Assembly: GCA_015069615.1 (NCBI GenBank)
Contig: SVIF01000004.1
Span: 6,270 to 70,269 of the forward strand
Origin: Clostridiales bacterium
GTDB taxonomy: Bacteria > Bacillota > Clostridia > Christensenellales > Borkfalkiaceae
Direction of reading: 5' to 3'
Length of the DNA stretch: 64,000 bases
The notes below the pieces were generated by a model. The model was given only the letters and a program-made list of their open reading frames with translations. It was not told the origin of the DNA and did not search any database. Position numbers and translations under genes: made by a program. Shown in pieces: positions 1-64,000 of the stretch (positions are counted from its first letter, which is position 1; each line of letters starts with the position of its first letter).

Positions 1-125
1 TTTTCCAAAACGGGTTCGATGGATTCCAGCACTTCTTGTACTGCTTGGTGAAATTCTCCTTCACCTGCGTTTCTTTTGATAACTCTATCCATAAGTTCGT
101 TGAGATAGGCGTTTTTGAAGCTCAT
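1..125 (-). CDS. gdhA: NADP-type glutamate dehydrogenase, first 41 codons only (gene runs off the left edge)
   Basis: Minus-strand translation from ATG at 125 gives MSFKNAYLNELMDRVIKRNAGEGEFHQAVQEVLESIEPVLE. This matches the conserved GdhA N-terminus pattern (EF.QAV.EV...P.L). A GAGG RBS lies upstream. Confidence 0.6.
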   Translation of the reverse strand, partial: MSFKNAYLNELMDRVIKRNAGEGEFHQAVQEVLESIEPVLE

Positions 126-270
126 TTGTTTTTACCTCGCAAAAAAATTGAATCGTAGGGAAAAGAAAAAACATTTCCACCCTACGCAAACCATTATAGC
201 ACAGCGTTTTTTTCTTTGTCAACAATATGAAAAAAATTCTACCCCACTTTTTGCGTTTTTTTTAATAAAA

Positions 271-307
271 AACGCCGTTTACGGAGCCTTTTTCCGTAAA
301 CGGCGTT
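271..307 (-). terminator. Rho-independent terminator downstream of lysA (bidirectional hairpin)
   Basis: 15-bp perfect stem aacgccgtttacgga / tccgtaaacggcgtt with a 7-nt loop. A T-run follows on the minus strand. Confidence 0.6.
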
Positions 308-359
308 CGTTTTTCAGTTTTTTAGGGATACGCTCGTCCGTTTTAAGCGGTCTGCTTAA

Positions 360-1667
360 CTATTCGTCCAAACGGAACAAATCTTCCAGTGATTCGCGAC
401 GCACCGCAAGCCGATCCACCCCGTCCCGAATCATTACCACGGGGGGCTTGGGTAAGCGGTTGTAGTTAGACGCCATAGAATAGTTATACGCTCCCGTAGT
501 TAAAACCGCCAAAATATCCCCGCGTTGCATACCGCCGGGAAGGGGTACGTTTTCTTGCAAAATATCCCCGCTTTCACAGCATCTGCCAACCACCGAGTAA
601 ATAGCGTTAAAATCTTCGTTCATTCGGGTTGCGGGAAGAACGGTATATGCCGAACGATAGAGTGCGTAACGGGGGTTATCCGCCATGCCACCGTCTACCG
701 AAACGTAGGTCTTATACCCTTCAATCACCTTGCGCGTTCCCACCGTGTACGCAGTTAAACCCGCGTTTGCCACGATACTTCTACCTGGTTCCATACAAAT
801 AACGGGAAGGGGTAAATGCAGTGCATCACACTTTTCTTTGATTGCGGTAGCCACCGTGTGGATATTTGCCGCGATATCAATGTGGGGGTCGTTTACGGTG
901 TATCTTACGCCGTAGCCACCGCCTAAATCCATAACGCTTGCAGTAAAGCCAAGCTCGTCCCGCATTTGCGCCATAAAGGTAAACATAATTTCCACCGTTT
1001 GCAAATACACTTCGCTATCAAACACTTGCGAACCCACGTGGCAATGGTAACCAACGAATTCCACGTTAGGAAGCGAAAGGGCAATTTCCACTACCTTTTT
1101 CGCCGCACCCGTTTCAATGGGAGAACCGAACTTGGAATCCACCTTGCCCGTTGCAACTTCCGCGTAGGTGTGGGGATCAATGCCTGGGGTAACACGTAAA
1201 AGCGCTTTTTGGCGTACACCAAGTTCGCCCGCAACGCGGTTAATTGCGAACAATTCTTCTTCGTTATCCGCAACGAAATATCCTACCCCGCGGTTTATGG
1301 CGTAGCGCACGTCCGCATCCGTTTTGTTGTTAGAATGGAAAAAAGCGTTTTGCAAGGGATATTCTGCACTGTAAGCGGTGGCAATTTCCCCTGCGGAAAC
1401 CACGTCAATTCCCATACCTTCTTCACGCATAATGCGGTAAAGGGCGCGGAAAGCCGCCGCCTTACTTGCATACAAAGCGCGGCAATTTTCCCCAAATTCT
1501 TCGCGAAGCGCGGTTAGATAGGTGCGGCAATTTTCCCGCACCTTGTTTTCGTCAAACAAATACAAGGGGGTACCGTACTTCTCCGCCATAGCGCGGATGG
1601 GAACACCCGCAAACAGTAGGTCGTTTCCTTCCACGGTTAAATTGTTGCAAATCATTTCTCTAGTCAT
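360..1667 (-). CDS. lysA: Diaminopimelate decarboxylase
   Basis: 435-aa ORF with a typical LysA/Orn-DAP-Arg decarboxylase sequence (GTPLYLFDE, YASKA, HCHVGSQ, GGGYGV, CESGD). Last gene of the dap operon. Confidence 0.9.
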   Translation of the reverse strand: MTREMICNNLTVEGNDLLFAGVPIRAMAEKYGTPLYLFDENKVRENCRTYLTALREEFGENCRALYASKAAAFRALYRIMREEGMGIDVVSAGEIATAYSAEYPLQNAFFHSNNKTDADVRYAINRGVGYFVADNEEELFAINRVAGELGVRQKALLRVTPGIDPHTYAEVATGKVDSKFGSPIETGAAKKVVEIALSLPNVEFVGYHCHVGSQVFDSEVYLQTVEIMFTFMAQMRDELGFTASVMDLGGGYGVRYTVNDPHIDIAANIHTVATAIKEKCDALHLPLPVICMEPGRSIVANAGLTAYTVGTRKVIEGYKTYVSVDGGMADNPRYALYRSAYTVLPATRMNEDFNAIYSVVGRCCESGDILQENVPLPGGMQRGDILAVLTTGAYNYSMASNYNRLPKPPVVMIRDGVDRLAVRRESLEDLFRLDE

Positions 1668-1709
1668 AGTTTTTCCTTGCGCGTGTACCCTTTCCCCAAA
1701 GGGGAAAAA

Positions 1710-2681
1710 TTACAGCAAATGCGCCAAAAGTTCTTGTTTAGATAGGGGGGAAAGGTCTGCGGGGGAAATATCCAACACCGTTTTACAACCGTAATCCCCT
1801 TTTTTATTGAGTTTATGCACCGCGCGGGCGTAAGCCACTAACACGCTAGCGGTAAATTCGGGGTTGCTATCTAGTTTTAAGGAATATTCAATTACTTGTT
1901 TGTGTTCCCCGCATTTCCCCGTTTCGCCCGAACGAATTACGCTACCGCCGTGGGGCAATTCCGCATGGTTTTTCTTTAATTCTTCAACGGATACGAAATT
2001 AACTACCGTATCGTAATCCGCAAAGTAGTTAGGCATGGTTTTAATGGCGGTTTCTACCGTGGTTTTATCCACCCCTTCGGCTACCGCAACGTAGCATTCG
2101 CGCAAGTGCTTTTGGCGGGTGGTAAGGGTGGGGTTTTCCCCCTTTCTAACGCTTTCCACCGCTTCGGTTTTGGGAACGGTGTATTGGCGCGCGTCCAAAA
2201 CGCCGGGGATACGGCGAATGGCATCCGAATGCCCTTGACTTACCCCTCTGCCCCAAAACGTGTAGTCCTGCCCTTGGGGAAGAACCGCGCCCGCGTAAGT
2301 ACGTGCGATGGAGAACATACCGGGATCCCAACCGCAAGAAATTAACGCGGTGGTTTGTGCCTTGGTTGCCACTTCGTCCACTTTTGCAAAGTGGGTGGGG
2401 ATATTCGCGTGCGTATCAAAACTATCTACCACGCAAAAATCCTTGGCTAAAGCGGGGGTGGTTACGGGTAAATCGGTTGCGCTGCCGCCACACAAAATAA
2501 CCACGTCGATTTCCCCTTTCATATCGTAGATACGTTCTGCAGAGTAAACGGGTGCGCCGTAGCTTACCACCGTTTCGGGATTTCTACGGGTAAAAATACC
2601 CGTTACGGTTACCCCGTGATTACGGCACGCAAGTTCTACGCCCCTACCTAAATTCCCATATCCGTAAATTGCAATTTTCAT
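1710..2681 (-). CDS. ddh: meso-Diaminopimelate D-dehydrogenase
   Basis: 323 aa. Colinear with Corynebacterium Ddh (IYGYGNLGR, CGGSATD, GWDPGMFS, FWGxGVSQGHSDAIRRIPGV, PHGG, NPEFTAS). Confidence 0.85.
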   Translation of the reverse strand: MKIAIYGYGNLGRGVELACRNHGVTVTGIFTRRNPETVVSYGAPVYSAERIYDMKGEIDVVILCGGSATDLPVTTPALAKDFCVVDSFDTHANIPTHFAKVDEVATKAQTTALISCGWDPGMFSIARTYAGAVLPQGQDYTFWGRGVSQGHSDAIRRIPGVLDARQYTVPKTEAVESVRKGENPTLTTRQKHLRECYVAVAEGVDKTTVETAIKTMPNYFADYDTVVNFVSVEELKKNHAELPHGGSVIRSGETGKCGEHKQVIEYSLKLDSNPEFTASVLVAYARAVHKLNKKGDYGCKTVLDISPADLSPLSKQELLAHLL

Positions 2682-2728
2682 AAATTTTCGTCCTTAAAAA
2701 TACTTACTTCCGCTGCTAGCGGAAAAGA

Positions 2729-3478
2729 TTAGTTTTCCTTAACGATATCCGCCATGGTATATAACCCTGCGGGTTTCCCTTCTAAGAAGGAAAGGGCGGA
2801 TAAGGCGCCTTCCGCAAACAGGGCGCGGGTGAACGCTTCGTGCTTTAAGGTAATGGTTTGCGTTTGGGTGGAAACCATCACTTCGTGAACGCCCACGATA
2901 TTGCCCATTCTTACCGCGTGTACGCCGATTTCTTCGGGGGTGCGCTTGCCGTTACCGCTTCTGCCTACGTTTGCGTACGCTTGGGGGCGCACTTCCTTAA
3001 TTGCATCCACCAGCATAACGGCGGTGCCACTGGGGGCATCCAACTTTCTATCATGATGCTTTTCTACAATTTCAATTTCCGCATCGGGGAATGCCTTTGC
3101 GGTTTTTTTAGCAAGTTCCACAAGCACGGCAATGCCCAGCGAATAGTTGTACGAGAAGAATACGGGAATTTCCTTTGCCGCGGCAAAAATCATTTCCTTT
3201 TCTTCGGCAGTTTGCCCCGTGGTTGCTACCACGATAGGCGTTTTGGTAGACACCGCGTAATCCATCATTTCCTTGGTTAAGGAATGGTGGGAAAAATCCA
3301 CGATGCAATCGGGCTTTTCCTTCACTGCGCTAAACGCGGGATAAACGGGAACGGTATCCCCCGCAGCCGCTTGCATATCCACGCCGCAAAGAAGGGTATG
3401 ACCGCCCGTTTGTTTATTCAGAAGGGCAACCACTTCCCTACCCATAAAACCGTGAATACCACTAACTAAAACTTTCAT
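2729..3478 (-). CDS. dapB: 4-hydroxy-tetrahydrodipicolinate reductase
   Basis: 249 aa with an N-terminal Rossmann G.G.MG and the DapB core EKHHxxKxDAPSGTA. Confidence 0.9.
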   Translation of the reverse strand: MKVLVSGIHGFMGREVVALLNKQTGGHTLLCGVDMQAAAGDTVPVYPAFSAVKEKPDCIVDFSHHSLTKEMMDYAVSTKTPIVVATTGQTAEEKEMIFAAAKEIPVFFSYNYSLGIAVLVELAKKTAKAFPDAEIEIVEKHHDRKLDAPSGTAVMLVDAIKEVRPQAYANVGRSGNGKRTPEEIGVHAVRMGNIVGVHEVMVSTQTQTITLKHEAFTRALFAEGALSALSFLEGKPAGLYTMADIVKEN

Positions 3479-3486
3479 AATTCACC

Positions 3487-4371
3487 TTAAATTAAGTTGT
3501 GTTTTTTCATTTCGGCAAGCAATTTTTCTTCGTTTTGCTTTGCCATGGGGGTTAAGGGTAAGCGAAGATAATTTTCACAGAAGCCCATAGCCGCGCAAGC
3601 TGCTTTTACGGGAATGGGGTTCACTTCGCAGAACAGTAGGTCTACCAAGTTTAAGTAGTCAAGTTGCATTTTGCAAGCGCCCGCTACGTCCCCTTCAAAA
3701 TATTTTTTGCACATTAAGGAAGTTTCCTTGGGCATGATGTTGGAAAGAACGGAAATAACGCCCTTACCGCCTAAAGAAAGTACGGGAACGATTTGATCGT
3801 CGTTGCCCGAGTAAATATCAATTTCATCACCGCAAAGGGCAGCCACTTTTGCAATTTGAGAAATGTTACCGCTGGCTTCCTTTACCGCAACGATATTGGG
3901 GTGTTTTGCAAGGCGAGCAAGCGTTTCGGGAAGTAAATTGCAACCCGTTCTACTTGGAACGTTATACAAAATGCAAGGCTTAGTGCTTGCGTTTGCAATT
4001 GCGGTGAAAGATTGATACAATCCTTCTTGCGTAGCCTTATTGTAATAAGGGGTAACGAGGAGCATTGCGTCCGCGCCAACCTTACAAGCGTATTCGGTAA
4101 GTTCAATCGCGTAAGCGATATCGTTAGAGCCCGTTCCTGCAATCACGGGAACCCTACCCGCAACCTTTTCTACACAAAAGCGGATGGCTTCCTTATGTTC
4201 CGCATCCGTAAGGGTACTGCCTTCCCCCGTGGTGCCAACGGCAACGATTGCGTCAATCCCTTCTTTAATTTGCCATTCAATTAAAGCGCCGAACTTTTCG
4301 TAATCCACGCCGCGTTCGTTTAAAGGGGTGATGATCGCGGTTGCCGCGCCTGTAAATACCGTGTTTTTCAT
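3487..4371 (-). CDS. dapA: 4-hydroxy-tetrahydrodipicolinate synthase
   Basis: DapA sequence from MKNTVFTGAATAIITP. ATG at 4371 is preceded by a GGAGGT RBS. The longer ORF-track start (4527) reads through the riboswitch and is rejected. Confidence 0.9.
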   Translation of the reverse strand: MKNTVFTGAATAIITPLNERGVDYEKFGALIEWQIKEGIDAIVAVGTTGEGSTLTDAEHKEAIRFCVEKVAGRVPVIAGTGSNDIAYAIELTEYACKVGADAMLLVTPYYNKATQEGLYQSFTAIANASTKPCILYNVPSRTGCNLLPETLARLAKHPNIVAVKEASGNISQIAKVAALCGDEIDIYSGNDDQIVPVLSLGGKGVISVLSNIMPKETSLMCKKYFEGDVAGACKMQLDYLNLVDLLFCEVNPIPVKAACAAMGFCENYLRLPLTPMAKQNEEKLLAEMKKHNLI

Positions 4372-4390
4372 TGTGTTTCTACCTCCGAAG

Positions 4391-4622
4391 AAAAATAAAA
4401 ATAAGAGATAGCCTTGCCTTTTCGGTTTGCCATCTCTTCTTCTACGTCTTATGATGAGTAAAAGGGATAGCTCTCCGCCCGGAAGGCGACAACAACACGG
4501 ATATTTTCCGTATTGCCAGCAAAGCATTTGCCAAATGCTTCACTTCGGCACCCGTCCCTTACATAGCGCGGCTTTGGCAGCCGTTACGCGCTGTGCTAAT
4601 AACAAGGTGCGCCTCTATCATT
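4391..4622 (-). promoter_or_regulatory. Lysine riboswitch (L-box) with intrinsic terminator, leader of dapA-dapB-ddh-lysA
   Basis: The minus-strand RNA carries GAUAGAGGCGC, GGGACGGGUGCCGAAGUG, CUGG, GUCGCCUUCCGGGCGGAGAGCUAUC (L-box core blocks). A 10-bp hairpin AAGAGAUGGC/GCUAUCUCUU and AUUUUUAUUUUU follow, just before the dapA RBS. Confidence 0.75.
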
Positions 4623-4632
4623 CTTTTTTATT

Positions 4633-4661
4633 ATATTAGCATATTCTTTTTTGCGTGTCAA
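4633..4661 (-). promoter_or_regulatory. SigmaA-type promoter of the L-box/dap operon
   Basis: Minus strand TTGACA-17 nt-TAATAT, ending about 10 nt upstream of the riboswitch P1. Confidence 0.5.
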
Positions 4662-4717
4662 CGCTTTTTTGCGAATTTTTCGTTTTTTTCCGAAAAAGGC
4701 TTTCTTTTTAGGAAAAT

Positions 4718-5533
4718 ATGCGGTATAATGAAAATATGAAAAACGTATGCATCGTTGAACAACTGTATCAAAAAAGCACGCAAGAATACACTTCGCCCAC
4801 GCACACGCACGACGGGTACGAATTGTTTTTCGTTACGCGGGGCAGTGCCACCCTTTCGGTTCGGGATAAACATTACACCGTAAACGAAGGGGACGTGGTG
4901 TTTATTTCGGGGAACGAAGAACACCGCTTGCACTCTAAATCCGAACGGTACGAACGCGTGATAATTTTGCTGAACGCGGAAAAAGCAGACACTTTGCTGA
5001 ACGCAAAGGAATTAGTTTCCCTTTTAAAATTCCGTCCCGCCGAATTTTTACACGTTAGAAAATTAAATTCCATGCAAACGGCAACCGCATTGATTGATAA
5101 AATTCAAAAGGAATTAACTATGCACGCGCCCTTGTACGAATACGCGGTGAACGCCCTACTGGAACAACTTTTAATTTTACTGTTTCGCGAGGACGAGGCG
5201 ACCACGCTTTCCACCCCCGCGCGCTTTGCGGAAATTCGTAAGTTTTTGGAAGAAAACTACGCACTTCCCATGACGCTTGAAGATATTGCACAACGCTTTC
5301 ATTTAAGTAAGTATTATTTGGCGCACGCGTTTAAGGAAGAATGTGGAATTTCCCCCATGCAGTATTTAACAGCGTTAAGGCTATCACACGCTAAGCGTTT
5401 GCTTGCCGAAACCTCTCTTCGCATTAGCGAAATTGCCACCCGCGTTGGCTTTGCCGAACTAAACCGCTTTTGCCGCTTATTTCGGCAAAAAACGGGCGTA
5501 ACCCCCAAGGAATACCGCAGGGAGAAGAAATAA
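4718..5533 (+). CDS. AraC-family transcriptional regulator (cupin sensor domain plus AraC HTH)
   Basis: 271 aa. The N-terminal cupin region is THTHDGYELFFVTRG..HRLH. The C-terminus has the AraC HTH signature (FHLSKYYLAHAFKEECGISPMQYL..R...AKRLL). The start could also be 4736. Confidence 0.8.
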   Translation: MRYNENMKNVCIVEQLYQKSTQEYTSPTHTHDGYELFFVTRGSATLSVRDKHYTVNEGDVVFISGNEEHRLHSKSERYERVIILLNAEKADTLLNAKELVSLLKFRPAEFLHVRKLNSMQTATALIDKIQKELTMHAPLYEYAVNALLEQLLILLFREDEATTLSTPARFAEIRKFLEENYALPMTLEDIAQRFHLSKYYLAHAFKEECGISPMQYLTALRLSHAKRLLAETSLRISEIATRVGFAELNRFCRLFRQKTGVTPKEYRREKK

Positions 5534-5548
5534 ATTGACTTTTAAAAC

Positions 5549-5581
5549 ACCGCCCCGATTGCAAAACGCAATCGGGGCGGT
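5549..5581. terminator. Bidirectional terminator between the convergent araC-like and PHP genes
   Basis: 14-bp stem accgccccgattgc / gcaatcggggcggt with a 5-nt loop. Confidence 0.6.
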
Positions 5582-5610
5582 ATTCGTTGATGATCGTTAT
5601 TTTCAGTTAT

Positions 5611-6639
5611 TTACTGCAATTCGTCGTAGAAGTAGGCACGGGTGTAGGCGCAAGCCCCCGAAGCGTCCTTTACGGTGATGCGAATATAGGGCTTGTGGTC
5701 GGTTTTAGCAAGAATTTCTTCGTTTTGGTGGAAAAATCCTTTTAACCCGAAGGTGGCTTCGGTTAAGGGACCTTGGGTTGCCTTTTTCACCCCGGCGTAT
5801 CTTCTATCCGTGGTAAGCATAATTTCCGCTGCGGGGGAGCAAGAAATATGCACTTCCCCATCTTCAATATATAAATCGTAAATTTCGGGCCCGGTGGAAG
5901 CGTATAAATCCCCCTTCTTCATTGCGTCAAACACGGTGGGATAGCTTAATTCCTTCGCCTTAATCATAGTAAAACCACCGAAGCAATCCTTAAAGGAATG
6001 CGCGTCGTCCGTAGCGAGTGGCACTACGCGTTTGCCTTGGCGCAGTAAATCATCTAAAGGTACGGTAGTATCCGGATAGCCCGCGATGGCACAACCCGTG
6101 TTGTGTACTTCCACACCCCAAACGCCTTCAAGCCCCGCGTATTCGGGATAATTTTGCAAAGACCAAACGGGGTGGTTGTAACTTACTAAAAAGCCCGCTT
6201 CGTTGCCCAAGCGAATCATATGGTTGATATGATCCACGCCGTAGTACATTTTATAATCCGTTTTGCGCATTTCGTCCGTTACGTACTGCTTAGAGTGTTC
6301 AATCCAAAAACGGGGTTCGGAGAACACGGGGGAAGTGGTGCGGTTAGGTTCGGGCGAATAGAAGTTGATATGCACGGCGGTTACGTCCGAAAAATCGTTG
6401 ACGCGCGTTTGACGGTTACAAGCGTATTCTACCGAAGTAATGGCAAGGAATTTATCGTCCGTTAAATCTTCGTGCGGAAGCATAACTTCGTGATCGGTAA
6501 ACGCCACGATGGAATATCCGCGTTTTTGGTATTCTTCCTTGGTTTCGGCAAGCGTCATTTTCCCATCCGAAACGGTGGTGTGCATATGTAAATTTGCTTT
6601 ATAGAACTGCCCTTCCTTGGGCAAAAGGTATTTTTTCAT
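5611..6639 (-). CDS. PHP-domain (polymerase/histidinol-phosphatase-like) metal-dependent phosphoesterase, paralog 1
   Basis: 342 aa with an N-terminal ANLHMHTTVSDG and FTDHE PHP metal-binding motifs. About half of its residues are identical to the upstream paralog. Confidence 0.7.
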   Translation of the reverse strand: MKKYLLPKEGQFYKANLHMHTTVSDGKMTLAETKEEYQKRGYSIVAFTDHEVMLPHEDLTDDKFLAITSVEYACNRQTRVNDFSDVTAVHINFYSPEPNRTTSPVFSEPRFWIEHSKQYVTDEMRKTDYKMYYGVDHINHMIRLGNEAGFLVSYNHPVWSLQNYPEYAGLEGVWGVEVHNTGCAIAGYPDTTVPLDDLLRQGKRVVPLATDDAHSFKDCFGGFTMIKAKELSYPTVFDAMKKGDLYASTGPEIYDLYIEDGEVHISCSPAAEIMLTTDRRYAGVKKATQGPLTEATFGLKGFFHQNEEILAKTDHKPYIRITVKDASGACAYTRAYFYDELQ

Positions 6640-7676
6640 TATTCTTCATCCCCCACAAGTTCATCGTAGAAATACGCCCTAGTGTAGGCGGCCTTGCCTG
6701 CTTGGTCCTTTACCGTAATGCGGAAGTAGCTGTTTCTGTTCAATTTTTCCTTGGCTTCCTTTGCAATTCTAAACCAAGTGGAAATATCCATATTGATTTC
6801 GGTGCGAAGATCGGGCATGGCAAAATGGTTGTGCGTCCAACGGTTTTCCGCCGTCAGATTTACTTGCTGCGCGGGTGAGCAAGAAATATGCAAAACGGTG
6901 CCTTCCAGCCACAGTTCGTAAATTCTGGGCCCCGTGGTTGCGTAGAAATCCCCCTTTTCCAAAGCTTGGATTACCGTGGGATAGGTTAGTTCTTTTGCTT
7001 TTACCATAAGAAAACCGCCGCAGCAATCGCGCAACGTGTGCGCGTCGTCCGTTGCCAAGGGGAAAGGCTTTTTACCTTGGCGAAGAAGGTCTTCCCAAGG
7101 AATGATCGTTTCGTCCCTACCCGTAATAAAGCAACCCGAATTGAATACTTCTACCCCCCAAACGTTTTCCAAATCTCCGTAGTCCTTATACGTTTGCATG
7201 GACCACACGGGGTGATTATAGCTTGCGAAAAAGCCACAGTCATCCGCAAAGCGAATGGCCTTGTTAATATCCTCCTGCCCGTAAGAAATGCGATAATCGT
7301 ATTTTAGCATTTCGGGGGTAATGGAGCCACGGATGCTTTGCCCCACCCTTTTTTCCGAAAATAAGGGAAATTCGGTAATATCCGCAGATCTTGCATAGAA
7401 GTTTAAATGGTAGGTTTTTTGGGAAGCAAATTCCACATCGGGGATATCTTCGCTAACCGCCACTTCTACGCCCGCAAGCGCAAGGAATTTATCGTCCGTT
7501 AAATCGTGATGGGGAACGAACACGTCGTGATCGGTAAACGCCACGATAGAATATCCGTGATCTTGATACACCTTTTTAATTTCGGCGGGCGTCATTTGCC
7601 CATCCGAAACGGTGGTGTGCGTGTGCATATTTGCTTTGTAAAACTGCCCTTCCTTGGGTAAAAGATATTTGCGCAT
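6639..7676 (-). CDS. PHP-domain metal-dependent phosphoesterase, paralog 2
   Basis: 345 aa with ANMHTHTTVSDG and FTDHD motifs. Its stop overlaps the start of paralog 1 (TAATG). Confidence 0.7.
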   Translation of the reverse strand: MRKYLLPKEGQFYKANMHTHTTVSDGQMTPAEIKKVYQDHGYSIVAFTDHDVFVPHHDLTDDKFLALAGVEVAVSEDIPDVEFASQKTYHLNFYARSADITEFPLFSEKRVGQSIRGSITPEMLKYDYRISYGQEDINKAIRFADDCGFFASYNHPVWSMQTYKDYGDLENVWGVEVFNSGCFITGRDETIIPWEDLLRQGKKPFPLATDDAHTLRDCCGGFLMVKAKELTYPTVIQALEKGDFYATTGPRIYELWLEGTVLHISCSPAQQVNLTAENRWTHNHFAMPDLRTEINMDISTWFRIAKEAKEKLNRNSYFRITVKDQAGKAAYTRAYFYDELVGDEE

Positions 7677-7705
7677 AAGAACGCTCCTTTTTTATGATAT
7701 GTGAT

Positions 7706-7734
7706 ATTATACAACGAAAAAAAACTATTTTCAA
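7706..7734 (-). promoter_or_regulatory. SigmaA-type promoter of the PHP gene pair
   Basis: Minus strand TTGAAA-17 nt-TATAAT. The -35 sits inside an 8-bp inverted repeat, AAACTATT ttc AATAGTTT (7722-7740), which is a possible operator. Confidence 0.55.
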
Positions 7735-7750
7735 TAGTTTTATAAAAAAA

Positions 7751-7771
7751 TCCGCAGATTTTTTCTGCGGA
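7751..7771 (-). terminator. Terminator at the end of the pilus locus (bidirectional)
   Basis: 8-bp stem tccgcaga / tctgcgga with a ttttt loop. T-runs flank it on both strands. Confidence 0.6.
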
Positions 7772-7794
7772 TTTTCTGTTTGAATTAAAATGAA

Positions 7795-7835
7795 TTTTTC
7801 CGTTTTGCCCTTAAAAAAGCAACTGAGCGAAAGAG
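7795..7835. repeat. 41-nt direct repeat, copy 1
   Basis: tttttccgttttgcccttaaaaaagcaactgagcgaaagag is identical to 7976-8016. It also pairs imperfectly with an inverted partner at about 7852-7910. Confidence 0.85.
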
Positions 7836-7975
7836 TTTTTTCGCTTTTCAGCTTTGCGAAAGAGCGCAGTTGCTTTAGAGCCGTGATTTTAAGGAGAAAA
7901 ACGGGGAAAAGGTCGCGTAGAGGGTAAGGGCGCATACCCGAAAGCGTATGAAACCGAAACCCTATACGATGAAAT

Positions 7976-8016
7976 TTTTTCCGTTTTGCCCTTAAAAAAG
8001 CAACTGAGCGAAAGAG
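7976..8016. repeat. 41-nt direct repeat, copy 2 (starts 12 nt downstream of the pilB stop)
   Basis: Exact 41-nt identity with 7795-7835. Confidence 0.85.
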
Positions 8017-8027
8017 CAAAGCAAAAC

Positions 8028-9716
8028 TTATTCCGCGCTTAACGTTACCATTTCTTGAATACTGGTAACGCCCTTTAACACTAGTTCTTTACACGAATCC
8101 ACCAAAGTTACCATGCCGTCTTCCACAGCAAGTTTTCTAAGAACTTCCAAGTTCTTTTCGTGTGCCACGATACCCTTCATTTTATCGTTAATATGCATAA
8201 TTTCGTGCACGGCAATACGATCTTTATACCCCGTATTGTTGCAGTATTGACAACCTTGCGGGCGGAAAATACTTACGGGTTCTTCAATGCCCAAAATTTG
8301 CATTTCACGCGCGTTGGTTTTACCGCGCTTTTTGCACGCGGGGCAAAGACGTTTTACCAAACGTTGTGCAATTACGCCCGCTAAGGCATCCGCCACCAAG
8401 TAATCGGGAACGCCCATATCTTCCAAACGAATGACAGCCCCGGGCGCGTCGTTCGTGTGCAAGGTACTAAATACCAAGTGCCCCGTAATTGCCGAACGAA
8501 CGGCAATTTCCGCCGTTTCCTCATCACGAATTTCCCCAATCATGATTACGTCGGGGTCTTGACGAAGAATAGAACGGAGCGCGGCGGCAAAGGTCATATG
8601 CGCCTTAGCGTTTACTTGGGTTTGGTTGATGCCCGCCATGGTGTATTCCACGGGATCTTCTACCGTTACGATATTGATGGTTGGATCGTTAATTTCCTTT
8701 AAGAAGGAATATAAGGTGGTACTTTTACCGCAACCCGTGGGCCCCGTAAGAAGGATGATGCCATGCGGGCGGGCAAGCATTTTATCAATTACGGTGTTTT
8801 CGTACTCCGTAAAGCCCAGTTCTTGGCGGGTAAAGTGGAAGGACGACTTATCCAAAATACGAATAACGAATTTTTCCCCGTGTACGGTGGGAAGCGAAGA
8901 CACACGGAAGTCGTATTCCCTACCCCCGATAGTCATATTGATACGGCCGTCCTGCGGGATACGACGTTCGGCAATATTCATGCCCGACATAATCTTCATA
9001 CGGGCGCAAATTTCGGGATAAGATTCAATGGGGAAATCCGCGCGTTCTTGCAAATCCCCGTCAATACGGTAGCGAACGCGAACCTTCTTTTCAAAGGGTT
9101 CAATGTGAATATCGCTGGCACGGTAAGGAATTGCTTCCTTAATTACAGAGTCTACCAAACGAACGGCAGGATTGTTGATTACGTCCTCCTGCTTAAAGAC
9201 ACCACCCGAAAGTTCGTCCTTTTCGGCAAACAGCTTTTCGTCCTTTTCGTTATTTAGGTCGCTAAGCGCCATAGAGGTTGAAATGGTTGCGGTTACCGAA
9301 TCAATATAGCGGTCAATTTGCCCCGGGGGTGCCAAAACCGTATCAATGGGCGTGCAAAACTGCGCTGTGATGGCAGACATGGCGTTCATATCCAAAGGCC
9401 GCCCTACCGCAACCAAAAGTACGCCGTTTTTATCAATGGAAACGGGGATAAATTTATGCCGTTTCATAAATTCAAAGGAGAATTTATTAAGTAGGGCTTT
9501 ATCCACGTCCAACATGTCAATTTCCGCGCACGGAATGCAATAGTATTCCGAAAGTGCTTCCAATTCGGCAACTTCGGTAACGTATTCTTTGGTTAATAAG
9601 TATTCCCTTACGGGGGTATGCAAGCGTTTGCATTCTGCCAAAATGGCTTCCGCCTGCTTCTTTTTAATTAGTTTTTTATAAACGTAAAATTGTAAAAGTT
9701 CGTAATCTATATTCAT
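8028..9716 (-). CDS. pilB: Type IV pilus assembly ATPase (GspE/PilB family)
   Basis: 562 aa with an N-terminal GSPII_E_N-like region, Walker A GPTGCGKSTT, Asp and His boxes, and a tetracysteine motif CPAC...CQYC. Confidence 0.9.
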   Translation of the reverse strand: MNIDYELLQFYVYKKLIKKKQAEAILAECKRLHTPVREYLLTKEYVTEVAELEALSEYYCIPCAEIDMLDVDKALLNKFSFEFMKRHKFIPVSIDKNGVLLVAVGRPLDMNAMSAITAQFCTPIDTVLAPPGQIDRYIDSVTATISTSMALSDLNNEKDEKLFAEKDELSGGVFKQEDVINNPAVRLVDSVIKEAIPYRASDIHIEPFEKKVRVRYRIDGDLQERADFPIESYPEICARMKIMSGMNIAERRIPQDGRINMTIGGREYDFRVSSLPTVHGEKFVIRILDKSSFHFTRQELGFTEYENTVIDKMLARPHGIILLTGPTGCGKSTTLYSFLKEINDPTINIVTVEDPVEYTMAGINQTQVNAKAHMTFAAALRSILRQDPDVIMIGEIRDEETAEIAVRSAITGHLVFSTLHTNDAPGAVIRLEDMGVPDYLVADALAGVIAQRLVKRLCPACKKRGKTNAREMQILGIEEPVSIFRPQGCQYCNNTGYKDRIAVHEIMHINDKMKGIVAHEKNLEVLRKLAVEDGMVTLVDSCKELVLKGVTSIQEMVTLSAE

Positions 9717-9738
9717 CTTTTCACGCTCCCTAATTTCC

Positions 9739-10950
9739 TTAGCCTAAGCCACCCATAATAGCCAGCATGGGCGAATATACGGCAATAAACATTGTACCGA
9801 TTACCCCACCCATAATACACATCATAATGGGTTGAATTTTTGCGGTTAACGAGGTTAGGGTGGTTTCTACTTGTTCGTCAAAGAACTTGCATGAACGCAT
9901 CAAAATATCGTCAAGCGCCGCCGTTTTTTCCCCTACCGCAACCATTTGGATTAAGATGGGGGGGAACAGTTTATACTTTTCAAACGCCATAGCAAGGGGC
10001 ATACCGTGGCGTACGTCCTCTGCCGCGGCGCGGAATTGCTTACGCATATAGCGGTTGCCAAGCACGACTTCAATGGTATCCATTGCGTCCGTAATATCCA
10101 TACCGCTGCTTAAAAGCAAGCCGAAACCACGCGCAAAGCGGGAAGATAATAGCGCCGTTTGTACTTTACCGATTAATGGAAGCTTTAACTTTAAAAAGTC
10201 GTAAAAATACTTCCCTTTTTCAAATCTGCCGATTAAGAAAAATATACCGAATAACGCAAAGGCGAGAAGTATCATAATTCGCCAGTTGGCAAGCATAAAG
10301 TCCGAAAAATCGTACACCACTTTGGTAATTCCCGTGGGAGTAATTTCCAAAGAGCTTAACGATTCACGGAAGGTGGGAATAACCACCGTAAGCATAAGGA
10401 TTACGATACCTATCGTCATAATAAGAAGGGTGATGGGATAAGCAAGCGCGCTTTTTACCTTACGCTTGATTGCCGAATCCGTTTCGTAGTAATCCGCAAG
10501 CGAATTAAACACGATTTCCAGTTTTCCGCTGGCTTCCCCAACGAAAATCATACTGCGGAAGAATTCGGGGAACACTTTTTTGTGCTTATTCAAGGCATCC
10601 GAAAGCATAATCCCCGCTTTTACGTCCTCGTCAATAATGGCAAGCAGTTTTTTGAAGTATCCCGAATACGCTTGGTTTTTTAGGATATCCAAGCACCCCA
10701 AAATGGGAATTCCGGAGTTAATCATAATGGAAAACTGACGGCAAAAGGTGGTAAGTTCCGAACGTTTTACCTTGCCCGTGCCAAGGGTGAAGAAGGAATT
10801 CGGCGTTTCCCCCGTGTAGGGAACGCAATTCACCAAAAACAAGTCCTGCTTAGCAAGTTGTTCGGCTAAATCCTTTTCGTCCTTAGCGATAAACGTACCC
10901 GTAAACTTTTCTTTGGCTAAGTTTACGGCAGTATATTTATACTGTTGCAT
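9739..10950 (-). CDS. pilC: Type IV pilus platform protein (GspF/PilC family)
   Basis: 403 aa. It shows the duplicated GspF domain architecture with three TM segments. Confidence 0.9.
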   Translation of the reverse strand: MQQYKYTAVNLAKEKFTGTFIAKDEKDLAEQLAKQDLFLVNCVPYTGETPNSFFTLGTGKVKRSELTTFCRQFSIMINSGIPILGCLDILKNQAYSGYFKKLLAIIDEDVKAGIMLSDALNKHKKVFPEFFRSMIFVGEASGKLEIVFNSLADYYETDSAIKRKVKSALAYPITLLIMTIGIVILMLTVVIPTFRESLSSLEITPTGITKVVYDFSDFMLANWRIMILLAFALFGIFFLIGRFEKGKYFYDFLKLKLPLIGKVQTALLSSRFARGFGLLLSSGMDITDAMDTIEVVLGNRYMRKQFRAAAEDVRHGMPLAMAFEKYKLFPPILIQMVAVGEKTAALDDILMRSCKFFDEQVETTLTSLTAKIQPIMMCIMGGVIGTMFIAVYSPMLAIMGGLG

Positions 10951-10991
10951 ATAACGCTCCTTTCCCTAACGATTAGGGCGCGTAAAATTTG

Positions 10992-11777
10992 TTAAAAAGT
11001 TAGTAACCCCACGTACCAAGCGATTACTTGGGCGCCCACCGCCAACGAAAGCACGAAGCCCGCGGAAAGGAAGGGCGCGAAGGGGTATTCTTTATCTTGC
11101 TCCTGCTTTTTTGCAAGGCGAACGGCAAGAAGTACCACACTTGCCACAAGCGCTGCCACAAGTAGCATGAACAAGAATTTTTGCCAGCCCAAAAACAAAC
11201 CCGCCGCGGCGGAAAACTTTACGTCCCCACCGCCAAGCGCTTCCTTTTTATAAATGAGCATGGCAAGATAATACACAAGCAAGAACATGCCTGCCGCTAC
11301 CGCCCCGCCAACGAGATGCGACCACCAAACGGTGGCGGGATCAAAGAACATAGCAACAAGCCCCAACCCCGCCAAAATTAACGAGTAGCGATCGGGAATC
11401 ATCATATATTCTAAATCCGTGCAGAACACGCAAAGGGCAACGGAAGAAGCAAGCGCGGCAAGCACCGCGTAAACGGGTTCGGTTTTCCAAAACAGAAGTA
11501 CCGCGCCCACCCACAAAATCCCGTTTGCAAGTTCCACCAGCATATAACGGGGGGATATTTTTTGTTTACAATGTCGGCACTTACCCCCAAGGATCAAAAA
11601 GGAGAGTACGGGGATATTATCGTACCAGCGAATGGGATTTTTGCAATTAGGACAATGTGATGCGGGCTTGGATAGCGAAATGCCGTTAGGGATACGATAC
11701 ACACATACGTTTAAGAAACTACCCACGCAAAGCCCCAAAACCGCCGCCAAAATGATTGCCGTGATATAATAAATCAT
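10992..11777 (-). CDS. pilD: Prepilin peptidase (A24 family)
   Basis: 261 aa, polytopic. It has an N-terminal CPNC...CRHC zinc-like motif and a GGGDVKF aspartyl-protease motif. Confidence 0.9.
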   Translation of the reverse strand: MIYYITAIILAAVLGLCVGSFLNVCVYRIPNGISLSKPASHCPNCKNPIRWYDNIPVLSFLILGGKCRHCKQKISPRYMLVELANGILWVGAVLLFWKTEPVYAVLAALASSVALCVFCTDLEYMMIPDRYSLILAGLGLVAMFFDPATVWWSHLVGGAVAAGMFLLVYYLAMLIYKKEALGGGDVKFSAAAGLFLGWQKFLFMLLVAALVASVVLLAVRLAKKQEQDKEYPFAPFLSAGFVLSLAVGAQVIAWYVGLLTF

Positions 11778-11779
11778 AC

Positions 11780-13087
11780 TTAGAAATTGTTGTTTTTGTT
11801 ATATTGCCCCGCGTATAAACCGCCGAACAGGTCTAAATCCGCAAGCACGGATTCTTGCCCTTCTTTTACGTCCACCGTATGGAAGGGGATGCCGTTTTCT
11901 TCTTTTTCCGCGTTAACCATATCAATTAAATAGTGGTATTCCTTGGGAAGGTTTACGTACACCGTTTCGGGCGCGCCCTGGGCGGTAATCCGTTCGTTAC
12001 GTTGAATTAAATTCAGCGCCCATTTTACGATATAACGGAAGTTTTCGTAGACGAAACCTTCGGGCGATTCGGGAACGGGTCGTTGCATAAATTTGGGAAG
12101 GCGACGGGGTTTCCGCTGCCCTACTTTTACTTTGGGCGCGTTTTGTTCGGCAAGGCGTTCTGCTTCTTGTAAAGCCGCTTCCTGCGCTTCCCCTTCGTAG
12201 TACTCTTCTTCCACAGGGGCGGTAATGGTGGGCGTGCGCAATTCATCCGCAATGCTTTCCTTTTCCGTTTCTTCGGGAAGGCGCGTGTTTTCTAGCTGTT
12301 CCTTAGTCAGTTTTCCGTCCTCCCCTAACTCCCCGCGTTCGTTTAGAAGAATGGTAAGTTGTTTTGCGCGCGCCTTTTCCTTGGCGTTCAGCACTGCAAG
12401 GTGGGCTACGTCGTGCCCAATTAAACGGTCTTCAGGAAGTACTTTCGTGCTATCTAAAATTTCGTAGCCCACTGGAATAGCATACGAACCTGCCGTTCTG
12501 CCTTTTACCGATAGGGCAAAGTTGGTTTCCCCTTCCTTCACGTCCACAAGCAAGAAATTCGCGTTTTTTACGCGCGGATGTAAGGCAAGCATGCCGTTTA
12601 CGATGGCGGAAGAACGATAGGTTACTTCTTCTGCGGGCAGTTTTGCCGCCGCGCACGCCGCTTTAACCGAAGCAAGCAAGTCCTTTTTTACGTAAGTTAC
12701 CGCGTAGGAAGCGTACTGACGGTTTTGCACCACGGGGATGGTGTTAATCATCAGTTCATCGCGATTTTTATACGCGCTAGAAAGCGCAACCGAAAGGGAG
12801 TTTTGCATCAGTTTTTTACGGATGGAAGGCACGCTTATCATATCCGTACCCACCGTATGCGCGGGTAAAAGTACTGCAGTTTTACCGCCCATTGCTTGGG
12901 GGTGATCTTTGGCGTATTCGGTTAAAGCCAAAGTTAGTTGGTTAAAATAGGTTTCGTCAAACCAAGTTTCACTTGCAACGGATTTTTCTTCAATTTCATA
13001 TTCCCCGGCGGTGTTTTTGCCGTAAAAGCGAACTTTGCCTTTTCTGGGAATCAGCACGATTACCGTGGTCATTTCATTTTTTGCCAT
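11780..13087 (-). CDS. Hypothetical pilus-assembly protein, possibly a divergent PilM (actin-like) with a long acidic insert
   Basis: 435 aa. The segment NFLLVDVKEGETNFALSVKGRTAGSYAIPVGYEIL resembles the PilM phosphate-2 region. An E/K/P-rich insert spans about aa 250-330. The gene sits between the pilins and pilD. Confidence 0.35.
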   Translation of the reverse strand: MAKNEMTTVIVLIPRKGKVRFYGKNTAGEYEIEEKSVASETWFDETYFNQLTLALTEYAKDHPQAMGGKTAVLLPAHTVGTDMISVPSIRKKLMQNSLSVALSSAYKNRDELMINTIPVVQNRQYASYAVTYVKKDLLASVKAACAAAKLPAEEVTYRSSAIVNGMLALHPRVKNANFLLVDVKEGETNFALSVKGRTAGSYAIPVGYEILDSTKVLPEDRLIGHDVAHLAVLNAKEKARAKQLTILLNERGELGEDGKLTKEQLENTRLPEETEKESIADELRTPTITAPVEEEYYEGEAQEAALQEAERLAEQNAPKVKVGQRKPRRLPKFMQRPVPESPEGFVYENFRYIVKWALNLIQRNERITAQGAPETVYVNLPKEYHYLIDMVNAEKEENGIPFHTVDVKEGQESVLADLDLFGGLYAGQYNKNNNF

Positions 13088-13107
13088 ATGCCGAATTTCT
13101 CCTTAAC

Positions 13108-13584
13108 CTAAGGGTTAATATCCCACCGCACTATGCGGAAAGTGGGGATTGTTGTTGCTGTTTTATCAATTTGCACTGCTAAATGCGTTTGCCCTTTTTC
13201 GCCGTAAAAAGTGATGGAGTAACTGAAATGTGAATTATTCCCCTCAGCCCCCTGCGTAGCGTAAGTGGTCCCTTTGGGGAAGATTTCGTTAAAAAATACG
13301 TGCATATTGCGAAATTCTTCTTCCGAAAATAGGTCTTCACTACGAATAGCAAGTTCAAACGCTTCTGCCATATACGTTAGGGCAACACGCCTACTTGTGT
13401 ATCCTTCTTCATATTTTCTACTAAGGGAATCCCCCATCGCTGATGAAACGATTAAAATGGAAAGCGCCGTTACGATAAGCAAAGTTACAATGGCTAGTTC
13501 CATTCCGGCACCGCGTTTACCTAAACGGTTGCGGTTTTTACTTCCCTCTTTGCTACTGGGGAAACGAATAAAAGAACGTATCAT
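13108..13584 (-). CDS. Pilin-like protein with a non-canonical N-terminus (ComGG/PilX-like candidate)
   Basis: 158 aa with KRGAG|MELAIVTLLIV, a hydrophobic helix where Glu is at +2 rather than +5. ATGA overlap with the upstream minor pilin gene. Confidence 0.45.
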   Translation of the reverse strand: MIRSFIRFPSSKEGSKNRNRLGKRGAGMELAIVTLLIVTALSILIVSSAMGDSLSRKYEEGYTSRRVALTYMAEAFELAIRSEDLFSEEEFRNMHVFFNEIFPKGTTYATQGAEGNNSHFSYSITFYGEKGQTHLAVQIDKTATTIPTFRIVRWDINP

Positions 13585-14051
13585 GTTTGTTCCCCCTTCA
13601 TAAAACCATCATACGAACAAATCACGTGATTCGTTATATGGTTGTTCTCATCATACGTTAACACACCGCCCCGATACGCCGTTACCGAAAAGGAATCAAT
13701 TTCCCCGTACACTGCGATTGCCAAAATTACGTAAGTATCCTTTTGGTACGCATAGTTGAAACGTATCCCGGTGTGAGTTCTTGTATAATCCGCGTCTATT
13801 GCGTTAAAGGCTTGGGTAAGTTCTGTTTCGGTTTCCGCAAAACGGAAGGCTTCCACCAAGGCGCTGGCGCGAATCTGCGCTTCCCTATCCACAATCCCCT
13901 GTGCTGAAAGGTTGGAAGAAGAAACCAATAAGGACGTAGTTGCAATACTGATTGCCACAATGATAGCAAGCGCAACGGCTGTTTCCGCAAGTGAAAATCC
14001 GCGTTTACGGTTGTTGGCTTTTTGCTTTTCGCTTTTTAGTAAGCGCGCCAT
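13581..14051 (-). CDS. Minor type IV pilin / pseudopilin
   Basis: 156 aa with the class III signal NRKRG|FSLAETAVALAIIV (Gly-1, Glu+5). GGAGG RBS. Confidence 0.75.
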   Translation of the reverse strand: MARLLKSEKQKANNRKRGFSLAETAVALAIIVAISIATTSLLVSSSNLSAQGIVDREAQIRASALVEAFRFAETETELTQAFNAIDADYTRTHTGIRFNYAYQKDTYVILAIAVYGEIDSFSVTAYRGGVLTYDENNHITNHVICSYDGFMKGEQT

Positions 14052-14084
14052 GTTTTCTTCCTCCTTTTTGTTTTTTGGTGTTTT

Positions 14085-14133
14085 TTAGATTCTCCGCTAT
14101 GCCCGTCAATGCGGGTAGGCGAAGAATGACAAG
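14085..14133 (-). repeat. Intergenic hairpin repeat element, copy 1
   Basis: ttagattctccgctatgcccgtcaatgcgggtaggcgaagaatgacaag. In minus-strand RNA it forms a 9-bp outer stem AUUCUUCGC/GCGGAGAAU (one G.U) and a 4-bp inner stem CCCG/CGGG. Confidence 0.8.
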
Positions 14134-14153
14134 CCGTTTCGTCCTATCCTAAA

Positions 14154-14170
14154 GCGGGTAGGCGAAGAAT
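14154..14170 (-). repeat. Partial copy (right arm) of the hairpin repeat element
   Basis: gcgggtaggcgaagaat is identical to the right arm of copy 1. Confidence 0.6.
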
Positions 14171-14193
14171 AATAGGTTTTCCCTTTGGTTCGG

Positions 14194-14685
14194 TTAAGGC
14201 GTTTTGATTTGTTTTGGATAAAACGCGTACGTAACGGCTTGCGGTGTAGGATTCACTTTTACCTGCGGAGGCAAGTACGTTGCCTTGCAAAGTAGTAACG
14301 CTTTTCCGTTTGTGCCCGCTTTTAATTGAAAGGTTACGGATTGCAACTCCTTTACATTAAGCCGCGTTTCCCCTTGGGGGCTAACGGCAATTAAAGTTTG
14401 ATCACTAACGGTTAAAGTGTACGTTTCACCTGCGGATGTTACGGTTACCATGTTCGCATTTACCGCAATCGTACGATTGTTTTCTTCGCAATCAAACAGG
14501 AAATTAGAAACCGTACGTTCCACCCCCGAAAGTCGCTCTGTAATAGCCGCACGCTTACGGTTTAGGGCGTGATAATTATTTATTAAAATACAAAAGGAGG
14601 TAACCATAGTGCTTACGATGGCAAGCATTGCAAGAACAACCACAAGTTCCGCAAGCGTTACGCCCTTTTTGCCAAGCTTGTTCAT
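14194..14685 (-). CDS. Minor type IV pilin / pseudopilin
   Basis: 163 aa with the class III signal GKKG|VTLAELVVVLAMLAIV. Confidence 0.75.
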   Translation of the reverse strand: MNKLGKKGVTLAELVVVLAMLAIVSTMVTSFCILINNYHALNRKRAAITERLSGVERTVSNFLFDCEENNRTIAVNANMVTVTSAGETYTLTVSDQTLIAVSPQGETRLNVKELQSVTFQLKAGTNGKALLLCKATYLPPQVKVNPTPQAVTYAFYPKQIKTP

Positions 14686-14765
14686 ACGGCTAATTACCCC
14701 CTTTTCTATTTCGCGTTTTTGGGATTACGCGTTTCCCTTATTTCCTATCCCCGCTTGGGGAATTT

Positions 14766-14814
14766 TTAGATTCTCCGCTATGCCCGTTAAAGCAGGTAGG
14801 CGAAGAATGACAAG
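14766..14814 (-). repeat. Intergenic hairpin repeat element, copy 2
   Basis: ttagattctccgctatgcccgttaaagcaggtaggcgaagaatgacaag. The arms are identical to copy 1. The changes in the inner stem keep pairing only in minus-strand RNA (U.G). Confidence 0.8.
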
Positions 14815-15004
14815 TAGCGCGCAGTTTATAACGCACCGTGATTTTTATAAGGCGGTGTAGTTACAAGCAAGACGCGGCAAACGCGGATTTTGGAAAGGCG
14901 CATACTTAGCGTATGTAACTGCACCAAAAACGCAAGTTTAACAAAGTATTGCGTAGTAAATACGACGCCGCACGTATGCGCGTGCGCGCGCATAAAAAAA
15001 TTAG

Positions 15005-15037
15005 GGCACTTTGCGCCCAATACGGGTGCAAAGTGCC
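15005..15037 (-). terminator. Terminator immediately downstream of pilA
   Basis: 10-bp stem ggcactttgc / gcaaagtgcc, followed on the minus strand by AAUUUUUUU. Confidence 0.6.
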
Positions 15038-15063
15038 TCTCTTTAATTATTTAATAATTAAAA

Positions 15064-15501
15064 TTATGCAGCAGCGGGAACGATGATTGCAACGTTAGCC
15101 GCGATAGAAGCTTGCTTATAGGTGGGCGTAACTGCGGGTTCGCCAAGATTTAAGCCTGCCAACGTAGCACCACTCTTGGTGTAAACGGTTGCAGTTGCAG
15201 CAACAGCGGTCTTATTCGATTTTGCATTTGCAGTTTCGGTGAATACGCCGTCAATCAATTTGTATTCATAGTAATCATCCCCCTTGGAATATACGATAAC
15301 CATATCGTCCCATTGAGATTGATCTACAATAGCAAGCATTTCGGTAGACGAGTTTTTAGCAGCTTGATCTGCATTAGATTTGTTTGCTTTGTTGATGATG
15401 CTGGAGAACGTGGGAATCAGTACTGCGGAAAGAATTGCGATAACCGCGATTACGATTACAAGTTCAACGATCGTAAAGCCTTTTTTGTTTAACTTTTTCA
15501 T
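15064..15501 (-). CDS. pilA: Major type IV pilin
   Basis: 145 aa from MKKLNKKG|FTIVELVIVIAVIAILSAVLIP. AAGGAG RBS lies 10 nt upstream of ATG 15501. The gene has its own promoter and terminator. Confidence 0.85.
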   Translation of the reverse strand: MKKLNKKGFTIVELVIVIAVIAILSAVLIPTFSSIINKANKSNADQAAKNSSTEMLAIVDQSQWDDMVIVYSKGDDYYEYKLIDGVFTETANAKSNKTAVAATATVYTKSGATLAGLNLGEPAVTPTYKQASIAANVAIIVPAAA

Positions 15502-15609
15502 TTCTCTCTTCTCCTTAAAAATATATTCTTTCGAATTAGTCACGAGAGGTTGTGTTGGCTAATTCTCACCTTTCCATAAGACCAATGCCCTAATAGAAAT
15601 GGTAACATT

Positions 15610-15638
15610 ATGTTAACATACGAAAGGGGGGTTGTCAA
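15610..15638 (-). promoter_or_regulatory. Putative sigmaA promoter of pilA
   Basis: Minus strand TTGACA-17 nt-TAACAT with an upstream TG (extended -10-like). Confidence 0.4.
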
Positions 15639-15819
15639 GGGGGTTTTTGAAAATAGTTTGCAAAAAAAATGAAAAAATTGATAATTTTGCCCGCTTTTTG
15701 GGTTGAAAATACGGTTTTTATGCGAAAAATCAAGTACTTTTCCATATTTTTGATAACGCGCACGCGAAGAACGACAGGATTTTCTATCTCTTTTACCAAG
15801 TAGGAAGGGAAATAAAACA

Positions 15820-15845
15820 AGCCCCCCTTACAATCAAGGGGGGCT
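15820..15845 (-). terminator. Terminator downstream of the giant pilin gene
   Basis: Stem agcccccctt / aaggggggct, followed on the minus strand by UGUUUUAUUU. Confidence 0.6.
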
Positions 15846-15886
15846 AAGGTAATTTTTATACTTCCCAAAGGGGAAACGCTAATGCG

Positions 15887-18800
15887 TTATCGGGGGGTAA
15901 TGGATAAATCGTCCAAATAGAGTTCGTCAAAGCAAATGCCGTAAGCCAAAATCATAAAGTAGTGGTATCCGCTTTCCCTGGGGGTGAAGGTACCCGTAAC
16001 CAGTTTCCAATTACAAGCTACCGACATTGCGCTTGCATCCACCAAGCGTGTACGATTGCTTGCGTCAGAGCCTACGTCCGTACTATTTCGCAGTTCTATC
16101 CAACCCCAACCGCCATCAAACCACGTGGGATTTACGATTTTTATCATAAAAGATATTTCATACCGCACGCCCGCTTGTAAATAAACTTGCGTACCGATAT
16201 AGGTGTTTCCGCCGTTGATAGACCTATCTGCGGGGTTGATCATCTTTAGCGAACCCGAACCGTCGTTCGTATAAGATACGCTTGTTTTACGGGTGTGTGC
16301 GGCAGCCGTCCAACCACCCCAGCCGGGCGTGGTTTCAAAATAACTATATTCCACGGGAACGATAGCACCATCCTGCCCTACGCTTGTTGCAAAATTGCCG
16401 TTTTCAATTAGGTTTATATCTTGCGCTTCACCGATGGCACGTAAGTTAATATCGTCAATATAAATCGCCGAATTTGCGGTGGTAAAGCCGTTCCACATAA
16501 TACCCAAATAGTAGGGTTCGGTTTTATCCGCGTCAAAAGTAAAGGTAACTTTTATCCAACCGCCCGTGTTCCACAGCGCCCCCGCATTATTTACGTCCGT
16601 TACCGCGGAAGTTCCGTTTTGTTTGGTATACCCTGCGGGATTTAACAAGCGGAAGGTACAGTAGTTTGCATGCGAATAAGCAAAAGAACTCGTGGTTCCT
16701 TTTACGTCCGAAGTGGTGTTATCCGACCAGTTGCCATCGTGTACGGCCTGCGCAATGTTCCATTTCCCTATCTTAATCTTTGCGTTTTGGGCATTTGCAA
16801 CGGTAGTATTTTCTACGTTTTCCGCCCATAGCATAAAGGAAAGTTCGTACCGCAGACCGCCCGTAACGTTGAACAGTTTTTTCACGTTGCCTTTATAATC
16901 GCCCGCAGTGCTAGAGTATCCTTCGTTCATTTGAATTTTCAAACTACCCGTTCCCGCACCTTTATCGTACGATTTTTCGGTTACGTAACCCACGTTGGTT
17001 GCCCAGTTCCAACCGCCAATCCAACCATCTTGCTCCATAGCACTACCCTGTAAGTAGGTATTGCTATTTCCGTAATCAAAATTGCCGTTGGTAAAGATAT
17101 TTTCCCCTAAATTTTTGAAGACTTCTAATTCATCCAGCCAAATGGTGCTACCCGCCTGGTTGCCGTTGAACTTGAACACGAAATACATTTCTTGCGTATA
17201 TTCTACGCTAAAGGAAATGGTGGCGGTTTGCCATTCGGTAATGGTTTTGGGATCCCCACCGTTGTTAAAGGATTTGATTACGATACCGCAGGTTTCAAAG
17301 TTTTCCGTCCACGTCGGGGTACGATTATCCCCTACTTCCATGCGGTCCTTATACACAAGACCAATGAAAGAATCCCCAGCGACGGTCTTCAAATTCTTAT
17401 ACTTATATCTTACGGATAGGGTGTAATTGCCGGGATCTAAAACAAACCCGTAGCGCATATTCCCCGGGTAGCCTTTGGAAGTAAACATTAAGCTTTGGCT
17501 ATCCGTTTCGCCCGGGATTGCGTTTTCTTCCGAATAGGAAACTTGATTGCGGAAGCGCCAGCCTTCAAAATCCTTCCAGCCCTTATGCACGTTATGCGAA
17601 ACGCTATTGTTATCTTCTTCCTGTACGTAGGACTTGTTAAAGGTTTCGTCAACGGTAAATTTACCAATCACCCCTACTTGGTTTTCGTTGGGGGATAAGG
17701 GGCGCACAGCAATATCGTCTATCCAAAGCGAACCCTTTCTTAAACCGTAGACCATAAATAAAATAACGAAATTGCGCGCTTCTTCGCCATCCGTAAAGTA
17801 TACGTTTTGCTTATACGTTTTCCATGCGGTAGTCGTATCAAGTAGCCCGGTAGAACGCCAAGTATATTCACCACCCGAAGTCCACCCGTTGGGCTTGTTT
17901 TTCTTATCTATTACGTAGAAATACGCGTTTGCATTATTATTAAGGATATAATCTTCACTGGTTTTATACGAAAATTTCACTTCGTATTCCACGTAGGGGC
18001 GTAAAGTGATTTCCGTATACATATATTTGTTGTATGAAGAACTATCCGCTTTTTCGGTGAAGGTAAACTTCATAGAACCCGAACCATCCTCCGTGTGCGT
18101 GGTGGACGCGTCAAACGAAGCGTTTTCCATCATATTCCAGTCAGTAGGCGCCGTCCAACTGGCGGTGGGAGTGCTATCCGGGATGTTTCCTTCGGGGAAT
18201 ATATTATAATCTATTGCATCCTTTGCGCCTTCCGCAGGGCGGTGATAGTTGCAGAAATTGCAGTACATATCGTAAGCGCCCGTAAAGCAATGCTCTTGCG
18301 AGGAGCGTAAAGATAGGTTGCTAATCGTAATTTCCGAATCATCCACCGACCAAGCGATGATGGAAACGAAATATTTGCCGTCCTCCGGGCAAACCCAGGT
18401 AGCGTTGATTTGGCGCGTTACGCCAGAAATGGTAGTATTAGGGCCGTAAAGCACGAAGTTGCTGGAAGCGGGCAGGACGGGATAATCTATGGAATTCGTT
18501 CCGTCCTCTTTTACCATTACCGCGAAATAGTTTCCGCCCACGCCGTCAATTTCCATATGATCAATTTGCACGGTTGCCATAAAAGTATATTCTACCCCGG
18601 CAATCAGTTCTACTTCGTACTGGCGGTGTTCTTCGTGTTTATCGCCGATTGCATACTCGCCCGAAATCGTAATATTTTTTTCGGCGGGGTTAAACACGAT
18701 GGTGTCCTCGTTATTCGACCAACCGGTCCAGTTTTCTTGGTTGTAGGGATCAATTAACAGTTCCCCGCAAAGTTTGGGCGAATAGTTATCAGGCGTAAAT

Positions 18801-20785
18801 ACCACGTACGAATCCGCAACGTAATATTCGTCCCCAACGTTTAAAACGTTGCCCTTGTTATCCTTCCACGTATTTTGGCGGTAATTTGCTTTTTCCACCG
18901 TGTAATTTACGTTAATCGTATCCCCCACGCGAACGTTTCTATCGCGGAACATTTCATTACCGAACTCATCCAAGAACACTACGGTTGCGGGCATTCCCGC
19001 CTTTCTCACCTTAACTTTTTTCGTTACACTGTAAGAGCGTTCCCCAAAGGCAAACGTGGTGGTAATATCTACGTCCCGTTCGGTGTTAAATTCTAATGCA
19101 TTATATCCCACACCGTTTACACGATAAGAAATGCGGCTGTTTAAAACGGGGTCTATCGCTTCATATCGGCCAAGCCATTCGCCCGTTCTTTCGTCTTGAT
19201 ACATCAAACACATGTCTGGAACGGAAAAGCGGGAGGTATGCGCGTGCGTGAAGAACCTTTGCGCCTTTTCGTTTTCCACCGTTTGTACGGTGGGATAGCA
19301 GTTGAATTCGTCAAACGCCAATACGTCCGCTTGCATACCGTATAAGTGGAAATACAAATAGTACGAAACGGGGTTATGCGTGTTTTCATTTCCCGAAGTG
19401 TTAGGCACGGTAAAAGTGCAGCTAGCCTTGGCCCATTCCTTATCCGCAACCGTGTGGTGGAACATGCCCTCCCCTTCGGGCGGATTTTGGAAATCGTAAA
19501 CGGCAAGGGGCACACGGGTATTGATTTCCCCTGCCAAATCTTCACCCCTTAATAAAAGCATATGCACGTCCGAAGTGGAAGGCTTGTGCATCCCTTGGAA
19601 CATATACATAAAGCTTAAATCGTAAGTAAAGCCTTCAAACAGTACGATACGCGTGACAAGTTGCGTATTGATATTTTTCTCGGGCGAACGGAACACCAAT
19701 GCAGAGGTACCATCCCCCGTGTAGTAGTTATATTGCGCGTCCGCCGCGTTGCAGGAAGTAAACGTTTTCGCATCCCAACCGAACCAACTACCCAAGCGGT
19801 TGCTTACGACGGGATTTGTACCAAACACAGCGTTGGAAATTACGTAATCGGGATACGTGTTCGCGTAAGGCACGGGGGTAAGCGTGTGGGCGAAATCCCC
19901 GTTACGGAAGGCGTTTTCAAAATATAATTCTTGCTCGTAACCGTGAACTTCGCAATCCCTATGGCGAAGCCCGTAGGTGCTATCTGCTACGTCTTCAATA
20001 TCCGGCGCAAGGTAGGGATCGCTATCTGGCACCCATGTCCCGCCGTGCAGTTTTTCCCATTCTATGGTACCCACGGTGCCGTATTCGTAATATCCTTCAA
20101 TTAAAAGTTGGCGGATATACATATATTCGGCATGGTCGTAGTGCGAAAGGGTTCCGTTAGGAAGGGTTACTTCTACCCTATCCCACTCCCCACGCACTTC
20201 CACGTTTGCTTCCCCTTCGTTTTCAATAAACAGGGTGCCGGTGTAAGGGGTTGCGCCTGCGTCTATGGAAATTAACGCGGTTAAGTGCAAATCTTGCGCG
20301 CGGTCTGCTTCCGAAACCTTGCTAGATAGGTACACACTGGCTTTCATGCTGTTAACGTTAGATACCGAATGGCATAAACGCCAAATGTTCCTATTGACTG
20401 CATTGTTATCGTATATCGTATCACCATGCCCTTTATATATCAATTCCCCATCTTCTAATAAGGAAAAACGATTATATAAGGCATCATAAATAATTTCTCC
20501 GTTTTTAATTTGGGAGTTAATTTCTTCAAAATTTCTACCGTCAGCAGCCAAAACATCAATTGCTTCCCCTAAAGAAGTTGCTGGACCGTTAAATTCATCC
20601 GAAGCAATTACGGTATTTAACGTTTCCACCGTGGCAATATCCTGATTCATATTCGCTTTCCCAATGATGTTTACGAATACGGGAATAGCAATTGCTATTA
20701 ACACTGCCATAACGGCGATAACCACCACAAGCTCCACCAACGTGAAGCCTTTTTTCTTTTTATACGTCATCGGTTTATGCGTCAT
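15887..20785 (-). CDS. Giant modular type IV pilin: prepilin N-terminus fused to about six CBM-like beta-sandwich modules
   Basis: Start MTHKPMTYKKKKG|FTLVELVVVIAVMAVLIAIAIPVF, with an AAGGGGG RBS 6 nt upstream of ATG 20785. It is followed by about 1,590 aa containing repeated modules that end in the motifs AFDEF, WIDDI, WLDEL, YIDDI and YLDDL. Confidence 0.8.
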   Translation of the reverse strand: MTHKPMTYKKKKGFTLVELVVVIAVMAVLIAIAIPVFVNIIGKANMNQDIATVETLNTVIASDEFNGPATSLGEAIDVLAADGRNFEEINSQIKNGEIIYDALYNRFSLLEDGELIYKGHGDTIYDNNAVNRNIWRLCHSVSNVNSMKASVYLSSKVSEADRAQDLHLTALISIDAGATPYTGTLFIENEGEANVEVRGEWDRVEVTLPNGTLSHYDHAEYMYIRQLLIEGYYEYGTVGTIEWEKLHGGTWVPDSDPYLAPDIEDVADSTYGLRHRDCEVHGYEQELYFENAFRNGDFAHTLTPVPYANTYPDYVISNAVFGTNPVVSNRLGSWFGWDAKTFTSCNAADAQYNYYTGDGTSALVFRSPEKNINTQLVTRIVLFEGFTYDLSFMYMFQGMHKPSTSDVHMLLLRGEDLAGEINTRVPLAVYDFQNPPEGEGMFHHTVADKEWAKASCTFTVPNTSGNENTHNPVSYYLYFHLYGMQADVLAFDEFNCYPTVQTVENEKAQRFFTHAHTSRFSVPDMCLMYQDERTGEWLGRYEAIDPVLNSRISYRVNGVGYNALEFNTERDVDITTTFAFGERSYSVTKKVKVRKAGMPATVVFLDEFGNEMFRDRNVRVGDTINVNYTVEKANYRQNTWKDNKGNVLNVGDEYYVADSYVVFTPDNYSPKLCGELLIDPYNQENWTGWSNNEDTIVFNPAEKNITISGEYAIGDKHEEHRQYEVELIAGVEYTFMATVQIDHMEIDGVGGNYFAVMVKEDGTNSIDYPVLPASSNFVLYGPNTTISGVTRQINATWVCPEDGKYFVSIIAWSVDDSEITISNLSLRSSQEHCFTGAYDMYCNFCNYHRPAEGAKDAIDYNIFPEGNIPDSTPTASWTAPTDWNMMENASFDASTTHTEDGSGSMKFTFTEKADSSSYNKYMYTEITLRPYVEYEVKFSYKTSEDYILNNNANAYFYVIDKKNKPNGWTSGGEYTWRSTGLLDTTTAWKTYKQNVYFTDGEEARNFVILFMVYGLRKGSLWIDDIAVRPLSPNENQVGVIGKFTVDETFNKSYVQEEDNNSVSHNVHKGWKDFEGWRFRNQVSYSEENAIPGETDSQSLMFTSKGYPGNMRYGFVLDPGNYTLSVRYKYKNLKTVAGDSFIGLVYKDRMEVGDNRTPTWTENFETCGIVIKSFNNGGDPKTITEWQTATISFSVEYTQEMYFVFKFNGNQAGSTIWLDELEVFKNLGENIFTNGNFDYGNSNTYLQGSAMEQDGWIGGWNWATNVGYVTEKSYDKGAGTGSLKIQMNEGYSSTAGDYKGNVKKLFNVTGGLRYELSFMLWAENVENTTVANAQNAKIKIGKWNIAQAVHDGNWSDNTTSDVKGTTSSFAYSHANYCTFRLLNPAGYTKQNGTSAVTDVNNAGALWNTGGWIKVTFTFDADKTEPYYLGIMWNGFTTANSAIYIDDINLRAIGEAQDINLIENGNFATSVGQDGAIVPVEYSYFETTPGWGGWTAAAHTRKTSVSYTNDGSGSLKMINPADRSINGGNTYIGTQVYLQAGVRYEISFMIKIVNPTWFDGGWGWIELRNSTDVGSDASNRTRLVDASAMSVACNWKLVTGTFTPRESGYHYFMILAYGICFDELYLDDLSITPR

Positions 20786-20875
20786 CGGTTTCCCCCTTTC
20801 AGGCTGATTTTCAGCCAAAAAAGTGCGATTGGTTTATATCTTTCACACGCATAATGCGCACAAAGATACAAGTTT

Positions 20876-20904
20876 ATTGTAACACCTTTCTTATTTTATG
20901 TCAA
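20876..20904 (-). promoter_or_regulatory. SigmaA-type promoter of the giant pilin gene
   Basis: Minus strand TTGACA-17 nt-TACAAT, about 90 nt upstream of the start codon. Confidence 0.5.
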
Positions 20905-20942
20905 TACCAAAGGGAAAATTTGTTTTTATGGAAAGGTTGGTA

Positions 20943-21040
20943 AAAATAAGAAAAGGCGCGTTATTTTTTTGCCAAAAGCAAAAAAACAAGCCTTTCGATA
21001 ATACGAAAGACTTGCCTTGGGTAGCACCTTCAGGGACTCG
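20943..21040 (-). repeat. Direct repeat copy 1: terminator/flank plus a degenerate 3' fragment of tRNA-Lys(CTT)
   Basis: 74 nt are identical to 21142-21215. Then tgggtagcaccttcagggactcg aligns with tggtgcaccttcagggactcg of the intact tRNA. Identity ends inside the T-loop. Confidence 0.85.
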
Positions 21041-21141
21041 CGAGGAGCGTGCATAGCAACGCGACGGATTAGCGAAGGCATAAGCCGAAGCGTCACGTTA
21101 TTTCGATGATCCCCTTTTCTGCAAGGCGGCGCAAGGCTTTC

Positions 21142-21238
21142 AAAATAAGAAAAGGCGCGTTATTTTTTTGCCAAAAGCAAAAAAACAAGCCTTTCGATAA
21201 TACGAAAGACTTGCCGTTGGTGCACCTTCAGGGACTCG
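21142..21238 (-). repeat. Direct repeat copy 2: the tRNA array terminator plus the last 21 nt of intact tRNA-Lys(CTT)
   Basis: See copy 1. It contains the hairpin AAGCCTTTCG ataata CGAAAGACTT plus a T-run on the minus strand. Confidence 0.85.
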
Positions 21239-21293
21239 AACCCGGGACCCACTGATTAAGAGTCAGTTGCTCTACCAACTGAGCTAAAGGTGC
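21218..21293 (-). tRNA. tRNA-Lys (anticodon CTT), CCA encoded
   Basis: Cloverleaf by hand: acceptor GCACCTT/AAGGTGC, D stem GCTC/GAGC, anticodon stem ACTGA/TCAGT, loop CTCTTAA, T-loop TTCGAGT. There is one C.U mismatch in the T-stem. Confidence 0.85.
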
Positions 21294-21300
21294 AAAATTA

Positions 21301-21376
21301 TGGTGATTCATCCGAGATTCGAACTCGGGACACCGTGATTAAAAGTCACGTGCTCTGCCAACTGAGCTAATGAACC
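21301..21376 (-). tRNA. tRNA-Lys (anticodon TTT), CCA encoded
   Basis: Acceptor GGTTCAT/ATGAATC, anticodon loop CTTTTAA, T-arm CCGAG TTCGAAT CTCGG. Confidence 0.9.
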
Positions 21377-21381
21377 ACACA

Positions 21382-21456
21382 TGGCTGGGGTAGCTGGATT
21401 CGAACCAACGAATGCCAGAATCAAAATCTGGTGCCTTACCGCTTGGCGATACCCCA
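21382..21456 (-). tRNA. tRNA-Gln (anticodon TTG), CCA encoded
   Basis: Nearly colinear with E. coli tRNA-Gln (TGGGGTATCGCCAAGCGGTAAGGCA...). Anticodon loop TTTTGAT. Confidence 0.9.
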
Positions 21457-21478
21457 ATGAGTAAAAATATGAAATTAA

Positions 21479-21557
21479 TGGGGCGAGTTAAGGGAATCGA
21501 ACCCTTGACCTCCAGAGCCACAATCTGGCGCTCTAATCCAACTGAGCTAAACCCGCC
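21479..21557 (-). tRNA. tRNA-His (anticodon GTG) with encoded G-1, CCA encoded
   Basis: An extra 5' G lies opposite discriminator C. Anticodon stem CCAGA/TCTGG, loop TTGTGGC. Confidence 0.85.
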
Positions 21558-21564
21558 ATATGTT

Positions 21565-21641
21565 TGGCGTGCCTGAAGGGATTCGAACCCCTGACCCACA
21601 GCTTAGAAGGCTGTTGCTCTATCCTACTGAGCTACAGGCAC
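21565..21641 (-). tRNA. tRNA-Arg (anticodon TCT), CCA encoded
   Basis: Acceptor GTGCCTG/CAGGCAC, anticodon stem ACAGC/GCTGT, loop CTTCTAA. Confidence 0.9.
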
Positions 21642-21664
21642 ACGTCCGCGCCGCAAGTACGTTT

Positions 21665-21738
<74 letters not shown>

Positions 21739-21808
21739 AAACACTAACTCAACGCTTGGCTATTATATCAAATTGCAAATACAATGTCAAACGTTTTTTA
21801 GTCATTTT

Positions 21809-22282
21809 TTAAAATATTTCCACGATTTGTGCAGTTATTTTTCCTTGATGCAAAACCAAGTAGCAATACGAAGGTTTTGTGGTGAATTTCGTCATGCTTC
21901 CAGGGTTAATTAAAGTAACGCCGTCTATTTTTTCCACACGGGCGTCATGCGTGTGGCCGTAAAGCGCTAAGGTGCAGTTTTCTTCCTTTGCACGCGCAAG
22001 AAGTTCGTGTAGCCCCCGCTTTACGCCGTAGCGGTGGCCGTGGCAAAACATCAGTTTCACCCCTTCCACTTCCATAAAGCCTTCCCTTTCCCCCGAAGAA
22101 AAGAAATCGCAATTCCCTTCCGCCAGGCGGAACTTTTCCTTATTACCCAGCGCATAGCGGGCTAAATCGCGGAGACCATCCCCCAAAAAGATGACGTAAT
22201 CCGCTTCCGCCATAATGGGCGCAAGTTTTTCCACCGCGGCTACGTTGCCGTGGGTATCCGAAAGAAGAACGAAGGTTTTCAT
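21809..22282 (-). CDS. YfcE/MJ0936-family metallophosphoesterase
   Basis: 157 aa with the motifs LSDTHGN, FLGD, GNCD, HGH and GHTH. ATGA overlap with rdgB. Confidence 0.8.
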   Translation of the reverse strand: MKTFVLLSDTHGNVAAVEKLAPIMAEADYVIFLGDGLRDLARYALGNKEKFRLAEGNCDFFSSGEREGFMEVEGVKLMFCHGHRYGVKRGLHELLARAKEENCTLALYGHTHDARVEKIDGVTLINPGSMTKFTTKPSYCYLVLHQGKITAQIVEIF

Positions 22283-22875
22283 AATTGCACCTTTTGTTTT
22301 AAGTTTGTTAGCGCGCGGAATCGGTGGCTAACCGCATTTTTTTCTTCCGCTGTGGCAAGGGCAAAACTTTTGCCTAAATCGTAACTGTAAAAAATGGGGT
22401 CGTAGCCGAATCCGTTTTCCCCCTCGGGGGCGAACAAAATTTCCCCTTCGGTTTGTCCAAGCGCCGTAACCGTTTCTCCGCTTGGGTAGCAAAGGGCAAC
22501 CACCGTGCAAAAACGGGCGGTGCGGTCTTTTTTTTCTACGCTTACAAGGTCTAACAGCAGTTTTTGATTGTTTGCTTTATCGTTGCCGTGCTTTCCGCTA
22601 TACCGCGCGCTAAACACCCCCGGGGCGCCGTTAAGCGCGTCCACCATAAGTCCGCTATCATCTGCTAATGCGGGTAAGTTCAAGGCCTTTGCCACCGTAC
22701 TTGCCTTTAGAATTGCGTTTTCTTCAAAGGTGTTCCCCGTTTCTTCTACGTCCGCGGTAAAGCCTGCCTCTTTCATAGATACAATTTGGTATTCGGTTAA
22801 AATTTCCGCAATTTCAGTAAGTTTATGCGCGTTGGCGCTAGCCACTACCAGTGCTGGCTTGTTTTTAGTTATCAT
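22279..22875 (-). CDS. rdgB: Non-canonical purine NTP (dITP/XTP) pyrophosphatase, RdgB/HAM1 family
   Basis: Starts MITKNKPALVVASANAHKLTEI. Contains ADDSGL, GAPGVFSARY, FGYDPIF and SHR. An AAGGAAG RBS precedes ATG 22875. Confidence 0.85.
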   Translation of the reverse strand: MITKNKPALVVASANAHKLTEIAEILTEYQIVSMKEAGFTADVEETGNTFEENAILKASTVAKALNLPALADDSGLMVDALNGAPGVFSARYSGKHGNDKANNQKLLLDLVSVEKKDRTARFCTVVALCYPSGETVTALGQTEGEILFAPEGENGFGYDPIFYSYDLGKSFALATAEEKNAVSHRFRALTNLKQKVQL

Positions 22876-22908
22876 ATTCTTCTTCCTTTTATCAAAAAAC
22901 AAAATACA

Positions 22909-22928
22909 AGCCCCCTACATAGGGGGCT
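22909..22928 (-). terminator. Terminator downstream of licD
   Basis: Hairpin GCCCCC tacata GGGGGC, followed on the minus strand by UUGUAUUUUGUUUUUU. Confidence 0.5.
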
Positions 22929-22933
22929 ACGTT

Positions 22934-23761
22934 TTATTCAACGTGTTTGGGTTTTCTTTCACTTTCCTTGGGCGGCGTCATATAATCCCCGTAATTAATG
23001 GTTAACACTTCGTCATAACCGATAGGGCAAGGAAATTCTTTATCCCTAATTTTTTTGTAAACTACGCCGTCAAAACACTTCTTGGGAAAACGAAGAGACA
23101 TTGCACCCACAGAGTAGTTTGCCATGTAAATATAATCGGTATTATCTTTTGCAAACTTTGTGCTTAACTTTTCTTTCTTGGCAAATATTTTTTTCAAGGA
23201 CTTAAATTTCCCCATAAACGAAAGAATTCTAATTTTCCAACGATCAGTAAACGAATGTGCACGCAAACGTTTATTTGCGCGGTAATTCATAGCCATACCG
23301 TATAGCATTTTCTGTTTAAAAACCGTTCTTTTAAATTTGGATAAACTATTAGGGGCATCGTCCATAATAAAAATATCAATATCCAAACGATTTTGATAAT
23401 TGTTTTGGGCTTTATCCTCCTCTTTCTCTTCACGCATAGGTTTATCCACATCTATAATTCTTATAGTAAAGTCGTAAAAATACGGACTAAAATCCCATGG
23501 CAAAATAAGCTTATACGGACTAGGAAGTTTGTCCCGTAGTTGTATCAGTTTATTCAACTGATCCCTTTTCATAATAACGTCAATATCGTCATCCCACGGA
23601 ATAAAATCCCCATGGCGAACTGCGCCTAAAAGCGTTCCAGAATCTATAAAATACTGGATATCATTTTCCTTACAAAACGTGTCAAAATCAATTAGGATCT
23701 TATAAAGAGCGTCATGAACTTCTTTCAAGTCTTTTTTGGTTTCCAACATAATTGTTCCCAT
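22934..23761 (-). CDS. licD: LicD-family phosphotransferase (cholinephosphotransferase-like)
   Basis: 275 aa with DSGTLLGAVRHGDFIPWDDDIDV, the LicD nucleotidyltransferase-fold signature. The gene is visibly more AT-rich than its neighbours. Confidence 0.8.
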   Translation of the reverse strand: MGTIMLETKKDLKEVHDALYKILIDFDTFCKENDIQYFIDSGTLLGAVRHGDFIPWDDDIDVIMKRDQLNKLIQLRDKLPSPYKLILPWDFSPYFYDFTIRIIDVDKPMREEKEEDKAQNNYQNRLDIDIFIMDDAPNSLSKFKRTVFKQKMLYGMAMNYRANKRLRAHSFTDRWKIRILSFMGKFKSLKKIFAKKEKLSTKFAKDNTDYIYMANYSVGAMSLRFPKKCFDGVVYKKIRDKEFPCPIGYDEVLTINYGDYMTPPKESERKPKHVE

Positions 23762-23831
23762 TAAATGCTATTTTTATATAAATGAAAAAAACGATTACGG
23801 ACAATCATTTTTTATCCTTTTATATTATGAA

Positions 23832-23860
23832 ATTATATCAATATTTAACATTTTTGTCAA
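23832..23860 (-). promoter_or_regulatory. Consensus sigmaA promoter of licD
   Basis: Minus strand TTGACA-17 nt-TATAAT (perfect hexamers). Confidence 0.55.
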
Positions 23861-23896
23861 CATAAATTTAAAAATTTATATATCTCTTATTGTTTT

Positions 23897-23965
23897 TTAT
23901 ATCTCTTCCTGAAATTTATGCGCGTTGGCACTGGCAACCACCAGCGTTGGTTTATTGAAATTCAT
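23897..23965 (-). pseudogene. Relic 5' end of an rdgB gene (22 codons then stop), overlapping the GH32 stop
   Basis: Translates to MNFNKPTLVVASANAHKFQEEI*, compared with live RdgB MITKNKPALVVASANAHKLTEI. About 78 percent nt identity over about 45 nt. Its ATG overlaps the GH32 3' end by 14 nt. Confidence 0.55.
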
Positions 23966-25424
23966 ATTTTTCCACCTGTAATTTTACTTCTCCCTCCGCG
24001 CTAAACAGCACTTGGGTTTTTTCCGGGCGATTAAAGGACATTGTGGACATAGCCACTTTGCCGTCCTGCGTGAACACTTCTACCGTGTTTACGTCCAAAA
24101 ACACGTCCAGCGCCAGCGTATTGCCGTTTAAGGCAACGGGAACGGTGCGAATCCCTTCCCTAACGCGCTCGCGGTCTTCCCCCTTCGTTGGGTAATCGCT
24201 TTTGGAATTATCCACGGTGAAAACCCCCGTAATTTTATCGTACGAAAGGGTGGTTTCGGTTTCCCCGCCCGCAAATACTTTTAGGGTGAACGCGGTTGCG
24301 TTTTGCATATCCGCTTTAATTTTTAAGCGTTGTACGCTACCGAAAAAGTCTGCATCCGCCTTCGTTTCCCCGTTTACGGTGAACGTTTTTACCTTCGTTC
24401 GGCGAAAAGCGTTTTCCACCCCTTGCGCGGGGAATTGCAGCAGTTCGTCCTTTTTAATTTCTAACCTACGGGGCAGGGTAAAGTTGTTGGCAAAGCCCAC
24501 GAAGGGACGTTCGGTTTTATATTCCCTTTCCCAGTTCGCCATCCACGCGATTAAGGTGGGGGTTCCGTCTATTCCACGGGTTACTTGCGCGGCGTAAAAA
24601 TCCTTGCCGTGGTCAATTTCCCCTATCTTACGGGGGGTAAACTTGCCCGTTTCGTAGTTCAGTTTGCCGATTAGATATACCGTACTGCGGCTATTGTGAT
24701 AATCGTGCCCACTAACGGGTACTTCTATGGGGGACATTACGAGTAAATCCGTGTTTTCATCCACGGGGCAGAAGGAAGGGCATTCCCACATTGCGCCAAG
24801 GTTGGGGTTTTCGTACATAACGCCCACGTATTTCCAAGTTATTAAATCGCTGGAAGTAAACAGTTGCGCTTGCCCCTTCCACGCGCTATTTTTACTGTTT
24901 CCCACCACCGCGTAGTAGTTTTCCCCACGTTTCCATACCGAAGGATCGCGAAAATCCGCGTGCGAAGCATCCCCCGTTAGTAGTTCGGGGGGAATTACGG
25001 GGTTTTCTTTCACTTTCGTAAAGGTTACGCCCCCGTCCGTGGAATAAGCCAAGCATTGCGCCTCCCTTTGGGGTTTAAGATCGGTTGCGTTGTTTTGCCC
25101 CGTGTAAAGAAGGTATAGTTTCCCCTCCTTTTCTATCGCGCCACCCGACCAGCACCCGTCCTTATCGTATTCTTCACCGGGGAAGATTGCCAAGGGCAAG
25201 TGTGTAAAATGCACTAAATCCGCGCTTTCCGCATGCCCCCAACCCACACAGTTTTCGTACCTTGCTTGGTAAAACAGTTGATACTTACCGTTATAAACGG
25301 TAAAACCGTTGGGATCGTTGATAAAACCCGCGGGCGCGGTAAAGTGATAGCGGGGGCGCATACTTTCATCTACCCACGTTTTCATTTCGTTTTGCACGTT
25401 TTGGTAATGTTGTAAGGGTTTCAT
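23952..25424 (-). CDS. GH32 beta-fructofuranosidase / sucrose-6-phosphate hydrolase
   Basis: 490 aa with the GH32 catalytic motifs INDPNG, FRDP and WECP. Confidence 0.85.
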   Translation of the reverse strand: MKPLQHYQNVQNEMKTWVDESMRPRYHFTAPAGFINDPNGFTVYNGKYQLFYQARYENCVGWGHAESADLVHFTHLPLAIFPGEEYDKDGCWSGGAIEKEGKLYLLYTGQNNATDLKPQREAQCLAYSTDGGVTFTKVKENPVIPPELLTGDASHADFRDPSVWKRGENYYAVVGNSKNSAWKGQAQLFTSSDLITWKYVGVMYENPNLGAMWECPSFCPVDENTDLLVMSPIEVPVSGHDYHNSRSTVYLIGKLNYETGKFTPRKIGEIDHGKDFYAAQVTRGIDGTPTLIAWMANWEREYKTERPFVGFANNFTLPRRLEIKKDELLQFPAQGVENAFRRTKVKTFTVNGETKADADFFGSVQRLKIKADMQNATAFTLKVFAGGETETTLSYDKITGVFTVDNSKSDYPTKGEDRERVREGIRTVPVALNGNTLALDVFLDVNTVEVFTQDGKVAMSTMSFNRPEKTQVLFSAEGEVKLQVEKYEFQ

Positions 25425-25485
25425 ATTCCTTCCCCCGTTTTTCGTTTTTTCTTACGTTTGGCGTACGCGGTGCGAACGCTTTATT

Positions 25486-25514
25486 ATTATACAATAAAAC
25501 GCGCGGTTTTTCAA
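25486..25514 (-). promoter_or_regulatory. SigmaA-type promoter of the GH32 gene
   Basis: Minus strand TTGAAA-17 nt-TATAAT. Confidence 0.5.
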
Positions 25515-25541
25515 TACTTTTTTTATTTTTCGGCAAGAAAA

Positions 25542-25567
25542 AAGCCTTCCCAAATACGGAAAGGCTT
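25542..25567 (-). terminator. Terminator downstream of the BspA-like gene
   Basis: Hairpin aagccttcc / ggaaaggctt, followed on the minus strand by a U-run. Confidence 0.5.
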
Positions 25568-25583
25568 TTCTGCTTTATAAAAA

Positions 25584-28500
25584 TTACAGTTTATACCAGT
25601 AATAATTGTTATACGTACTCTTAAAATACGTTGCGTTGGTGATGGGGGTGGTTACGCTTGTTTTCGTGCCACCCGTTTTATTATTGCAGTTGTAAGAACT
25701 TGTTGTTCGGTACCACGTGCTGGTATCGCTAAACGTAATTTTAGTTAAGGAATTGCAAGAATTGAACGCATCAGAACCTATGCTGGTTACGCTATCGGGT
25801 ATCACGATTTCCGTTAAGGAATCGCAAGAAGAGAACGCATCAGAACCTATGCTGGTTACGCTATTCGGTATCACGATTTCCGTTAAGGAATCGCAATTAT
25901 TGAACGCAGAAGAACCTATGCGGGTTACCGTATACGTTGTTCCGTTATACGTTACGCTTGCAGGGATAGTAATGTTGCCTGCAATGTTTCGGGATTGTTC
26001 TACCACCGTTGCAATGCCATCCTTTAACGCATAGCGGATGCCGTTTTGCTCGGTGTAAATATTGCCGTTCGTTGCTACGTCATTATTCTTGCAGTTCCAA
26101 ACCACGGGGCGGTTAGAAGGGTTCCAATCACTATTCCACCCGATAGGCTGACTTGCCGCTTCGCAGTAGATGGTTAAGGAACTGCAAGAAACGAACGCAT
26201 AATAACCTATGCTGGTTACGCTATTTGGTATCACAATTTCCGTTAAGGAAGAGCAATATTCGAACGCTCTATAACCTATGCTGGTTACGCTATTCGGTAT
26301 CACAATTTCCGTTAAGGAAGAGCAAGAAGAGAACGCTTCATCACCTATGCTGGTTACCCCCTTTGGTATCACAATTTCCGTTAAGGAAGTGCAATTATAG
26401 AACGCATAATAACCTATGCTGGTTACGCTATTCGGTATCACGATTTCCGTTAAGGAAGTGCAATATCTGAACGCAGAAGAACCTATGCTGGTTACGCTAT
26501 TCGGTATCACAATTTCCGTTAAGGAAGTGCAATTATAGAACGCACCTCCACCTATGCTGGTTACCGCATACGTGGTGCCTTTGTAGGTTACGCTTGCTGG
26601 GATAGTAATGCTGCCGGCAATATTTGAGGAAGATTGATGCACCACTGTTGCGGTGCCATCCTTAATTCCATACATAATGCCGTTTTGCTTTACGTATTGA
26701 TATCCCCAAACCTCGTTGGAGTGAGTATAGTTCCACTCACTATCCCACCCATTGGGCTGGCTTTCCGCTTCGCAGTAAATGGTTAAGGAATAGCAAGCAA
26801 AGAACGCCCATTCACCTATGCTGGTTACGCCCTCTGGTATCACGATTTCCGTTAAGGAATCGCAATAATAGAACGCATAATTACCTATGCTGGTTAACTG
26901 GCTGTTATCGCCAAACGTTACCGTGGTTAAGGAATCGCATTCATCGAACGCAGAAGAACCTATGCTGGTTACGCTATCCGGTATCACGATTTCCGTTAAG
27001 GAATCGCAAGAAGAGAACGCAGAATTACCTATGCTGGTTACGCTATCCGGTATCACGATTTCCGTTAAGGAATCGCAAGAAGAGAACGCAGAATTACCTA
27101 TGCTGGTTACGCTATTCGGTATCACGATTTCCGTTAAGGAATCGCAATAATAGAACGCATAATTACCTATGCTGGTTAACTGGCTGTTATCGCCAAACGT
27201 TACCGTGGTTAAGGAATCGCAATCACGGAACGCATAATCACCTATGCTGGTTACGCTATTCGGTATCACGATTTCCGTTAAGGAATCGCAAGAATCGAAC
27301 GCCCAATCACCTATGCTGGTTACACTTGCGGGTATCACGATTTCCGTTAAGGAATCGCAATCATAGAACGCATCATAACCTATGCTGGTTACGGGGTAGT
27401 TCATATATTTACCAGGGATAGTAACCGTAGTGCTACTGCCCGTGTAATCGGTTACGGAATACTCGCTTCCATTTTTTGTAAATTTTAATCCTGTGGTATA
27501 CGGTTCCTGCCATACGGCGTACAGGGTATAGGTGCTACTGGTGCCCATGGTGTAGGTGGCGCGGTTTTTATACTCCACACTGCCGCTTGCACTGGTTGCC
27601 CAACCTACAAAAGTATATCCCGTTTTGGTAAAGGCGTTGGTGGTTAAGGTGGCGGTGGCGCCCGTTTGTATTTGCATATTTTGCATACTGCCGGACGTAG
27701 CGCCGTTGCCGTCAAACTTTAAGGTGTTGGTATTTACCTGCCATACGGCATACAGGGTATATTCCGCATCCGTACTCATGGTGTAGTTAGCACCGTTGGT
27801 GTATTCCACATTGCCGCTTGCCGTGGTGGACCAGCCCTTAAATGTGTAGCCTGCTTTTACAAAGGTATTGGTGGTTAAGGTGGCGGTGGCGTTCGTTTTA
27901 ATTTGCATGTCCGCCATTTCCCCCGAAGTGGCGCCGTTGCCTTCAAATTTTAAGGTGTTTGTGTTTGCCTGCCATACGGCATATAGTGTAACTTCATTTA
28001 ACCCCATGGTGTAGGTGGCGCCGTTTGCATACGCAACGTTGCCACTGGCACTGGTTGCCCAACCCATAAAGGTATAGCCGGCTTTTGCAAAAGTGTTAGC
28101 GGTAAGGGTAACGCTTCTACCTGCGTGGATTTGCATATCCTGCATAGTGCCCAAAGTTGCACCATTGCCATTGAAATGTAAGGTGTTTAACGCCCCTTCC
28201 CACACGGCATACAGGGTATATTCGCTATCCGTACCCATGGTGTAGGTGGCACGGTTTGCATATTCTTCTACACCCGTAGGGGTGGTTGCCCAGCCCATAA
28301 AGGTGTAGCCTGTGCGGCTGAACGCGTTGGCGGTAAGGGTGGCGGTGGCATCGGTGTTAATTTTCATGCTTGCCATAGTGCCGGACGTAGCGCCGTTGCC
28401 GTCAAACTTTAAGGTGTTGGTGTTGGCTTGCCATACGGCATACAGGGTATACTCGCTATTCGTACCCATGGTGTAGGTGGCACCGTTTGCGTATGCCACA

Positions 28501-30983
28501 CTGCCACTTGCACTGGTTGCCCAGCCCATAAAGGTATAGCCGGGGCGGGCGAACCCGTTAGCGGTAAGGGTGGCGGTGGCGTTCGTTTTAATTTGCATGT
28601 TTGCCATGCTACCCGAAGTTGCGCCGTTACCGTTAAATTTTAAGGTGTTGGTGTTGGCTTGCCATACAGCGTACAGGGTATAGCCTTCCTTTTGCTGGAA
28701 GGTAACGGTTGCACCGTTTTGGTATTTCACTGCACCGGAGGCGCTTTCTGCCCAACCCATAAAGGTATAACCAGGACGGCTAAATGCGTTAGTATTTAGC
28801 GTTTTATTGCCGTATTTATATACAGTTTGGTTTGCCATGGTGCCAGAAGTGGCATCGTTGCCGTCAAACGTAATTACGTTTTCGGTTAATTCCCATACGG
28901 CGTACAGGGTATATTCGCTATCCGTACCCATGGTGTAGGTGGCACGGTTTTCATACGCCACACTGCCACTTGCACTGGTTGCCCAGCCCATAAAGGTATA
29001 ACCCGTTTTGGTAAAGCCGTTGGCAGTTAAAACTGCCGTTGCATCCGAACGAATTTGCATATCCTGCATTTCGCCCGAAGTTGCGCCGTTACCGTTAAAA
29101 TTTAAGGTGTTTAGATTGCCTTGCCATACGGCGTACAGGGTGTATTCACTATCCGTGCCCATGGTGTAGGTTGCTTGGTTTTCGTATTCTACTTCTCCAT
29201 CCGCAGTGATTGCCCAGCCCATAAAGGTGTAGCCGGGGCGGGCGAACCCGTTAGCGGTAAGGGTGGCGGTGGCGGCGGTGTTTATTTGCATATTTTGCAT
29301 ACTACCCGCAGTTGCGCCGTTGCCGTCAAACTTTAAGGTGTTGGTGTTGGCTTGCCATTTGGCGTATAAATCCAACTTGCCGTGGCTGCCCGTAGCAATG
29401 GTGGTTACGGGGGTGGTAAAGGTGCTTTCCTTATACCAACCCTTAAAAGTATAGCCTGCCTTGGTGGGGGATTTTAGGGTGATTGCGGAACTTTCTACGT
29501 TATACTTTTTGGGGTTTTGGTCTAAATCATCCCCGCCATCCAAATGGTAGGTAATGGCGTAATCCACGGGGGTCCATTTTGCATAAAGGGTGATATCCCC
29601 TATGCTACCAATATCCACGCCCGTTTGGGTAGAACCCGTAAAGTTTTCGTTTAGATACCAGCCTTCAAAATCATAATAATCGCGCGTAGGCGTGCGGAAA
29701 GTAAAATATTCCAGCACCGTGTAGGTTTCTTTTTTGTTTTCTATCGTACCGCCGTTTAGGTTGTAGGTAATGGGGTAGCTGATGGGGGTGAAAACGGGGG
29801 TAAAGACTACTTCCTTAGTTAAGGTGTAGGGGAAGGAGGCAATTTGGGCACCATCAAACCAGCCGTCAAAGGTATGGCCACGTTTTTCGGGATTCCTTTC
29901 GGGCGCGGAAATTTGGGAACGCTCCTGCGCGGTATTCGTTACCACATTTTCCAAACTGTACGCAAAGGCGTAATCTAACATTGCCAAACGGTACACGTTT
30001 AATTTGTAACGGGTAAAGTGTTCCCCATCCGGGTGGAATACGATAATATACGCAATATTATCCCCCACGAAAAGAGTCATTGCTTTTAGGGGGTATTCTT
30101 GCAATCCGGTAAAATCCGAATACAAACGCCAATTGCAGCCCTTGCTTACAACGAAACGGCTGTTTAGGTCAATATTTTCGGTTGTGAAAGGCACCGTAAG
30201 GGTAACTTCGGTGGGTTGCTTGGTGTAATCCATGGTGAACCCATCTGCGTTTTCTATGCGGTAGGATAACCATTTTGCATAAAGCGTGATATTGCCAAAA
30301 CTACCCGCGGCAATTTCGGAAACACGGCTTTCTTCGGTAAACGTGGGGGTTGTGTACCAGCCACCAAAGTTTTTGCCGTAGGAATCTTCTAAGGCAGTTA
30401 GGGGCAATGCAGGGCTTTCTATTGTGAACTGCGTGGGGTTATCCACGTGGTTTTCCGCACCACCCAAAACATAGGTAACCGTGTAGGTTTCAAGAGTGGT
30501 TACCGCATACGCGGTGATATCCTGCGTTACGTTGGTAAAGGACGTGCGGTTCCACGTTACGGTATAGCCGTTTACAGGCTTGGGGGTGGGCAGGGTGGTT
30601 AGGCTGCCTCCGTTTGCCACCTCTACCACTACGTCCGCAAAGCCCGCCTGTATAAAGGTGATTTTACGCATTGCCACAGGGGCCACCGAAGGTGTTACGC
30701 TGGGCACAACCGTAGGTTGGGCGGTAGGAATTACGCTAGATTCTACCGAAGGCGCAACACTGGGCATTACGCTGGGGGCCACCGAAAGTGTTACGCTGGG
30801 CACAACCGTAGGTTGGGCGGTAGGAACCACAGTAGGTTGCGTACTTGCCGACGTGCTTGTCGAAGGGGTGGGCGTTTGGGTAGGTGTGGGGTTAGAACCG
30901 TCCCCACCAAAACACGCGGTTGCCGTAAAGCAGAGCACTGTTACCATAAACAGTAACGTAAGCAGTTTACAAAGCTTTTTCAT
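25584..30983 (-). CDS. Giant surface lipoprotein: PT/PSV linker, Listeria-Bacteroides (Flg_new) repeats and BspA-type leucine-rich repeats
   Basis: Starts MKKLCKLLTLLFMVTVLCFTATAC (signal peptide plus Cys) after an AAAGGAG RBS. It has at least 12 GYTFxGW...TLYAxW repeats and about 25 LTEIVIPxSVTSIGxxAFxxCxS repeats. No LPXTG motif. Confidence 0.8.
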   Translation of the reverse strand: MKKLCKLLTLLFMVTVLCFTATACFGGDGSNPTPTQTPTPSTSTSASTQPTVVPTAQPTVVPSVTLSVAPSVMPSVAPSVESSVIPTAQPTVVPSVTPSVAPVAMRKITFIQAGFADVVVEVANGGSLTTLPTPKPVNGYTVTWNRTSFTNVTQDITAYAVTTLETYTVTYVLGGAENHVDNPTQFTIESPALPLTALEDSYGKNFGGWYTTPTFTEESRVSEIAAGSFGNITLYAKWLSYRIENADGFTMDYTKQPTEVTLTVPFTTENIDLNSRFVVSKGCNWRLYSDFTGLQEYPLKAMTLFVGDNIAYIIVFHPDGEHFTRYKLNVYRLAMLDYAFAYSLENVVTNTAQERSQISAPERNPEKRGHTFDGWFDGAQIASFPYTLTKEVVFTPVFTPISYPITYNLNGGTIENKKETYTVLEYFTFRTPTRDYYDFEGWYLNENFTGSTQTGVDIGSIGDITLYAKWTPVDYAITYHLDGGDDLDQNPKKYNVESSAITLKSPTKAGYTFKGWYKESTFTTPVTTIATGSHGKLDLYAKWQANTNTLKFDGNGATAGSMQNMQINTAATATLTANGFARPGYTFMGWAITADGEVEYENQATYTMGTDSEYTLYAVWQGNLNTLNFNGNGATSGEMQDMQIRSDATAVLTANGFTKTGYTFMGWATSASGSVAYENRATYTMGTDSEYTLYAVWELTENVITFDGNDATSGTMANQTVYKYGNKTLNTNAFSRPGYTFMGWAESASGAVKYQNGATVTFQQKEGYTLYAVWQANTNTLKFNGNGATSGSMANMQIKTNATATLTANGFARPGYTFMGWATSASGSVAYANGATYTMGTNSEYTLYAVWQANTNTLKFDGNGATSGTMASMKINTDATATLTANAFSRTGYTFMGWATTPTGVEEYANRATYTMGTDSEYTLYAVWEGALNTLHFNGNGATLGTMQDMQIHAGRSVTLTANTFAKAGYTFMGWATSASGNVAYANGATYTMGLNEVTLYAVWQANTNTLKFEGNGATSGEMADMQIKTNATATLTTNTFVKAGYTFKGWSTTASGNVEYTNGANYTMSTDAEYTLYAVWQVNTNTLKFDGNGATSGSMQNMQIQTGATATLTTNAFTKTGYTFVGWATSASGSVEYKNRATYTMGTSSTYTLYAVWQEPYTTGLKFTKNGSEYSVTDYTGSSTTVTIPGKYMNYPVTSIGYDAFYDCDSLTEIVIPASVTSIGDWAFDSCDSLTEIVIPNSVTSIGDYAFRDCDSLTTVTFGDNSQLTSIGNYAFYYCDSLTEIVIPNSVTSIGNSAFSSCDSLTEIVIPDSVTSIGNSAFSSCDSLTEIVIPDSVTSIGSSAFDECDSLTTVTFGDNSQLTSIGNYAFYYCDSLTEIVIPEGVTSIGEWAFFACYSLTIYCEAESQPNGWDSEWNYTHSNEVWGYQYVKQNGIMYGIKDGTATVVHQSSSNIAGSITIPASVTYKGTTYAVTSIGGGAFYNCTSLTEIVIPNSVTSIGSSAFRYCTSLTEIVIPNSVTSIGYYAFYNCTSLTEIVIPKGVTSIGDEAFSSCSSLTEIVIPNSVTSIGYRAFEYCSSLTEIVIPNSVTSIGYYAFVSCSSLTIYCEAASQPIGWNSDWNPSNRPVVWNCKNNDVATNGNIYTEQNGIRYALKDGIATVVEQSRNIAGNITIPASVTYNGTTYTVTRIGSSAFNNCDSLTEIVIPNSVTSIGSDAFSSCDSLTEIVIPDSVTSIGSDAFNSCNSLTKITFSDTSTWYRTTSSYNCNNKTGGTKTSVTTPITNATYFKSTYNNYYWYKL
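25700..27400 (-). repeat. 69-nt periodic BspA-LRR coding repeats (approximate bounds)
   Basis: Repeated ...ctatgctggttacgctattcggtatcacgatttccgttaaggaa... units form two LRR blocks. Each block is followed by a CEA.SQP.GW motif. Confidence 0.8.
26959..27096 (-). repeat. Perfect 69-bp tandem duplication inside the LRR region
   Basis: 26959-27027 and 27028-27096 are identical by eye. Confidence 0.8.
27505..29350 (-). repeat. About nine tandem ~207-nt Flg_new coding repeats of high similarity (approximate bounds)
   Basis: Protein repeat: NTNTLKF.GNGATSG.M..MQI.T.ATATLT.N.F...GYTFMGWATSASG.V.Y.N.ATYTMGT.SEYTLYAVWQA. Confidence 0.75.
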
Positions 30984-31030
30984 AGTTTTCTCCTTTCCCA
31001 TTTGGGAAACAAAGTTCTAAAAATAAAAAA

Positions 31031-31056
31031 TGTGCCGAAGCAAACGCAACGGCACA
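31031..31056 (-). terminator. Intrinsic terminator inside the 5' leader of the BspA-like gene (candidate attenuator)
   Basis: Minus-strand RNA UGUGCCG-12 nt loop-CGGCACA followed by UUUUUUAUUUUU, about 35 nt upstream of the RBS. Confidence 0.45.
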
Positions 31057-31200
31057 CCGTAAAAATGTACGTTCCGCTTGCTGCGACACAAACTTAATAC
31101 AAACACCTTATAAGCGAAGATATTATGTAATGCGAAAAGGTACACTTCTACCAAGGAAGTATACTTCTACTTATAAGATATTAAGTTTGGTCGCAAAAAC

Positions 31201-31229
31201 ATTGTAGCACAATATTTTTAATATTGCAA
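31201..31229 (-). promoter_or_regulatory. SigmaA-type promoter of the BspA-like gene
   Basis: Minus strand TTGCAA-17 nt-TACAAT. It predicts a leader of about 200 nt. Confidence 0.5.
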
Positions 31230-31268
31230 GCGATTAAAAGAAAAAACCTTTTGCCTGTAAGTATAAGC

Positions 31269-31298
31269 CCCCGCCCCGCGGAAATCCGCGGGGCGGGG
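31269..31298 (-). terminator. GC-rich 13-bp perfect hairpin downstream of spoIVA (probable terminator, no adjacent U-tract)
   Basis: ccccgccccgcgg aaat ccgcggggcgggg. Confidence 0.4.
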
Positions 31299-31301
31299 AT
31301 G

Positions 31302-31348
31302 TTAGATTCTCCGATTCGCCCATCACGTAGGTAGGCGAAGAATGACAA
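31302..31348 (-). repeat. Intergenic hairpin repeat element, copy 3
   Basis: ttagattctccgattcgcccatcacgtaggtaggcgaagaatgacaa. It has the same outer arms as the copies at 14085 and 14766, with a divergent interior. Confidence 0.7.
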
Positions 31349-31491
31349 AATCAATTCCTATTTTTTATTAAGAAAGCGTAGAAACGAGTTATGCAAGGCT
31401 CGCTAGGAATTTGAGATGAGATGAACCTTGTTGGTTATCGAAGTCCAAATTCGTAGCAGTTAACGAAGCAGAACGACGTTGATACACTTTC

Positions 31492-32970
31492 TTAAAGAAG
31501 GATGCAAAGCACCCCGCCTTTGCCTTCGTTTACGATACGCGATACCGTTTTTTGCATTTTCTTTCTAGTATCAAAGGGCATGGCGGTAATTTTGCCTTCC
31601 ATCCCTTCCGCCATCATAGAGTGCAATGTTTTTCCAAACAATTTGGTTTCCCACACGGCGGAAGGGTCGCTTTCCAGCCGTTCGGTTAAATACGCAGCCA
31701 TTTCGCGGGATTGTTCTTCGGTGCCAACAATGGGGCTGATTTCGGTGGATACGTCCACCTTCATCACGTGTAAACTGGGGGCGGTTGCTTTTAGTTTTAC
31801 GCCGAATCCCCCACCGCGTTTTACGATTTCGGGGGGTTGCAAGGTAAGTTCTTCCACCCCGGGAACAACTACGCCGTAGCCTTCTGCTTCCACTTCGGTA
31901 AGGGCGTATTTCAGTTTTTCATATTCCCGCTTTGCTACCGCCAAATTTTTACAGTAAGTAAGCAAATCAAATTCGCTGCTCAGTTCTTCCCCACACGCTT
32001 CGCTTAACACTTGGTAAAAATATCCTTCCTTTGCGGAAAGAGCGAACGTGGCGCTGCCCGTGGCGGGGTTTACTTCTTGAGTCGCGGGGGAACACAACGG
32101 GCATTCACCCCCCAAAACGCTTTCAAACACGGTGAAATCCTTCATCTTTTCCACGCGTTCTGCAACCCCTTTTACCGAAGAAATCAATTCGGCAATTACG
32201 GGGTGATCCTGGGGCAGTGCTTGCAACCACGCGGGCAAGGTAAATTCCACTTGCGTAAGCGGAAATTCGTATAAAAGACTTTGTAAAATTTGCGTAAATT
32301 CTTCTTCGCCCGCTCTTAACACCGAGTTTACCAGCACGGGAACGCCGTATTTTTGCGTAAGTTCCGCTTGCAAAGAAAGCGCGCTTTCCCCTTCGGGGAA
32401 CTGCGTGTTAAGTAGGATAACGAAGGGTTTCCCCGCCGCCTGTAATTCGCGCGCAACGGCTTCTTCACTTTCTTGATACGCGCTACGCGGAATATCCGTA
32501 AAAGTGCCGTCCGTAGTAACCAAAACCGCCACGGTGGAATGCTGGTTAATTACCTTGCGGGTACCCATTTCCGCCGCCGTAACAAAGGGCAATTCCTCCT
32601 CTTGCCACGGGGTTTTTACCATGCGGGGGGCACCTTCTTCTTCGCTCCCTAGCGCGCCGTTTACCAAGTAGCCAACGCAGTCAATCATACGCACCTTGGC
32701 CCTACCGCCGTTACCAAAGGTAACGGTTGCCCCTTCGGTAGGTACGAACTTGGGTTCGGTAGTGGTTACGGTTTTGCCCGCACCGCTTTGGGGAAGAAAA
32801 TCTTCCGCCATCTTCTTTTTTTCACTTTCTTCCATATTCGGAAGCACCATGCTTTGCATAAAACGGGAAATGAAGGTGGATTTTCCCGTTCTTACGGGCC
32901 CAACCACGCCGATATAAAGTTCCCCACCCGTGCGGCGGGCAATATCCCCGTACAAATCAAATTCTTGCAT
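31492..32970 (-). CDS. spoIVA: Stage IV sporulation protein A (spore coat morphogenetic ATPase)
   Basis: 492 aa. The N-terminus DIARRTGGELYIGVVGPVRTGKSTFI matches the SpoIVA Walker A region. Confidence 0.9.
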   Translation of the reverse strand: MQEFDLYGDIARRTGGELYIGVVGPVRTGKSTFISRFMQSMVLPNMEESEKKKMAEDFLPQSGAGKTVTTTEPKFVPTEGATVTFGNGGRAKVRMIDCVGYLVNGALGSEEEGAPRMVKTPWQEEELPFVTAAEMGTRKVINQHSTVAVLVTTDGTFTDIPRSAYQESEEAVARELQAAGKPFVILLNTQFPEGESALSLQAELTQKYGVPVLVNSVLRAGEEEFTQILQSLLYEFPLTQVEFTLPAWLQALPQDHPVIAELISSVKGVAERVEKMKDFTVFESVLGGECPLCSPATQEVNPATGSATFALSAKEGYFYQVLSEACGEELSSEFDLLTYCKNLAVAKREYEKLKYALTEVEAEGYGVVVPGVEELTLQPPEIVKRGGGFGVKLKATAPSLHVMKVDVSTEISPIVGTEEQSREMAAYLTERLESDPSAVWETKLFGKTLHSMMAEGMEGKITAMPFDTRKKMQKTVSRIVNEGKGGVLCILL

Positions 32971-32998
32971 ATAGAAACCTCCCCTTTCTGCCTACGGT

Positions 32999-33027
32999 AT
33001 TGTATGGCGGGGAAAAGAAATATATGC
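32999..33027 (-). promoter_or_regulatory. SigmaE-type promoter upstream of spoIVA
   Basis: Minus strand GCATATA-14 nt-CATACAAT fits the Bacillus sigmaE consensus as I recall it (ZHATAxx-14-CATACAHT). Confidence 0.5.
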
Positions 33028-33103
33028 CGATTTATCGCGAAAAAAGAAAACTAAGACCCCGTGATACGAAAGGCGAACACTAAAAGTAACGAACAAAAAA
33101 GAA

Positions 33104-33126
33104 GAACGCGGAAACTTTCCGCGTTC
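33104..33126 (-). terminator. Terminator downstream of plsY
   Basis: gaacgcgg aaacttt ccgcgttc, followed on the minus strand by UUCUUUUUU. Confidence 0.55.
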
Positions 33127-33152
33127 ATAAAAATTTGTTTTTTATTGTTCTA

Positions 33153-33878
33153 TTATTTATTTTCGCTTTCTTCCTTTGGTTTTCTTTTTAGCATTGCCTT
33201 AATGGAAGTAGGGTGTTCTTGCCCGTGGAATAGGCGGTACAAGTTTTGATGGTGCGCCCCGTAAACCAAAACCATAGAAAGCGCAACGCACGCGTACGCC
33301 ACGATAAGCGCCCATAAAGGCGCGTTATACGTCCCGTACGAAACGATTAAGCGAACCGCGTATAAAATGGCGGGGGGGGTGATGGCGATAAACGAACCTA
33401 CCGACCCAAGTTCGGTAAAATACACGAAAGTAACCGCCGCCACAACGAACACGATACTAACCAAGGGGGAAGAAACCATATATACGCCGATGGTAGAAGC
33501 AACGCCCTTTCCGCCCTTAAACTTAAAGAATACGGGGAAAATATGCCCTAAAATAACGCATACGCCCGCAACCGCCTTCATTACGTCCGCAACCACGAAA
33601 GCGCTACCTGCAAAATAGTAGTTTTTGTAAAGTAAAAAGGCAACCAAGGTGGGAACCGCGCCCTTCAAAATATCCAAACCCAAGGTCATAAGCCCGATTT
33701 TTGCGCCGAAGGTACGGCTCATATTCAAAGTACCGGGGTTGCCGCTACCTTGATTTCGAATATCCTTGCGCTTTAATTTGGAAATCATAATGGCAAAGTT
33801 GATATTGCCAAACAGATACGCGCCTAAGGCAAGCAATAGAAATTGCCACCAGCACTCAGAAAACATTAAATATTTCAC
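33153..33878 (-). CDS. plsY: Glycerol-3-phosphate acyltransferase PlsY
   Basis: 241 aa, polytopic, with GSGNPGTLN and GGKGVAS motifs. 4-nt overlap with der. Confidence 0.85.
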   Translation of the reverse strand: MKYLMFSECWWQFLLLALGAYLFGNINFAIMISKLKRKDIRNQGSGNPGTLNMSRTFGAKIGLMTLGLDILKGAVPTLVAFLLYKNYYFAGSAFVVADVMKAVAGVCVILGHIFPVFFKFKGGKGVASTIGVYMVSSPLVSIVFVVAAVTFVYFTELGSVGSFIAITPPAILYAVRLIVSYGTYNAPLWALIVAYACVALSMVLVYGAHHQNLYRLFHGQEHPTSIKAMLKRKPKEESENK

Positions 33879-35194
33879 GATTCTTCTTCCTCCCGTTCAC
33901 GGAAAACAAGTTTGATGGGCGTACCCGTAAAATCAAACGCGCGACGGATACAGTTTTCCAAATATCTGCGATAAGAAAAGTGTAGTAACGCCCCGTCGTT
34001 GACGAAGAACACGAAGGTGGGGGGAGCAACTTCCGCTTGTACGCAGTAATGAATTTTTAATCTTCTGCCTTGATAAGACGGGGGTTCGGAAGTTCGGATA
34101 GCATCCGAAATTAAATCGTTCAACACACCCGTAGGGGCACGGAAATGCGCGTGTTCGTTAGCGCGTTCGCAGTAATCCACGATTTTTTCCACGCGTTGAC
34201 CGCTTTTTGCGGAAACGAACACCGTTTCTACGTAATCCATAAAGGCCAAATCGGTGGCAACCTTCTTTTTGAACTCGTTCACCGTGTTGGTATCCTTTTC
34301 AATCAGATCCCACTTATTCATCACGATAACGCAAGGCTTATTTTGTTCGTGAACGTAACCGCAAATTTTTACGTCTTGCTCGGTAAGCCCTTCGGATGCG
34401 TCCACCACCGCGATACATACGTCCGCACGGCGAATTGCCGCAAAGGCGCGAAGAACGCTGTAATATTCCAAATCTTCTTCCACGCTACGCTTTTTACGAA
34501 TCCCAGCCGTATCAATTAGGGTGTACTTTTTACCTTTCAAGGTAAAATCCGTATCAATTGCATCCCGCGTAGTTCCCGCAATTGCCGAAACAATGGTGCG
34601 GTCGTACCCCAAAAGGCGGTTCGTGATACTGCTTTTGCCCGCGTTGGGCTTGCCCACTACCGCAATTTTTAAGGTATCTTCCTCTTCTTCGTCCTCTATT
34701 GCGGGGAAATGCTTGCACACTTCGTCAAGAACGTCCCCAAGGCCTTTGCCAAGTTCGGCAGAAACACCCACGGGATCGCCCAACCCAAGCGCGTAAAATT
34801 CATACAAATCTTCTTGCTTTGCGTTATCCCATTTGTTTACGCAAAGAACTACGGGTTTTTGCGAACGGCGAAGCATATCCGCTACGTCGTAATCAGAAGC
34901 CGTTAAGCCGTTTTTTGCATCCGTCATAAACACGATAACGTCCGCCGTTTCAATGGCGATTTCACTTTGACGGAAAATGTGTTGCCACATTTCATCTTGC
35001 GATTTCAGTTCCAAACCGCCACAATCAATTAAGGTAAAGGTTTTCCCGCACCATTCCGCATCTGCGTATAACCGATCACGCGTTACGCCCGGACGGTTTT
35101 GCACGATAGAAAGCCGTTTCCCCGTTACTTTATTGAAAAAAGTGGACTTGCCTACGTTGGGTCTACCAACCAGCGCCACCAAAGGTTTTGCCAT
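33875..35194 (-). CDS. der: Ribosome-biogenesis GTPase Der/EngA
   Basis: 439 aa with two GTPase domains (GRPNVGKST and GKPNAGKSS, DTAG x2, NKWD x2) plus a KH-like C-terminus. Confidence 0.9.
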   Translation of the reverse strand: MAKPLVALVGRPNVGKSTFFNKVTGKRLSIVQNRPGVTRDRLYADAEWCGKTFTLIDCGGLELKSQDEMWQHIFRQSEIAIETADVIVFMTDAKNGLTASDYDVADMLRRSQKPVVLCVNKWDNAKQEDLYEFYALGLGDPVGVSAELGKGLGDVLDEVCKHFPAIEDEEEEDTLKIAVVGKPNAGKSSITNRLLGYDRTIVSAIAGTTRDAIDTDFTLKGKKYTLIDTAGIRKKRSVEEDLEYYSVLRAFAAIRRADVCIAVVDASEGLTEQDVKICGYVHEQNKPCVIVMNKWDLIEKDTNTVNEFKKKVATDLAFMDYVETVFVSAKSGQRVEKIVDYCERANEHAHFRAPTGVLNDLISDAIRTSEPPSYQGRRLKIHYCVQAEVAPPTFVFFVNDGALLHFSYRRYLENCIRRAFDFTGTPIKLVFREREEEES

Positions 35195-35268
35195 AATTTC
35201 ACCGTTTGTTTCGTTTTTTTAATTATACTCTATTTTCTTAGTTCTTGTAAAGAATTTTAGCAACCGTT

Positions 35269-36639
35269 TTACACCATTTCTTCGGGGTGGAACACTTTAT
35301 CAAATTCGTCTACACTTAAAAATCCTAATTTTACGCAGGAATCCTTTAGCGTTTCCCCTTGCTGATACGCGCGCTTTACTACTTTTGCGGCGTTTTCGTA
35401 GCCGATTACGGGACACAGCGCGGTTGCAAGCATTAACGAGCCGTGTAAATTTGCGCGCATTTTTTCCTTGTTGGCGCGAATCCCACGTACGCAGTTCTTT
35501 TCAAAGGACGTGATTACGTCCGCAAGTAAACGTACCGAATTTAAGAAGTTGTAATTGAATACGGGCATAAACACGTTCAGTTCAAAATTTCCTTGCGACC
35601 CAGCAACGCCCACCGCCGTATCGTTTGCTATTACCTGAACGGCAACCATGGTTACCGCTTCGCACTGCGTAGGATTCACTTTACCCGGCATGATGGAAGA
35701 TCCCGGTTCGTTTTCGGGAATAAAAATTTCCCCTAATCCCAAGCGCGGACCGCTGGCAAGGAAACGAATATCATTTGCCATTTTCATCAAATCCGCCGCA
35801 AGTGCTTTTAATGCACCGTGGGCAAAGATAAGTTCGGATTTAGAGGTTAACGCGTGGAACTTGTTTTCCGCCGCTGTAAAGGGATAGCCGGTAAGCCGGG
35901 CAAGTTCATTAGCCACTTCCCTATCAAAGCCCTTAGGCGCGTTTAAGCCCGTTCCCACAGCCGTTGCGCCGATAGCAATGGGATATACTTTTTCAAGTGC
36001 GCTTTCCATTAGTTCCGCATCTTTTTCTAAGGAAGACCGCCAACCGCTGATTTCTTGCGAAAAGGCAATGGGGGTCGCATCCATTAAATGCGTTCTTCCG
36101 CTTTTAATAACCCCTTGGTTTTCTTCTTCTAAACGGAGTAACGTTTGAATTAGGGTGGATAACGCGGGCATTAAACTTTCTTTGATTGCAAGAACCGCCC
36201 CAATATGCATTGCCGAAGGGAAGGTATCGTTGGATGACTGGGACATATTTACGTCGTCGTTCGGGTGCAAGAGTTCTTTCCCCGCTAAGGCGTTGGCGCG
36301 GTTTGCAATGACTTCGTTCGCGTTCATATTGGTTTGCGTACCACTACCCGTTTGCCATACCGCAAGGGGGAAATGCGCATTCAGTTCCCCGTCAATCACT
36401 TCCTTTGCCGCCTTGGTTAAAGCGGAAAGCTTTTCTTCAGTCATTTTTTGGGGTTTTAACTTTGCGTTGGCGCGTGCGCAAGAAAGTTTAAGTAGCCCAA
36501 ACGCGCGAACGGTAAGAGGGGGCATTTTTTCGGTGCCGATTTGAAAATTTTCCAAACTTCTTTGTGTTTGTGCGCCCCAGTATTTATCTTGGGGAACGAG
36601 CACTTCCCCCATAGAATCGTGTGTAACGCGATATTCCAT
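35269..36639 (-). CDS. fumC: Class II fumarate hydratase
   Basis: Starts MEYRVTHDSMGEVLVPQDKYWGAQTQRS and carries the signature GSSIMPGKVNPTQCEA. The longer ORF-track start is rejected. Confidence 0.85.
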   Translation of the reverse strand: MEYRVTHDSMGEVLVPQDKYWGAQTQRSLENFQIGTEKMPPLTVRAFGLLKLSCARANAKLKPQKMTEEKLSALTKAAKEVIDGELNAHFPLAVWQTGSGTQTNMNANEVIANRANALAGKELLHPNDDVNMSQSSNDTFPSAMHIGAVLAIKESLMPALSTLIQTLLRLEEENQGVIKSGRTHLMDATPIAFSQEISGWRSSLEKDAELMESALEKVYPIAIGATAVGTGLNAPKGFDREVANELARLTGYPFTAAENKFHALTSKSELIFAHGALKALAADLMKMANDIRFLASGPRLGLGEIFIPENEPGSSIMPGKVNPTQCEAVTMVAVQVIANDTAVGVAGSQGNFELNVFMPVFNYNFLNSVRLLADVITSFEKNCVRGIRANKEKMRANLHGSLMLATALCPVIGYENAAKVVKRAYQQGETLKDSCVKLGFLSVDEFDKVFHPEEMV

Positions 36640-36821
36640 AACCTTTTCATGCCTCCTTACGCTTATTTCCATTGTTTTTACAGGTTTCAAACACATTATC
36701 AACAATTGTTGAAATAAGCCTTTTCTTATTTTATCATATTTTTTTGTTTTTTTCAAGAAAAAAAGCACAAGAAAAGAAAAAAGGCAAACACTTTCGTGTT
36801 TGCCCTTTTAATCCTTTCTAA

Positions 36822-37100
36822 TTAGAAAATACCGAACACCGCTGCACCCAAGTACAAAACTAACGCAATCCAAAAAGTAATGCGCCAGCCCTTGCCCTTG
36901 TTATCCGCATAAGCGTATGCCGCGAATGCGATACCAAGCAGTAATGCGATATCCTTTACCAAACTTAAAATGCCCAACAATTTACCTTGCATCGTAATGC
37001 CGATTTCGGGCAAAACGTTATAGATGAAGATCAACAGTGCTGCAAGCAGTAATGCAAAGAACGAGCAAAATTTTACGAAATCATTTTTTTCCTTTCCCAT
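36822..37100 (-). CDS. Small membrane protein, unknown function
   Basis: 92 aa from MGKEKNDFVKF, with three hydrophobic helices. AAGGAAGG RBS. A terminator hairpin lies at about 36785-36806. Confidence 0.4.
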   Translation of the reverse strand: MGKEKNDFVKFCSFFALLLAALLIFIYNVLPEIGITMQGKLLGILSLVKDIALLLGIAFAAYAYADNKGKGWRITFWIALVLYLGAAVFGIF

Positions 37101-37260
37101 AAGAAAAGCACCTTCCTTTAATTTTTTAACGGCAATTGCAAGCAAAAGCGCTTAACCATGCCCTTATTTTTTATAGTATACCATAATTTGGCAATTCTTG
37201 CAATAGGTTATGCGAAAAAAATTAGAAATGATTTTTTTCGCTAAATTCCGCGGGAATACG

Positions 37261-37737
37261 TTATTCCATAGGCGTAGCGCGGAAAATCTTTTTCATATAT
37301 TCGGTAAAAAACGTTGCAAAGGACTTTCTTTCCTTTTTTGTGGAACGGAAATGCGAAACAATCCCAAGCAAACCGCCTGCCACAAGCGCGGCAACCGAAA
37401 AATACCACTTCCCCGTTAACAGCTGAACCAAAATGCCCGAAAGCGCGCCGATTGCGGCGGAAAGAGAAAAGGCGGTAATTTTATCCGCTTTTTGGGTAAG
37501 TTCGGTTTTTAGCAAACTTCCCTGAAATTCAGCTTTCCCGTTCTTTTCCCCTACCGTTCCCGAAAAAACGAAGCGGGGCATTTCTTCTTGCTTACGAAAA
37601 CTGCCCACCGTAAAGGAAAACGCTTCGGTGGAAATTTCCCCGGATAGATAATACTTTCTATCCCGATAATGCAGTTTCTTTTTGTGTACGTCGGCAACCT
37701 GCTCTACCGTCATACGGCTTAAAAATTTCATTTCCAT
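37261..37737 (-). CDS. Hypothetical protein with a C-terminal pair of TM helices
   Basis: 158-aa ORF starting 4 nt after the GSIII stop. No recognisable motif. Confidence 0.4.
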   Translation of the reverse strand: MEMKFLSRMTVEQVADVHKKKLHYRDRKYYLSGEISTEAFSFTVGSFRKQEEMPRFVFSGTVGEKNGKAEFQGSLLKTELTQKADKITAFSLSAAIGALSGILVQLLTGKWYFSVAALVAGGLLGIVSHFRSTKKERKSFATFFTEYMKKIFRATPME

Positions 37738-37740
37738 TTT

Positions 37741-39825
37741 TTATCTCACACTGTACAGTAAATCGTTGTAATCGGGCATGGTCCAGTATTCTTTGCCCGT
37801 AATCAGTTCGGCGCCGTCCACCGCATTTCTTAAGCGGTTCATGGCGGGAATCACCTTTAATTTGCACGCTTCAGCGCGACCAAGGGCGGTTTCGGCGGAT
37901 TTTACGCTTTGAATTGCATCCTTAAGTTCACGTTCACCTACAAGCATTTGCGCGGTAAGTTTGCCTAAAGAAACAAGCAATTCCTTTTCCGTTTGCACGT
38001 CCGCATCCGATAGCGCGACAATATTCCCCGCCCACTTGGCAAGGTCGCCTTTATAGCGCATTACGCCAGACAAAACGTTCTTTCTAAGCATGGTAAGCAT
38101 GGTTTCCCCTTCAATTACGATTTGCTTAGCGTAAGAACTTAGCATAATTTCGTAACGGGAGTGCATTTCCGCGGGCGAAAGCACGCCAAATTCGCTGAAC
38201 AGCGCCACGTTTTTATCATCCAAATAGCGTTTTACCGCGTCCACCGTAGTGGCGTTATCCGATAAGCCGCGGCGGTGTGCTTCTTCCTTCCATTCCGCAG
38301 AATAGTTATTGCCGTTATACACGATGCGCTTGTGCTTGCGATAAGTTTCGCAAATCAGTGCGCGAACGGCCGAGGTTAGGTCCTTTTTTACCGAAAGTTC
38401 GGCGTAAAAATCTGCAAGAACTTTGGCAACCGCGGTGTTTAGTACCAAGTTGGGGCTTGCAATAGATTGTTGGCTACCCGGCATACGGAATTCAAACTTA
38501 TTCCCCGTAAACGCGAAGGGACTGGTGCGGTTTCTATCCGTTTTATCTTGATTAAAGTGCGTGATAACCGAAACGCCCGTAAGTAGTTCGCGCGCGGTTT
38601 TTTCGGAATAGCGTTCCCCACGTTCCATACTTTCCAAAATGGAAGAAAGTTCGTCCCCAAGGAATACGGACATAATGGCGGGGGGCGCTTCGTTTGCGCC
38701 CAAACGGTGGTCGTTACTTGCGCTAGCCACCGAAATGCGGAGCAAATCCTGATACTCGTCCACCGCTTTTAGTACGGCAACCAAGAACAGTAAGAACTGC
38801 AAGTTTTCGGCAGGGGCTTTGCCCGGCTTAAACAGGTTTTCGCTTGCCGTTTGCAAGGACCAGTTGTTGTGTTTACCGCTGCCGCTGATACCGTTAAAGG
38901 GTTTTTCGTGCAATAAGCAAACCATTCCGTGGCGGTGTGCAATCCGCTTCATCATCGCCATAGTTAGTTGGTTGTGGTCGGTAGCAAGGTTGTTTGCACC
39001 GTAAAGGGGGGCAAGCTCGTGCTGGGCGGGCGCCGCTTCGTTATGCTTGGTTTTTGCATATACGCCAAGTTCCCACAGCTCGCGATCCAAGTCTGCCATA
39101 TAGGCAAGCACTCTATCGTTAATTTTACCAAAATAATGGTCGTCCAACTCCTGCCCCTTGGGGGGTTTTGCGCCGAACAGCGTTCTACCGCAAACAACCA
39201 AATCCAAACGGGAATCGTGAACCTTGTCATCCACCAAGAAATATTCTTGTTCCGCCCCTACCGAAACGGTAACCTTTTCTTCTTTGCCGAAGAGGGATAA
39301 AATTTTAGCGGCTTCCTTTTCCACCACTTCAATACTGCGAAGAAGGGGCGTTTTTTGGTCTAACGCTTCCCCACCGTACGAACAAAAGGCGGTGGGAATA
39401 TATAACGTAGTTCCGCGCACGAACGCGTAGGAGGTAGGATCCCACGCGGTATAACCGCGTGCTTCAAAGGTTGCACGTAATCCCCCGCTTGGGAAGCTAC
39501 TACCATCCGTTTCCCCCTTGATTAGCATTTTACCCGAAAATTTTACGATAGGCTTCCCGTTTTCACTTTCCAAAAAACTATCGTGTTTTTCGGCGGTAAC
39601 GCCCGTTAAGGGTTGAAACCAATGGGTAAAGTGGGTTGCGCCAAGTTCTAGCGCCCAATCCTTCATTTCGTTAGCCACTACGTTAGCAATTTCCAAGGAT
39701 AAGGGTTGATTGTTTTTAATGCAATCCTTAAGCGCTAAATAAGTTTCACGGGGCAAGCGTTGCTGCATAACCGCATCCCCGAACACGTATTTGCCAAAGG
39801 AAGATAAAATGATGTTTTCCGCCAT
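37741..39825 (-). CDS. Type III glutamine synthetase (GlnN-like)
   Basis: 694 aa, the GSIII size class. The N-terminus FGKYVFGDAVMQQRLPRETY...THWFQPLTG is typical of GSIII, and the catalytic core EQEYFL..NEAAPAQHE is present. Confidence 0.85.
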   Translation of the reverse strand: MAENIILSSFGKYVFGDAVMQQRLPRETYLALKDCIKNNQPLSLEIANVVANEMKDWALELGATHFTHWFQPLTGVTAEKHDSFLESENGKPIVKFSGKMLIKGETDGSSFPSGGLRATFEARGYTAWDPTSYAFVRGTTLYIPTAFCSYGGEALDQKTPLLRSIEVVEKEAAKILSLFGKEEKVTVSVGAEQEYFLVDDKVHDSRLDLVVCGRTLFGAKPPKGQELDDHYFGKINDRVLAYMADLDRELWELGVYAKTKHNEAAPAQHELAPLYGANNLATDHNQLTMAMMKRIAHRHGMVCLLHEKPFNGISGSGKHNNWSLQTASENLFKPGKAPAENLQFLLFLVAVLKAVDEYQDLLRISVASASNDHRLGANEAPPAIMSVFLGDELSSILESMERGERYSEKTARELLTGVSVITHFNQDKTDRNRTSPFAFTGNKFEFRMPGSQQSIASPNLVLNTAVAKVLADFYAELSVKKDLTSAVRALICETYRKHKRIVYNGNNYSAEWKEEAHRRGLSDNATTVDAVKRYLDDKNVALFSEFGVLSPAEMHSRYEIMLSSYAKQIVIEGETMLTMLRKNVLSGVMRYKGDLAKWAGNIVALSDADVQTEKELLVSLGKLTAQMLVGERELKDAIQSVKSAETALGRAEACKLKVIPAMNRLRNAVDGAELITGKEYWTMPDYNDLLYSVR

Positions 39826-39855
39826 GGTTTGCCCCCTATTTTTTCTTTTTCCGTA

Positions 39856-39885
39856 ATTATATCACGCGCGCAAAGGAAATGTCAA
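39856..39885 (-). promoter_or_regulatory. SigmaA-type promoter of the GSIII gene
   Basis: Minus strand TTGACA-18 nt-TATAAT. Confidence 0.5.
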
Positions 39886-39903
39886 TCAAACGGAAAACAA
39901 AAA

Positions 39904-39935
39904 CCCGCCCCACACGAAAATTCGTGCGGGGCGGG
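39904..39935 (-). terminator. Terminator downstream of the 2,260-aa gene
   Basis: cccgccccacacgaa / ttcgtgcggggcggg (one mismatch), followed on the minus strand by UUUUUGUUUU. Confidence 0.6.
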
Positions 39936-39972
39936 CAGGTTTTACCTATAACCCTTTATCCGTTAGGATAAA

Positions 39973-42900
39973 TTAGCCGATGGTAATAGAGGAGGGATTG
40001 AGCAGAGTTCCGTCCGTCAAACCGAATTGCAACAAGTTTGCAGGTTCGGTGAACCAAGTTTGCCAGTTTGCATTGGAAGGTTCTACCACGAAGTAACCCG
40101 TTAAGGTACCCATGTTATCATCTACGTGAACAATGCCACCCGTTTGTTGACCGGGGCAAACTGCTACGTTATCTACCCAAACGTATACGCGAAGTTCCTT
40201 AATGGAGCCATCTGCGTTGAGTACGTCTTTCACTTGGTAAGATAAGGTGTGTTCGGTACCCGTTAACCAATCGTTATGGGTGAAGAAGTAGCTGCTGTTA
40301 ACGTTGCCAAGGCCGTTACCGCTGTTGTAAATCCACCACATTTGTGCTTCACGCTTAGCGGGAACACGGAAGGACAATGCGCCCCTATCGTTACCCCACC
40401 AAGTGTTGTTGGTAGAAGTACCGCGCAAGGGAACGAAGAACATTGCATCCGAAGCCGCGTTAATCTTAAAGGTTACGTTGACACGCGCGTTGTATACGGT
40501 GTAGTTTTGCATAATGCGGTTAGCCCAAGTACCCGTTTGTACCAAGTTATCCGTGGTGCCGATTTCAATATCCTTCGCGCCAACTTTTACGCCGTTTACC
40601 TTATAGGTTAAGGTCATCGTTCCGAATACGGTAGCGGTGTAAGAAGCCTTGTCGTTGGTAAGATCGGTTACCGCGTACGCGCCGTAGCTTGCGGAACGAA
40701 CGAGGTAGGAAGTTAAATCTTCGCCCGTAACCTTATGCGATGCGGTTGCGGTGGGAAGGGTGAACGCCGTACCGATGGTTGCGGTGGATACGCCCGTTAC
40801 GGTAAATGTTACGTCTTCAGCCAACAGTTCAATTACTTCAACGTTTACGGTTACTTTGTACGATTTATAGCCTTCTTTTACGAAGCGAACGTCTAATTCG
40901 TACGAACCTAACGTGGAAGTGGAGAAGGGTTGATCTAACAACGCACCTTTGTAGTAGTATTCAATCGTTACACCATCCAAAGCGGAAGTCGCTTCGTAAA
41001 CGTAGGGAACGCCAACGTATGCAGTAGTTACGGAGGGTGCGGAAACACTTTCCTTCATGTTCGCGGTCCATTCTTCACCGATTTCTACGGGGATAACGGT
41101 TAAGTTTACGGTTTCGGTAACCGTTTTATAACCGTATTTCACTACTTTTACAGTAACCGTAAGGGTTGCACCCGATTCGGTTAATTCGGGAGCGGTTGCG
41201 GTATCCGTAAAGCTGCCGTAGGTATAAGTTACCGTTGCGTCGTTAGGCAAGTTTTCAAACACTACGGAGGCAGTACCGCCGAAGTCTACACTTTGACCGT
41301 AAATTGCAAGACCAACCATTTCGTTTTCACTAATCTTGTAGTCTATTACGAAAGTTTTAGTATCATAACCGGGTGCGCTCACCGTAATTTTAGCGGTGTA
41401 ACTACCAAGTGTGCTAGGTTTTTCGGAAAGGGCAGCGGAAGAACCGCGGTTGAAATACTGAATGCTTTCTACGGTTGCATCAATACCACTCGTTACAAAG
41501 TCGTATTCGGTACCGTAAATTACGTCGTATTCCGTACCCGAAAGGGTTGCGCCGCTCATTCCCACTTCAACTACGTAATCCAAGGACATGTTATCACCGA
41601 AGGTGATAGCAGCAATGGTGTAGCCTGCGTTGTCCGATTGAACGAAGCCTGCTACTTCGTAGAAGGTATCGTAGAAGTTTGCGGTATCTGCAACCGAAAT
41701 CACAGCGTAATCGAAGCCGCTAACCTTTTGTAATACGCCGTCAACCCAAGTGTAAACGCGGATTTCCTTCAAAGTGCCGTCTTCGTTCAATACGTCTACC
41801 GCTTGGTAGGACCAAGTGTGGTACTTATTCGTGGAGCGTTGCGAGAAGGAAGCGTAGGTATGACCGCCGTTTCTCAAGGGGTTCATTAAGAAGCAGTCGC
41901 GCACGCTGGGGCGGAATGCCAAGCCATCCCAATAGGTAACGTTGTTGAAGTTATCGCCACGGATGGGCAAGGAAATTACGCCAGCCATGTTGTCTTTTAC
42001 GTAGTAGGTAACGTTTACACGCGCGTTATATTGTTTAATAGCGGTGTACTTGCCACTCTTCCAGTTTGCAGTGTCGTCAATCAGGTTGCCCGAAGGAATT
42101 ACCGTCATTTCGGTGGTTTCCATTAAGGAACCTTGATAGTAGTATTCCAAGGTAAGAACGGAAGCCACGTTGTGCGTTAAAGTGGTTGCATCCCCTTTCA
42201 GGTTCGCAATTACTTGTGCGCCCATACGTACTTTTACGTCAACGTTTGCGCGGATATCCGTTTCCCCTTCTTTTGCCACCAAGGTGGGAAGGGTTACCGT
42301 ACCGGGAACTTGCGCTTCCGTAACGGGGGTTACTGCAAAGGTTAAGTCCGCAGCACATACTTTTTCCACTTCATACAAAGTTTCATTGTTGTACTTATAC
42401 GCGATAGTATACGTTTTCTTTTCATTGAATACGTAGGTTGTAGGATCAATCAGCGCGCCGTCCACGAATACGTCTGCCGCTACCACCTTATCGGGGTAAA
42501 TTACGTTCATAACGGGAAGGTTTGCAACTTCACCGTAAGGCAAGGTTTGTTCAAATTCGCCTTCTAGTTTATAAGTGTAGGGACGAACGCCGTTTACGTA
42601 AATTTCTTGGTTTGCAACGTTCTTCGCGTTAAAGATTACCGTGGGCGTGAAGTAGGTTTCCTTATCAGCATTTACGGTAGATGCAGGAATGGTTAAGTCC
42701 AATCTTTTTTGACCGTCAAAGTAAACCACTACGCGAACGCCGTTGAATTTGCTGCTCTTATACGTATCTTTTACATTATAGGTAAGCACGTGTTCTGCCG
42801 AAGCAGAAGTGTCTACGTCGGGCATCAAAGTAGAAATTAATACGTCTTCAATATCGTAAGCGAGCATCAACTTAGCAACGCCATTTTCACTACCCAAACG

Positions 42901-45900
42901 AACGGATAAACCGTTAAAGTAATCCAAATTGGGCGCTTTGGAAGCATTACCACGAACGGGATAGAACAGGTTGCCACCTGCCGAAATATTATAATTGAAC
43001 TTATAGGAAACTTCACCGCTATACAACTTGTAGTTTGCAATGCAGTTGCCGTTTTGACCGGGAACGCGTTCCCAAGAACCGTTCGTGATTTGGTTACCCG
43101 TTTGCGATACGTTAACCACTACGTTACGGCTACCGATTTGCGTTTTACCCAAGTAGAAGTATAACGTGTAGTTACCCGTAATGGTTTGCATGTACGAGGT
43201 GGTTACTTCTTCTTCGTATTCGCCGTAATCTGCCACGATGCGAACGATATCCGTCATATCCAAAACAACCGAAGAATCTTCGTTACGGATTACGTAGGAC
43301 ATTGCGGGCATCGTAAAGGTTTGACCTACGCGGGCAGAGAAGGGACCATCCTTCATGGTAAATTCTTTAATGGGGGTGAAATCGTGCACGGTAGCAGAAA
43401 GACTACCAACTACGTCTTCGCCAATGCTATATACAATGCTTACAAAACCTGCTTTGCTGAATACGGGGCTATTTAAGTTCAATGCTTCGGAAGAACCGTC
43501 CGCATAATAAGCCTTTGCCGTCAACTGATCGGTTACGTCCAAGCCGTTTTTCAACACTTTAGCGTTAGGAACAACGGCGGGTTCGCCCTTAATTGCGGCA
43601 ATCGTTTCGGAAAGGAAGGTGAAATCGTACGCAGGGTTCATTTCCTTGGTGGAATACAAACCGTTTTGTAAAACGTTTACGTATTCGGTTGCGTGCCATT
43701 CTTTCTTTTCTACCGTTTGCGCTTGCGCGTTCACTAAGAACCAGAATTGGTCTAAGGGCCAGTAATCATCGCCCTTTTTGTTGAATACGGACACCGATTC
43801 GTGTGCGCCCGTACAGCTTTCACGGGTTACGAATTTGGAGTAGTTAGCATAGCCGTATCTAATTTCTACGGGGTTAGAAACTTCTTCCGCCGAAATCATA
43901 ATGGTATTTTTGGAAAGAAGCACGGGGGTTGCGTCGTAGAACACGCCGTCCTCCCCTGCAAGGTTAAAGCCTGCAAGGCCTTTCAGCACTAATCCTTCCG
44001 CTACGTTGTTGAAGGTAAGAATTACGCTGGGACCGCTAATAGCTACCGAAGTAATTTCGGGGCCGGACCACGTACCTTGCGCACCGTACATCTTCTTCAT
44101 CATGGTGTGCGCCGCGTGTTCGCCTACCGATTGTTTTGCGTAGGGGTGAATACCATCGCTATTTAGCGTATCAACGGGGTCTACGTGTTGTACGTATAAA
44201 CCGTTGTCTATATTGGTGCTATATACTAAGTTAGGAATGAAAGTGGATGCAAATTCGTGTTCGTCACGAACGCGGTACCAGCTATCTTCGTTGCCGTATC
44301 TGGGAAGACCGCAATCGATAAACCACATTTTTTGGTTATCGAACAAATCGCGCCAATCTTGAATCATCAAGTTGAACAAGTTGGAGTAGTTGTTGTAGTG
44401 ACCGCAACCTTGATACCAAAGCACACCGCGGAAGGAGTGATGGCGGATGGGGTTGGTCATTGCGTTGTAGTAACGGGAGCCTGCGGAAGAGGGGTTGTTT
44501 TCACCGGGATCATCCGCAACCGAAGTTCTGCCTTGTACCCAACCTTCGCTGATTGCTTGGGTGTAGCTATCCCATTCCATCCAAGCGTAGATGGAGGTAC
44601 CACCCATACAGCTACCAATGATACCGAAGGGTACGTCGGGATACTGCTCCTGCAATTCGCGAACGAAGAAGTATGCAGCCGCGCTGTAGCCTTTTACCTT
44701 ATTTACGTTTGCTTCGGACCAACCGTTCCACAAGGCAAGCGTATCTACTTTGTTGCCCGAGTGCGCGGGGTAAACGGAAGCCAAACGGATGTTGCTGTTT
44801 GCAGAATTTTCAATGATATCCTTATACAGTAAGCCGTTTAAAGAACCGCTTGCGGAATCGAAGGTACCCGTTCCGTCGTAGCATTGGCTCATATTCCAAC
44901 CCATGTTGGATTGACCGCCCGCAAGGAACAATTCACCGAACGCTACGTTAGAGAAGGTTTGGGATTGCTTATTTGCGTTAATAACGGTTACGCGGTAATC
45001 CGTGCCGTAGGGAACGTTTACGTATACCGTGAAGGGATACATACTGCCGTCCTTCGTGCTTTCGGTTTGGCCGTAGAACGCTTGGGAATAGCCCTTAGAC
45101 GTGCTTTCCACAAGAACAACTACCGCACCGTTTACGCTGGTTTTACCGTAAACGCGGGTTGCCATGTTCGCTTGGAACATCATATTGTTGCTATAGGTTA
45201 CGGAGAACCAGAATGCAGAGGAGTTGCCCACGTAACCGTTATAGTTGAAGGAGCCCGTGGTTACAACTTTCCCGTCGTGTTCGGTAGAAATTGCATCTTG
45301 GGGAATAACGATGGAGCCTGCGGTTTCGGGTTCAACTGCGGGAACGTAGGTTTCGGTAACCGAAATATTTACGGTTACGGGTTCTGCAGCTAAATAGTTT
45401 GCAGTTTCGCGTGCGCTAAGAATAAATTGATAATTACCAACCGCGATTACCGCCTTACTCTTTAACGCAAGGTCCGCTTCGTTATGGTTCAGTTCCGCAT
45501 CGGGATAATGATAGTTACCGTCAAACGCGATGGTTTGTTCCGCAGCAGCCGTGATAACTGCTTGCGCCTTTTCAATCGTAAGGGTTACGGGTTCAGTAAC
45601 GAAAGGCTTGTAACCTTCACGCGTTACCGTAGCGGTAAATTCGTACGTTCCCGCGTTTTTCGCTTCTTCAACTTCGTTTCCGTTTTGCTTAATGGTAAAC
45701 ACAACGCTATCCCCCTGTTCGCCTCCTACAAGTTCGGGCAACCATGCAGTTCCGTTATAGGTAACGACCTCGGTGCCGAAAGTAAGGCTAATATCCGTAA
45801 GTTCGGGTTCTTCTTCAGGAACACTGGGTACTACCGTGGGAGGCACAGTGGGTACCACCGAAGGTACTACGCTGGGTACTACCGTGGGTGTTACACTGGG

Positions 45901-46755
45901 TACTACAGAAGGTACTACACTGGGTACCACCGAAGGCACTACACTGGGCACTACCGTGGGTGTTACACTGGGTACTACCGAAGGTACTACGCTAGGCACA
46001 ACCGAAGGTGCTACGCTAGGTGCAACCGAAGGTGCTACGCTGGGTGCAACCGAAGGTGCTACGCTAGGTGCAACCGAAGGTACTACGCTAGGAACTACCG
46101 AAGGTACTACGCTGGGTACTACCGTGGGTGTTACACTGGGCACTACCGAAGGTACTACGCTGGGTACTACCGAAGGTACTACACTGGGCACTACCGTGGG
46201 TGTTACACTGGGTACTACCGAAGGTACTACACTGGGCACTACCGAAGGTACTACACTGGGTACTACCGAAGGTACTACGCTAGGAACTACCGAAGGTGCT
46301 ACGCTGGGTGCAACCGAAGGTGCTACACTGGGTACTACCGAAGGCGCTACGCTGGGTGCAACCGAAGGCGCTACACTGGGTACTACCGAAGGTGCTACAC
46401 TGGGTACTACCGAAGGTACTACGCTAGGAACTACCGAAGGTACTACACTGGGTACTACCGAAGGTACTACACTAGGAACTACCGTGGGTACTACGCTAGG
46501 AACTACCGTGGGTACTACGCTAGGAGCAACCGTGGGAGTTACCGTAGGTACTACAGTGGGAACTACCGTGGGTACTACGCTGGGCGTTACCGAAGGTGTT
46601 TCACTGGGAGTTACCGAAGGCGCCATTGAAACGCTTACGGAAGGCGAAGGCGTTACGCTGGGCTTGGGATCCCTACGGCAATCACAACCGACTACGACGC
46701 AAGCGGACGTAACGAACGCCAGTAAAAGAAGGATGGTTAACAACTTTCTTTTCAT
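39973..46755 (-). CDS. Giant surface lipoprotein: (VPSV)n spacer, Ig-like domains, SGNH/SASA-type carbohydrate O-acetylesterase domain, three lectin-like modules
   Basis: Starts MKRKLLTILLLLAFVTSAC (signal plus Cys). It has about 290 aa of P-S-V-V/A/T tetrapeptides. FLAGGQSNMGWNM and DGIHP motifs mark the esterase. The ...Y.VKDVLN.DG..KE.RVY.WVD module occurs three times. Confidence 0.8.
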   Translation of the reverse strand: MKRKLLTILLLLAFVTSACVVVGCDCRRDPKPSVTPSPSVSVSMAPSVTPSETPSVTPSVVPTVVPTVVPTVTPTVAPSVVPTVVPSVVPTVVPSVVPSVVPSVVPSVVPSVVPSVVPSVAPSVVPSVAPSVAPSVAPSVVPSVAPSVAPSVAPSVVPSVVPSVVPSVVPSVVPSVVPSVVPSVTPTVVPSVVPSVVPSVVPSVVPSVTPTVVPSVVPSVVPSVVPSVAPSVAPSVAPSVAPSVAPSVAPSVVPSVVPSVVPSVTPTVVPSVVPSVVPSVVPSVVPSVTPTVVPSVVPSVVPTVPPTVVPSVPEEEPELTDISLTFGTEVVTYNGTAWLPELVGGEQGDSVVFTIKQNGNEVEEAKNAGTYEFTATVTREGYKPFVTEPVTLTIEKAQAVITAAAEQTIAFDGNYHYPDAELNHNEADLALKSKAVIAVGNYQFILSARETANYLAAEPVTVNISVTETYVPAVEPETAGSIVIPQDAISTEHDGKVVTTGSFNYNGYVGNSSAFWFSVTYSNNMMFQANMATRVYGKTSVNGAVVVLVESTSKGYSQAFYGQTESTKDGSMYPFTVYVNVPYGTDYRVTVINANKQSQTFSNVAFGELFLAGGQSNMGWNMSQCYDGTGTFDSASGSLNGLLYKDIIENSANSNIRLASVYPAHSGNKVDTLALWNGWSEANVNKVKGYSAAAYFFVRELQEQYPDVPFGIIGSCMGGTSIYAWMEWDSYTQAISEGWVQGRTSVADDPGENNPSSAGSRYYNAMTNPIRHHSFRGVLWYQGCGHYNNYSNLFNLMIQDWRDLFDNQKMWFIDCGLPRYGNEDSWYRVRDEHEFASTFIPNLVYSTNIDNGLYVQHVDPVDTLNSDGIHPYAKQSVGEHAAHTMMKKMYGAQGTWSGPEITSVAISGPSVILTFNNVAEGLVLKGLAGFNLAGEDGVFYDATPVLLSKNTIMISAEEVSNPVEIRYGYANYSKFVTRESCTGAHESVSVFNKKGDDYWPLDQFWFLVNAQAQTVEKKEWHATEYVNVLQNGLYSTKEMNPAYDFTFLSETIAAIKGEPAVVPNAKVLKNGLDVTDQLTAKAYYADGSSEALNLNSPVFSKAGFVSIVYSIGEDVVGSLSATVHDFTPIKEFTMKDGPFSARVGQTFTMPAMSYVIRNEDSSVVLDMTDIVRIVADYGEYEEEVTTSYMQTITGNYTLYFYLGKTQIGSRNVVVNVSQTGNQITNGSWERVPGQNGNCIANYKLYSGEVSYKFNYNISAGGNLFYPVRGNASKAPNLDYFNGLSVRLGSENGVAKLMLAYDIEDVLISTLMPDVDTSASAEHVLTYNVKDTYKSSKFNGVRVVVYFDGQKRLDLTIPASTVNADKETYFTPTVIFNAKNVANQEIYVNGVRPYTYKLEGEFEQTLPYGEVANLPVMNVIYPDKVVAADVFVDGALIDPTTYVFNEKKTYTIAYKYNNETLYEVEKVCAADLTFAVTPVTEAQVPGTVTLPTLVAKEGETDIRANVDVKVRMGAQVIANLKGDATTLTHNVASVLTLEYYYQGSLMETTEMTVIPSGNLIDDTANWKSGKYTAIKQYNARVNVTYYVKDNMAGVISLPIRGDNFNNVTYWDGLAFRPSVRDCFLMNPLRNGGHTYASFSQRSTNKYHTWSYQAVDVLNEDGTLKEIRVYTWVDGVLQKVSGFDYAVISVADTANFYDTFYEVAGFVQSDNAGYTIAAITFGDNMSLDYVVEVGMSGATLSGTEYDVIYGTEYDFVTSGIDATVESIQYFNRGSSAALSEKPSTLGSYTAKITVSAPGYDTKTFVIDYKISENEMVGLAIYGQSVDFGGTASVVFENLPNDATVTYTYGSFTDTATAPELTESGATLTVTVKVVKYGYKTVTETVNLTVIPVEIGEEWTANMKESVSAPSVTTAYVGVPYVYEATSALDGVTIEYYYKGALLDQPFSTSTLGSYELDVRFVKEGYKSYKVTVNVEVIELLAEDVTFTVTGVSTATIGTAFTLPTATASHKVTGEDLTSYLVRSASYGAYAVTDLTNDKASYTATVFGTMTLTYKVNGVKVGAKDIEIGTTDNLVQTGTWANRIMQNYTVYNARVNVTFKINAASDAMFFVPLRGTSTNNTWWGNDRGALSFRVPAKREAQMWWIYNSGNGLGNVNSSYFFTHNDWLTGTEHTLSYQVKDVLNADGSIKELRVYVWVDNVAVCPGQQTGGIVHVDDNMGTLTGYFVVEPSNANWQTWFTEPANLLQFGLTDGTLLNPSSITIG
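45820..46650 (-). repeat. 12-nt periodic tandem repeat encoding (V/A/T)PSV tetrapeptides (approximate bounds)
   Basis: ggtactaccgaa / ggtgctacgcta-type units repeat about 70 times. They generate long artefactual ORFs on the plus strand. Confidence 0.85.
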
Positions 46756-46920
46756 AGTTTTCTCCTTTATAAAAGTTTTTCATTTTTATTGTAATGCGCA
46801 AAACGCGCAAAAACAACGATTTCCCTTTGATAAAACTACGGTTTGCCACAACTTTACGCGCGAAAAACCAACGTTTTTTACACGCGCGCGGGCGAAACAA
46901 ACTGCCATTCTATCTAAATT

Positions 46921-46949
46921 AGTATAACATACTAACAAAAATATGTCAA
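46921..46949 (-). promoter_or_regulatory. SigmaA-type promoter of the 2,260-aa gene
   Basis: Minus strand TTGACA-17 nt-TATACT. Confidence 0.5.
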
Positions 46950-47049
46950 CACATAACGAAAAATATTCTTCTTTTTTGTAAAAACTTTTCTAGGGGTTTT
47001 TGTTTGGCATTTTTTTATGCAAATTGCGCTTCTTTTTTTTCGTTTTCTA

Positions 47050-47077
47050 TTGATTTTCGGTTTTTCCGTGTTATAAT
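47050..47077 (+). promoter_or_regulatory. SigmaA-type promoter of the GH78 gene
   Basis: TTGATT-16 nt-TATAAT with an upstream TGt (extended -10). Confidence 0.5.
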
Positions 47078-47115
47078 ATTCCTAACTACGAAAATTTAGC
47101 GGGAGTTATACTTTT

Positions 47116-50100
47116 ATGGACATTAAAATTTGCGGAAAAAACAACAACTTATGCACGCCGTTTACGGGTGCTTACGTTTCCATTATGGTAGAGGACGGAC
47201 GGCAAAACGCCCGATTTTCCCAAACCGAACTTTCCCTTTTTTGTGGGGAAAATAAAGTGTATTCGCGCGTTGAACGTGGGGAAAACCATTACTTTTTACC
47301 CCTGCCCGATTTAATCCCCGAAACGGAATATCATCTTTTAGTGCAAGCGGTAATTACCGCAGACGGGGAAGAAGAAACGTACGTGGGGAAAACCACCTTC
47401 CGCACCGAGCCCGACTATGCCACGTTGCCCGCAAAATGGGTGGAATGCCCCACCCCAAAGGAAATTATCTCCCCCGCCCACGCGGGTTACGAAAGCGAAA
47501 CGTTTGATAGCGCGTTCGCTTGCCCTTCGGTTACGGTGGATCTTGGGGAAACGGCATCGGCGGAATACGCGGTAATTCAAGGTTCCCGTTCTTTTGACGT
47601 GCCTTGCCAACCCGACGTACCGGGGATAAATTTCCCCATTGCTTTCAAAATTGAAAGCGCAAACGAAGAAGATTTTTCGGATGCGGTTACGGTGTTTGAA
47701 AGCCCTAACCCCGTGCCGAACCCCGGCAATCAACCCGTGTTTTTCGAACTTTCCGCCCCCTTGCGTTACTTGCGCTTTACCGCCACCCAAATGCAAGAAG
47801 TGGAAAAAGACAAATACGCCTTTGCCTTAGAACAAATGCAAGTACTAAGTGGACTTACCAACCTTGCCGAGGGGAAAAGGGTTATTGCGGAAACTTCTGT
47901 TGAAACGGAGTTTTTAGGTAGACAAAAGCTGACGGACGGTTCCCCTTGCTGGCATACCGAAGGTAGAGCAAAACCCCTACCCCAACCCACGTTTTTTTGT
48001 ACGTTTTCCGTAGAAAAACAACTAAAAAGCGCACACCTTTACACCGCTTCTATGGGGCTACATTTACCCAAATTGAACGGTAAGGAAGTAGGCAACGAGT
48101 TTTTACGGGGGGAATGGACGGAATTTAACGTTTACGCAAACGTTTCCCACCACGACGTAACGGACACGCTGTGCTTAGGGGAAAACCTTTTGGAAATACA
48201 AGCGGCGGACGGCTGGTACGCGGGTAGAATCGGCATGGCTAACGTATTCGGCCCCCGAGTGCTACGCGGTATTTATAAAGAAGCGCGCCCCAAAATTTGG
48301 GCGTACCTTTGTTTAGAATATCAGGACGGAAGCAAGCAAAGGGTGGTTTCGGACGAACGCTTCCTTTGCACGGCGGAGGGCGCATACCTTGCCACGGATA
48401 TTTACGACGGCGAAGTATACGACGCGGAAAGAGAGATTTCTATTTCTTCCCCCGCGGAAGTTTCCACCCTTAACCTTATCCCCGCTAGCATCTTCCCCAC
48501 CAAAACCCAACCCGTTACCCAAGTAAACGAACCCATTCGCGTGGTAAGAAAGCTTGCCGAAAAAAATAGATACGTGGGCGCGGACGGAAGGCTTGTGCTT
48601 GATTTTGGGGAAAACTTTGCGGGCGTTCCTTCCTTTACTTTGGATTTACCCAAAGGCAAAGTGGTCCGCTTTATTTACAGCCAACATTTGCGCGCGGACG
48701 GAACTTGCTACGTGGCGAATATGCGGGGCGCGCATCCCATAGATACCTTCCGTTCGGCAGGAAGAAAACAAACGTACACCCCCCGCTTTACCTACCGCGG
48801 ATTCCGTTACGTAACCGTTTTGGGCGCAACGAGTGAGGAAGTTCCCTTTGCGGAAGGCTTATTCCTTTCCTCGGATATGGAAACCTTTGGTACTTTCACC
48901 TTTGCCGATCAAACCATTACCCGTTTTTCCGCTTGCGTGGAAAATACCCTAAAAAGCAACCTTATGGGCATTCAAACGGACTGTTGTGAACGGGACGAAC
49001 GCCTTTCCTGGGCAATGCAAGGGTACGATAACAGTTATTATTACCTAAACAGTTCTCTTTTCTTTTTAAGAAATATGATAGAGCGCGACTTAGCCCCTTG
49101 TCCTCCGGGGATGCGCCCCGATCACACCCCCACCGCGCTGAATATGTTCACTGGGCAAAGCACGCTAGACGCAAAGCAACCCCTTTTGTACTACCGACTA
49201 ACCGGGCAAGATACGTATTTACAAAAAAACTACCAACTTAACGCGCGTATCATGGAAGAAATGCACGAAAAGTACCCGGAGGGCATCGTTTCCACTATCG
49301 GATATGCGGATTGGTTAAATTCAGATATGATAGACGCACCCGGCATCCCCGAAAGCGGAGCGCAAATTTCCTATGAAGAATTTCAAACCTGCCAATATTA
49401 CGCGAACCTAATTATGATGGTAAAAACCTCGGAAATTTTAGGCAAGAAAGAAGATGCGAAAAAGTTCGCGGAGCGCGCGGAATTCGTAAAAAAAGCCTTT
49501 CACGAAAAACTGATGACCGCGGATAAGAAAACCCTTTCGGACACGCAAACTTCTTACGGTATGCTACTATACCGCGATATGATAGACGAAGCGGACGTTC
49601 CCACCGTGTTAGCGCATTATAAACACGCAATTCAGCGGTATAACGGTAGGCTTTCTTGCGGGGTTTACGTAATTGACGAAGTGCTTGGCGCGCTTTCCAA
49701 AGCGGGCGCGCACGAAGATTCCTTGCGATTGGCGTTCGAGCCCACATTCCCTTCCTTTGGCTATATGATTGCGCAAGGGGCAACTTCGGTGTGGGAACGC
49801 TGGGACAGTTACTGCCATCTACGCCCCGAAGTACACGAAAAACTGCGTTGGCAAGCCCCCAAAGGTTCGTATTACACCTTTATTAACGAAGCGGGCTGCG
49901 CGGGACTTTCCATGAACAGTTTTAACCATTTGGAAATGACTTCCGTTACTCGTTATTTGGTGGAAGAAGTAATCGGTATCAAAATGGGTTTTGGCCCCGC
50001 TTGTAAAACTTGGTTTGCGCACGTACCCGAAAGCGGTATGCCCACGGCAAGCGCAAAATTCAACACCCCGCGCGGAACGTTATACTACGCTTGGAATAAA

Positions 50101-50211
50101 ACCGAAGGAACGCTTACCTTAACCGTTCCCGTGGGCGCGGAAGTTTCCCTAACGTTACCCCAAGGGGAAACCCACCTTTTGCATTCGGGTAGTTACGATT
50201 TTACCATTTAA
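47116..50211 (+). CDS. GH78 alpha-L-rhamnosidase with an N-terminal discoidin-like insertion
   Basis: 1,031 aa. It has a rhamnosidase N-domain (LYTASMGLHLPKLNGKEVG), the six-hairpin motif TDCCERDERLSW and GATSVWERWDS. Confidence 0.8.
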   Translation: MDIKICGKNNNLCTPFTGAYVSIMVEDGRQNARFSQTELSLFCGENKVYSRVERGENHYFLPLPDLIPETEYHLLVQAVITADGEEETYVGKTTFRTEPDYATLPAKWVECPTPKEIISPAHAGYESETFDSAFACPSVTVDLGETASAEYAVIQGSRSFDVPCQPDVPGINFPIAFKIESANEEDFSDAVTVFESPNPVPNPGNQPVFFELSAPLRYLRFTATQMQEVEKDKYAFALEQMQVLSGLTNLAEGKRVIAETSVETEFLGRQKLTDGSPCWHTEGRAKPLPQPTFFCTFSVEKQLKSAHLYTASMGLHLPKLNGKEVGNEFLRGEWTEFNVYANVSHHDVTDTLCLGENLLEIQAADGWYAGRIGMANVFGPRVLRGIYKEARPKIWAYLCLEYQDGSKQRVVSDERFLCTAEGAYLATDIYDGEVYDAEREISISSPAEVSTLNLIPASIFPTKTQPVTQVNEPIRVVRKLAEKNRYVGADGRLVLDFGENFAGVPSFTLDLPKGKVVRFIYSQHLRADGTCYVANMRGAHPIDTFRSAGRKQTYTPRFTYRGFRYVTVLGATSEEVPFAEGLFLSSDMETFGTFTFADQTITRFSACVENTLKSNLMGIQTDCCERDERLSWAMQGYDNSYYYLNSSLFFLRNMIERDLAPCPPGMRPDHTPTALNMFTGQSTLDAKQPLLYYRLTGQDTYLQKNYQLNARIMEEMHEKYPEGIVSTIGYADWLNSDMIDAPGIPESGAQISYEEFQTCQYYANLIMMVKTSEILGKKEDAKKFAERAEFVKKAFHEKLMTADKKTLSDTQTSYGMLLYRDMIDEADVPTVLAHYKHAIQRYNGRLSCGVYVIDEVLGALSKAGAHEDSLRLAFEPTFPSFGYMIAQGATSVWERWDSYCHLRPEVHEKLRWQAPKGSYYTFINEAGCAGLSMNSFNHLEMTSVTRYLVEEVIGIKMGFGPACKTWFAHVPESGMPTASAKFNTPRGTLYYAWNKTEGTLTLTVPVGAEVSLTLPQGETHLLHSGSYDFTI

Positions 50212-50270
50212 GTTTTTAGGGGCGCTTTCATTTTTAGGTTTTCCCCTTTCATTTTCACGAAATAAAAACA

Positions 50271-50302
50271 CCGCCCCCGACCAAGATATTTGGTCGGGGC
50301 GG
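50271..50302. terminator. Bidirectional terminator (GH78 / XRE gene)
   Basis: ccgcccccgaccaa / ttggtcggggcgg with T-runs on both strands. The arms nearly match the hairpin at 50834-50861. Confidence 0.6.
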
Positions 50303-50309
50303 AATTATT

Positions 50310-50552
50310 TTAATCAACCATCAAATTTTCAAACTGAAACATATCGTCGTCAAAAAACTCCTTTAAGGAAACTTTTAATGCGATACACACTTTAACGACC
50401 GTAGAAAACTTTACGTCTTGATTCGTTTCATTAAAAATATAGCGGAGCGCCGAGTGCGTAATTCCCGATTCTTTTTCTAACCGATATTTCGTCATTCCCT
50501 TTTCGGAAAGCAACTTACTTAACCTAATTGCAAAGGCTTTATTCAAATTCAT
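50310..50552 (-). CDS. XRE-family HTH transcriptional regulator
   Basis: 80 aa with an HTH_3 pattern (LSKLLSEKGMTKYRLEKESGITHSALRYI). Confidence 0.75.
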   Translation of the reverse strand: MNLNKAFAIRLSKLLSEKGMTKYRLEKESGITHSALRYIFNETNQDVKFSTVVKVCIALKVSLKEFFDDDMFQFENLMVD

Positions 50553-50619
50553 ATTTTTCCCCTTTTTTAGTTTTTACGCCAAGTGCAGTATAAATACATG
50601 AAATATACCGCCCTTATAC

Positions 50620-50648
50620 TTGACATTATAAAAGGATTTTTTTATACT
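50620..50648 (+). promoter_or_regulatory. SigmaA-type promoter divergent from the XRE gene
   Basis: TTGACA-17 nt-TATACT. Confidence 0.55.
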
Positions 50649-50672
50649 ATAGGTGCAATGCTCTGCACCTAT
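50649..50672. promoter_or_regulatory. Perfect 9-bp inverted repeat, candidate operator of the XRE regulator
   Basis: ATAGGTGCA atgctc TGCACCTAT lies directly after the -10 and before the RBS of the small ORF. Confidence 0.45.
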
Positions 50673-50682
50673 AGGAGAAAAT

Positions 50683-50787
50683 ATGAAAGCTTGCGCTTTT
50701 TTTGAGCATAGAAACGCCATATGCAACGAAACGACGGCAAAAACGATTTACGCCTATTTAGAAGAACTCATTTGCAAAGAAAAATAA
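50683..50787 (+). CDS. 34-aa ORF (MKACAFFEHRNAICNETTAKTIYAYLEELICKEK), a possible small protein or gene remnant
   Basis: An AGGAGA RBS lies 6 nt upstream. The ORF sits between a consensus promoter and a strong terminator. It is too short for the ORF track. Confidence 0.3.
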   Translation: MKACAFFEHRNAICNETTAKTIYAYLEELICKEK

Positions 50788-50833
50788 AACCCCTTATAAA
50801 AACTTCGGTACATTATTATTCTAAAAAAACCAC

Positions 50834-50861
50834 CGCCCCGACCAAAATTTTGGTCGGGGCG
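50834..50861. terminator. Bidirectional terminator (small ORF / ylmC)
   Basis: cgccccgaccaaa / tttggtcggggcg with T-runs on both strands. Confidence 0.6.
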
Positions 50862-50892
50862 ATTTTTTATACTTTTTTTGCTTGTTCGGGAA

Positions 50893-51183
50893 TTATTCCT
50901 CGCAATCTTCCACGAAAGGGGGAACGCAAGGCGGTTTTCTTGGGGACTCGGGCGGATTTTCACCCGGCAAAGTAACGAAAACCACGTCCTCCCCTATCTT
51001 TTCCACGTTTTTTAAGGGAACAAACAATTCTTCCTTTTTGAACACCCCTTTTACGGGGATAAAAAAGCCGAGAACGCACCCTTTTTGAAAATCAAACGTC
51101 ATATCGCAAACATACCCAAGGCGCACACCCGAAGATACGTCTACCACCGCCTTTTTCGTCAGTTCCCGAAAAGAAATTTCCAT
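50893..51183 (-). CDS. ylmC: YlmC/YmxH-family sporulation protein (PRC-barrel)
   Basis: 96 aa. The sequence ELTKKAVVDVSSGVRLGYVCDMTFD...GKI pattern and the position directly after sigG fit the family. Confidence 0.7.
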   Translation of the reverse strand: MEISFRELTKKAVVDVSSGVRLGYVCDMTFDFQKGCVLGFFIPVKGVFKKEELFVPLKNVEKIGEDVVFVTLPGENPPESPRKPPCVPPFVEDCEE

Positions 51184-51189
51184 ATGATA

Positions 51190-51963
51190 CTACTCCATTG
51201 CGCGTTTTACCGCTTTTAATGCGTTTTTTTCCAGCCTGGATACTTGCGCTTGCGAAATACCGATTTCTTCGGAAATTTCCGTTTGCGTTCGCCCTTCGTA
51301 ATACCGCAAAGATAAAATTCTTTTTTCGCGTGGGGAAAGGGTGGTGATGGCGTCGAACAGCGCGGTGCGTTCCACCCATCGTTCTTCGGTGTTTTTTTCA
51401 TCCCCGATTTGGTCCATCAAAAGTAAGGTGTCCCCCGTTTTGCTGTACACCGAATCGTAAAGCGAAACGGGGTCTGAAATCGCGTCTAATGCGTACAGCA
51501 CTTCGCTAGAAGCTACTTCCATGCGTTTTGCCACCGCTTCAATTCCCGTATCCAAAGCACCTTCGGCTTCCATTTTTTCGCGGGTTTTTAGAATTTGATA
51601 GGCGGTATCGCGGATACTTCTGCTTACCCTAAGGGAATTGCCGTCCCTTAAATGCCGTTTAATTTCCCCGATAATCATGGGAACGGCGTAGGTGGAAAAC
51701 TTTACGCCGAAGGCGGGGTTAAAGTTATCAATGGCCTTCATTAAGCCCACGCAACCCGCTTGAAACAAATCGTCCGCGTTGCCGCGTTTTCCCCAAAAGC
51801 GCTTTACCACCGAAAGCACCAAACGCATATTGCCCACGGTAAATTGTTCGCGGGCGGCTAAATCCCCTTCCTTAATTTTTTGCATGAGTAAAACCATTTC
51901 TTCTTCGGTAAGCTTGGGCAAACGGTTGGTGTCCACCCCGCAAATTTGCACTTTGTACGCCAC
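51190..51963 (-). CDS. sigG: Sporulation sigma factor G
   Basis: 257 aa with VQICGVDTNRLPKLTEEEM, GNMRLVLSVVKRF, sigma-70 regions 2-4, and a GTG start. Confidence 0.9.
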   Translation of the reverse strand: MAYKVQICGVDTNRLPKLTEEEMVLLMQKIKEGDLAAREQFTVGNMRLVLSVVKRFWGKRGNADDLFQAGCVGLMKAIDNFNPAFGVKFSTYAVPMIIGEIKRHLRDGNSLRVSRSIRDTAYQILKTREKMEAEGALDTGIEAVAKRMEVASSEVLYALDAISDPVSLYDSVYSKTGDTLLLMDQIGDEKNTEERWVERTALFDAITTLSPREKRILSLRYYEGRTQTEISEEIGISQAQVSRLEKNALKAVKRAME

Positions 51964-52060
51964 TTTTTTCTCTGCGATTACGGTTCATAGCGAAACGAAT
52001 CCAAACGATATGTACGGCGTAATACTGAATATGCGCGGTATTCCCCTTTTTATACCTACT

Positions 52061-52768
52061 TTAAGCCATTTTGCTAAATTCTTTTTTTAAACGGGATATA
52101 ATTTTTTTTTCCAACCGGGAAATATAGGACTGCGAAATGCCTAATTTATCCGCCACTTCCTTTTGCGTTTTTTCTTCCCCCGTAATTAGTCCGAACCTAA
52201 GTTCCATAATTTCCCGCTCCCGGGCGGAAAGGCGGGATAACGCGCTTTTTAACAGGTCTTTTTCCACTCCCGTTTCAATATCGTGATATACGATATCCCC
52301 TTCGGTGCCGATAACGTCCGAAAGAAGAAGTTCGTTGCCGTCGTAATCCACGTTTAGGGGCTCGTCAAAAGACACGTCCCCCTTGGTTTTTACCGTTTTT
52401 CTAAGATGCATCAAAATTTCGTTTTCAATGCAACGGGAAGCGTAGGTTGCAAGCTTAATTTTTTTATCCGTATCAAAAGTTTCCACCGCTTTCATTAAGC
52501 CAATCGTGCCTATGGAAACCAAATCTTCAATATCCACCCCCGAATTTTCATAGCGACGCGCAATATACACCACCAGCCTTAAATTTCGTTCCACAACCAC
52601 GTCCTTTAGCCACGTTTCCCCTTCGGAAAGACGGGTTAAAACTTCTTTTTCTTCACTTTCAGTGAAGGGTTGCGGTAACGCTTCCTTTCCGCAAAGAAAA
52701 TGCAGGGCGTTTTCGGTAAAACGCTTGCGCTTGAAAAATTGGATGATTTTTTGAATGAGTTTTCGCAT
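52061..52768 (-). CDS. sigE: Sporulation sigma factor E precursor (pro-sigmaE)
   Basis: 235 aa with an N-terminal pro-sequence followed by [36 protein letters not shown]. Confidence 0.9.
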
Positions 52769-52791
52769 ATTCTTCCCCCCTTATTTGCTTT

Positions 52792-53595
52792 TTATACGGC
52801 GGGTACAACCGTTTCCGTTTGGGTTAAGGCTTCCGCACCCAGCAAAACTTCGCACTCCGCGGTAGGCAAAGGCGTTTTGGTTAGTAAGGCGTACCCCCCG
52901 ACCATGGTTTGCGTTTTTCCGTTTGCAGTTATCGTGGCGAATACAAGCGGAAGTATAGGGCTTTGACTTTCCCCCATCGCCGTTTGCACCGTGTAATATC
53001 GCAGTTTTTCACCCGGGCGGTATAACAAAGCAAACACACGGGGGCTTACTGCAAACACGGGCTTACCACTATGCGTCATACGGTTACCCGTATCTAAAAA
53101 TCCACGTGCCTGGGCCCTCCCACTCTTAGATTGTAAGGTAACCGCGTAATATAGGGCGGGTACGCCGTTTAGTTTTTTGCCCGCGTGGAACGCCCCGTAG
53201 CACAAACGGAACATCAAATATCCTAAAGGTAATAAAAGAAAGGCGTGCAATCTGTTTGCGGGAAGGTTGCATAAACCTAAAAGCCCGCTTACCGCACCAC
53301 CAAGCAAAAAGGTATACCCAAAAAAGGTAACGTACGAAAGCAAAAACCGTTTTCCGCCCCGCGTTTTCATTCCGCATTTGGAAATGAGCGCCCCCACCAT
53401 CGTTTTTAAAACAAGCAGTTTAACTCCCCCAAAGGGAAGTAAGGGGCTAATGGTTGCAAAGATTGCGCCCATCCCTGCCCCCAAACATAAACGCAAAACA
53501 CTTTTTGGGGCACGAACCGAACGCGCGCTTGCGGATAACACCGCGGCGTCTATCACGAAGTTATTTAAAAATACCGTTTCGGCGTATACGACCAT
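52792..53595 (-). CDS. spoIIGA: Sigma-E processing peptidase SpoIIGA
   Basis: Starts MVVYAETVFLNNFVIDAAVL, is polytopic, and has the aspartic protease motif FLDTGN. A GGGGGTG RBS precedes ATG 53595. Confidence 0.85.
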   Translation of the reverse strand: MVVYAETVFLNNFVIDAAVLSASARSVRAPKSVLRLCLGAGMGAIFATISPLLPFGGVKLLVLKTMVGALISKCGMKTRGGKRFLLSYVTFFGYTFLLGGAVSGLLGLCNLPANRLHAFLLLPLGYLMFRLCYGAFHAGKKLNGVPALYYAVTLQSKSGRAQARGFLDTGNRMTHSGKPVFAVSPRVFALLYRPGEKLRYYTVQTAMGESQSPILPLVFATITANGKTQTMVGGYALLTKTPLPTAECEVLLGAEALTQTETVVPAV

Positions 53596-53714
53596 ACCGT
53601 TCACCCCCGCAAAAATAGCGTAAGGTTATCCTACCATATGCAAGCGGGGCGGAAAAAAGAAAAAAAAGGGGAAAAAAGCCCCTTTTTGTTTGTAAATTTT
53701 TTATACAATAAAAA

Positions 53715-53740
53715 CCGCGCCCGCATTTTTGCGGGCGCGG
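53715..53740 (-). terminator. Terminator downstream of the membrane protein gene
   Basis: ccgcgcccgc attttt gcgggcgcgg, followed on the minus strand by UUUUUAUU. Confidence 0.6.
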
Positions 53741-53752
53741 AAACAGAATATT

Positions 53753-54766
53753 TTAATTAAACAGATTTACGAAGAAATCCTTTACGTAAGTGGTTGGGAA
53801 CATATCCCCCAGCATAAACAGAACGGTGGCAAACACGGTAATCCCGATGCAAAGCCACATAAAGCGGCTGGGCTTTTCCTTATACAAAATCAGCGCAAGC
53901 AAGGTGGAGAACACGATGGTACCGCCCGACGTAATGGGGTAAAGCACAGAGGAAGGAACTTTATCCGCGCAGTATTGTTGCAAAAGGTTTGCAACGCGCG
54001 AAATAATAGCGTAACCGAACAACGCGATCAGCGCCCATTTCTTGGTAATGAGTTTTAGCGAGCCGAGTTCTTCGTTCCTAACTTCCTTCTTTCTAAAGAA
54101 CACGCTAAAGAACACCAACAAAGCAACGCCCGCGGTGCAAAGCCCTTGCAACGCCATATAATCGTACAAGGGGGAAACTTTCCAACCCCAAATTTTGGGC
54201 GCGTTGCCTTGAATAGAACCAAGCACGCTGGTCATACCGTTTAAGAAGAACGCAACGAACGAAAGAATTAATAAAGCCACAAGGGTGCTTCTAAGGCGTT
54301 TTTCCGCTTTTACTTGCCCTTCCGCCTTTTCTTCGTGCGCCGAAGATTTATCAAAGGAGGACATAATCAGCGAGCCCGTTAAAACGATAAGACCTAACAG
54401 TTTTAAGTCCGAAAGCACTTCGCTGTACATAATGATGCCGAAAATATAGGGAAGCATCATACCGCCCAGCATCATAAATACGCTGTAAAAAGACACTTTA
54501 CCGTAAGAAAGAATCGCAATGGAGTTAATGGTGGAAAGTACCCCTACAATGGCTACCGCCAAGGAAACCAAAAAGGAAACCAAGGTAAATTCCAACGTAA
54601 AGCCGGACATGATGAAAAACAACAAAAAAGAGGTTATTCCCATACAAATAGAAAAGACCATGCTAGAAGTCATATTCTTTTGGGTATGCTTTTGATACAG
54701 TTTCATCATGCAGAACTGACCGGCAAAGCCAAGTGCTGCTAAAACCGCGATTACGTAATTTATCAT
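53753..54766 (-). CDS. Polytopic (about 10 TM) membrane protein, possibly a DMT/EamA-like transporter
   Basis: 337 aa from MINYVIAVLAALGFAG. It has two 5-TM halves separated by a charged loop. AGGGAG RBS. Confidence 0.45.
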   Translation of the reverse strand: MINYVIAVLAALGFAGQFCMMKLYQKHTQKNMTSSMVFSICMGITSFLLFFIMSGFTLEFTLVSFLVSLAVAIVGVLSTINSIAILSYGKVSFYSVFMMLGGMMLPYIFGIIMYSEVLSDLKLLGLIVLTGSLIMSSFDKSSAHEEKAEGQVKAEKRLRSTLVALLILSFVAFFLNGMTSVLGSIQGNAPKIWGWKVSPLYDYMALQGLCTAGVALLVFFSVFFRKKEVRNEELGSLKLITKKWALIALFGYAIISRVANLLQQYCADKVPSSVLYPITSGGTIVFSTLLALILYKEKPSRFMWLCIGITVFATVLFMLGDMFPTTYVKDFFVNLFN

Positions 54767-54967
54767 ATCGCTTTCTCCCTGCTCCACATTTTTACGCGTG
54801 GCACAAATGAAAGTATATTTTATTTTATAAAATAAGTCAATGGTTTTTTAATCTTTTTTCAAAAAATAGAAAAAAGACTTTTTTTATATGGATTTTTTCC
54901 CGTTTTTTCTTGCTTGCGCCAGCAAAACCACTTAGTAAGTGCAACGCGTGAAAAATTAAAGAAAAAA

Positions 54968-54995
54968 CCGCCCTTTTGCGTAATGCAAAGGGCGG
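54968..54995 (-). terminator. Terminator downstream of valS
   Basis: ccgcccttttgc / gcaaagggcgg, followed on the minus strand by UUUUUUCUUU. Confidence 0.6.
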
Positions 54996-55008
54996 TGTAA
55001 AATAAGAA

Positions 55009-57633
55009 TTACAGTTCTAATAAACTTGCTTTTAATTTTTCAAGTAATTCGGTATATTTTTCAATTTTTTGCTTTTCTGCGTCTACCAAATTCTTGGGTG
55101 CTTTCGCCATAAAGCCTGCGTTGTTCAGTTTGCCGTTTGCACGGGCAATTTCCCCTTCCGCGCGGGTAATTTCGGCGGTGATGCGGGCGCGTTCCTGTTC
55201 TACGTCCACCAAGTCCCCCATGGAAATATATAGTTCTGCTAAGGGGGTTACCATGGACGCGGTACGTTCGGTAAGTTCTTCCTTGCTTGCAAGATAGGTT
55301 ACTTCCCCAACGCCTGCCAAACGGATTAAATATTCTTTTGCGTTTTCCATCGCGCGTTTTTTATCCGTTACGATAAATACGCTCAGTTTTTTAGAAGGAA
55401 CTACGTTGTAGCGTGCGCGTAGGTCGCGAATACCGCGAATCATATCCATTACGCTTTCCATAGTTGCCGCATCCTTTTTCAGCGCGGGTTTCGCCACGTA
55501 CTTGGGATATTCCTGAAGCATAATCGTGCCCTTGGTTTTGGGAAGATTTTGATAAATTTCTTCGGTAACGAAGGGAATAAAGGGGTGCAACAGTTTTAAG
55601 GTTTCGCGCAGTACGTGAACGAGAACGCTGCAAGTTGCAACGCGTTTTTCATTATCATCCCCATATAAAGCGGGTTTGGTAAGTTCAATGTACCAGTCGC
55701 AGAAATCGCTCCAAACAAAATCGTAAAGTTTCGCGCAAGCGTTTCCAAGTTCGTACTTGTTCATGTTCAAAATTACGGTTTTTGCGGTTTCGTTTAAGCG
55801 TTGCAAAATCCATTTATCCGCCATGGAAAGTTTGATATCCGCAATATCTTTTAACTTTACCTTTTCGGCGTTCATCATAACGAAGCGCGAAGCGTTCCAA
55901 ATTTTGTTCATGAAGTTACGGCAACCTTCTAACTTCTTTTCGGAAACGCGGGTATCACCGCCCGCAGCAATGCCGTTTAAAAGGGAGAAACGCAAGGTGT
56001 CCGCGCCGTATTTAGAAATTACTTCTAACGGATCAATACCATTACCAAGGGACTTACTCATTTTTCTTCCCTGTTCGTCGCGAACGATACCGTGAATCAG
56101 TACGTCCTTAAAGGGAATATGCCCCATATGTTCAATACCGCTGAATATCATACGCGCTACCCAGAAGAAGATAATGTCGTACGCGGTAACCAAAACGTTG
56201 GTGGGATAGAAATATTTCAAATCTTCGGTTTCTTCGGGGAAACCTAACGTGGAGAAAGGCCAAAGTGCCGAACTAAACCAAGTATCCAACACGTCATCGT
56301 CCTGCTTAATATGCGTTCCGCCACACTTAGGACAAACGGTAATATCTTCCTTGGAAACGGTCATTTCCCCACAGGTTTCGCAAGTGTACGCGGGAATACG
56401 GTGCCCCCACCAAAGTTGACGGGAAATACACCAGTCCTTAATGTTTTCCATCCAGTTGTAGTAAATTTTCGAGAATCGATCGGGAACGAACTTCAAACTC
56501 TTTTTCTTAACCACCGAAATAGCGGGGGTTGCAAGAGGTTGCATTTTTACGAACCATTGCTTACTTACAATGGGTTCTACGCTACTGTGGCAACGATAAC
56601 AATGCCCAACGTTGTGTACGTGCGGTTCAATTTTTTCTAATGCCCCCGCCGCTTTCAAATCTTCCACCAACTTTTTACGGCAATCGTAACGGTCCATCCC
56701 TTGGTATTCACCGCATTTTTCGTTCATGGTGCCGTCGTCGTTCATAACGCGGATCATTTCCAAACGGTGGCGAAGACCCACTTCAAAGTCGTTCGGGTCG
56801 TGCGCGGGGGTGATTTTTACCGCACCCGTACCAAATTCCATATCTACGTAAGAATCCGCAACTACGGGAATAGGTTTATTGATTAAAGGCAAAATTACGT
56901 TTTTGCCCACGATATCTTTATATCTAGGATCTTTGGGATTTACTGCAACCGCCGTATCCCCAAAATACGTTTCGGGACGGGTGGTTGCTACTACCAAATA
57001 CCCGCTACCGTCTTCGTAAGCGTAACGAAGGTGCCAAAAATTAGACGCATCCTCACTGTATTCCACTTCTGCATCCGAAAGGGCGGTTTTACAGTCCGGA
57101 CACCAGTTGATGATACGATTGCCTTGGTAAATTAAGCCCTTTTCGTAAAGGTTTACGAAAACTTCCTTTACCGCCCTGCTACAACGGTCGTCCATCGTGA
57201 ACGCTTTTCTGGACCAGTCGCAAGAAGAGCCTAAGCGGCGTATTTGTTCCTCAATACGATTGCCGTACTTATTCTTCCAGTCCCAAGCGCGCTGTAAAAA
57301 CCCTTCGCGACCTACTTCTTCCTTGGTTAAACCTTCTTCTTCCTTAATTTTTTGCACTACTTTTACTTCGGTGGCGATGGAAGCGTGGTCCACCCCGGGT
57401 AGCCACAAACAAGCGTAACCTTGCATACGTTTGAAACGAATCAGTGCGTCTTGCACGGTTTGGTTTAGCGCGTGCCCCATGTGTAATTGCCCCGTGATGT
57501 TTGGCGGAGGCATAACGATGGTGTACGGCAGTTTATTTTTATCGGGTTTTGCCGTAAAATATCCCTTTTCTTCCCACTCACGGTAAATGCGTTCTTCAAA
57601 TTCCGAAGGGGTGTAGGTTTTTGCCATATCCAT
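55009..57633 (-). CDS. valS: Valine--tRNA ligase
   Basis: 874 aa with PPPNITGQLHMGH (HIGH), KMSKS and a C-terminal coiled coil. Confidence 0.95.
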   Translation of the reverse strand: MDMAKTYTPSEFEERIYREWEEKGYFTAKPDKNKLPYTIVMPPPNITGQLHMGHALNQTVQDALIRFKRMQGYACLWLPGVDHASIATEVKVVQKIKEEEGLTKEEVGREGFLQRAWDWKNKYGNRIEEQIRRLGSSCDWSRKAFTMDDRCSRAVKEVFVNLYEKGLIYQGNRIINWCPDCKTALSDAEVEYSEDASNFWHLRYAYEDGSGYLVVATTRPETYFGDTAVAVNPKDPRYKDIVGKNVILPLINKPIPVVADSYVDMEFGTGAVKITPAHDPNDFEVGLRHRLEMIRVMNDDGTMNEKCGEYQGMDRYDCRKKLVEDLKAAGALEKIEPHVHNVGHCYRCHSSVEPIVSKQWFVKMQPLATPAISVVKKKSLKFVPDRFSKIYYNWMENIKDWCISRQLWWGHRIPAYTCETCGEMTVSKEDITVCPKCGGTHIKQDDDVLDTWFSSALWPFSTLGFPEETEDLKYFYPTNVLVTAYDIIFFWVARMIFSGIEHMGHIPFKDVLIHGIVRDEQGRKMSKSLGNGIDPLEVISKYGADTLRFSLLNGIAAGGDTRVSEKKLEGCRNFMNKIWNASRFVMMNAEKVKLKDIADIKLSMADKWILQRLNETAKTVILNMNKYELGNACAKLYDFVWSDFCDWYIELTKPALYGDDNEKRVATCSVLVHVLRETLKLLHPFIPFVTEEIYQNLPKTKGTIMLQEYPKYVAKPALKKDAATMESVMDMIRGIRDLRARYNVVPSKKLSVFIVTDKKRAMENAKEYLIRLAGVGEVTYLASKEELTERTASMVTPLAELYISMGDLVDVEQERARITAEITRAEGEIARANGKLNNAGFMAKAPKNLVDAEKQKIEKYTELLEKLKASLLEL

Positions 57634-57721
57634 AGTGCTTTACTCTCCTAAAATTTCAGTAAAAACAAAAACAGTCTATCAAAAATGCGTGTACCAAAAA
57701 GTATAGCATTTTTTCCTTTCG

Positions 57722-57751
57722 TTGTCAACCGCCTTACGCCGAACATAGAAT
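57722..57751 (+). promoter_or_regulatory. SigmaA-type promoter of the ABC transporter operon
   Basis: TTGTCA-18 nt-TAGAAT. Confidence 0.45.
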
Positions 57752-57783
57752 ATATTATCAATTTTTTTTGGAGTGAACCTAAA

Positions 57784-58788
57784 ATGAAACGATTTTTTGG
57801 TATTGTGTTAACCTTTTTTATGCTAATCGTTCCCCTTTCCGCTTGCGGAAAGGCGGAAAACGGTACCACCGTAAAACTTTGTGAAGTTACCCATTCGGTG
57901 TTCTACGCCCCCCTATACTACGCGATAAACGCGGGATATTTTTCCGAAGAAGGGATTACCGTAGAGCTTACCAACGGCGGGGGCGCGGATAAATGCATGA
58001 CCGCCCTGCTTTCGGGGGATGCGGACGTTGGGTTTATGGGGCCCGAAAGCGCCATTTACGTATACGAAGCGGGTAAAAGCGACTACGCGCAAGTATTTGG
58101 TCAGTTGACTAAAAGGGACGGCAGTTTTTTAGTTTCGCGCAAGGCGGAACCCGATTTTAAATGGACGGATTTAGAAGGAAAAACGGTGATTGCGGGACGG
58201 CGCGGAGGCGTACCGGCCATGACCTTTGAATACGTTTGCAAAAATAACGGACTGATTAACGGCAGTAACGTAAACCTGAATTTGGACGTAGCCTTTAACA
58301 TGATGGCGGGCGCGTTTGAAGGGGGGCAAGGGGATTACGTTACCCTGTTTGAACCCACCGCAAGCGAATTTGAAGCCGCAGGCAAAGGGCATATCGTGGC
58401 AAGCGTGGGTGCAGAAAGCGGTGAAATTCCCTATACTTGCTTTATTGCCAAGAAAAGTTGGCTAAAAACACAAGAAAAAACGGCGGAAAAATTCCTTCGC
58501 GCTATCTACCGCGCCATTTCGGATATGCAAACCAAATCTTCTATGGAAATTGCACAAAAATTGGCACCTTCCTTTGCCGGTACGGAGGTAAATTCTTTAA
58601 AAATAGCGGTGGAAAGTTATTTAGCCATTGACGCGTGGTGCCAAAATATGGCAATGACTGAATCTTCCTTTATTCGCTTACAAACGGTAATGATGAGCGC
58701 GGGGGAACTTGACGAATACACCTCTTATAGCGCGATTACGAATAATACTTTAGCGGAAAAACTGTACGCGGAGTTCTTCCCCGCATAA
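57784..58788 (+). CDS. ABC transporter substrate-binding lipoprotein, NMT1/THI5 (NitT/TauT) type
   Basis: Starts MKRFFGIVLTFFMLIVPLSAC (lipobox). The body is NMT1-like. GGAG RBS. Confidence 0.7.
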   Translation: MKRFFGIVLTFFMLIVPLSACGKAENGTTVKLCEVTHSVFYAPLYYAINAGYFSEEGITVELTNGGGADKCMTALLSGDADVGFMGPESAIYVYEAGKSDYAQVFGQLTKRDGSFLVSRKAEPDFKWTDLEGKTVIAGRRGGVPAMTFEYVCKNNGLINGSNVNLNLDVAFNMMAGAFEGGQGDYVTLFEPTASEFEAAGKGHIVASVGAESGEIPYTCFIAKKSWLKTQEKTAEKFLRAIYRAISDMQTKSSMEIAQKLAPSFAGTEVNSLKIAVESYLAIDAWCQNMAMTESSFIRLQTVMMSAGELDEYTSYSAITNNTLAEKLYAEFFPA

Positions 58789-58820
58789 ACGAAAAAAAAT
58801 GAAAACACAGGGGAAAAAGT

Positions 58821-59576
58821 ATGAAAGAACTGATGAAGATGGAGGGGGTTTCCCTAACCTACCACACGAAAACCAGCGAAACGGAAGCGCTAAAAGACTT
58901 AAACTTTTCTTTGTTTGAAGGGGAGTTCGTAGCCATTGTGGGGCCTTCGGGGTGCGGAAAAACTTCCGTACTTTCGGTGATTGCGGGGCTACTTACCCCC
59001 ACCGAAGGGGAAATTTCTTTTCCCCTTAAAGGGGAAAGTAAGAATTATATCGGTTATATGTTACAAAAGGATGAACTGTTTCCCTGGCGTACCATATGGA
59101 AAAACGTAATCCTACCTTTAGAAATTAAAGGTGCAAAAACCCAAGAAAATTTAAGTTACGTTACCGAGCTACTGAAAAAATATGGGCTGTACGATTTTAA
59201 AAGTTTCTTCCCTTCCCAGCTTTCGGGCGGGATGAAACAACGGGCGGCGCTAATTCGCACCCTTTCCTTACGCCCCGAACTTTTACTGTTAGACGAACCT
59301 TTTTCCGCCTTAGACTACCAAACCCGTTTAAGCGTGTGCGACGACGTGTACGGCATTATCAAAAGCGAAAATTTGGCGGCGTTACTCGTTACCCACGATA
59401 TCGGGGAAGCCATTTCTACCGCAGACCGCATTATCGTTCTTTCGGGTAGACCTGCGCGCATTAAAAACGTATATACGTTAGATCAGCCCCAAAATCTTTC
59501 CCCCTTACAACGGCGGGAAACCCCGCAAAATAAGCGGTTCTTTGACCTTATTTGGAAGGAGTTACACGAAGGATGA
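58821..59576 (+). CDS. ABC transporter ATP-binding protein (NitT/TauT family)
   Basis: Walker A GPSGCGKTS, signature LSGGMKQR, Walker B LLLLDEP. Confidence 0.85.
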   Translation: MKELMKMEGVSLTYHTKTSETEALKDLNFSLFEGEFVAIVGPSGCGKTSVLSVIAGLLTPTEGEISFPLKGESKNYIGYMLQKDELFPWRTIWKNVILPLEIKGAKTQENLSYVTELLKKYGLYDFKSFFPSQLSGGMKQRAALIRTLSLRPELLLLDEPFSALDYQTRLSVCDDVYGIIKSENLAALLVTHDIGEAISTADRIIVLSGRPARIKNVYTLDQPQNLSPLQRRETPQNKRFFDLIWKELHEG

Positions 59577-60388
59577 AACGGAAAAATGAAAACGTAAGTA
59601 AACAGCACGCTTTGTTTTTAAAAGCGCAGAAAAAGAAAAGCGCCGTGATTACCCTTTGCCGTATCGGATTTTTACTTCTTTTAGTCGCCCTTTGGGAAGT
59701 GTTTACCCGTATCGGCGTGATGGATGCATTCATCACCAGTAGCCCCACGCGAATTTTATCCACTATGAAAAGTCTGTTTTCCGAACAAGGATATTTAACG
59801 CATATCGGGGTTACCTTGTACGAAACGCTGTTAGGTTTTGCGGTTGCTACCCTGCTTGGCACTGTGATTGCCGTTGGGCTTTGGTGGTCCGAAAGTTTAA
59901 AACGAATTTTTGAACCTTATTTAGTTGTACTAAACAGTTTACCCAAAATTGCGCTTGGCCCCGTAATTATCGTATGGTTTGGCACGGGGATGAAGTCTAT
60001 CGTGTTTATGACCGTTTTAGTAACGGTAATCGTTACCGTAATGACGATGCAAAACGGGTTTAGTGAAGTGGACGAAGGAAAAGTATTTTTGATGCGTTCG
60101 CTTGGCGCGAAAAAAGGGCAAATTTTTACTAAATTAGTTGCACCCGCAGCGTTGCCTTCCTTTATATCCATGTTGAAAATTAACGTGGGAATGAGCTGGA
60201 TTGGCTCTATTATGGGGGAATATTTGGCAAGCCGAGCAGGCCTTGGATATCTGATCGTTTACGGCGGGCAGGTATTTAAGTTGGACCTTGTTATGGCTGC
60301 AACCGTTACCCTTTGCGTTTTAGCGGGCGGTATGTACTTTTTAGTTGCGGGATTAGAAAAAGTTTTGCTAAAAAAAATTGGGAAATAA
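59573..60388 (+). CDS. ABC transporter permease (NitT/TauT family)
   Basis: ATGA overlap with the ATPase stop. Six TM helices and an EAA-like loop (SLGAKKGQIFTKLVAPAALP). Confidence 0.8.
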   Translation: MKRKNENVSKQHALFLKAQKKKSAVITLCRIGFLLLLVALWEVFTRIGVMDAFITSSPTRILSTMKSLFSEQGYLTHIGVTLYETLLGFAVATLLGTVIAVGLWWSESLKRIFEPYLVVLNSLPKIALGPVIIVWFGTGMKSIVFMTVLVTVIVTVMTMQNGFSEVDEGKVFLMRSLGAKKGQIFTKLVAPAALPSFISMLKINVGMSWIGSIMGEYLASRAGLGYLIVYGGQVFKLDLVMAATVTLCVLAGGMYFLVAGLEKVLLKKIGK

Positions 60389-60406
60389 CTGGTTTAAATG
60401 AAGAAA

Positions 60407-60424
60407 ACCGCCCCTGGGGGCGGT
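60407..60424. terminator. Bidirectional terminator (ABC operon / LtaS-like gene)
   Basis: accgcccc tg ggggcggt followed by ttttttt. Confidence 0.65.
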
Positions 60425-60447
60425 TTTTTTGGTTAATCCGTTTTCGT

Positions 60448-62616
60448 TTATTTTCGCTTGTACACTAGTTTGGATACGTCGCTACTAGCAAAGAAATCAT
60501 ACTTATACAACATTTCAAACTTTTCTTGTTTTGCAAGATAGTTGGCAGCACCCAGTTTGAATTCGTACACCGCTTTCGCATTTCCCGTATCCCCGTATAA
60601 AATTTCATCCCCGTCTAAAGAGAAGTATTTATCGCTTAACATCCCGCCTTCACGCGAAATAAAGGTAATATCCGGTGTGTGCGAGAACATACTGCTACCC
60701 ATATACAACCCGCGGTTGAAGGTGTAGCCCAATAAATCCAGCGTAGTAGGCACGATATCAAAGGTTGTGGTACAACGCGTGGTGTTCGTTAAACGGGTTA
60801 AGGGGAAGGTTTCATCCCCGGCATGCGTAAAGCCCGTTGCGGGGATATGTAAGGGGCTTTTCCCCGAATACATACCGAATAAAACGCGATATGATTCAGG
60901 CACTTCATATTGCCCTTTGGGAATCCCTTTCATATAGTACTGTTGGTCGTTATAATATGCGTTATGGTCGCCGTACATCAATATCGTGGTATTCTCTAAA
61001 AGCCCGTTTTCTTTTAAGTGGTCTAAAAGCAACGCCACACCGCGATCCAAATCCATCATACCCGCTTGATAACGCTTATAGCGAAGATAACGGGTATATA
61101 TATCCGCATCTCTACCCGAAACTACCTTTCCGTTTTCGTCAAGCAATCCGTTTACCGCAAGTTGTTCCTTAAACTTCGTTTTAAAATATGCTTGCGTGAT
61201 TTGCTCATAGTAAGGCTCCAAACCCTTAACCATATACTTTTCCGCACGTTCGGCTTTTTGTTCATCCGTTAAGTAGTTAGCATAATCACCATAAGCTATC
61301 AGCTCTTCATAATGACCGTGAGTAATTAACGTGGTAATAAAGGTGTAGAAGGGGTTTCCATCCGTAGGCGCAATTTTATCTAAATTTTTACCAAACAGTT
61401 CGCTATCTAGCTCAAAGTTATAAAAATCCTTTTTCTTATTCTCAGAAGAATCCAAATCCATATCTTCTAAAGCGTAGAAGTTTTCAAAGCCGTAAACCCC
61501 GTGGGTATCTTCCCTGCCGTAATACGAACCCCAGTTGCTATGTAAAAAGGAAGTAGTGTATCCATCTGCCTTTAAAATGGAAGGCAACGTAAAGGATAGA
61601 GTGTTCCCAAGCAAAGTATCGTTTGAAGTGTAATTGCTGGTAAAGGGGGTTTCTACGGGGTAAGAACCCAAAATAGCAATCGCCTCGCTATGATTCGTCT
61701 TATCCCGCGAATAATATTTTTCATTTTTATAACCTTGGTTCATCAAAGCATATAAGGTGGGGGTAAAATTAGGGTCTATTCCGTACCATTCACCAGATTC
61801 AACCATGATGGTAATTATATTTTGTCCCTTTAAAATACCTGAGTAAGAGGACGCCGTGCTGGTAGGCTGCGTTACAAAATAATTTGCAAGCTCGTCTTGT
61901 GCCATTTCTGTTTCTTCAGCATCCATGTTGCCCGAACTAAGTTTAGCAGATAGGATTCTATCTAGCGACATATAATAAAAGGCAAAGGTTCCAAATTTAG
62001 GAAAAGCCCTTTCTTGCAAGGAGGTAAAATGGTCGTACAAATACTTATCGCTAGTTAAACGATACAAAAGTGGGTCTTCCATCTCCGTAGGATTGTATAG
62101 ATTTTTTACCGTTAGATTATACATGGCGGAAGAACCTAAACACGTACAAGCAAAGGTGAAAACCATTATAAAAATCAAATTATGCGCGCCGTTATAGGGA
62201 ACGCGGTATTTCTTCAAGAAAATCAAAAGAGCAACTGCAACGGCAGGTATGGCAAGCAGCAAAAAGAAAAAACCCCAATCCATAAATTCACTAGTAAACG
62301 CCCCTGCCGCTTCGTTAGCAAGCCCAAGCATTTCCAGCTTAAACACACTACCTACCTGAATTGTGTTTAAGGTGTAATTTAAAAAGGATAAGATAAACTG
62401 CAAAAGCAATAAAAATACGATAAGTATGGATTCCGCAGTAAAGGAAGGAATCACAAAAATGATGGTGGCAAACAAAAAAATGATAGAAAGGTCCAGCAAA
62501 AAATATTTGGGCGCAACGCCCAGTTTCATAGAAATAAAGGTAATCATTTCCATGAACACGGCCAGCACCACGTAAATTAGGACGTATAATCCTTTTTTTT
62601 GCAGAAGATCTTTCAT
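60448..62616 (-). CDS. LtaS-family sulfatase-like phosphoglycerol transferase (membrane anchored)
   Basis: Starts MKDLLQKKGLYVLIYV after a GGGGGAG RBS. It has five N-terminal TM helices followed by an extracellular sulfatase fold (ITIMVESGE..., HGH...). Confidence 0.7.
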   Translation of the reverse strand: MKDLLQKKGLYVLIYVVLAVFMEMITFISMKLGVAPKYFLLDLSIIFLFATIIFVIPSFTAESILIVFLLLLQFILSFLNYTLNTIQVGSVFKLEMLGLANEAAGAFTSEFMDWGFFFLLLAIPAVAVALLIFLKKYRVPYNGAHNLIFIMVFTFACTCLGSSAMYNLTVKNLYNPTEMEDPLLYRLTSDKYLYDHFTSLQERAFPKFGTFAFYYMSLDRILSAKLSSGNMDAEETEMAQDELANYFVTQPTSTASSYSGILKGQNIITIMVESGEWYGIDPNFTPTLYALMNQGYKNEKYYSRDKTNHSEAIAILGSYPVETPFTSNYTSNDTLLGNTLSFTLPSILKADGYTTSFLHSNWGSYYGREDTHGVYGFENFYALEDMDLDSSENKKKDFYNFELDSELFGKNLDKIAPTDGNPFYTFITTLITHGHYEELIAYGDYANYLTDEQKAERAEKYMVKGLEPYYEQITQAYFKTKFKEQLAVNGLLDENGKVVSGRDADIYTRYLRYKRYQAGMMDLDRGVALLLDHLKENGLLENTTILMYGDHNAYYNDQQYYMKGIPKGQYEVPESYRVLFGMYSGKSPLHIPATGFTHAGDETFPLTRLTNTTRCTTTFDIVPTTLDLLGYTFNRGLYMGSSMFSHTPDITFISREGGMLSDKYFSLDGDEILYGDTGNAKAVYEFKLGAANYLAKQEKFEMLYKYDFFASSDVSKLVYKRK

Positions 62617-62843
62617 TTGCTCCCCCAAAGAAACAATACTGATGCAATTATACCAAAACAGCGGTAAGAAAGCAACTATTTTGCGCGCGTGAGCGAACGA
62701 TTTTTCTTTTTTTATCACTGTTGCTTTATTTTTATACGGCAGTTTTCTTTTTGATCTATCTATCCTTTTCTCTTCCGCCTACGGCGGAACGCGTTTTCCT
62801 TTTCTTGCATACCATAATAAAGAACGCTTTATTTGAGGTGGTT

Positions 62844-63362
62844 ATGTTAGGATTATGCGTGGATTTACCCTACCCTTCGGTTGAAACGCTTTGCACGGAT
62901 ATTTCCGCTGCACACGCAATTAGCCCTGCATACGCAACCTTGCACGGAGAATTATCCGCCCTTCTTTCATACGTTTATTACGCCTACTATTTTGAAAAGG
63001 AAGGATTACGCGAATATGCGGAAACCATTTCACAAATTGCCCTTTGTGAAATGGGACATTTTCGGCTTTTGGGAAAGGCCTTGCTACAACTGGGTATAGA
63101 CCCCGTTTACACGGCGATCCCCCCTAACTTTACACGCTTTTATACCACCGGAGAACTGTCCTACTTTAAGCGCCCGCAACAAATGCTACTTGACAGTATT
63201 TCGGGAGAAATGCAAGCGATTGCAGAGTATAAAAATATGCAAAAACGCTTAAAAAACGAAGACGTATCCACCCTAATTGCACGCATACTGCTTGACGAGC
63301 AACTGCATTTAGACACGTTGAACGACCTATACCGTAAGCTACCCAAAACCAAAGTGCGGTAA
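62844..63362 (+). CDS. Ferritin-like diiron protein (Mn-catalase/CotJC-like family)
   Basis: 172 aa from MLGLCVDLPYP after a GAGGTG RBS. Paired E..H motifs (CEMGHFRLL, DEQLHLDTL) and GELSALLSYVYYAY resemble CotJC. Confidence 0.5.
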   Translation: MLGLCVDLPYPSVETLCTDISAAHAISPAYATLHGELSALLSYVYYAYYFEKEGLREYAETISQIALCEMGHFRLLGKALLQLGIDPVYTAIPPNFTRFYTTGELSYFKRPQQMLLDSISGEMQAIAEYKNMQKRLKNEDVSTLIARILLDEQLHLDTLNDLYRKLPKTKVR

Positions 63363-63420
63363 TTTGCCGAAAAAGAGATTTTGCCGTTTTCTCCTTGCGG
63401 CAACCTTTTTCTTACATAAC

Positions 63421-63454
63421 GAAGGCGGAAAAGAGTAACATCCTTTCCGCCTTC
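63421..63454. terminator. Hairpin terminator between the ferritin-like and hemW-like genes
   Basis: gaaggcggaaa / tttccgccttc followed by tatttttt on the plus strand. Confidence 0.5.
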
Positions 63455-63469
63455 TATTTTTTCTCCGTT

Positions 63470-64000
63470 TTAAGATAGGAGTTCGGCAACAATGCCGTCT
63501 TGTACGTAAAAATACTCGTCTTTTATTTTTACGCGCTCCCCTTCTACGTCCAAATACTTACCAATCCTACGCAATTTTTCCGCATAACGAAGGCTAAATG
63601 GTGCGCCGAACATTTTTTCATATTCCGCCTTTGCAAAGCCTTGTTCGGTGCGGAAAGCAAGCATAATAAATTCTTCTTCCGCTTCGCTTTCGCTAAGCCG
63701 TTCGCGAAACACTACGGGGGATTTTTCACCCGCAATACACATAGCGTATTCGCTTAAATTTTCGGTGTTGGAAAAGCGTTCCCCACCGTAAAAAGAGTGT
63801 GCCGCAATGCCGAAACCCAAGTATTCCCCGCGTTGCCAGTAGTTTAGGTTGTGCCGGGATTCTTTGCCTTTTAAGGCAAAGTTACTGATTTCGTAGCGGT
63901 GAAAACCCCTGTTTTTTAGGTATTCCACAGCGGTATGGTATAGGTCTGCAGTTTCATCACTATCTGGAAGTTCCCCGTTCAAATAATCGGTGTAAAGGGG
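63470..64000 (-). CDS. hemW: Radical SAM heme chaperone HemW / HemN-like, C-terminal part (gene runs off the right edge)
   Basis: The HemN_C pattern GFHRYEISNFALKGKESRHNLNYWQRGEYLGFGIAAHSF is present. The reading frame stays open to position 64000. Confidence 0.75.
   Translation of the reverse strand, partial: PLYTDYLNGELPDSDETADLYHTAVEYLKNRGFHRYEISNFALKGKESRHNLNYWQRGEYLGFGIAAHSFYGGERFSNTENLSEYAMCIAGEKSPVVFRERLSESEAEEEFIMLAFRTEQGFAKAEYEKMFGAPFSLRYAEKLRRIGKYLDVEGERVKIKDEYFYVQDGIVAELLS

Follow-up and report, generated by a model that had tools for sequence, protein, structure and literature searches.

Modular pilins, in which a pilin module is joined to at least one domain that is not specific to pilins and occurs also outside them (Raynaud et al. 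2021), are widespread (PMC8179133). They are the current explanation for many functions of simple type IV pili, and those that have been studied are about 50 kDa in mass, with one or two extra modules each. In Streptococcus sanguinis PilB (50.5 kDa), which is processed by PilD, a carrier pilin presents a single effector module, a vWA domain that binds host proteins and that is found also outside pilins (PMC8179133). PilC of the same monoderm type IV pilus is of ordinary modular-pilin size, and behind its class III signal and pilin moiety come two grafted beta-sandwich modules, one Ig-like and one a ConA-like lectin; its glycan binding was demonstrated experimentally and it was modelled at the pilus tip (PMC9934059). 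Large type IVb minor pilins such as ETEC CofB carry C-terminal beta domains via a linker and are predicted tip initiators (PMC8179133). A survey of modular pilins already catalogued multi-repeat and multi-module pilins as well as pilins with Listeria-Bacteroides repeats (IPR013378). The most extreme example was an 860-residue protein with 12 short repeats, and a pilin with a single CenC-like carbohydrate-binding module (CBM; IPR012902-IPR003305) was found in only seven proteins of Dataset S1 (PMC8179133).

An extreme, yet recognisable, case of this adhesin design is encoded in the 64,000-nucleotide stretch of DNA analysed here (the window), which belongs to the metagenome-assembled genome of a gut Christensenellaceae bacterium. 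The features of the locus are listed in Table 1. The predicted giant pilin has a mass of 183.6 kDa from the ATG at 20785 and of 182.1 kDa without its leader, in agreement with the approximately 180 kDa given in an earlier note on this DNA. Its pilin module is followed by a payload (residues ~246–1632) of eight extra domains, namely six CBM-like modules, a domain designated X and a weakly assigned Listeria-Bacteroides-like repeat, together with an HCx8Cx2Cx2H motif, so that the definition of a modular pilin applies. With modest confidence, the protein is taken to be a modular minor type IV pilin whose payload is a multivalent binder of polysaccharide. The earlier note had called a six-module pilin an extreme case, which is a fair description when set against the survey. 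It had also assigned a single module each to PilB and PilC, which is correct for PilB but not for PilC.

The order of class III signal, pilin moiety and grafted beta-sandwich modules is that of PilC, also in a monoderm type IV pilus. The giant pilin differs in having eight extra domains instead of two, in a mass of 182 kDa, in modules that are CBM4/22-like and not ConA-like, and in a pilin module that is long (~240 residues) and of a rare family; it is known from sequence and models, whereas glycan binding by PilC rests on experiment (PMC9934059). The combination of a carrier pilin with effector domains that occur also outside pilins is shared with PilB, and the same processing by PilD is predicted, but the single vWA module is replaced by repeated CBM-like modules (PMC8179133). 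The catalogued CBM pilins likewise join a CenC/CBM4_9-type domain to an N-terminal prepilin motif, but have one recognisable CBM where the giant pilin has six CBM-like modules; CofB resembles it in its linked C-terminal beta domains and predicted tip role, but has no CBM-like repeats (PMC8179133). A conserved pilin of 182 kDa with eight extra domains tests the limit of subunit size for monoderm pilus machinery.

Table 1. Features of the giant pilin gene and the neighbouring pilus genes; coordinates refer to the window and residue numbers to the ATG at 20785.
Feature	Coordinates	Strand	Remarks
Sigma-70-type promoter-like site of giant gene	20876–20904	-	TTGACA, 17 nt, TACAAT, TG extension; 11/12 matches
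5′ leader of giant gene	20786–20875	-	Ribosome-binding site GAAAGGGGG at 20792–20800
Giant modular prepilin gene	15887–20785	-	1632 aa + stop codon; identical to NCBI MBE7090580.1
Class III leader peptide, MTHKPMTYKKKKG	20747–20785	-	Ends in Gly(-1); 8-residue alternative if start is Met6
Pilin module, aa 14 to ~250	20036–20746	-	Alpha1 helix (F1, E5, P22) + globular part; globular part common to stand-alone 293-aa pilins
Junction, payload start (HGGTW...RDCEVHGYEQELY), aa 251–288	19922–20035	-	Aligns with P0015 residues 95–139
Module 1, aa 289–503, CBM4_9-like jelly roll	19277–19921	-	CBM_4_9 E 2.4e-3, below cut-off; related to module 6
Domain X, aa 506–598	18992–19270	-	Conserved in P0015 residues 350–453
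Listeria-Bacteroides-repeat-like segment, aa 599–674	18764–18991	-	Weak assignment; transitive link to Flg_new
Module 2, aa 675–833, divergent subtype	18287–18763	-	Closing strand ITISNLSL; iterated HMM iteration 1, iE 1.4e-13
HCx8Cx2Cx2H motif, aa 832–848	18242–18292	-	Invariant in 4/4 orthologues
Module 3, aa 859–1034, CBM-like, variable	17684–18211	-	~39% identity in P0003
Module 4, aa 1035–1226, CBM-like	17108–17683	-	hhalign 91% probability to module 3
Module 5, aa 1227–1455, CBM-like, long insertion	16421–17107	-	DUF642 E 4.4e-5, below cut-off
Module 6, aa 1456–1632, CBM4/CBM22-like jelly roll	15890–16420	-	Modelled; CBM_4_9 E 1.1e-4, below cut-off
Intrinsic-terminator-like hairpin after giant gene	15820–15845	-	11 base pairs + T run
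pilA, candidate major pilin	15064–15501	-	145 aa; promoter-like site 15638–15610; terminator-like hairpin 15004–15038
Three small pilin-like genes	13108–14685	-	14194–14685 and 13581–14051 with G/xxxxE; 13108–13584 non-canonical
435-aa protein in pilus operon	11780–13087	-	Conserved in L001
pilD	10992–11777	-	Peptidase A24 (A24_N_bact + Peptidase_A24)
pilC	9739–10950	-	T2SSF
pilB	8028–9716	-	T2SSE with MshEN N-terminal domain; 562 aa

The giant gene and its conservation

The open reading frame extends on the minus strand from a first TTG (15887–20818), and the residue numbers of the earlier note were 11 too high because they were counted from this codon. The TTG at 20818 was rejected as the start, since the ribosome-binding site precedes the ATG at 20785, which lies six bases past GAAAGGGGG and is the likely initiation codon. 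For the same reason, a 22-residue N-terminal extension annotated in the orthologue P0003 was rejected; moreover, a single additional T in a T run puts the upstream ATG of the window into another frame. The orthologue at locus L006 lacks the first ATG and begins MYKKKKG. Since it starts at a later Met, corresponding to Met6 here, the leader could comprise 13 or 8 residues, and the predicted mature protein would be the same either way.

The gene forms its own transcription unit, apart from pilA and the machinery genes, and the consensus promoter and the terminator that had been proposed for it were both recovered. Three orthologous loci (L001, L002 and L006) have the same -35 and -10 hexamers. 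The 5′ leader is almost 100% identical to that of L001 and L002, whereas dS of the adjoining coding region is 0.74.

Since the source is a metagenome-assembled genome, in which chimeric joins are possible, the open reading frame might be a misassembled fusion of a pilin and a surface protein, or else a decaying pseudogene. This explanation was effectively refuted. The full-length architecture with the same junction is present in four independent assemblies (window/P0001, P0002/L006, P0003/L001 and L002, and P0004/L005), and thus is kept in the orthologues of all three other Christensenellaceae assemblies. No internal stop codon occurs across 1632 codons. In addition, dN/dS was 0.15–0.25 in every part of the protein, the junction and all modules included, and the giant pilin is under purifying selection. 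Together with the conserved promoter, these ratios point to a real, expressed gene.

The prepilin N-terminus and the pilus locus

The N-terminus had been described as a textbook class III signal and helix, and both profiles of this signal scored above their cut-offs (PF07963, N_methyl, 33.1 bits against 21.2; TIGR02532, 27.4 against 16.3), which places the protein among type IV pilins as defined by PF07963, IPR012902 and TIGR02532. The leader MTHKPMTYKKKKG is followed by FTLVELVVVIAVMAVLIAIAIP, with G-1, F+1, E+5 and P+22. As had also been noted, the helix parallels that of PilA from the same locus, with 69% identity over 35 residues. Residues 11–46 are the only hydrophobic segment, and no second anchor or sorting motif was found in the sequence of the giant pilin.

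Residues 14 to ~250 form what is, judged by sequence, a complete pilin module. A profile of residues 45–285 retrieved a family that includes stand-alone pilins of 293–296 residues (E 1e-44 to 1e-30), an indirect argument for a globular pilin fold. The similarity of the giant pilin to P0005, P0006 and P0007 stops at residues 245–256, and P0005 and P0006 belong to the same pilin-module family but have unrelated C-termini. No solved pilin in the PDB matched the profile of residues 45–285, Pfam gave no match on the globular part, and in metagenomes the pilin-module profile found no contig beyond the one that was known before.

PilD, PilC and PilB are encoded 4–12 kb downstream of the giant gene on the same strand, so that the gene shares its locus with a cognate prepilin peptidase and with the machinery for assembly. 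The order giant pilin, pilA, minor pilins, pilD, pilC, pilB recurs in L001, where the orthologue lies on a long contig. The claim that the giant gene heads a pilus locus was thereby upheld, and the proximity of a homologue to pilD, pilB and pilC, which the earlier note had wished to see examined, was established for L001. The above-cut-off motif and the presence of PilD, PilC, PilB and PilA in the same locus support the identification of the protein as a genuine prepilin. A Com pilus and a type II secretion pseudopilus were weighed as alternative parent systems and found less probable, since PilB, at 562 residues, is full-length, carries an MshEN domain and has a type IV-A PilB as its best match. 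Searches with the 435-residue pilus-operon protein gave no matches, and the window ORFs that were examined included no retraction ATPase. The window also encodes a GH32 protein, a rhamnosidase and a SASA esterase.

The payload modules and their fold

The six modules are divergent paralogues. Self-BLAST of the giant pilin gave no internal matches, and module homology was brought out by shuffle-calibrated Smith-Waterman alignment (pairwise z-scores up to 14), hhalign (probabilities up to 96%) and an iterated HMM. The last of these independently recovered the six modules that had been delimited in the earlier note, at residues 289–503 to 1456–1632. The closing strands quoted there, a hydrophobic-DD/DE strand in five modules and a different one in the second, are present in the sequence as quoted. 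The motif GSGS(L/M)K, which had been ascribed to most modules, is exact in modules 3 and 6, reads GTGSLK in module 5 and is looser in modules 1, 2 and 4. With a seed from which every module 2 had been omitted, counterparts of this divergent module were recovered at iteration 0 in two other proteins, P0015 (3.7e-7) and P0016 (4.4e-6); a module-2-type profile alone found nothing significant in the PDB.

Two further claims on the payload needed correction. What had been called a 4-Cys cluster is instead three cysteines flanked by histidines (H832-C833-x8-C842-x2-C845-x2-H848). The Listeria-Bacteroides-repeat-like segment has no Pfam match of its own, since residues 599–674 gave no direct match to Flg_new (PF09479) even at E ≤ 10, and is retained on the strength of transitive, weak links: an iterated profile led to residues 1015–1086 of P0016, themselves a Flg_new match (E 3.8e-11), and matched, also weakly, the Flg_new repeats of a neighbouring gene in the window (25584–31001; E 9e-4). 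Domain X, for which there was no Pfam match, is probably a beta domain.

A CBM4_9/CBM22-type jelly roll had been proposed for the modules from their motifs. Indeed, a profile of the modules matched solved CBMs over nearly the full module length (CBM4 1gui, 6e-5; CBM22 2w5f, 7.5e-5; CBM4-2 3jxs, 1e-4; CBM70 4d0q, 1.7e-4). The AlphaFold model of module 6 (pLDDT 71, pTM 0.74, first 41 residues poorly modelled) retrieved members of CBM70, CBM4, CBM16, CBM22 and CBM61 in Foldseek (E 2e-6 to 1e-3; 4d0q 2e-6, 1gui 1.5e-5, 2zey 2.2e-5, 2w5f 8e-5), with modest TM-scores of 0.42–0.65. Profile and model thus converged on the same PDB entries and support a CBM4/CBM22-type jelly-roll fold, below the Pfam cut-off; superposition on solved CBM4 and CBM22 structures applies to module 6 only. 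A model of modules 2–6 built with four orthologues was of low confidence (pLDDT 43), so that a usable model is at hand for one module. The Foldseek matches of the five-module model were to reelin repeats, Cry protoxins and tandem CBM22 (4xup), which are weak but consistent hints.

Besides the predicted beta-jelly-roll fold, the CBM4, CBM22 and CBM16 modules of glycoside hydrolases (1gui, 2w5f, 3jxs, 2zey) have in common with the payload modules an N-terminal N-x-x-x-N-G-x-F motif and a C-terminal hydrophobic-DD strand. The profile matches to them are full-length, yet identity is only 14–21%, and they sit on the catalytic domains of glycoside hydrolases instead of on a pilin. Tandem arrays are likewise used by CBM22 (4xup), a likeness taken from the low-confidence model.

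None of the six modules reached the gathering score of CBM_4_9 (PF02018, covering the CAZy CBM4/9/16/22 group; 25.9 bits). Modules 6 and 1 scored 23.0 and 18.7 bits, module 5 scored 23.7 bits against 27 for DUF642, and modules 2–4 gave no Pfam match; the full-length giant pilin gave no CBM match in Pfam, and a word-indexed search with a 19-module profile returned nothing. Since no extra domain passes a Pfam threshold, the giant pilin would escape domain-based surveys.

These scores bear on the nature of the ligand. The protein could be a pilus-displayed adhesin whose jelly rolls bind something other than carbohydrate, such as a protein, another cell or a phage decoy target, or serve mainly as a spacer. 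The failure of all six modules to pass the CBM_4_9 cut-off is in keeping with this. Protein-binding and toxin domains use the jelly-roll fold as well, and the module 6 model also matched, at similar scores, non-lectin jelly rolls from meprin (MAM/TRAF regions), Cry toxins and phage fibres. The best profile and structure matches, however, were bona fide CBMs, namely CBM4, CBM22, CBM16, CBM61, CBM70 and a porphyran-binding CBM. The P0016 gene adjoins SASA-type carbohydrate esterases, and the GH32, rhamnosidase and SASA esterase genes lie within the window. A non-carbohydrate ligand or spacer role was accordingly considered quite improbable, and a polysaccharide ligand was preferred.

Payload relatives and the proposed mode of action

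A HMMER search with residues 289–1455 against 1.84 billion representative proteins returned only two non-orthologous relatives, so that no deep alignment of the payload was possible. Payload residues 246–833 are collinear with residues 95–713 of P0015, in which residues 95–139 sit directly after a plain membrane anchor. The first half of the payload also matches P0016, which has a lipoprotein-like signal. The payload cassette is therefore grafted, and occurs also on anchors that are not pilins. An AKY(Y)T motif shared after the membrane segment by P0015 and its upstream neighbour suggested SipW/TasA-type signals, which found no support in NCBIfam.

Because P0015 and P0016 carry the same cassette, anchoring at the cell surface suffices for it elsewhere. 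The giant pilin might similarly be displayed without being polymerised, its class III signal and alpha1 helix acting as a PilD-processed anchor or as a short pseudopilus-like stub that places the CBM array at the cell surface. In the archaeal bindosome (the Bas system of Sulfolobus), sugar-binding proteins carry pilin-type signals. Separate transcription of the giant gene from pilA and the machinery genes would suit such an arrangement, and the very large size makes both the pilus-assembly route and passage through the cell wall less obvious. This alternative was nonetheless regarded as rather unlikely, in view of an N-terminal region of 240 residues that is a full pilin module common to stand-alone pilins and hence more than a signal-anchor, of the conserved location of the gene at the front of the pilus operon, and of E+5, P+22 and the 69% identity to the helix of PilA, which are traits that packing in a filament core selects for.

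Under the preferred reading, that of a polymerised minor pilin, the precursor would be inserted in the membrane by its only hydrophobic segment, leaving the C-terminal ~1600 residues outside the cell, and the locus-encoded PilD is predicted to cut the Lys-rich leader after Gly13. The 240-residue pilin module, with an alpha1 close to that of PilA, could then join PilA in the filament through the action of PilB and PilC. The giant pilin would most likely be the first-assembled subunit at the tip, because an appendage of 150 kDa cannot pack into the shaft. The six jelly rolls, domain X and the Listeria-Bacteroides-like repeat would trail from the pilus like beads on a string and may act as a multivalent binder of polysaccharide, be it dietary fibre or a glycan of host or microbial origin. 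Cleavage by PilD, polymerisation, tip position and the carbohydrate ligand are predictions read from the sequence. The giant pilin is a testable candidate for an adhesin or fibre-capture device of the Christensenellaceae.

A broader and more doubtful proposal is that the glycan-binding cassette might be a plug-and-play unit of Christensenellaceae-like Clostridia, placed on interchangeable anchors (a pilin, the membrane anchor of P0015, the lipoprotein-type signal of P0016). The pilus could then be a long-reach, possibly retractable polysaccharide "fishing line" with six CBMs, or the structure that corresponds in bacteria to the archaeal bindosome. If this were so, pili would have a role in nutrient capture, as opposed to classical host adhesion, and the pilus machinery would be able to export and polymerise a subunit of 182 kDa.

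Synonymous divergence from the orthologues differs from module to module of the giant pilin, and for module 3 in comparison with L001 dN was 0.57 and dS was saturated. Together with the shared cassette, this module-by-module divergence illustrates clearly how modules are grafted and exchanged in nature.

Prepilin signal and pilin module

The giant pilin was encoded on the minus strand by a single uninterrupted ORF running from 20818 to 15887. Translation most plausibly begins at an ATG (20785), 6 bases 3′ of GAAAGGGGG, giving a protein of 1632 residues and 183.6 kDa (182.1 kDa minus the leader; pI 4.7). The earlier note counted residues from an upstream TTG, so its numbers exceed those used here by 11. 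The first ATG is absent from one orthologue, which begins MYKKKKG, so the leader would be 13 or 8 residues long; the mature protein is the same either way. The T run at ~20817-20822 is one base longer in the window than in L001, a locus of the orthologue P0003, and this accounts for the extra 22 N-terminal residues in the annotation of P0003. NCBI entry MBE7090580.1, from a Clostridiales MAG, was identical to the giant pilin and annotated only as a 'prepilin-type N-terminal cleavage/methylation domain-containing protein'. The closest genomes were Christensenellaceae MAGs.

In the N-terminus, MTHKPMTYKKKKG/FTLVELVVVIAVMAVLIAIAIP, the predicted cleavage site is preceded by Gly(-1) and followed by Phe(+1), Glu(+5) and Pro(+22). 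The N-terminus scored 33.1 bits against PF07963 (cut-off 21.2), also passed TIGR02532, and matched the alpha1 helices of solved pilins at the sequence level. This helix is the sole hydrophobic segment of the protein and shares 69% identity over 35 residues with the helix of the neighbouring PilA (145 aa); no C-terminal sorting signal was found in the 1632 residues. With the helix removed, a profile of residues 45-285 retrieved stand-alone pilins of 293-296 aa (E 1e-44 to 1e-30) and pilins of 900 and 976 aa with C-termini unrelated to that of the giant pilin; outside the helix, the N-terminal region matched no solved pilin. Similarity to the stand-alone, 900- and 976-aa pilins stopped at residue 245-256, indicating that the first 250 residues would form a complete, unusually long pilin module. 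These comparisons identify the N-terminus as a genuine prepilin signal heading a true pilin module, which serves as a carrier for differing payloads.

At least three paralogous large pilins of 900, 531 and at least 534 aa (L003 10001-12703, 12970-14565 and 21905-22703) were found in another genome, located away from any pilus operon. Their pilin modules are near-identical and of the same family as that of the giant pilin; their C-termini differ.

Six modules of the payload and their relatives

Three methods delimited six modules in the payload, and all recovered the boundaries proposed earlier: shuffle-calibrated alignments, with z-scores reaching 14; comparison of profiles with each other, with probabilities reaching 96%; and an iterated HMM. 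Five of the six have in common N-x-x-x-N-G-x-F, W-x-G-W, D-G-x-G-S-L and a final hydrophobic-D-D/E strand; module 2 is a divergent subtype with the final strand ITISNLSL. When the HMM was seeded without module 2, it recovered the counterparts in P0015 (3.7e-7) and P0016 (4.4e-6), two non-pilin surface proteins, and one round later module 2 itself (1.4e-13). Modules 1 and 2 are separated by a 93-residue unassigned domain (domain X) and a 76-residue segment. The latter had no Pfam match, was tied transitively to a genuine Flg_new repeat of P0016, and its profile matched Flg_new repeats of a neighbouring gene (E 9e-4). C-terminal to module 2 is an invariant HCx8Cx2Cx2H motif, so that the cluster previously described as having four cysteines holds three.

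Modules 6 and 1 scored 23.0 and 18.7 bits against CBM_4_9 (threshold 25.9), module 5 scored 23.7 against DUF642 (threshold 27), and modules 2-4 had no Pfam match. A 19-module alignment profile, however, matched solved CBMs across almost the whole length of the profile: CBM4 of laminarinase 16A (1gui, 6e-5), CBM22 of xylanase 10B (2w5f, 7.5e-5), CBM4-2 (3jxs, 1e-4) and CBM70 (4d0q, 1.7e-4). An AlphaFold model of five modules together could not be used (pLDDT 43). For module 6, an alignment with 22 paralogous and orthologous modules yielded a model of pLDDT 71 and pTM 0.74, with good quality over residues 42-177. Foldseek matched this model to CBM70, CBM4, CBM16, a porphyran-binding CBM, CBM22, CBM4-2 and CBM61 (E 2e-6 to 1e-3, TM 0.42-0.65). 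Two independent routes reached the same PDB entries, which gives good support to the predicted jelly-roll CBM fold of module 6 and, through homology, of the other modules. Profile and model agree with the CBM4_9/CBM22-type jelly roll of the earlier note, although no module reaches the CBM_4_9 threshold. Cry toxin, meprin and phage-fibre domains, which share the fold, were also among the Foldseek matches, so carbohydrate binding by the modules is only predicted, and a non-carbohydrate ligand is possible.

A HMMER search of residues 289-1455 against 1.84 billion representative proteins returned only the giant pilin itself and two others. In P0015 (1571 aa), an ordinary membrane anchor leads directly into a region collinear with giant-pilin residues 246-833 (junction, module 1, domain X, repeat and module 2), after which come four further module-2-type modules. 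P0016 (2018 aa) combines a lipoprotein-like signal with a Pro/Thr linker and ~6 modules with Flg_new repeats, and its gene adjoins SASA-type carbohydrate esterases. One cassette is thus mounted on three kinds of anchor (pilin, membrane anchor and lipoprotein-like signal), which fits the published definition of modular pilins.

In P0015 (L009 1197-5912) and in a 207-aa ORF just upstream (L009 476-1099), a membrane segment precedes the motif (F/V)AKY(Y)T. The shared motif is reminiscent of SipW/TasA-type signals, for which NCBIfam gave no match. Giants very similar to the Pro/Thr-SASA protein of the window lie on the flanks of P0016 in another genome (L008 1-7991).

Locus, selection and proposed display

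The giant gene is followed on the same strand by pilA, small pilins (two canonical, one non-canonical), a gene for an unassigned 435-aa protein, pilD, pilC and pilB. It is preceded by a cluster of six tRNA genes, beyond which lie housekeeping genes. Like the giant gene, pilA has a terminator and a promoter-like site of its own. MshEN-type domains, one of which is found in PilB, bind c-di-GMP in other systems. No PilT retraction ATPase was seen among the window ORFs examined. On a 73 kb contig, P0003 occupies the equivalent position of the same operon. Across orthologous loci the giant gene kept its promoter, leader and RBS almost unchanged, although dS in the adjoining coding region was 0.74, which hints at a conserved regulatory leader.

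Features of the giant pilin and of the window
Feature	Position	Strand	Remarks
Module 1	aa 289-503		
Module 2	aa 675-833		
Module 3	aa 859-1034		
Module 4	aa 1035-1226		
Module 5	aa 1227-1455		
Module 6	aa 1456-1632		
Giant gene promoter	20904-20876	minus	near-consensus, extended -10
Promoter and 5′ leader	20786-20904		almost identical to L001/L002 despite nearby coding dS 0.74 (compared: L001, L002, L006)
Giant gene terminator	15845-15820	minus	own terminator
pilD	downstream of giant gene	minus	peptidase A24
pilC	downstream of giant gene	minus	T2SSF
pilB	8028-9716	minus	T2SSE with MshEN N-domain (E 1.1e-14); best match type IV-A PilB
Two tandem paralogous genes, ~345 aa	5611-7676	minus	after pilB; one with weak PHP-domain match; L001 counterparts at same position
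Lysine riboswitch RF00168	4460-4625	minus	88 bits; upstream of operon 360-4527
Six tRNA genes (Gly, Arg, His, Gln, Lys, Lys)	21218-21738	minus	just upstream of giant gene
tRNA-cluster promoter	21790-21762	minus	12/12 consensus
Duplicated 80-nt segment	20943-21022, 21142-21221		199 nt apart, 98% identity; holds tRNA-cluster terminator hairpin
LicD-like gene	22934-23761		missing from otherwise syntenic L001
1805-aa surface protein	25584-31001	minus	~12 Listeria-Bacteroides and BspA-type leucine-rich repeats; missing from L001
2260-aa protein	39973-46755	minus	Pro/Thr repeats, SASA carbohydrate-esterase domain
GH78-type alpha-L-rhamnosidase	47116-50211	plus	adjoins 2260-aa protein gene

The architecture of the giant pilin was the same in four independent assemblies (78-84% identity), and an assembly artefact is effectively excluded. 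Overall dN/dS was 0.15-0.25, with each part staying under 0.5, consistent with a functional gene. Divergence between orthologues is mosaic: dS was as low as 0.15 in module 6 but saturated in module 3 (17684-18211, against L001), and module 3 of P0003 was only ~39% identical to that of the window, suggesting module-wise recombination or replacement.

PilB and PilC of S. sanguinis are processed by PilD, PilC binds glycan, and a tip complex has been modelled (PMC8179133, PMC9934059). Given this precedent and the prepilin signal, context and payload features found here, the best reading is that the giant pilin would be a modular minor pilin cleaved by PilD, that its pilin module would insert it into the PilA filament, most likely at the tip, and that the pilus would thereby display a multivalent CBM-like array. 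The leading alternative is that the protein would be displayed but not polymerised, either serving as an anchor-only protein or forming a bindosome-like arrangement. Such display is favoured by the non-filament anchors of the same cassette and by the separate transcription unit of the giant gene; a complete pilin module and a PilA-like helix argue against it.

Modular pilins are widespread, with more than 1200 proteins in 264 architectures, including seven that join a pilin to a CenC-like CBM and others with Listeria-Bacteroides repeats (PMC8179133), and a glycan-binding modular pilin has been characterised (PMC9934059). The 'most extreme' case of that survey has 860 residues (PMC8179133), whereas the giant pilin has eight extra domains and 182 kDa. 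This scale is new, and so is the observation that no extra domain reaches a Pfam threshold. Also new are the predicted hexavalent CBM-like array and the rare pilin-module family.
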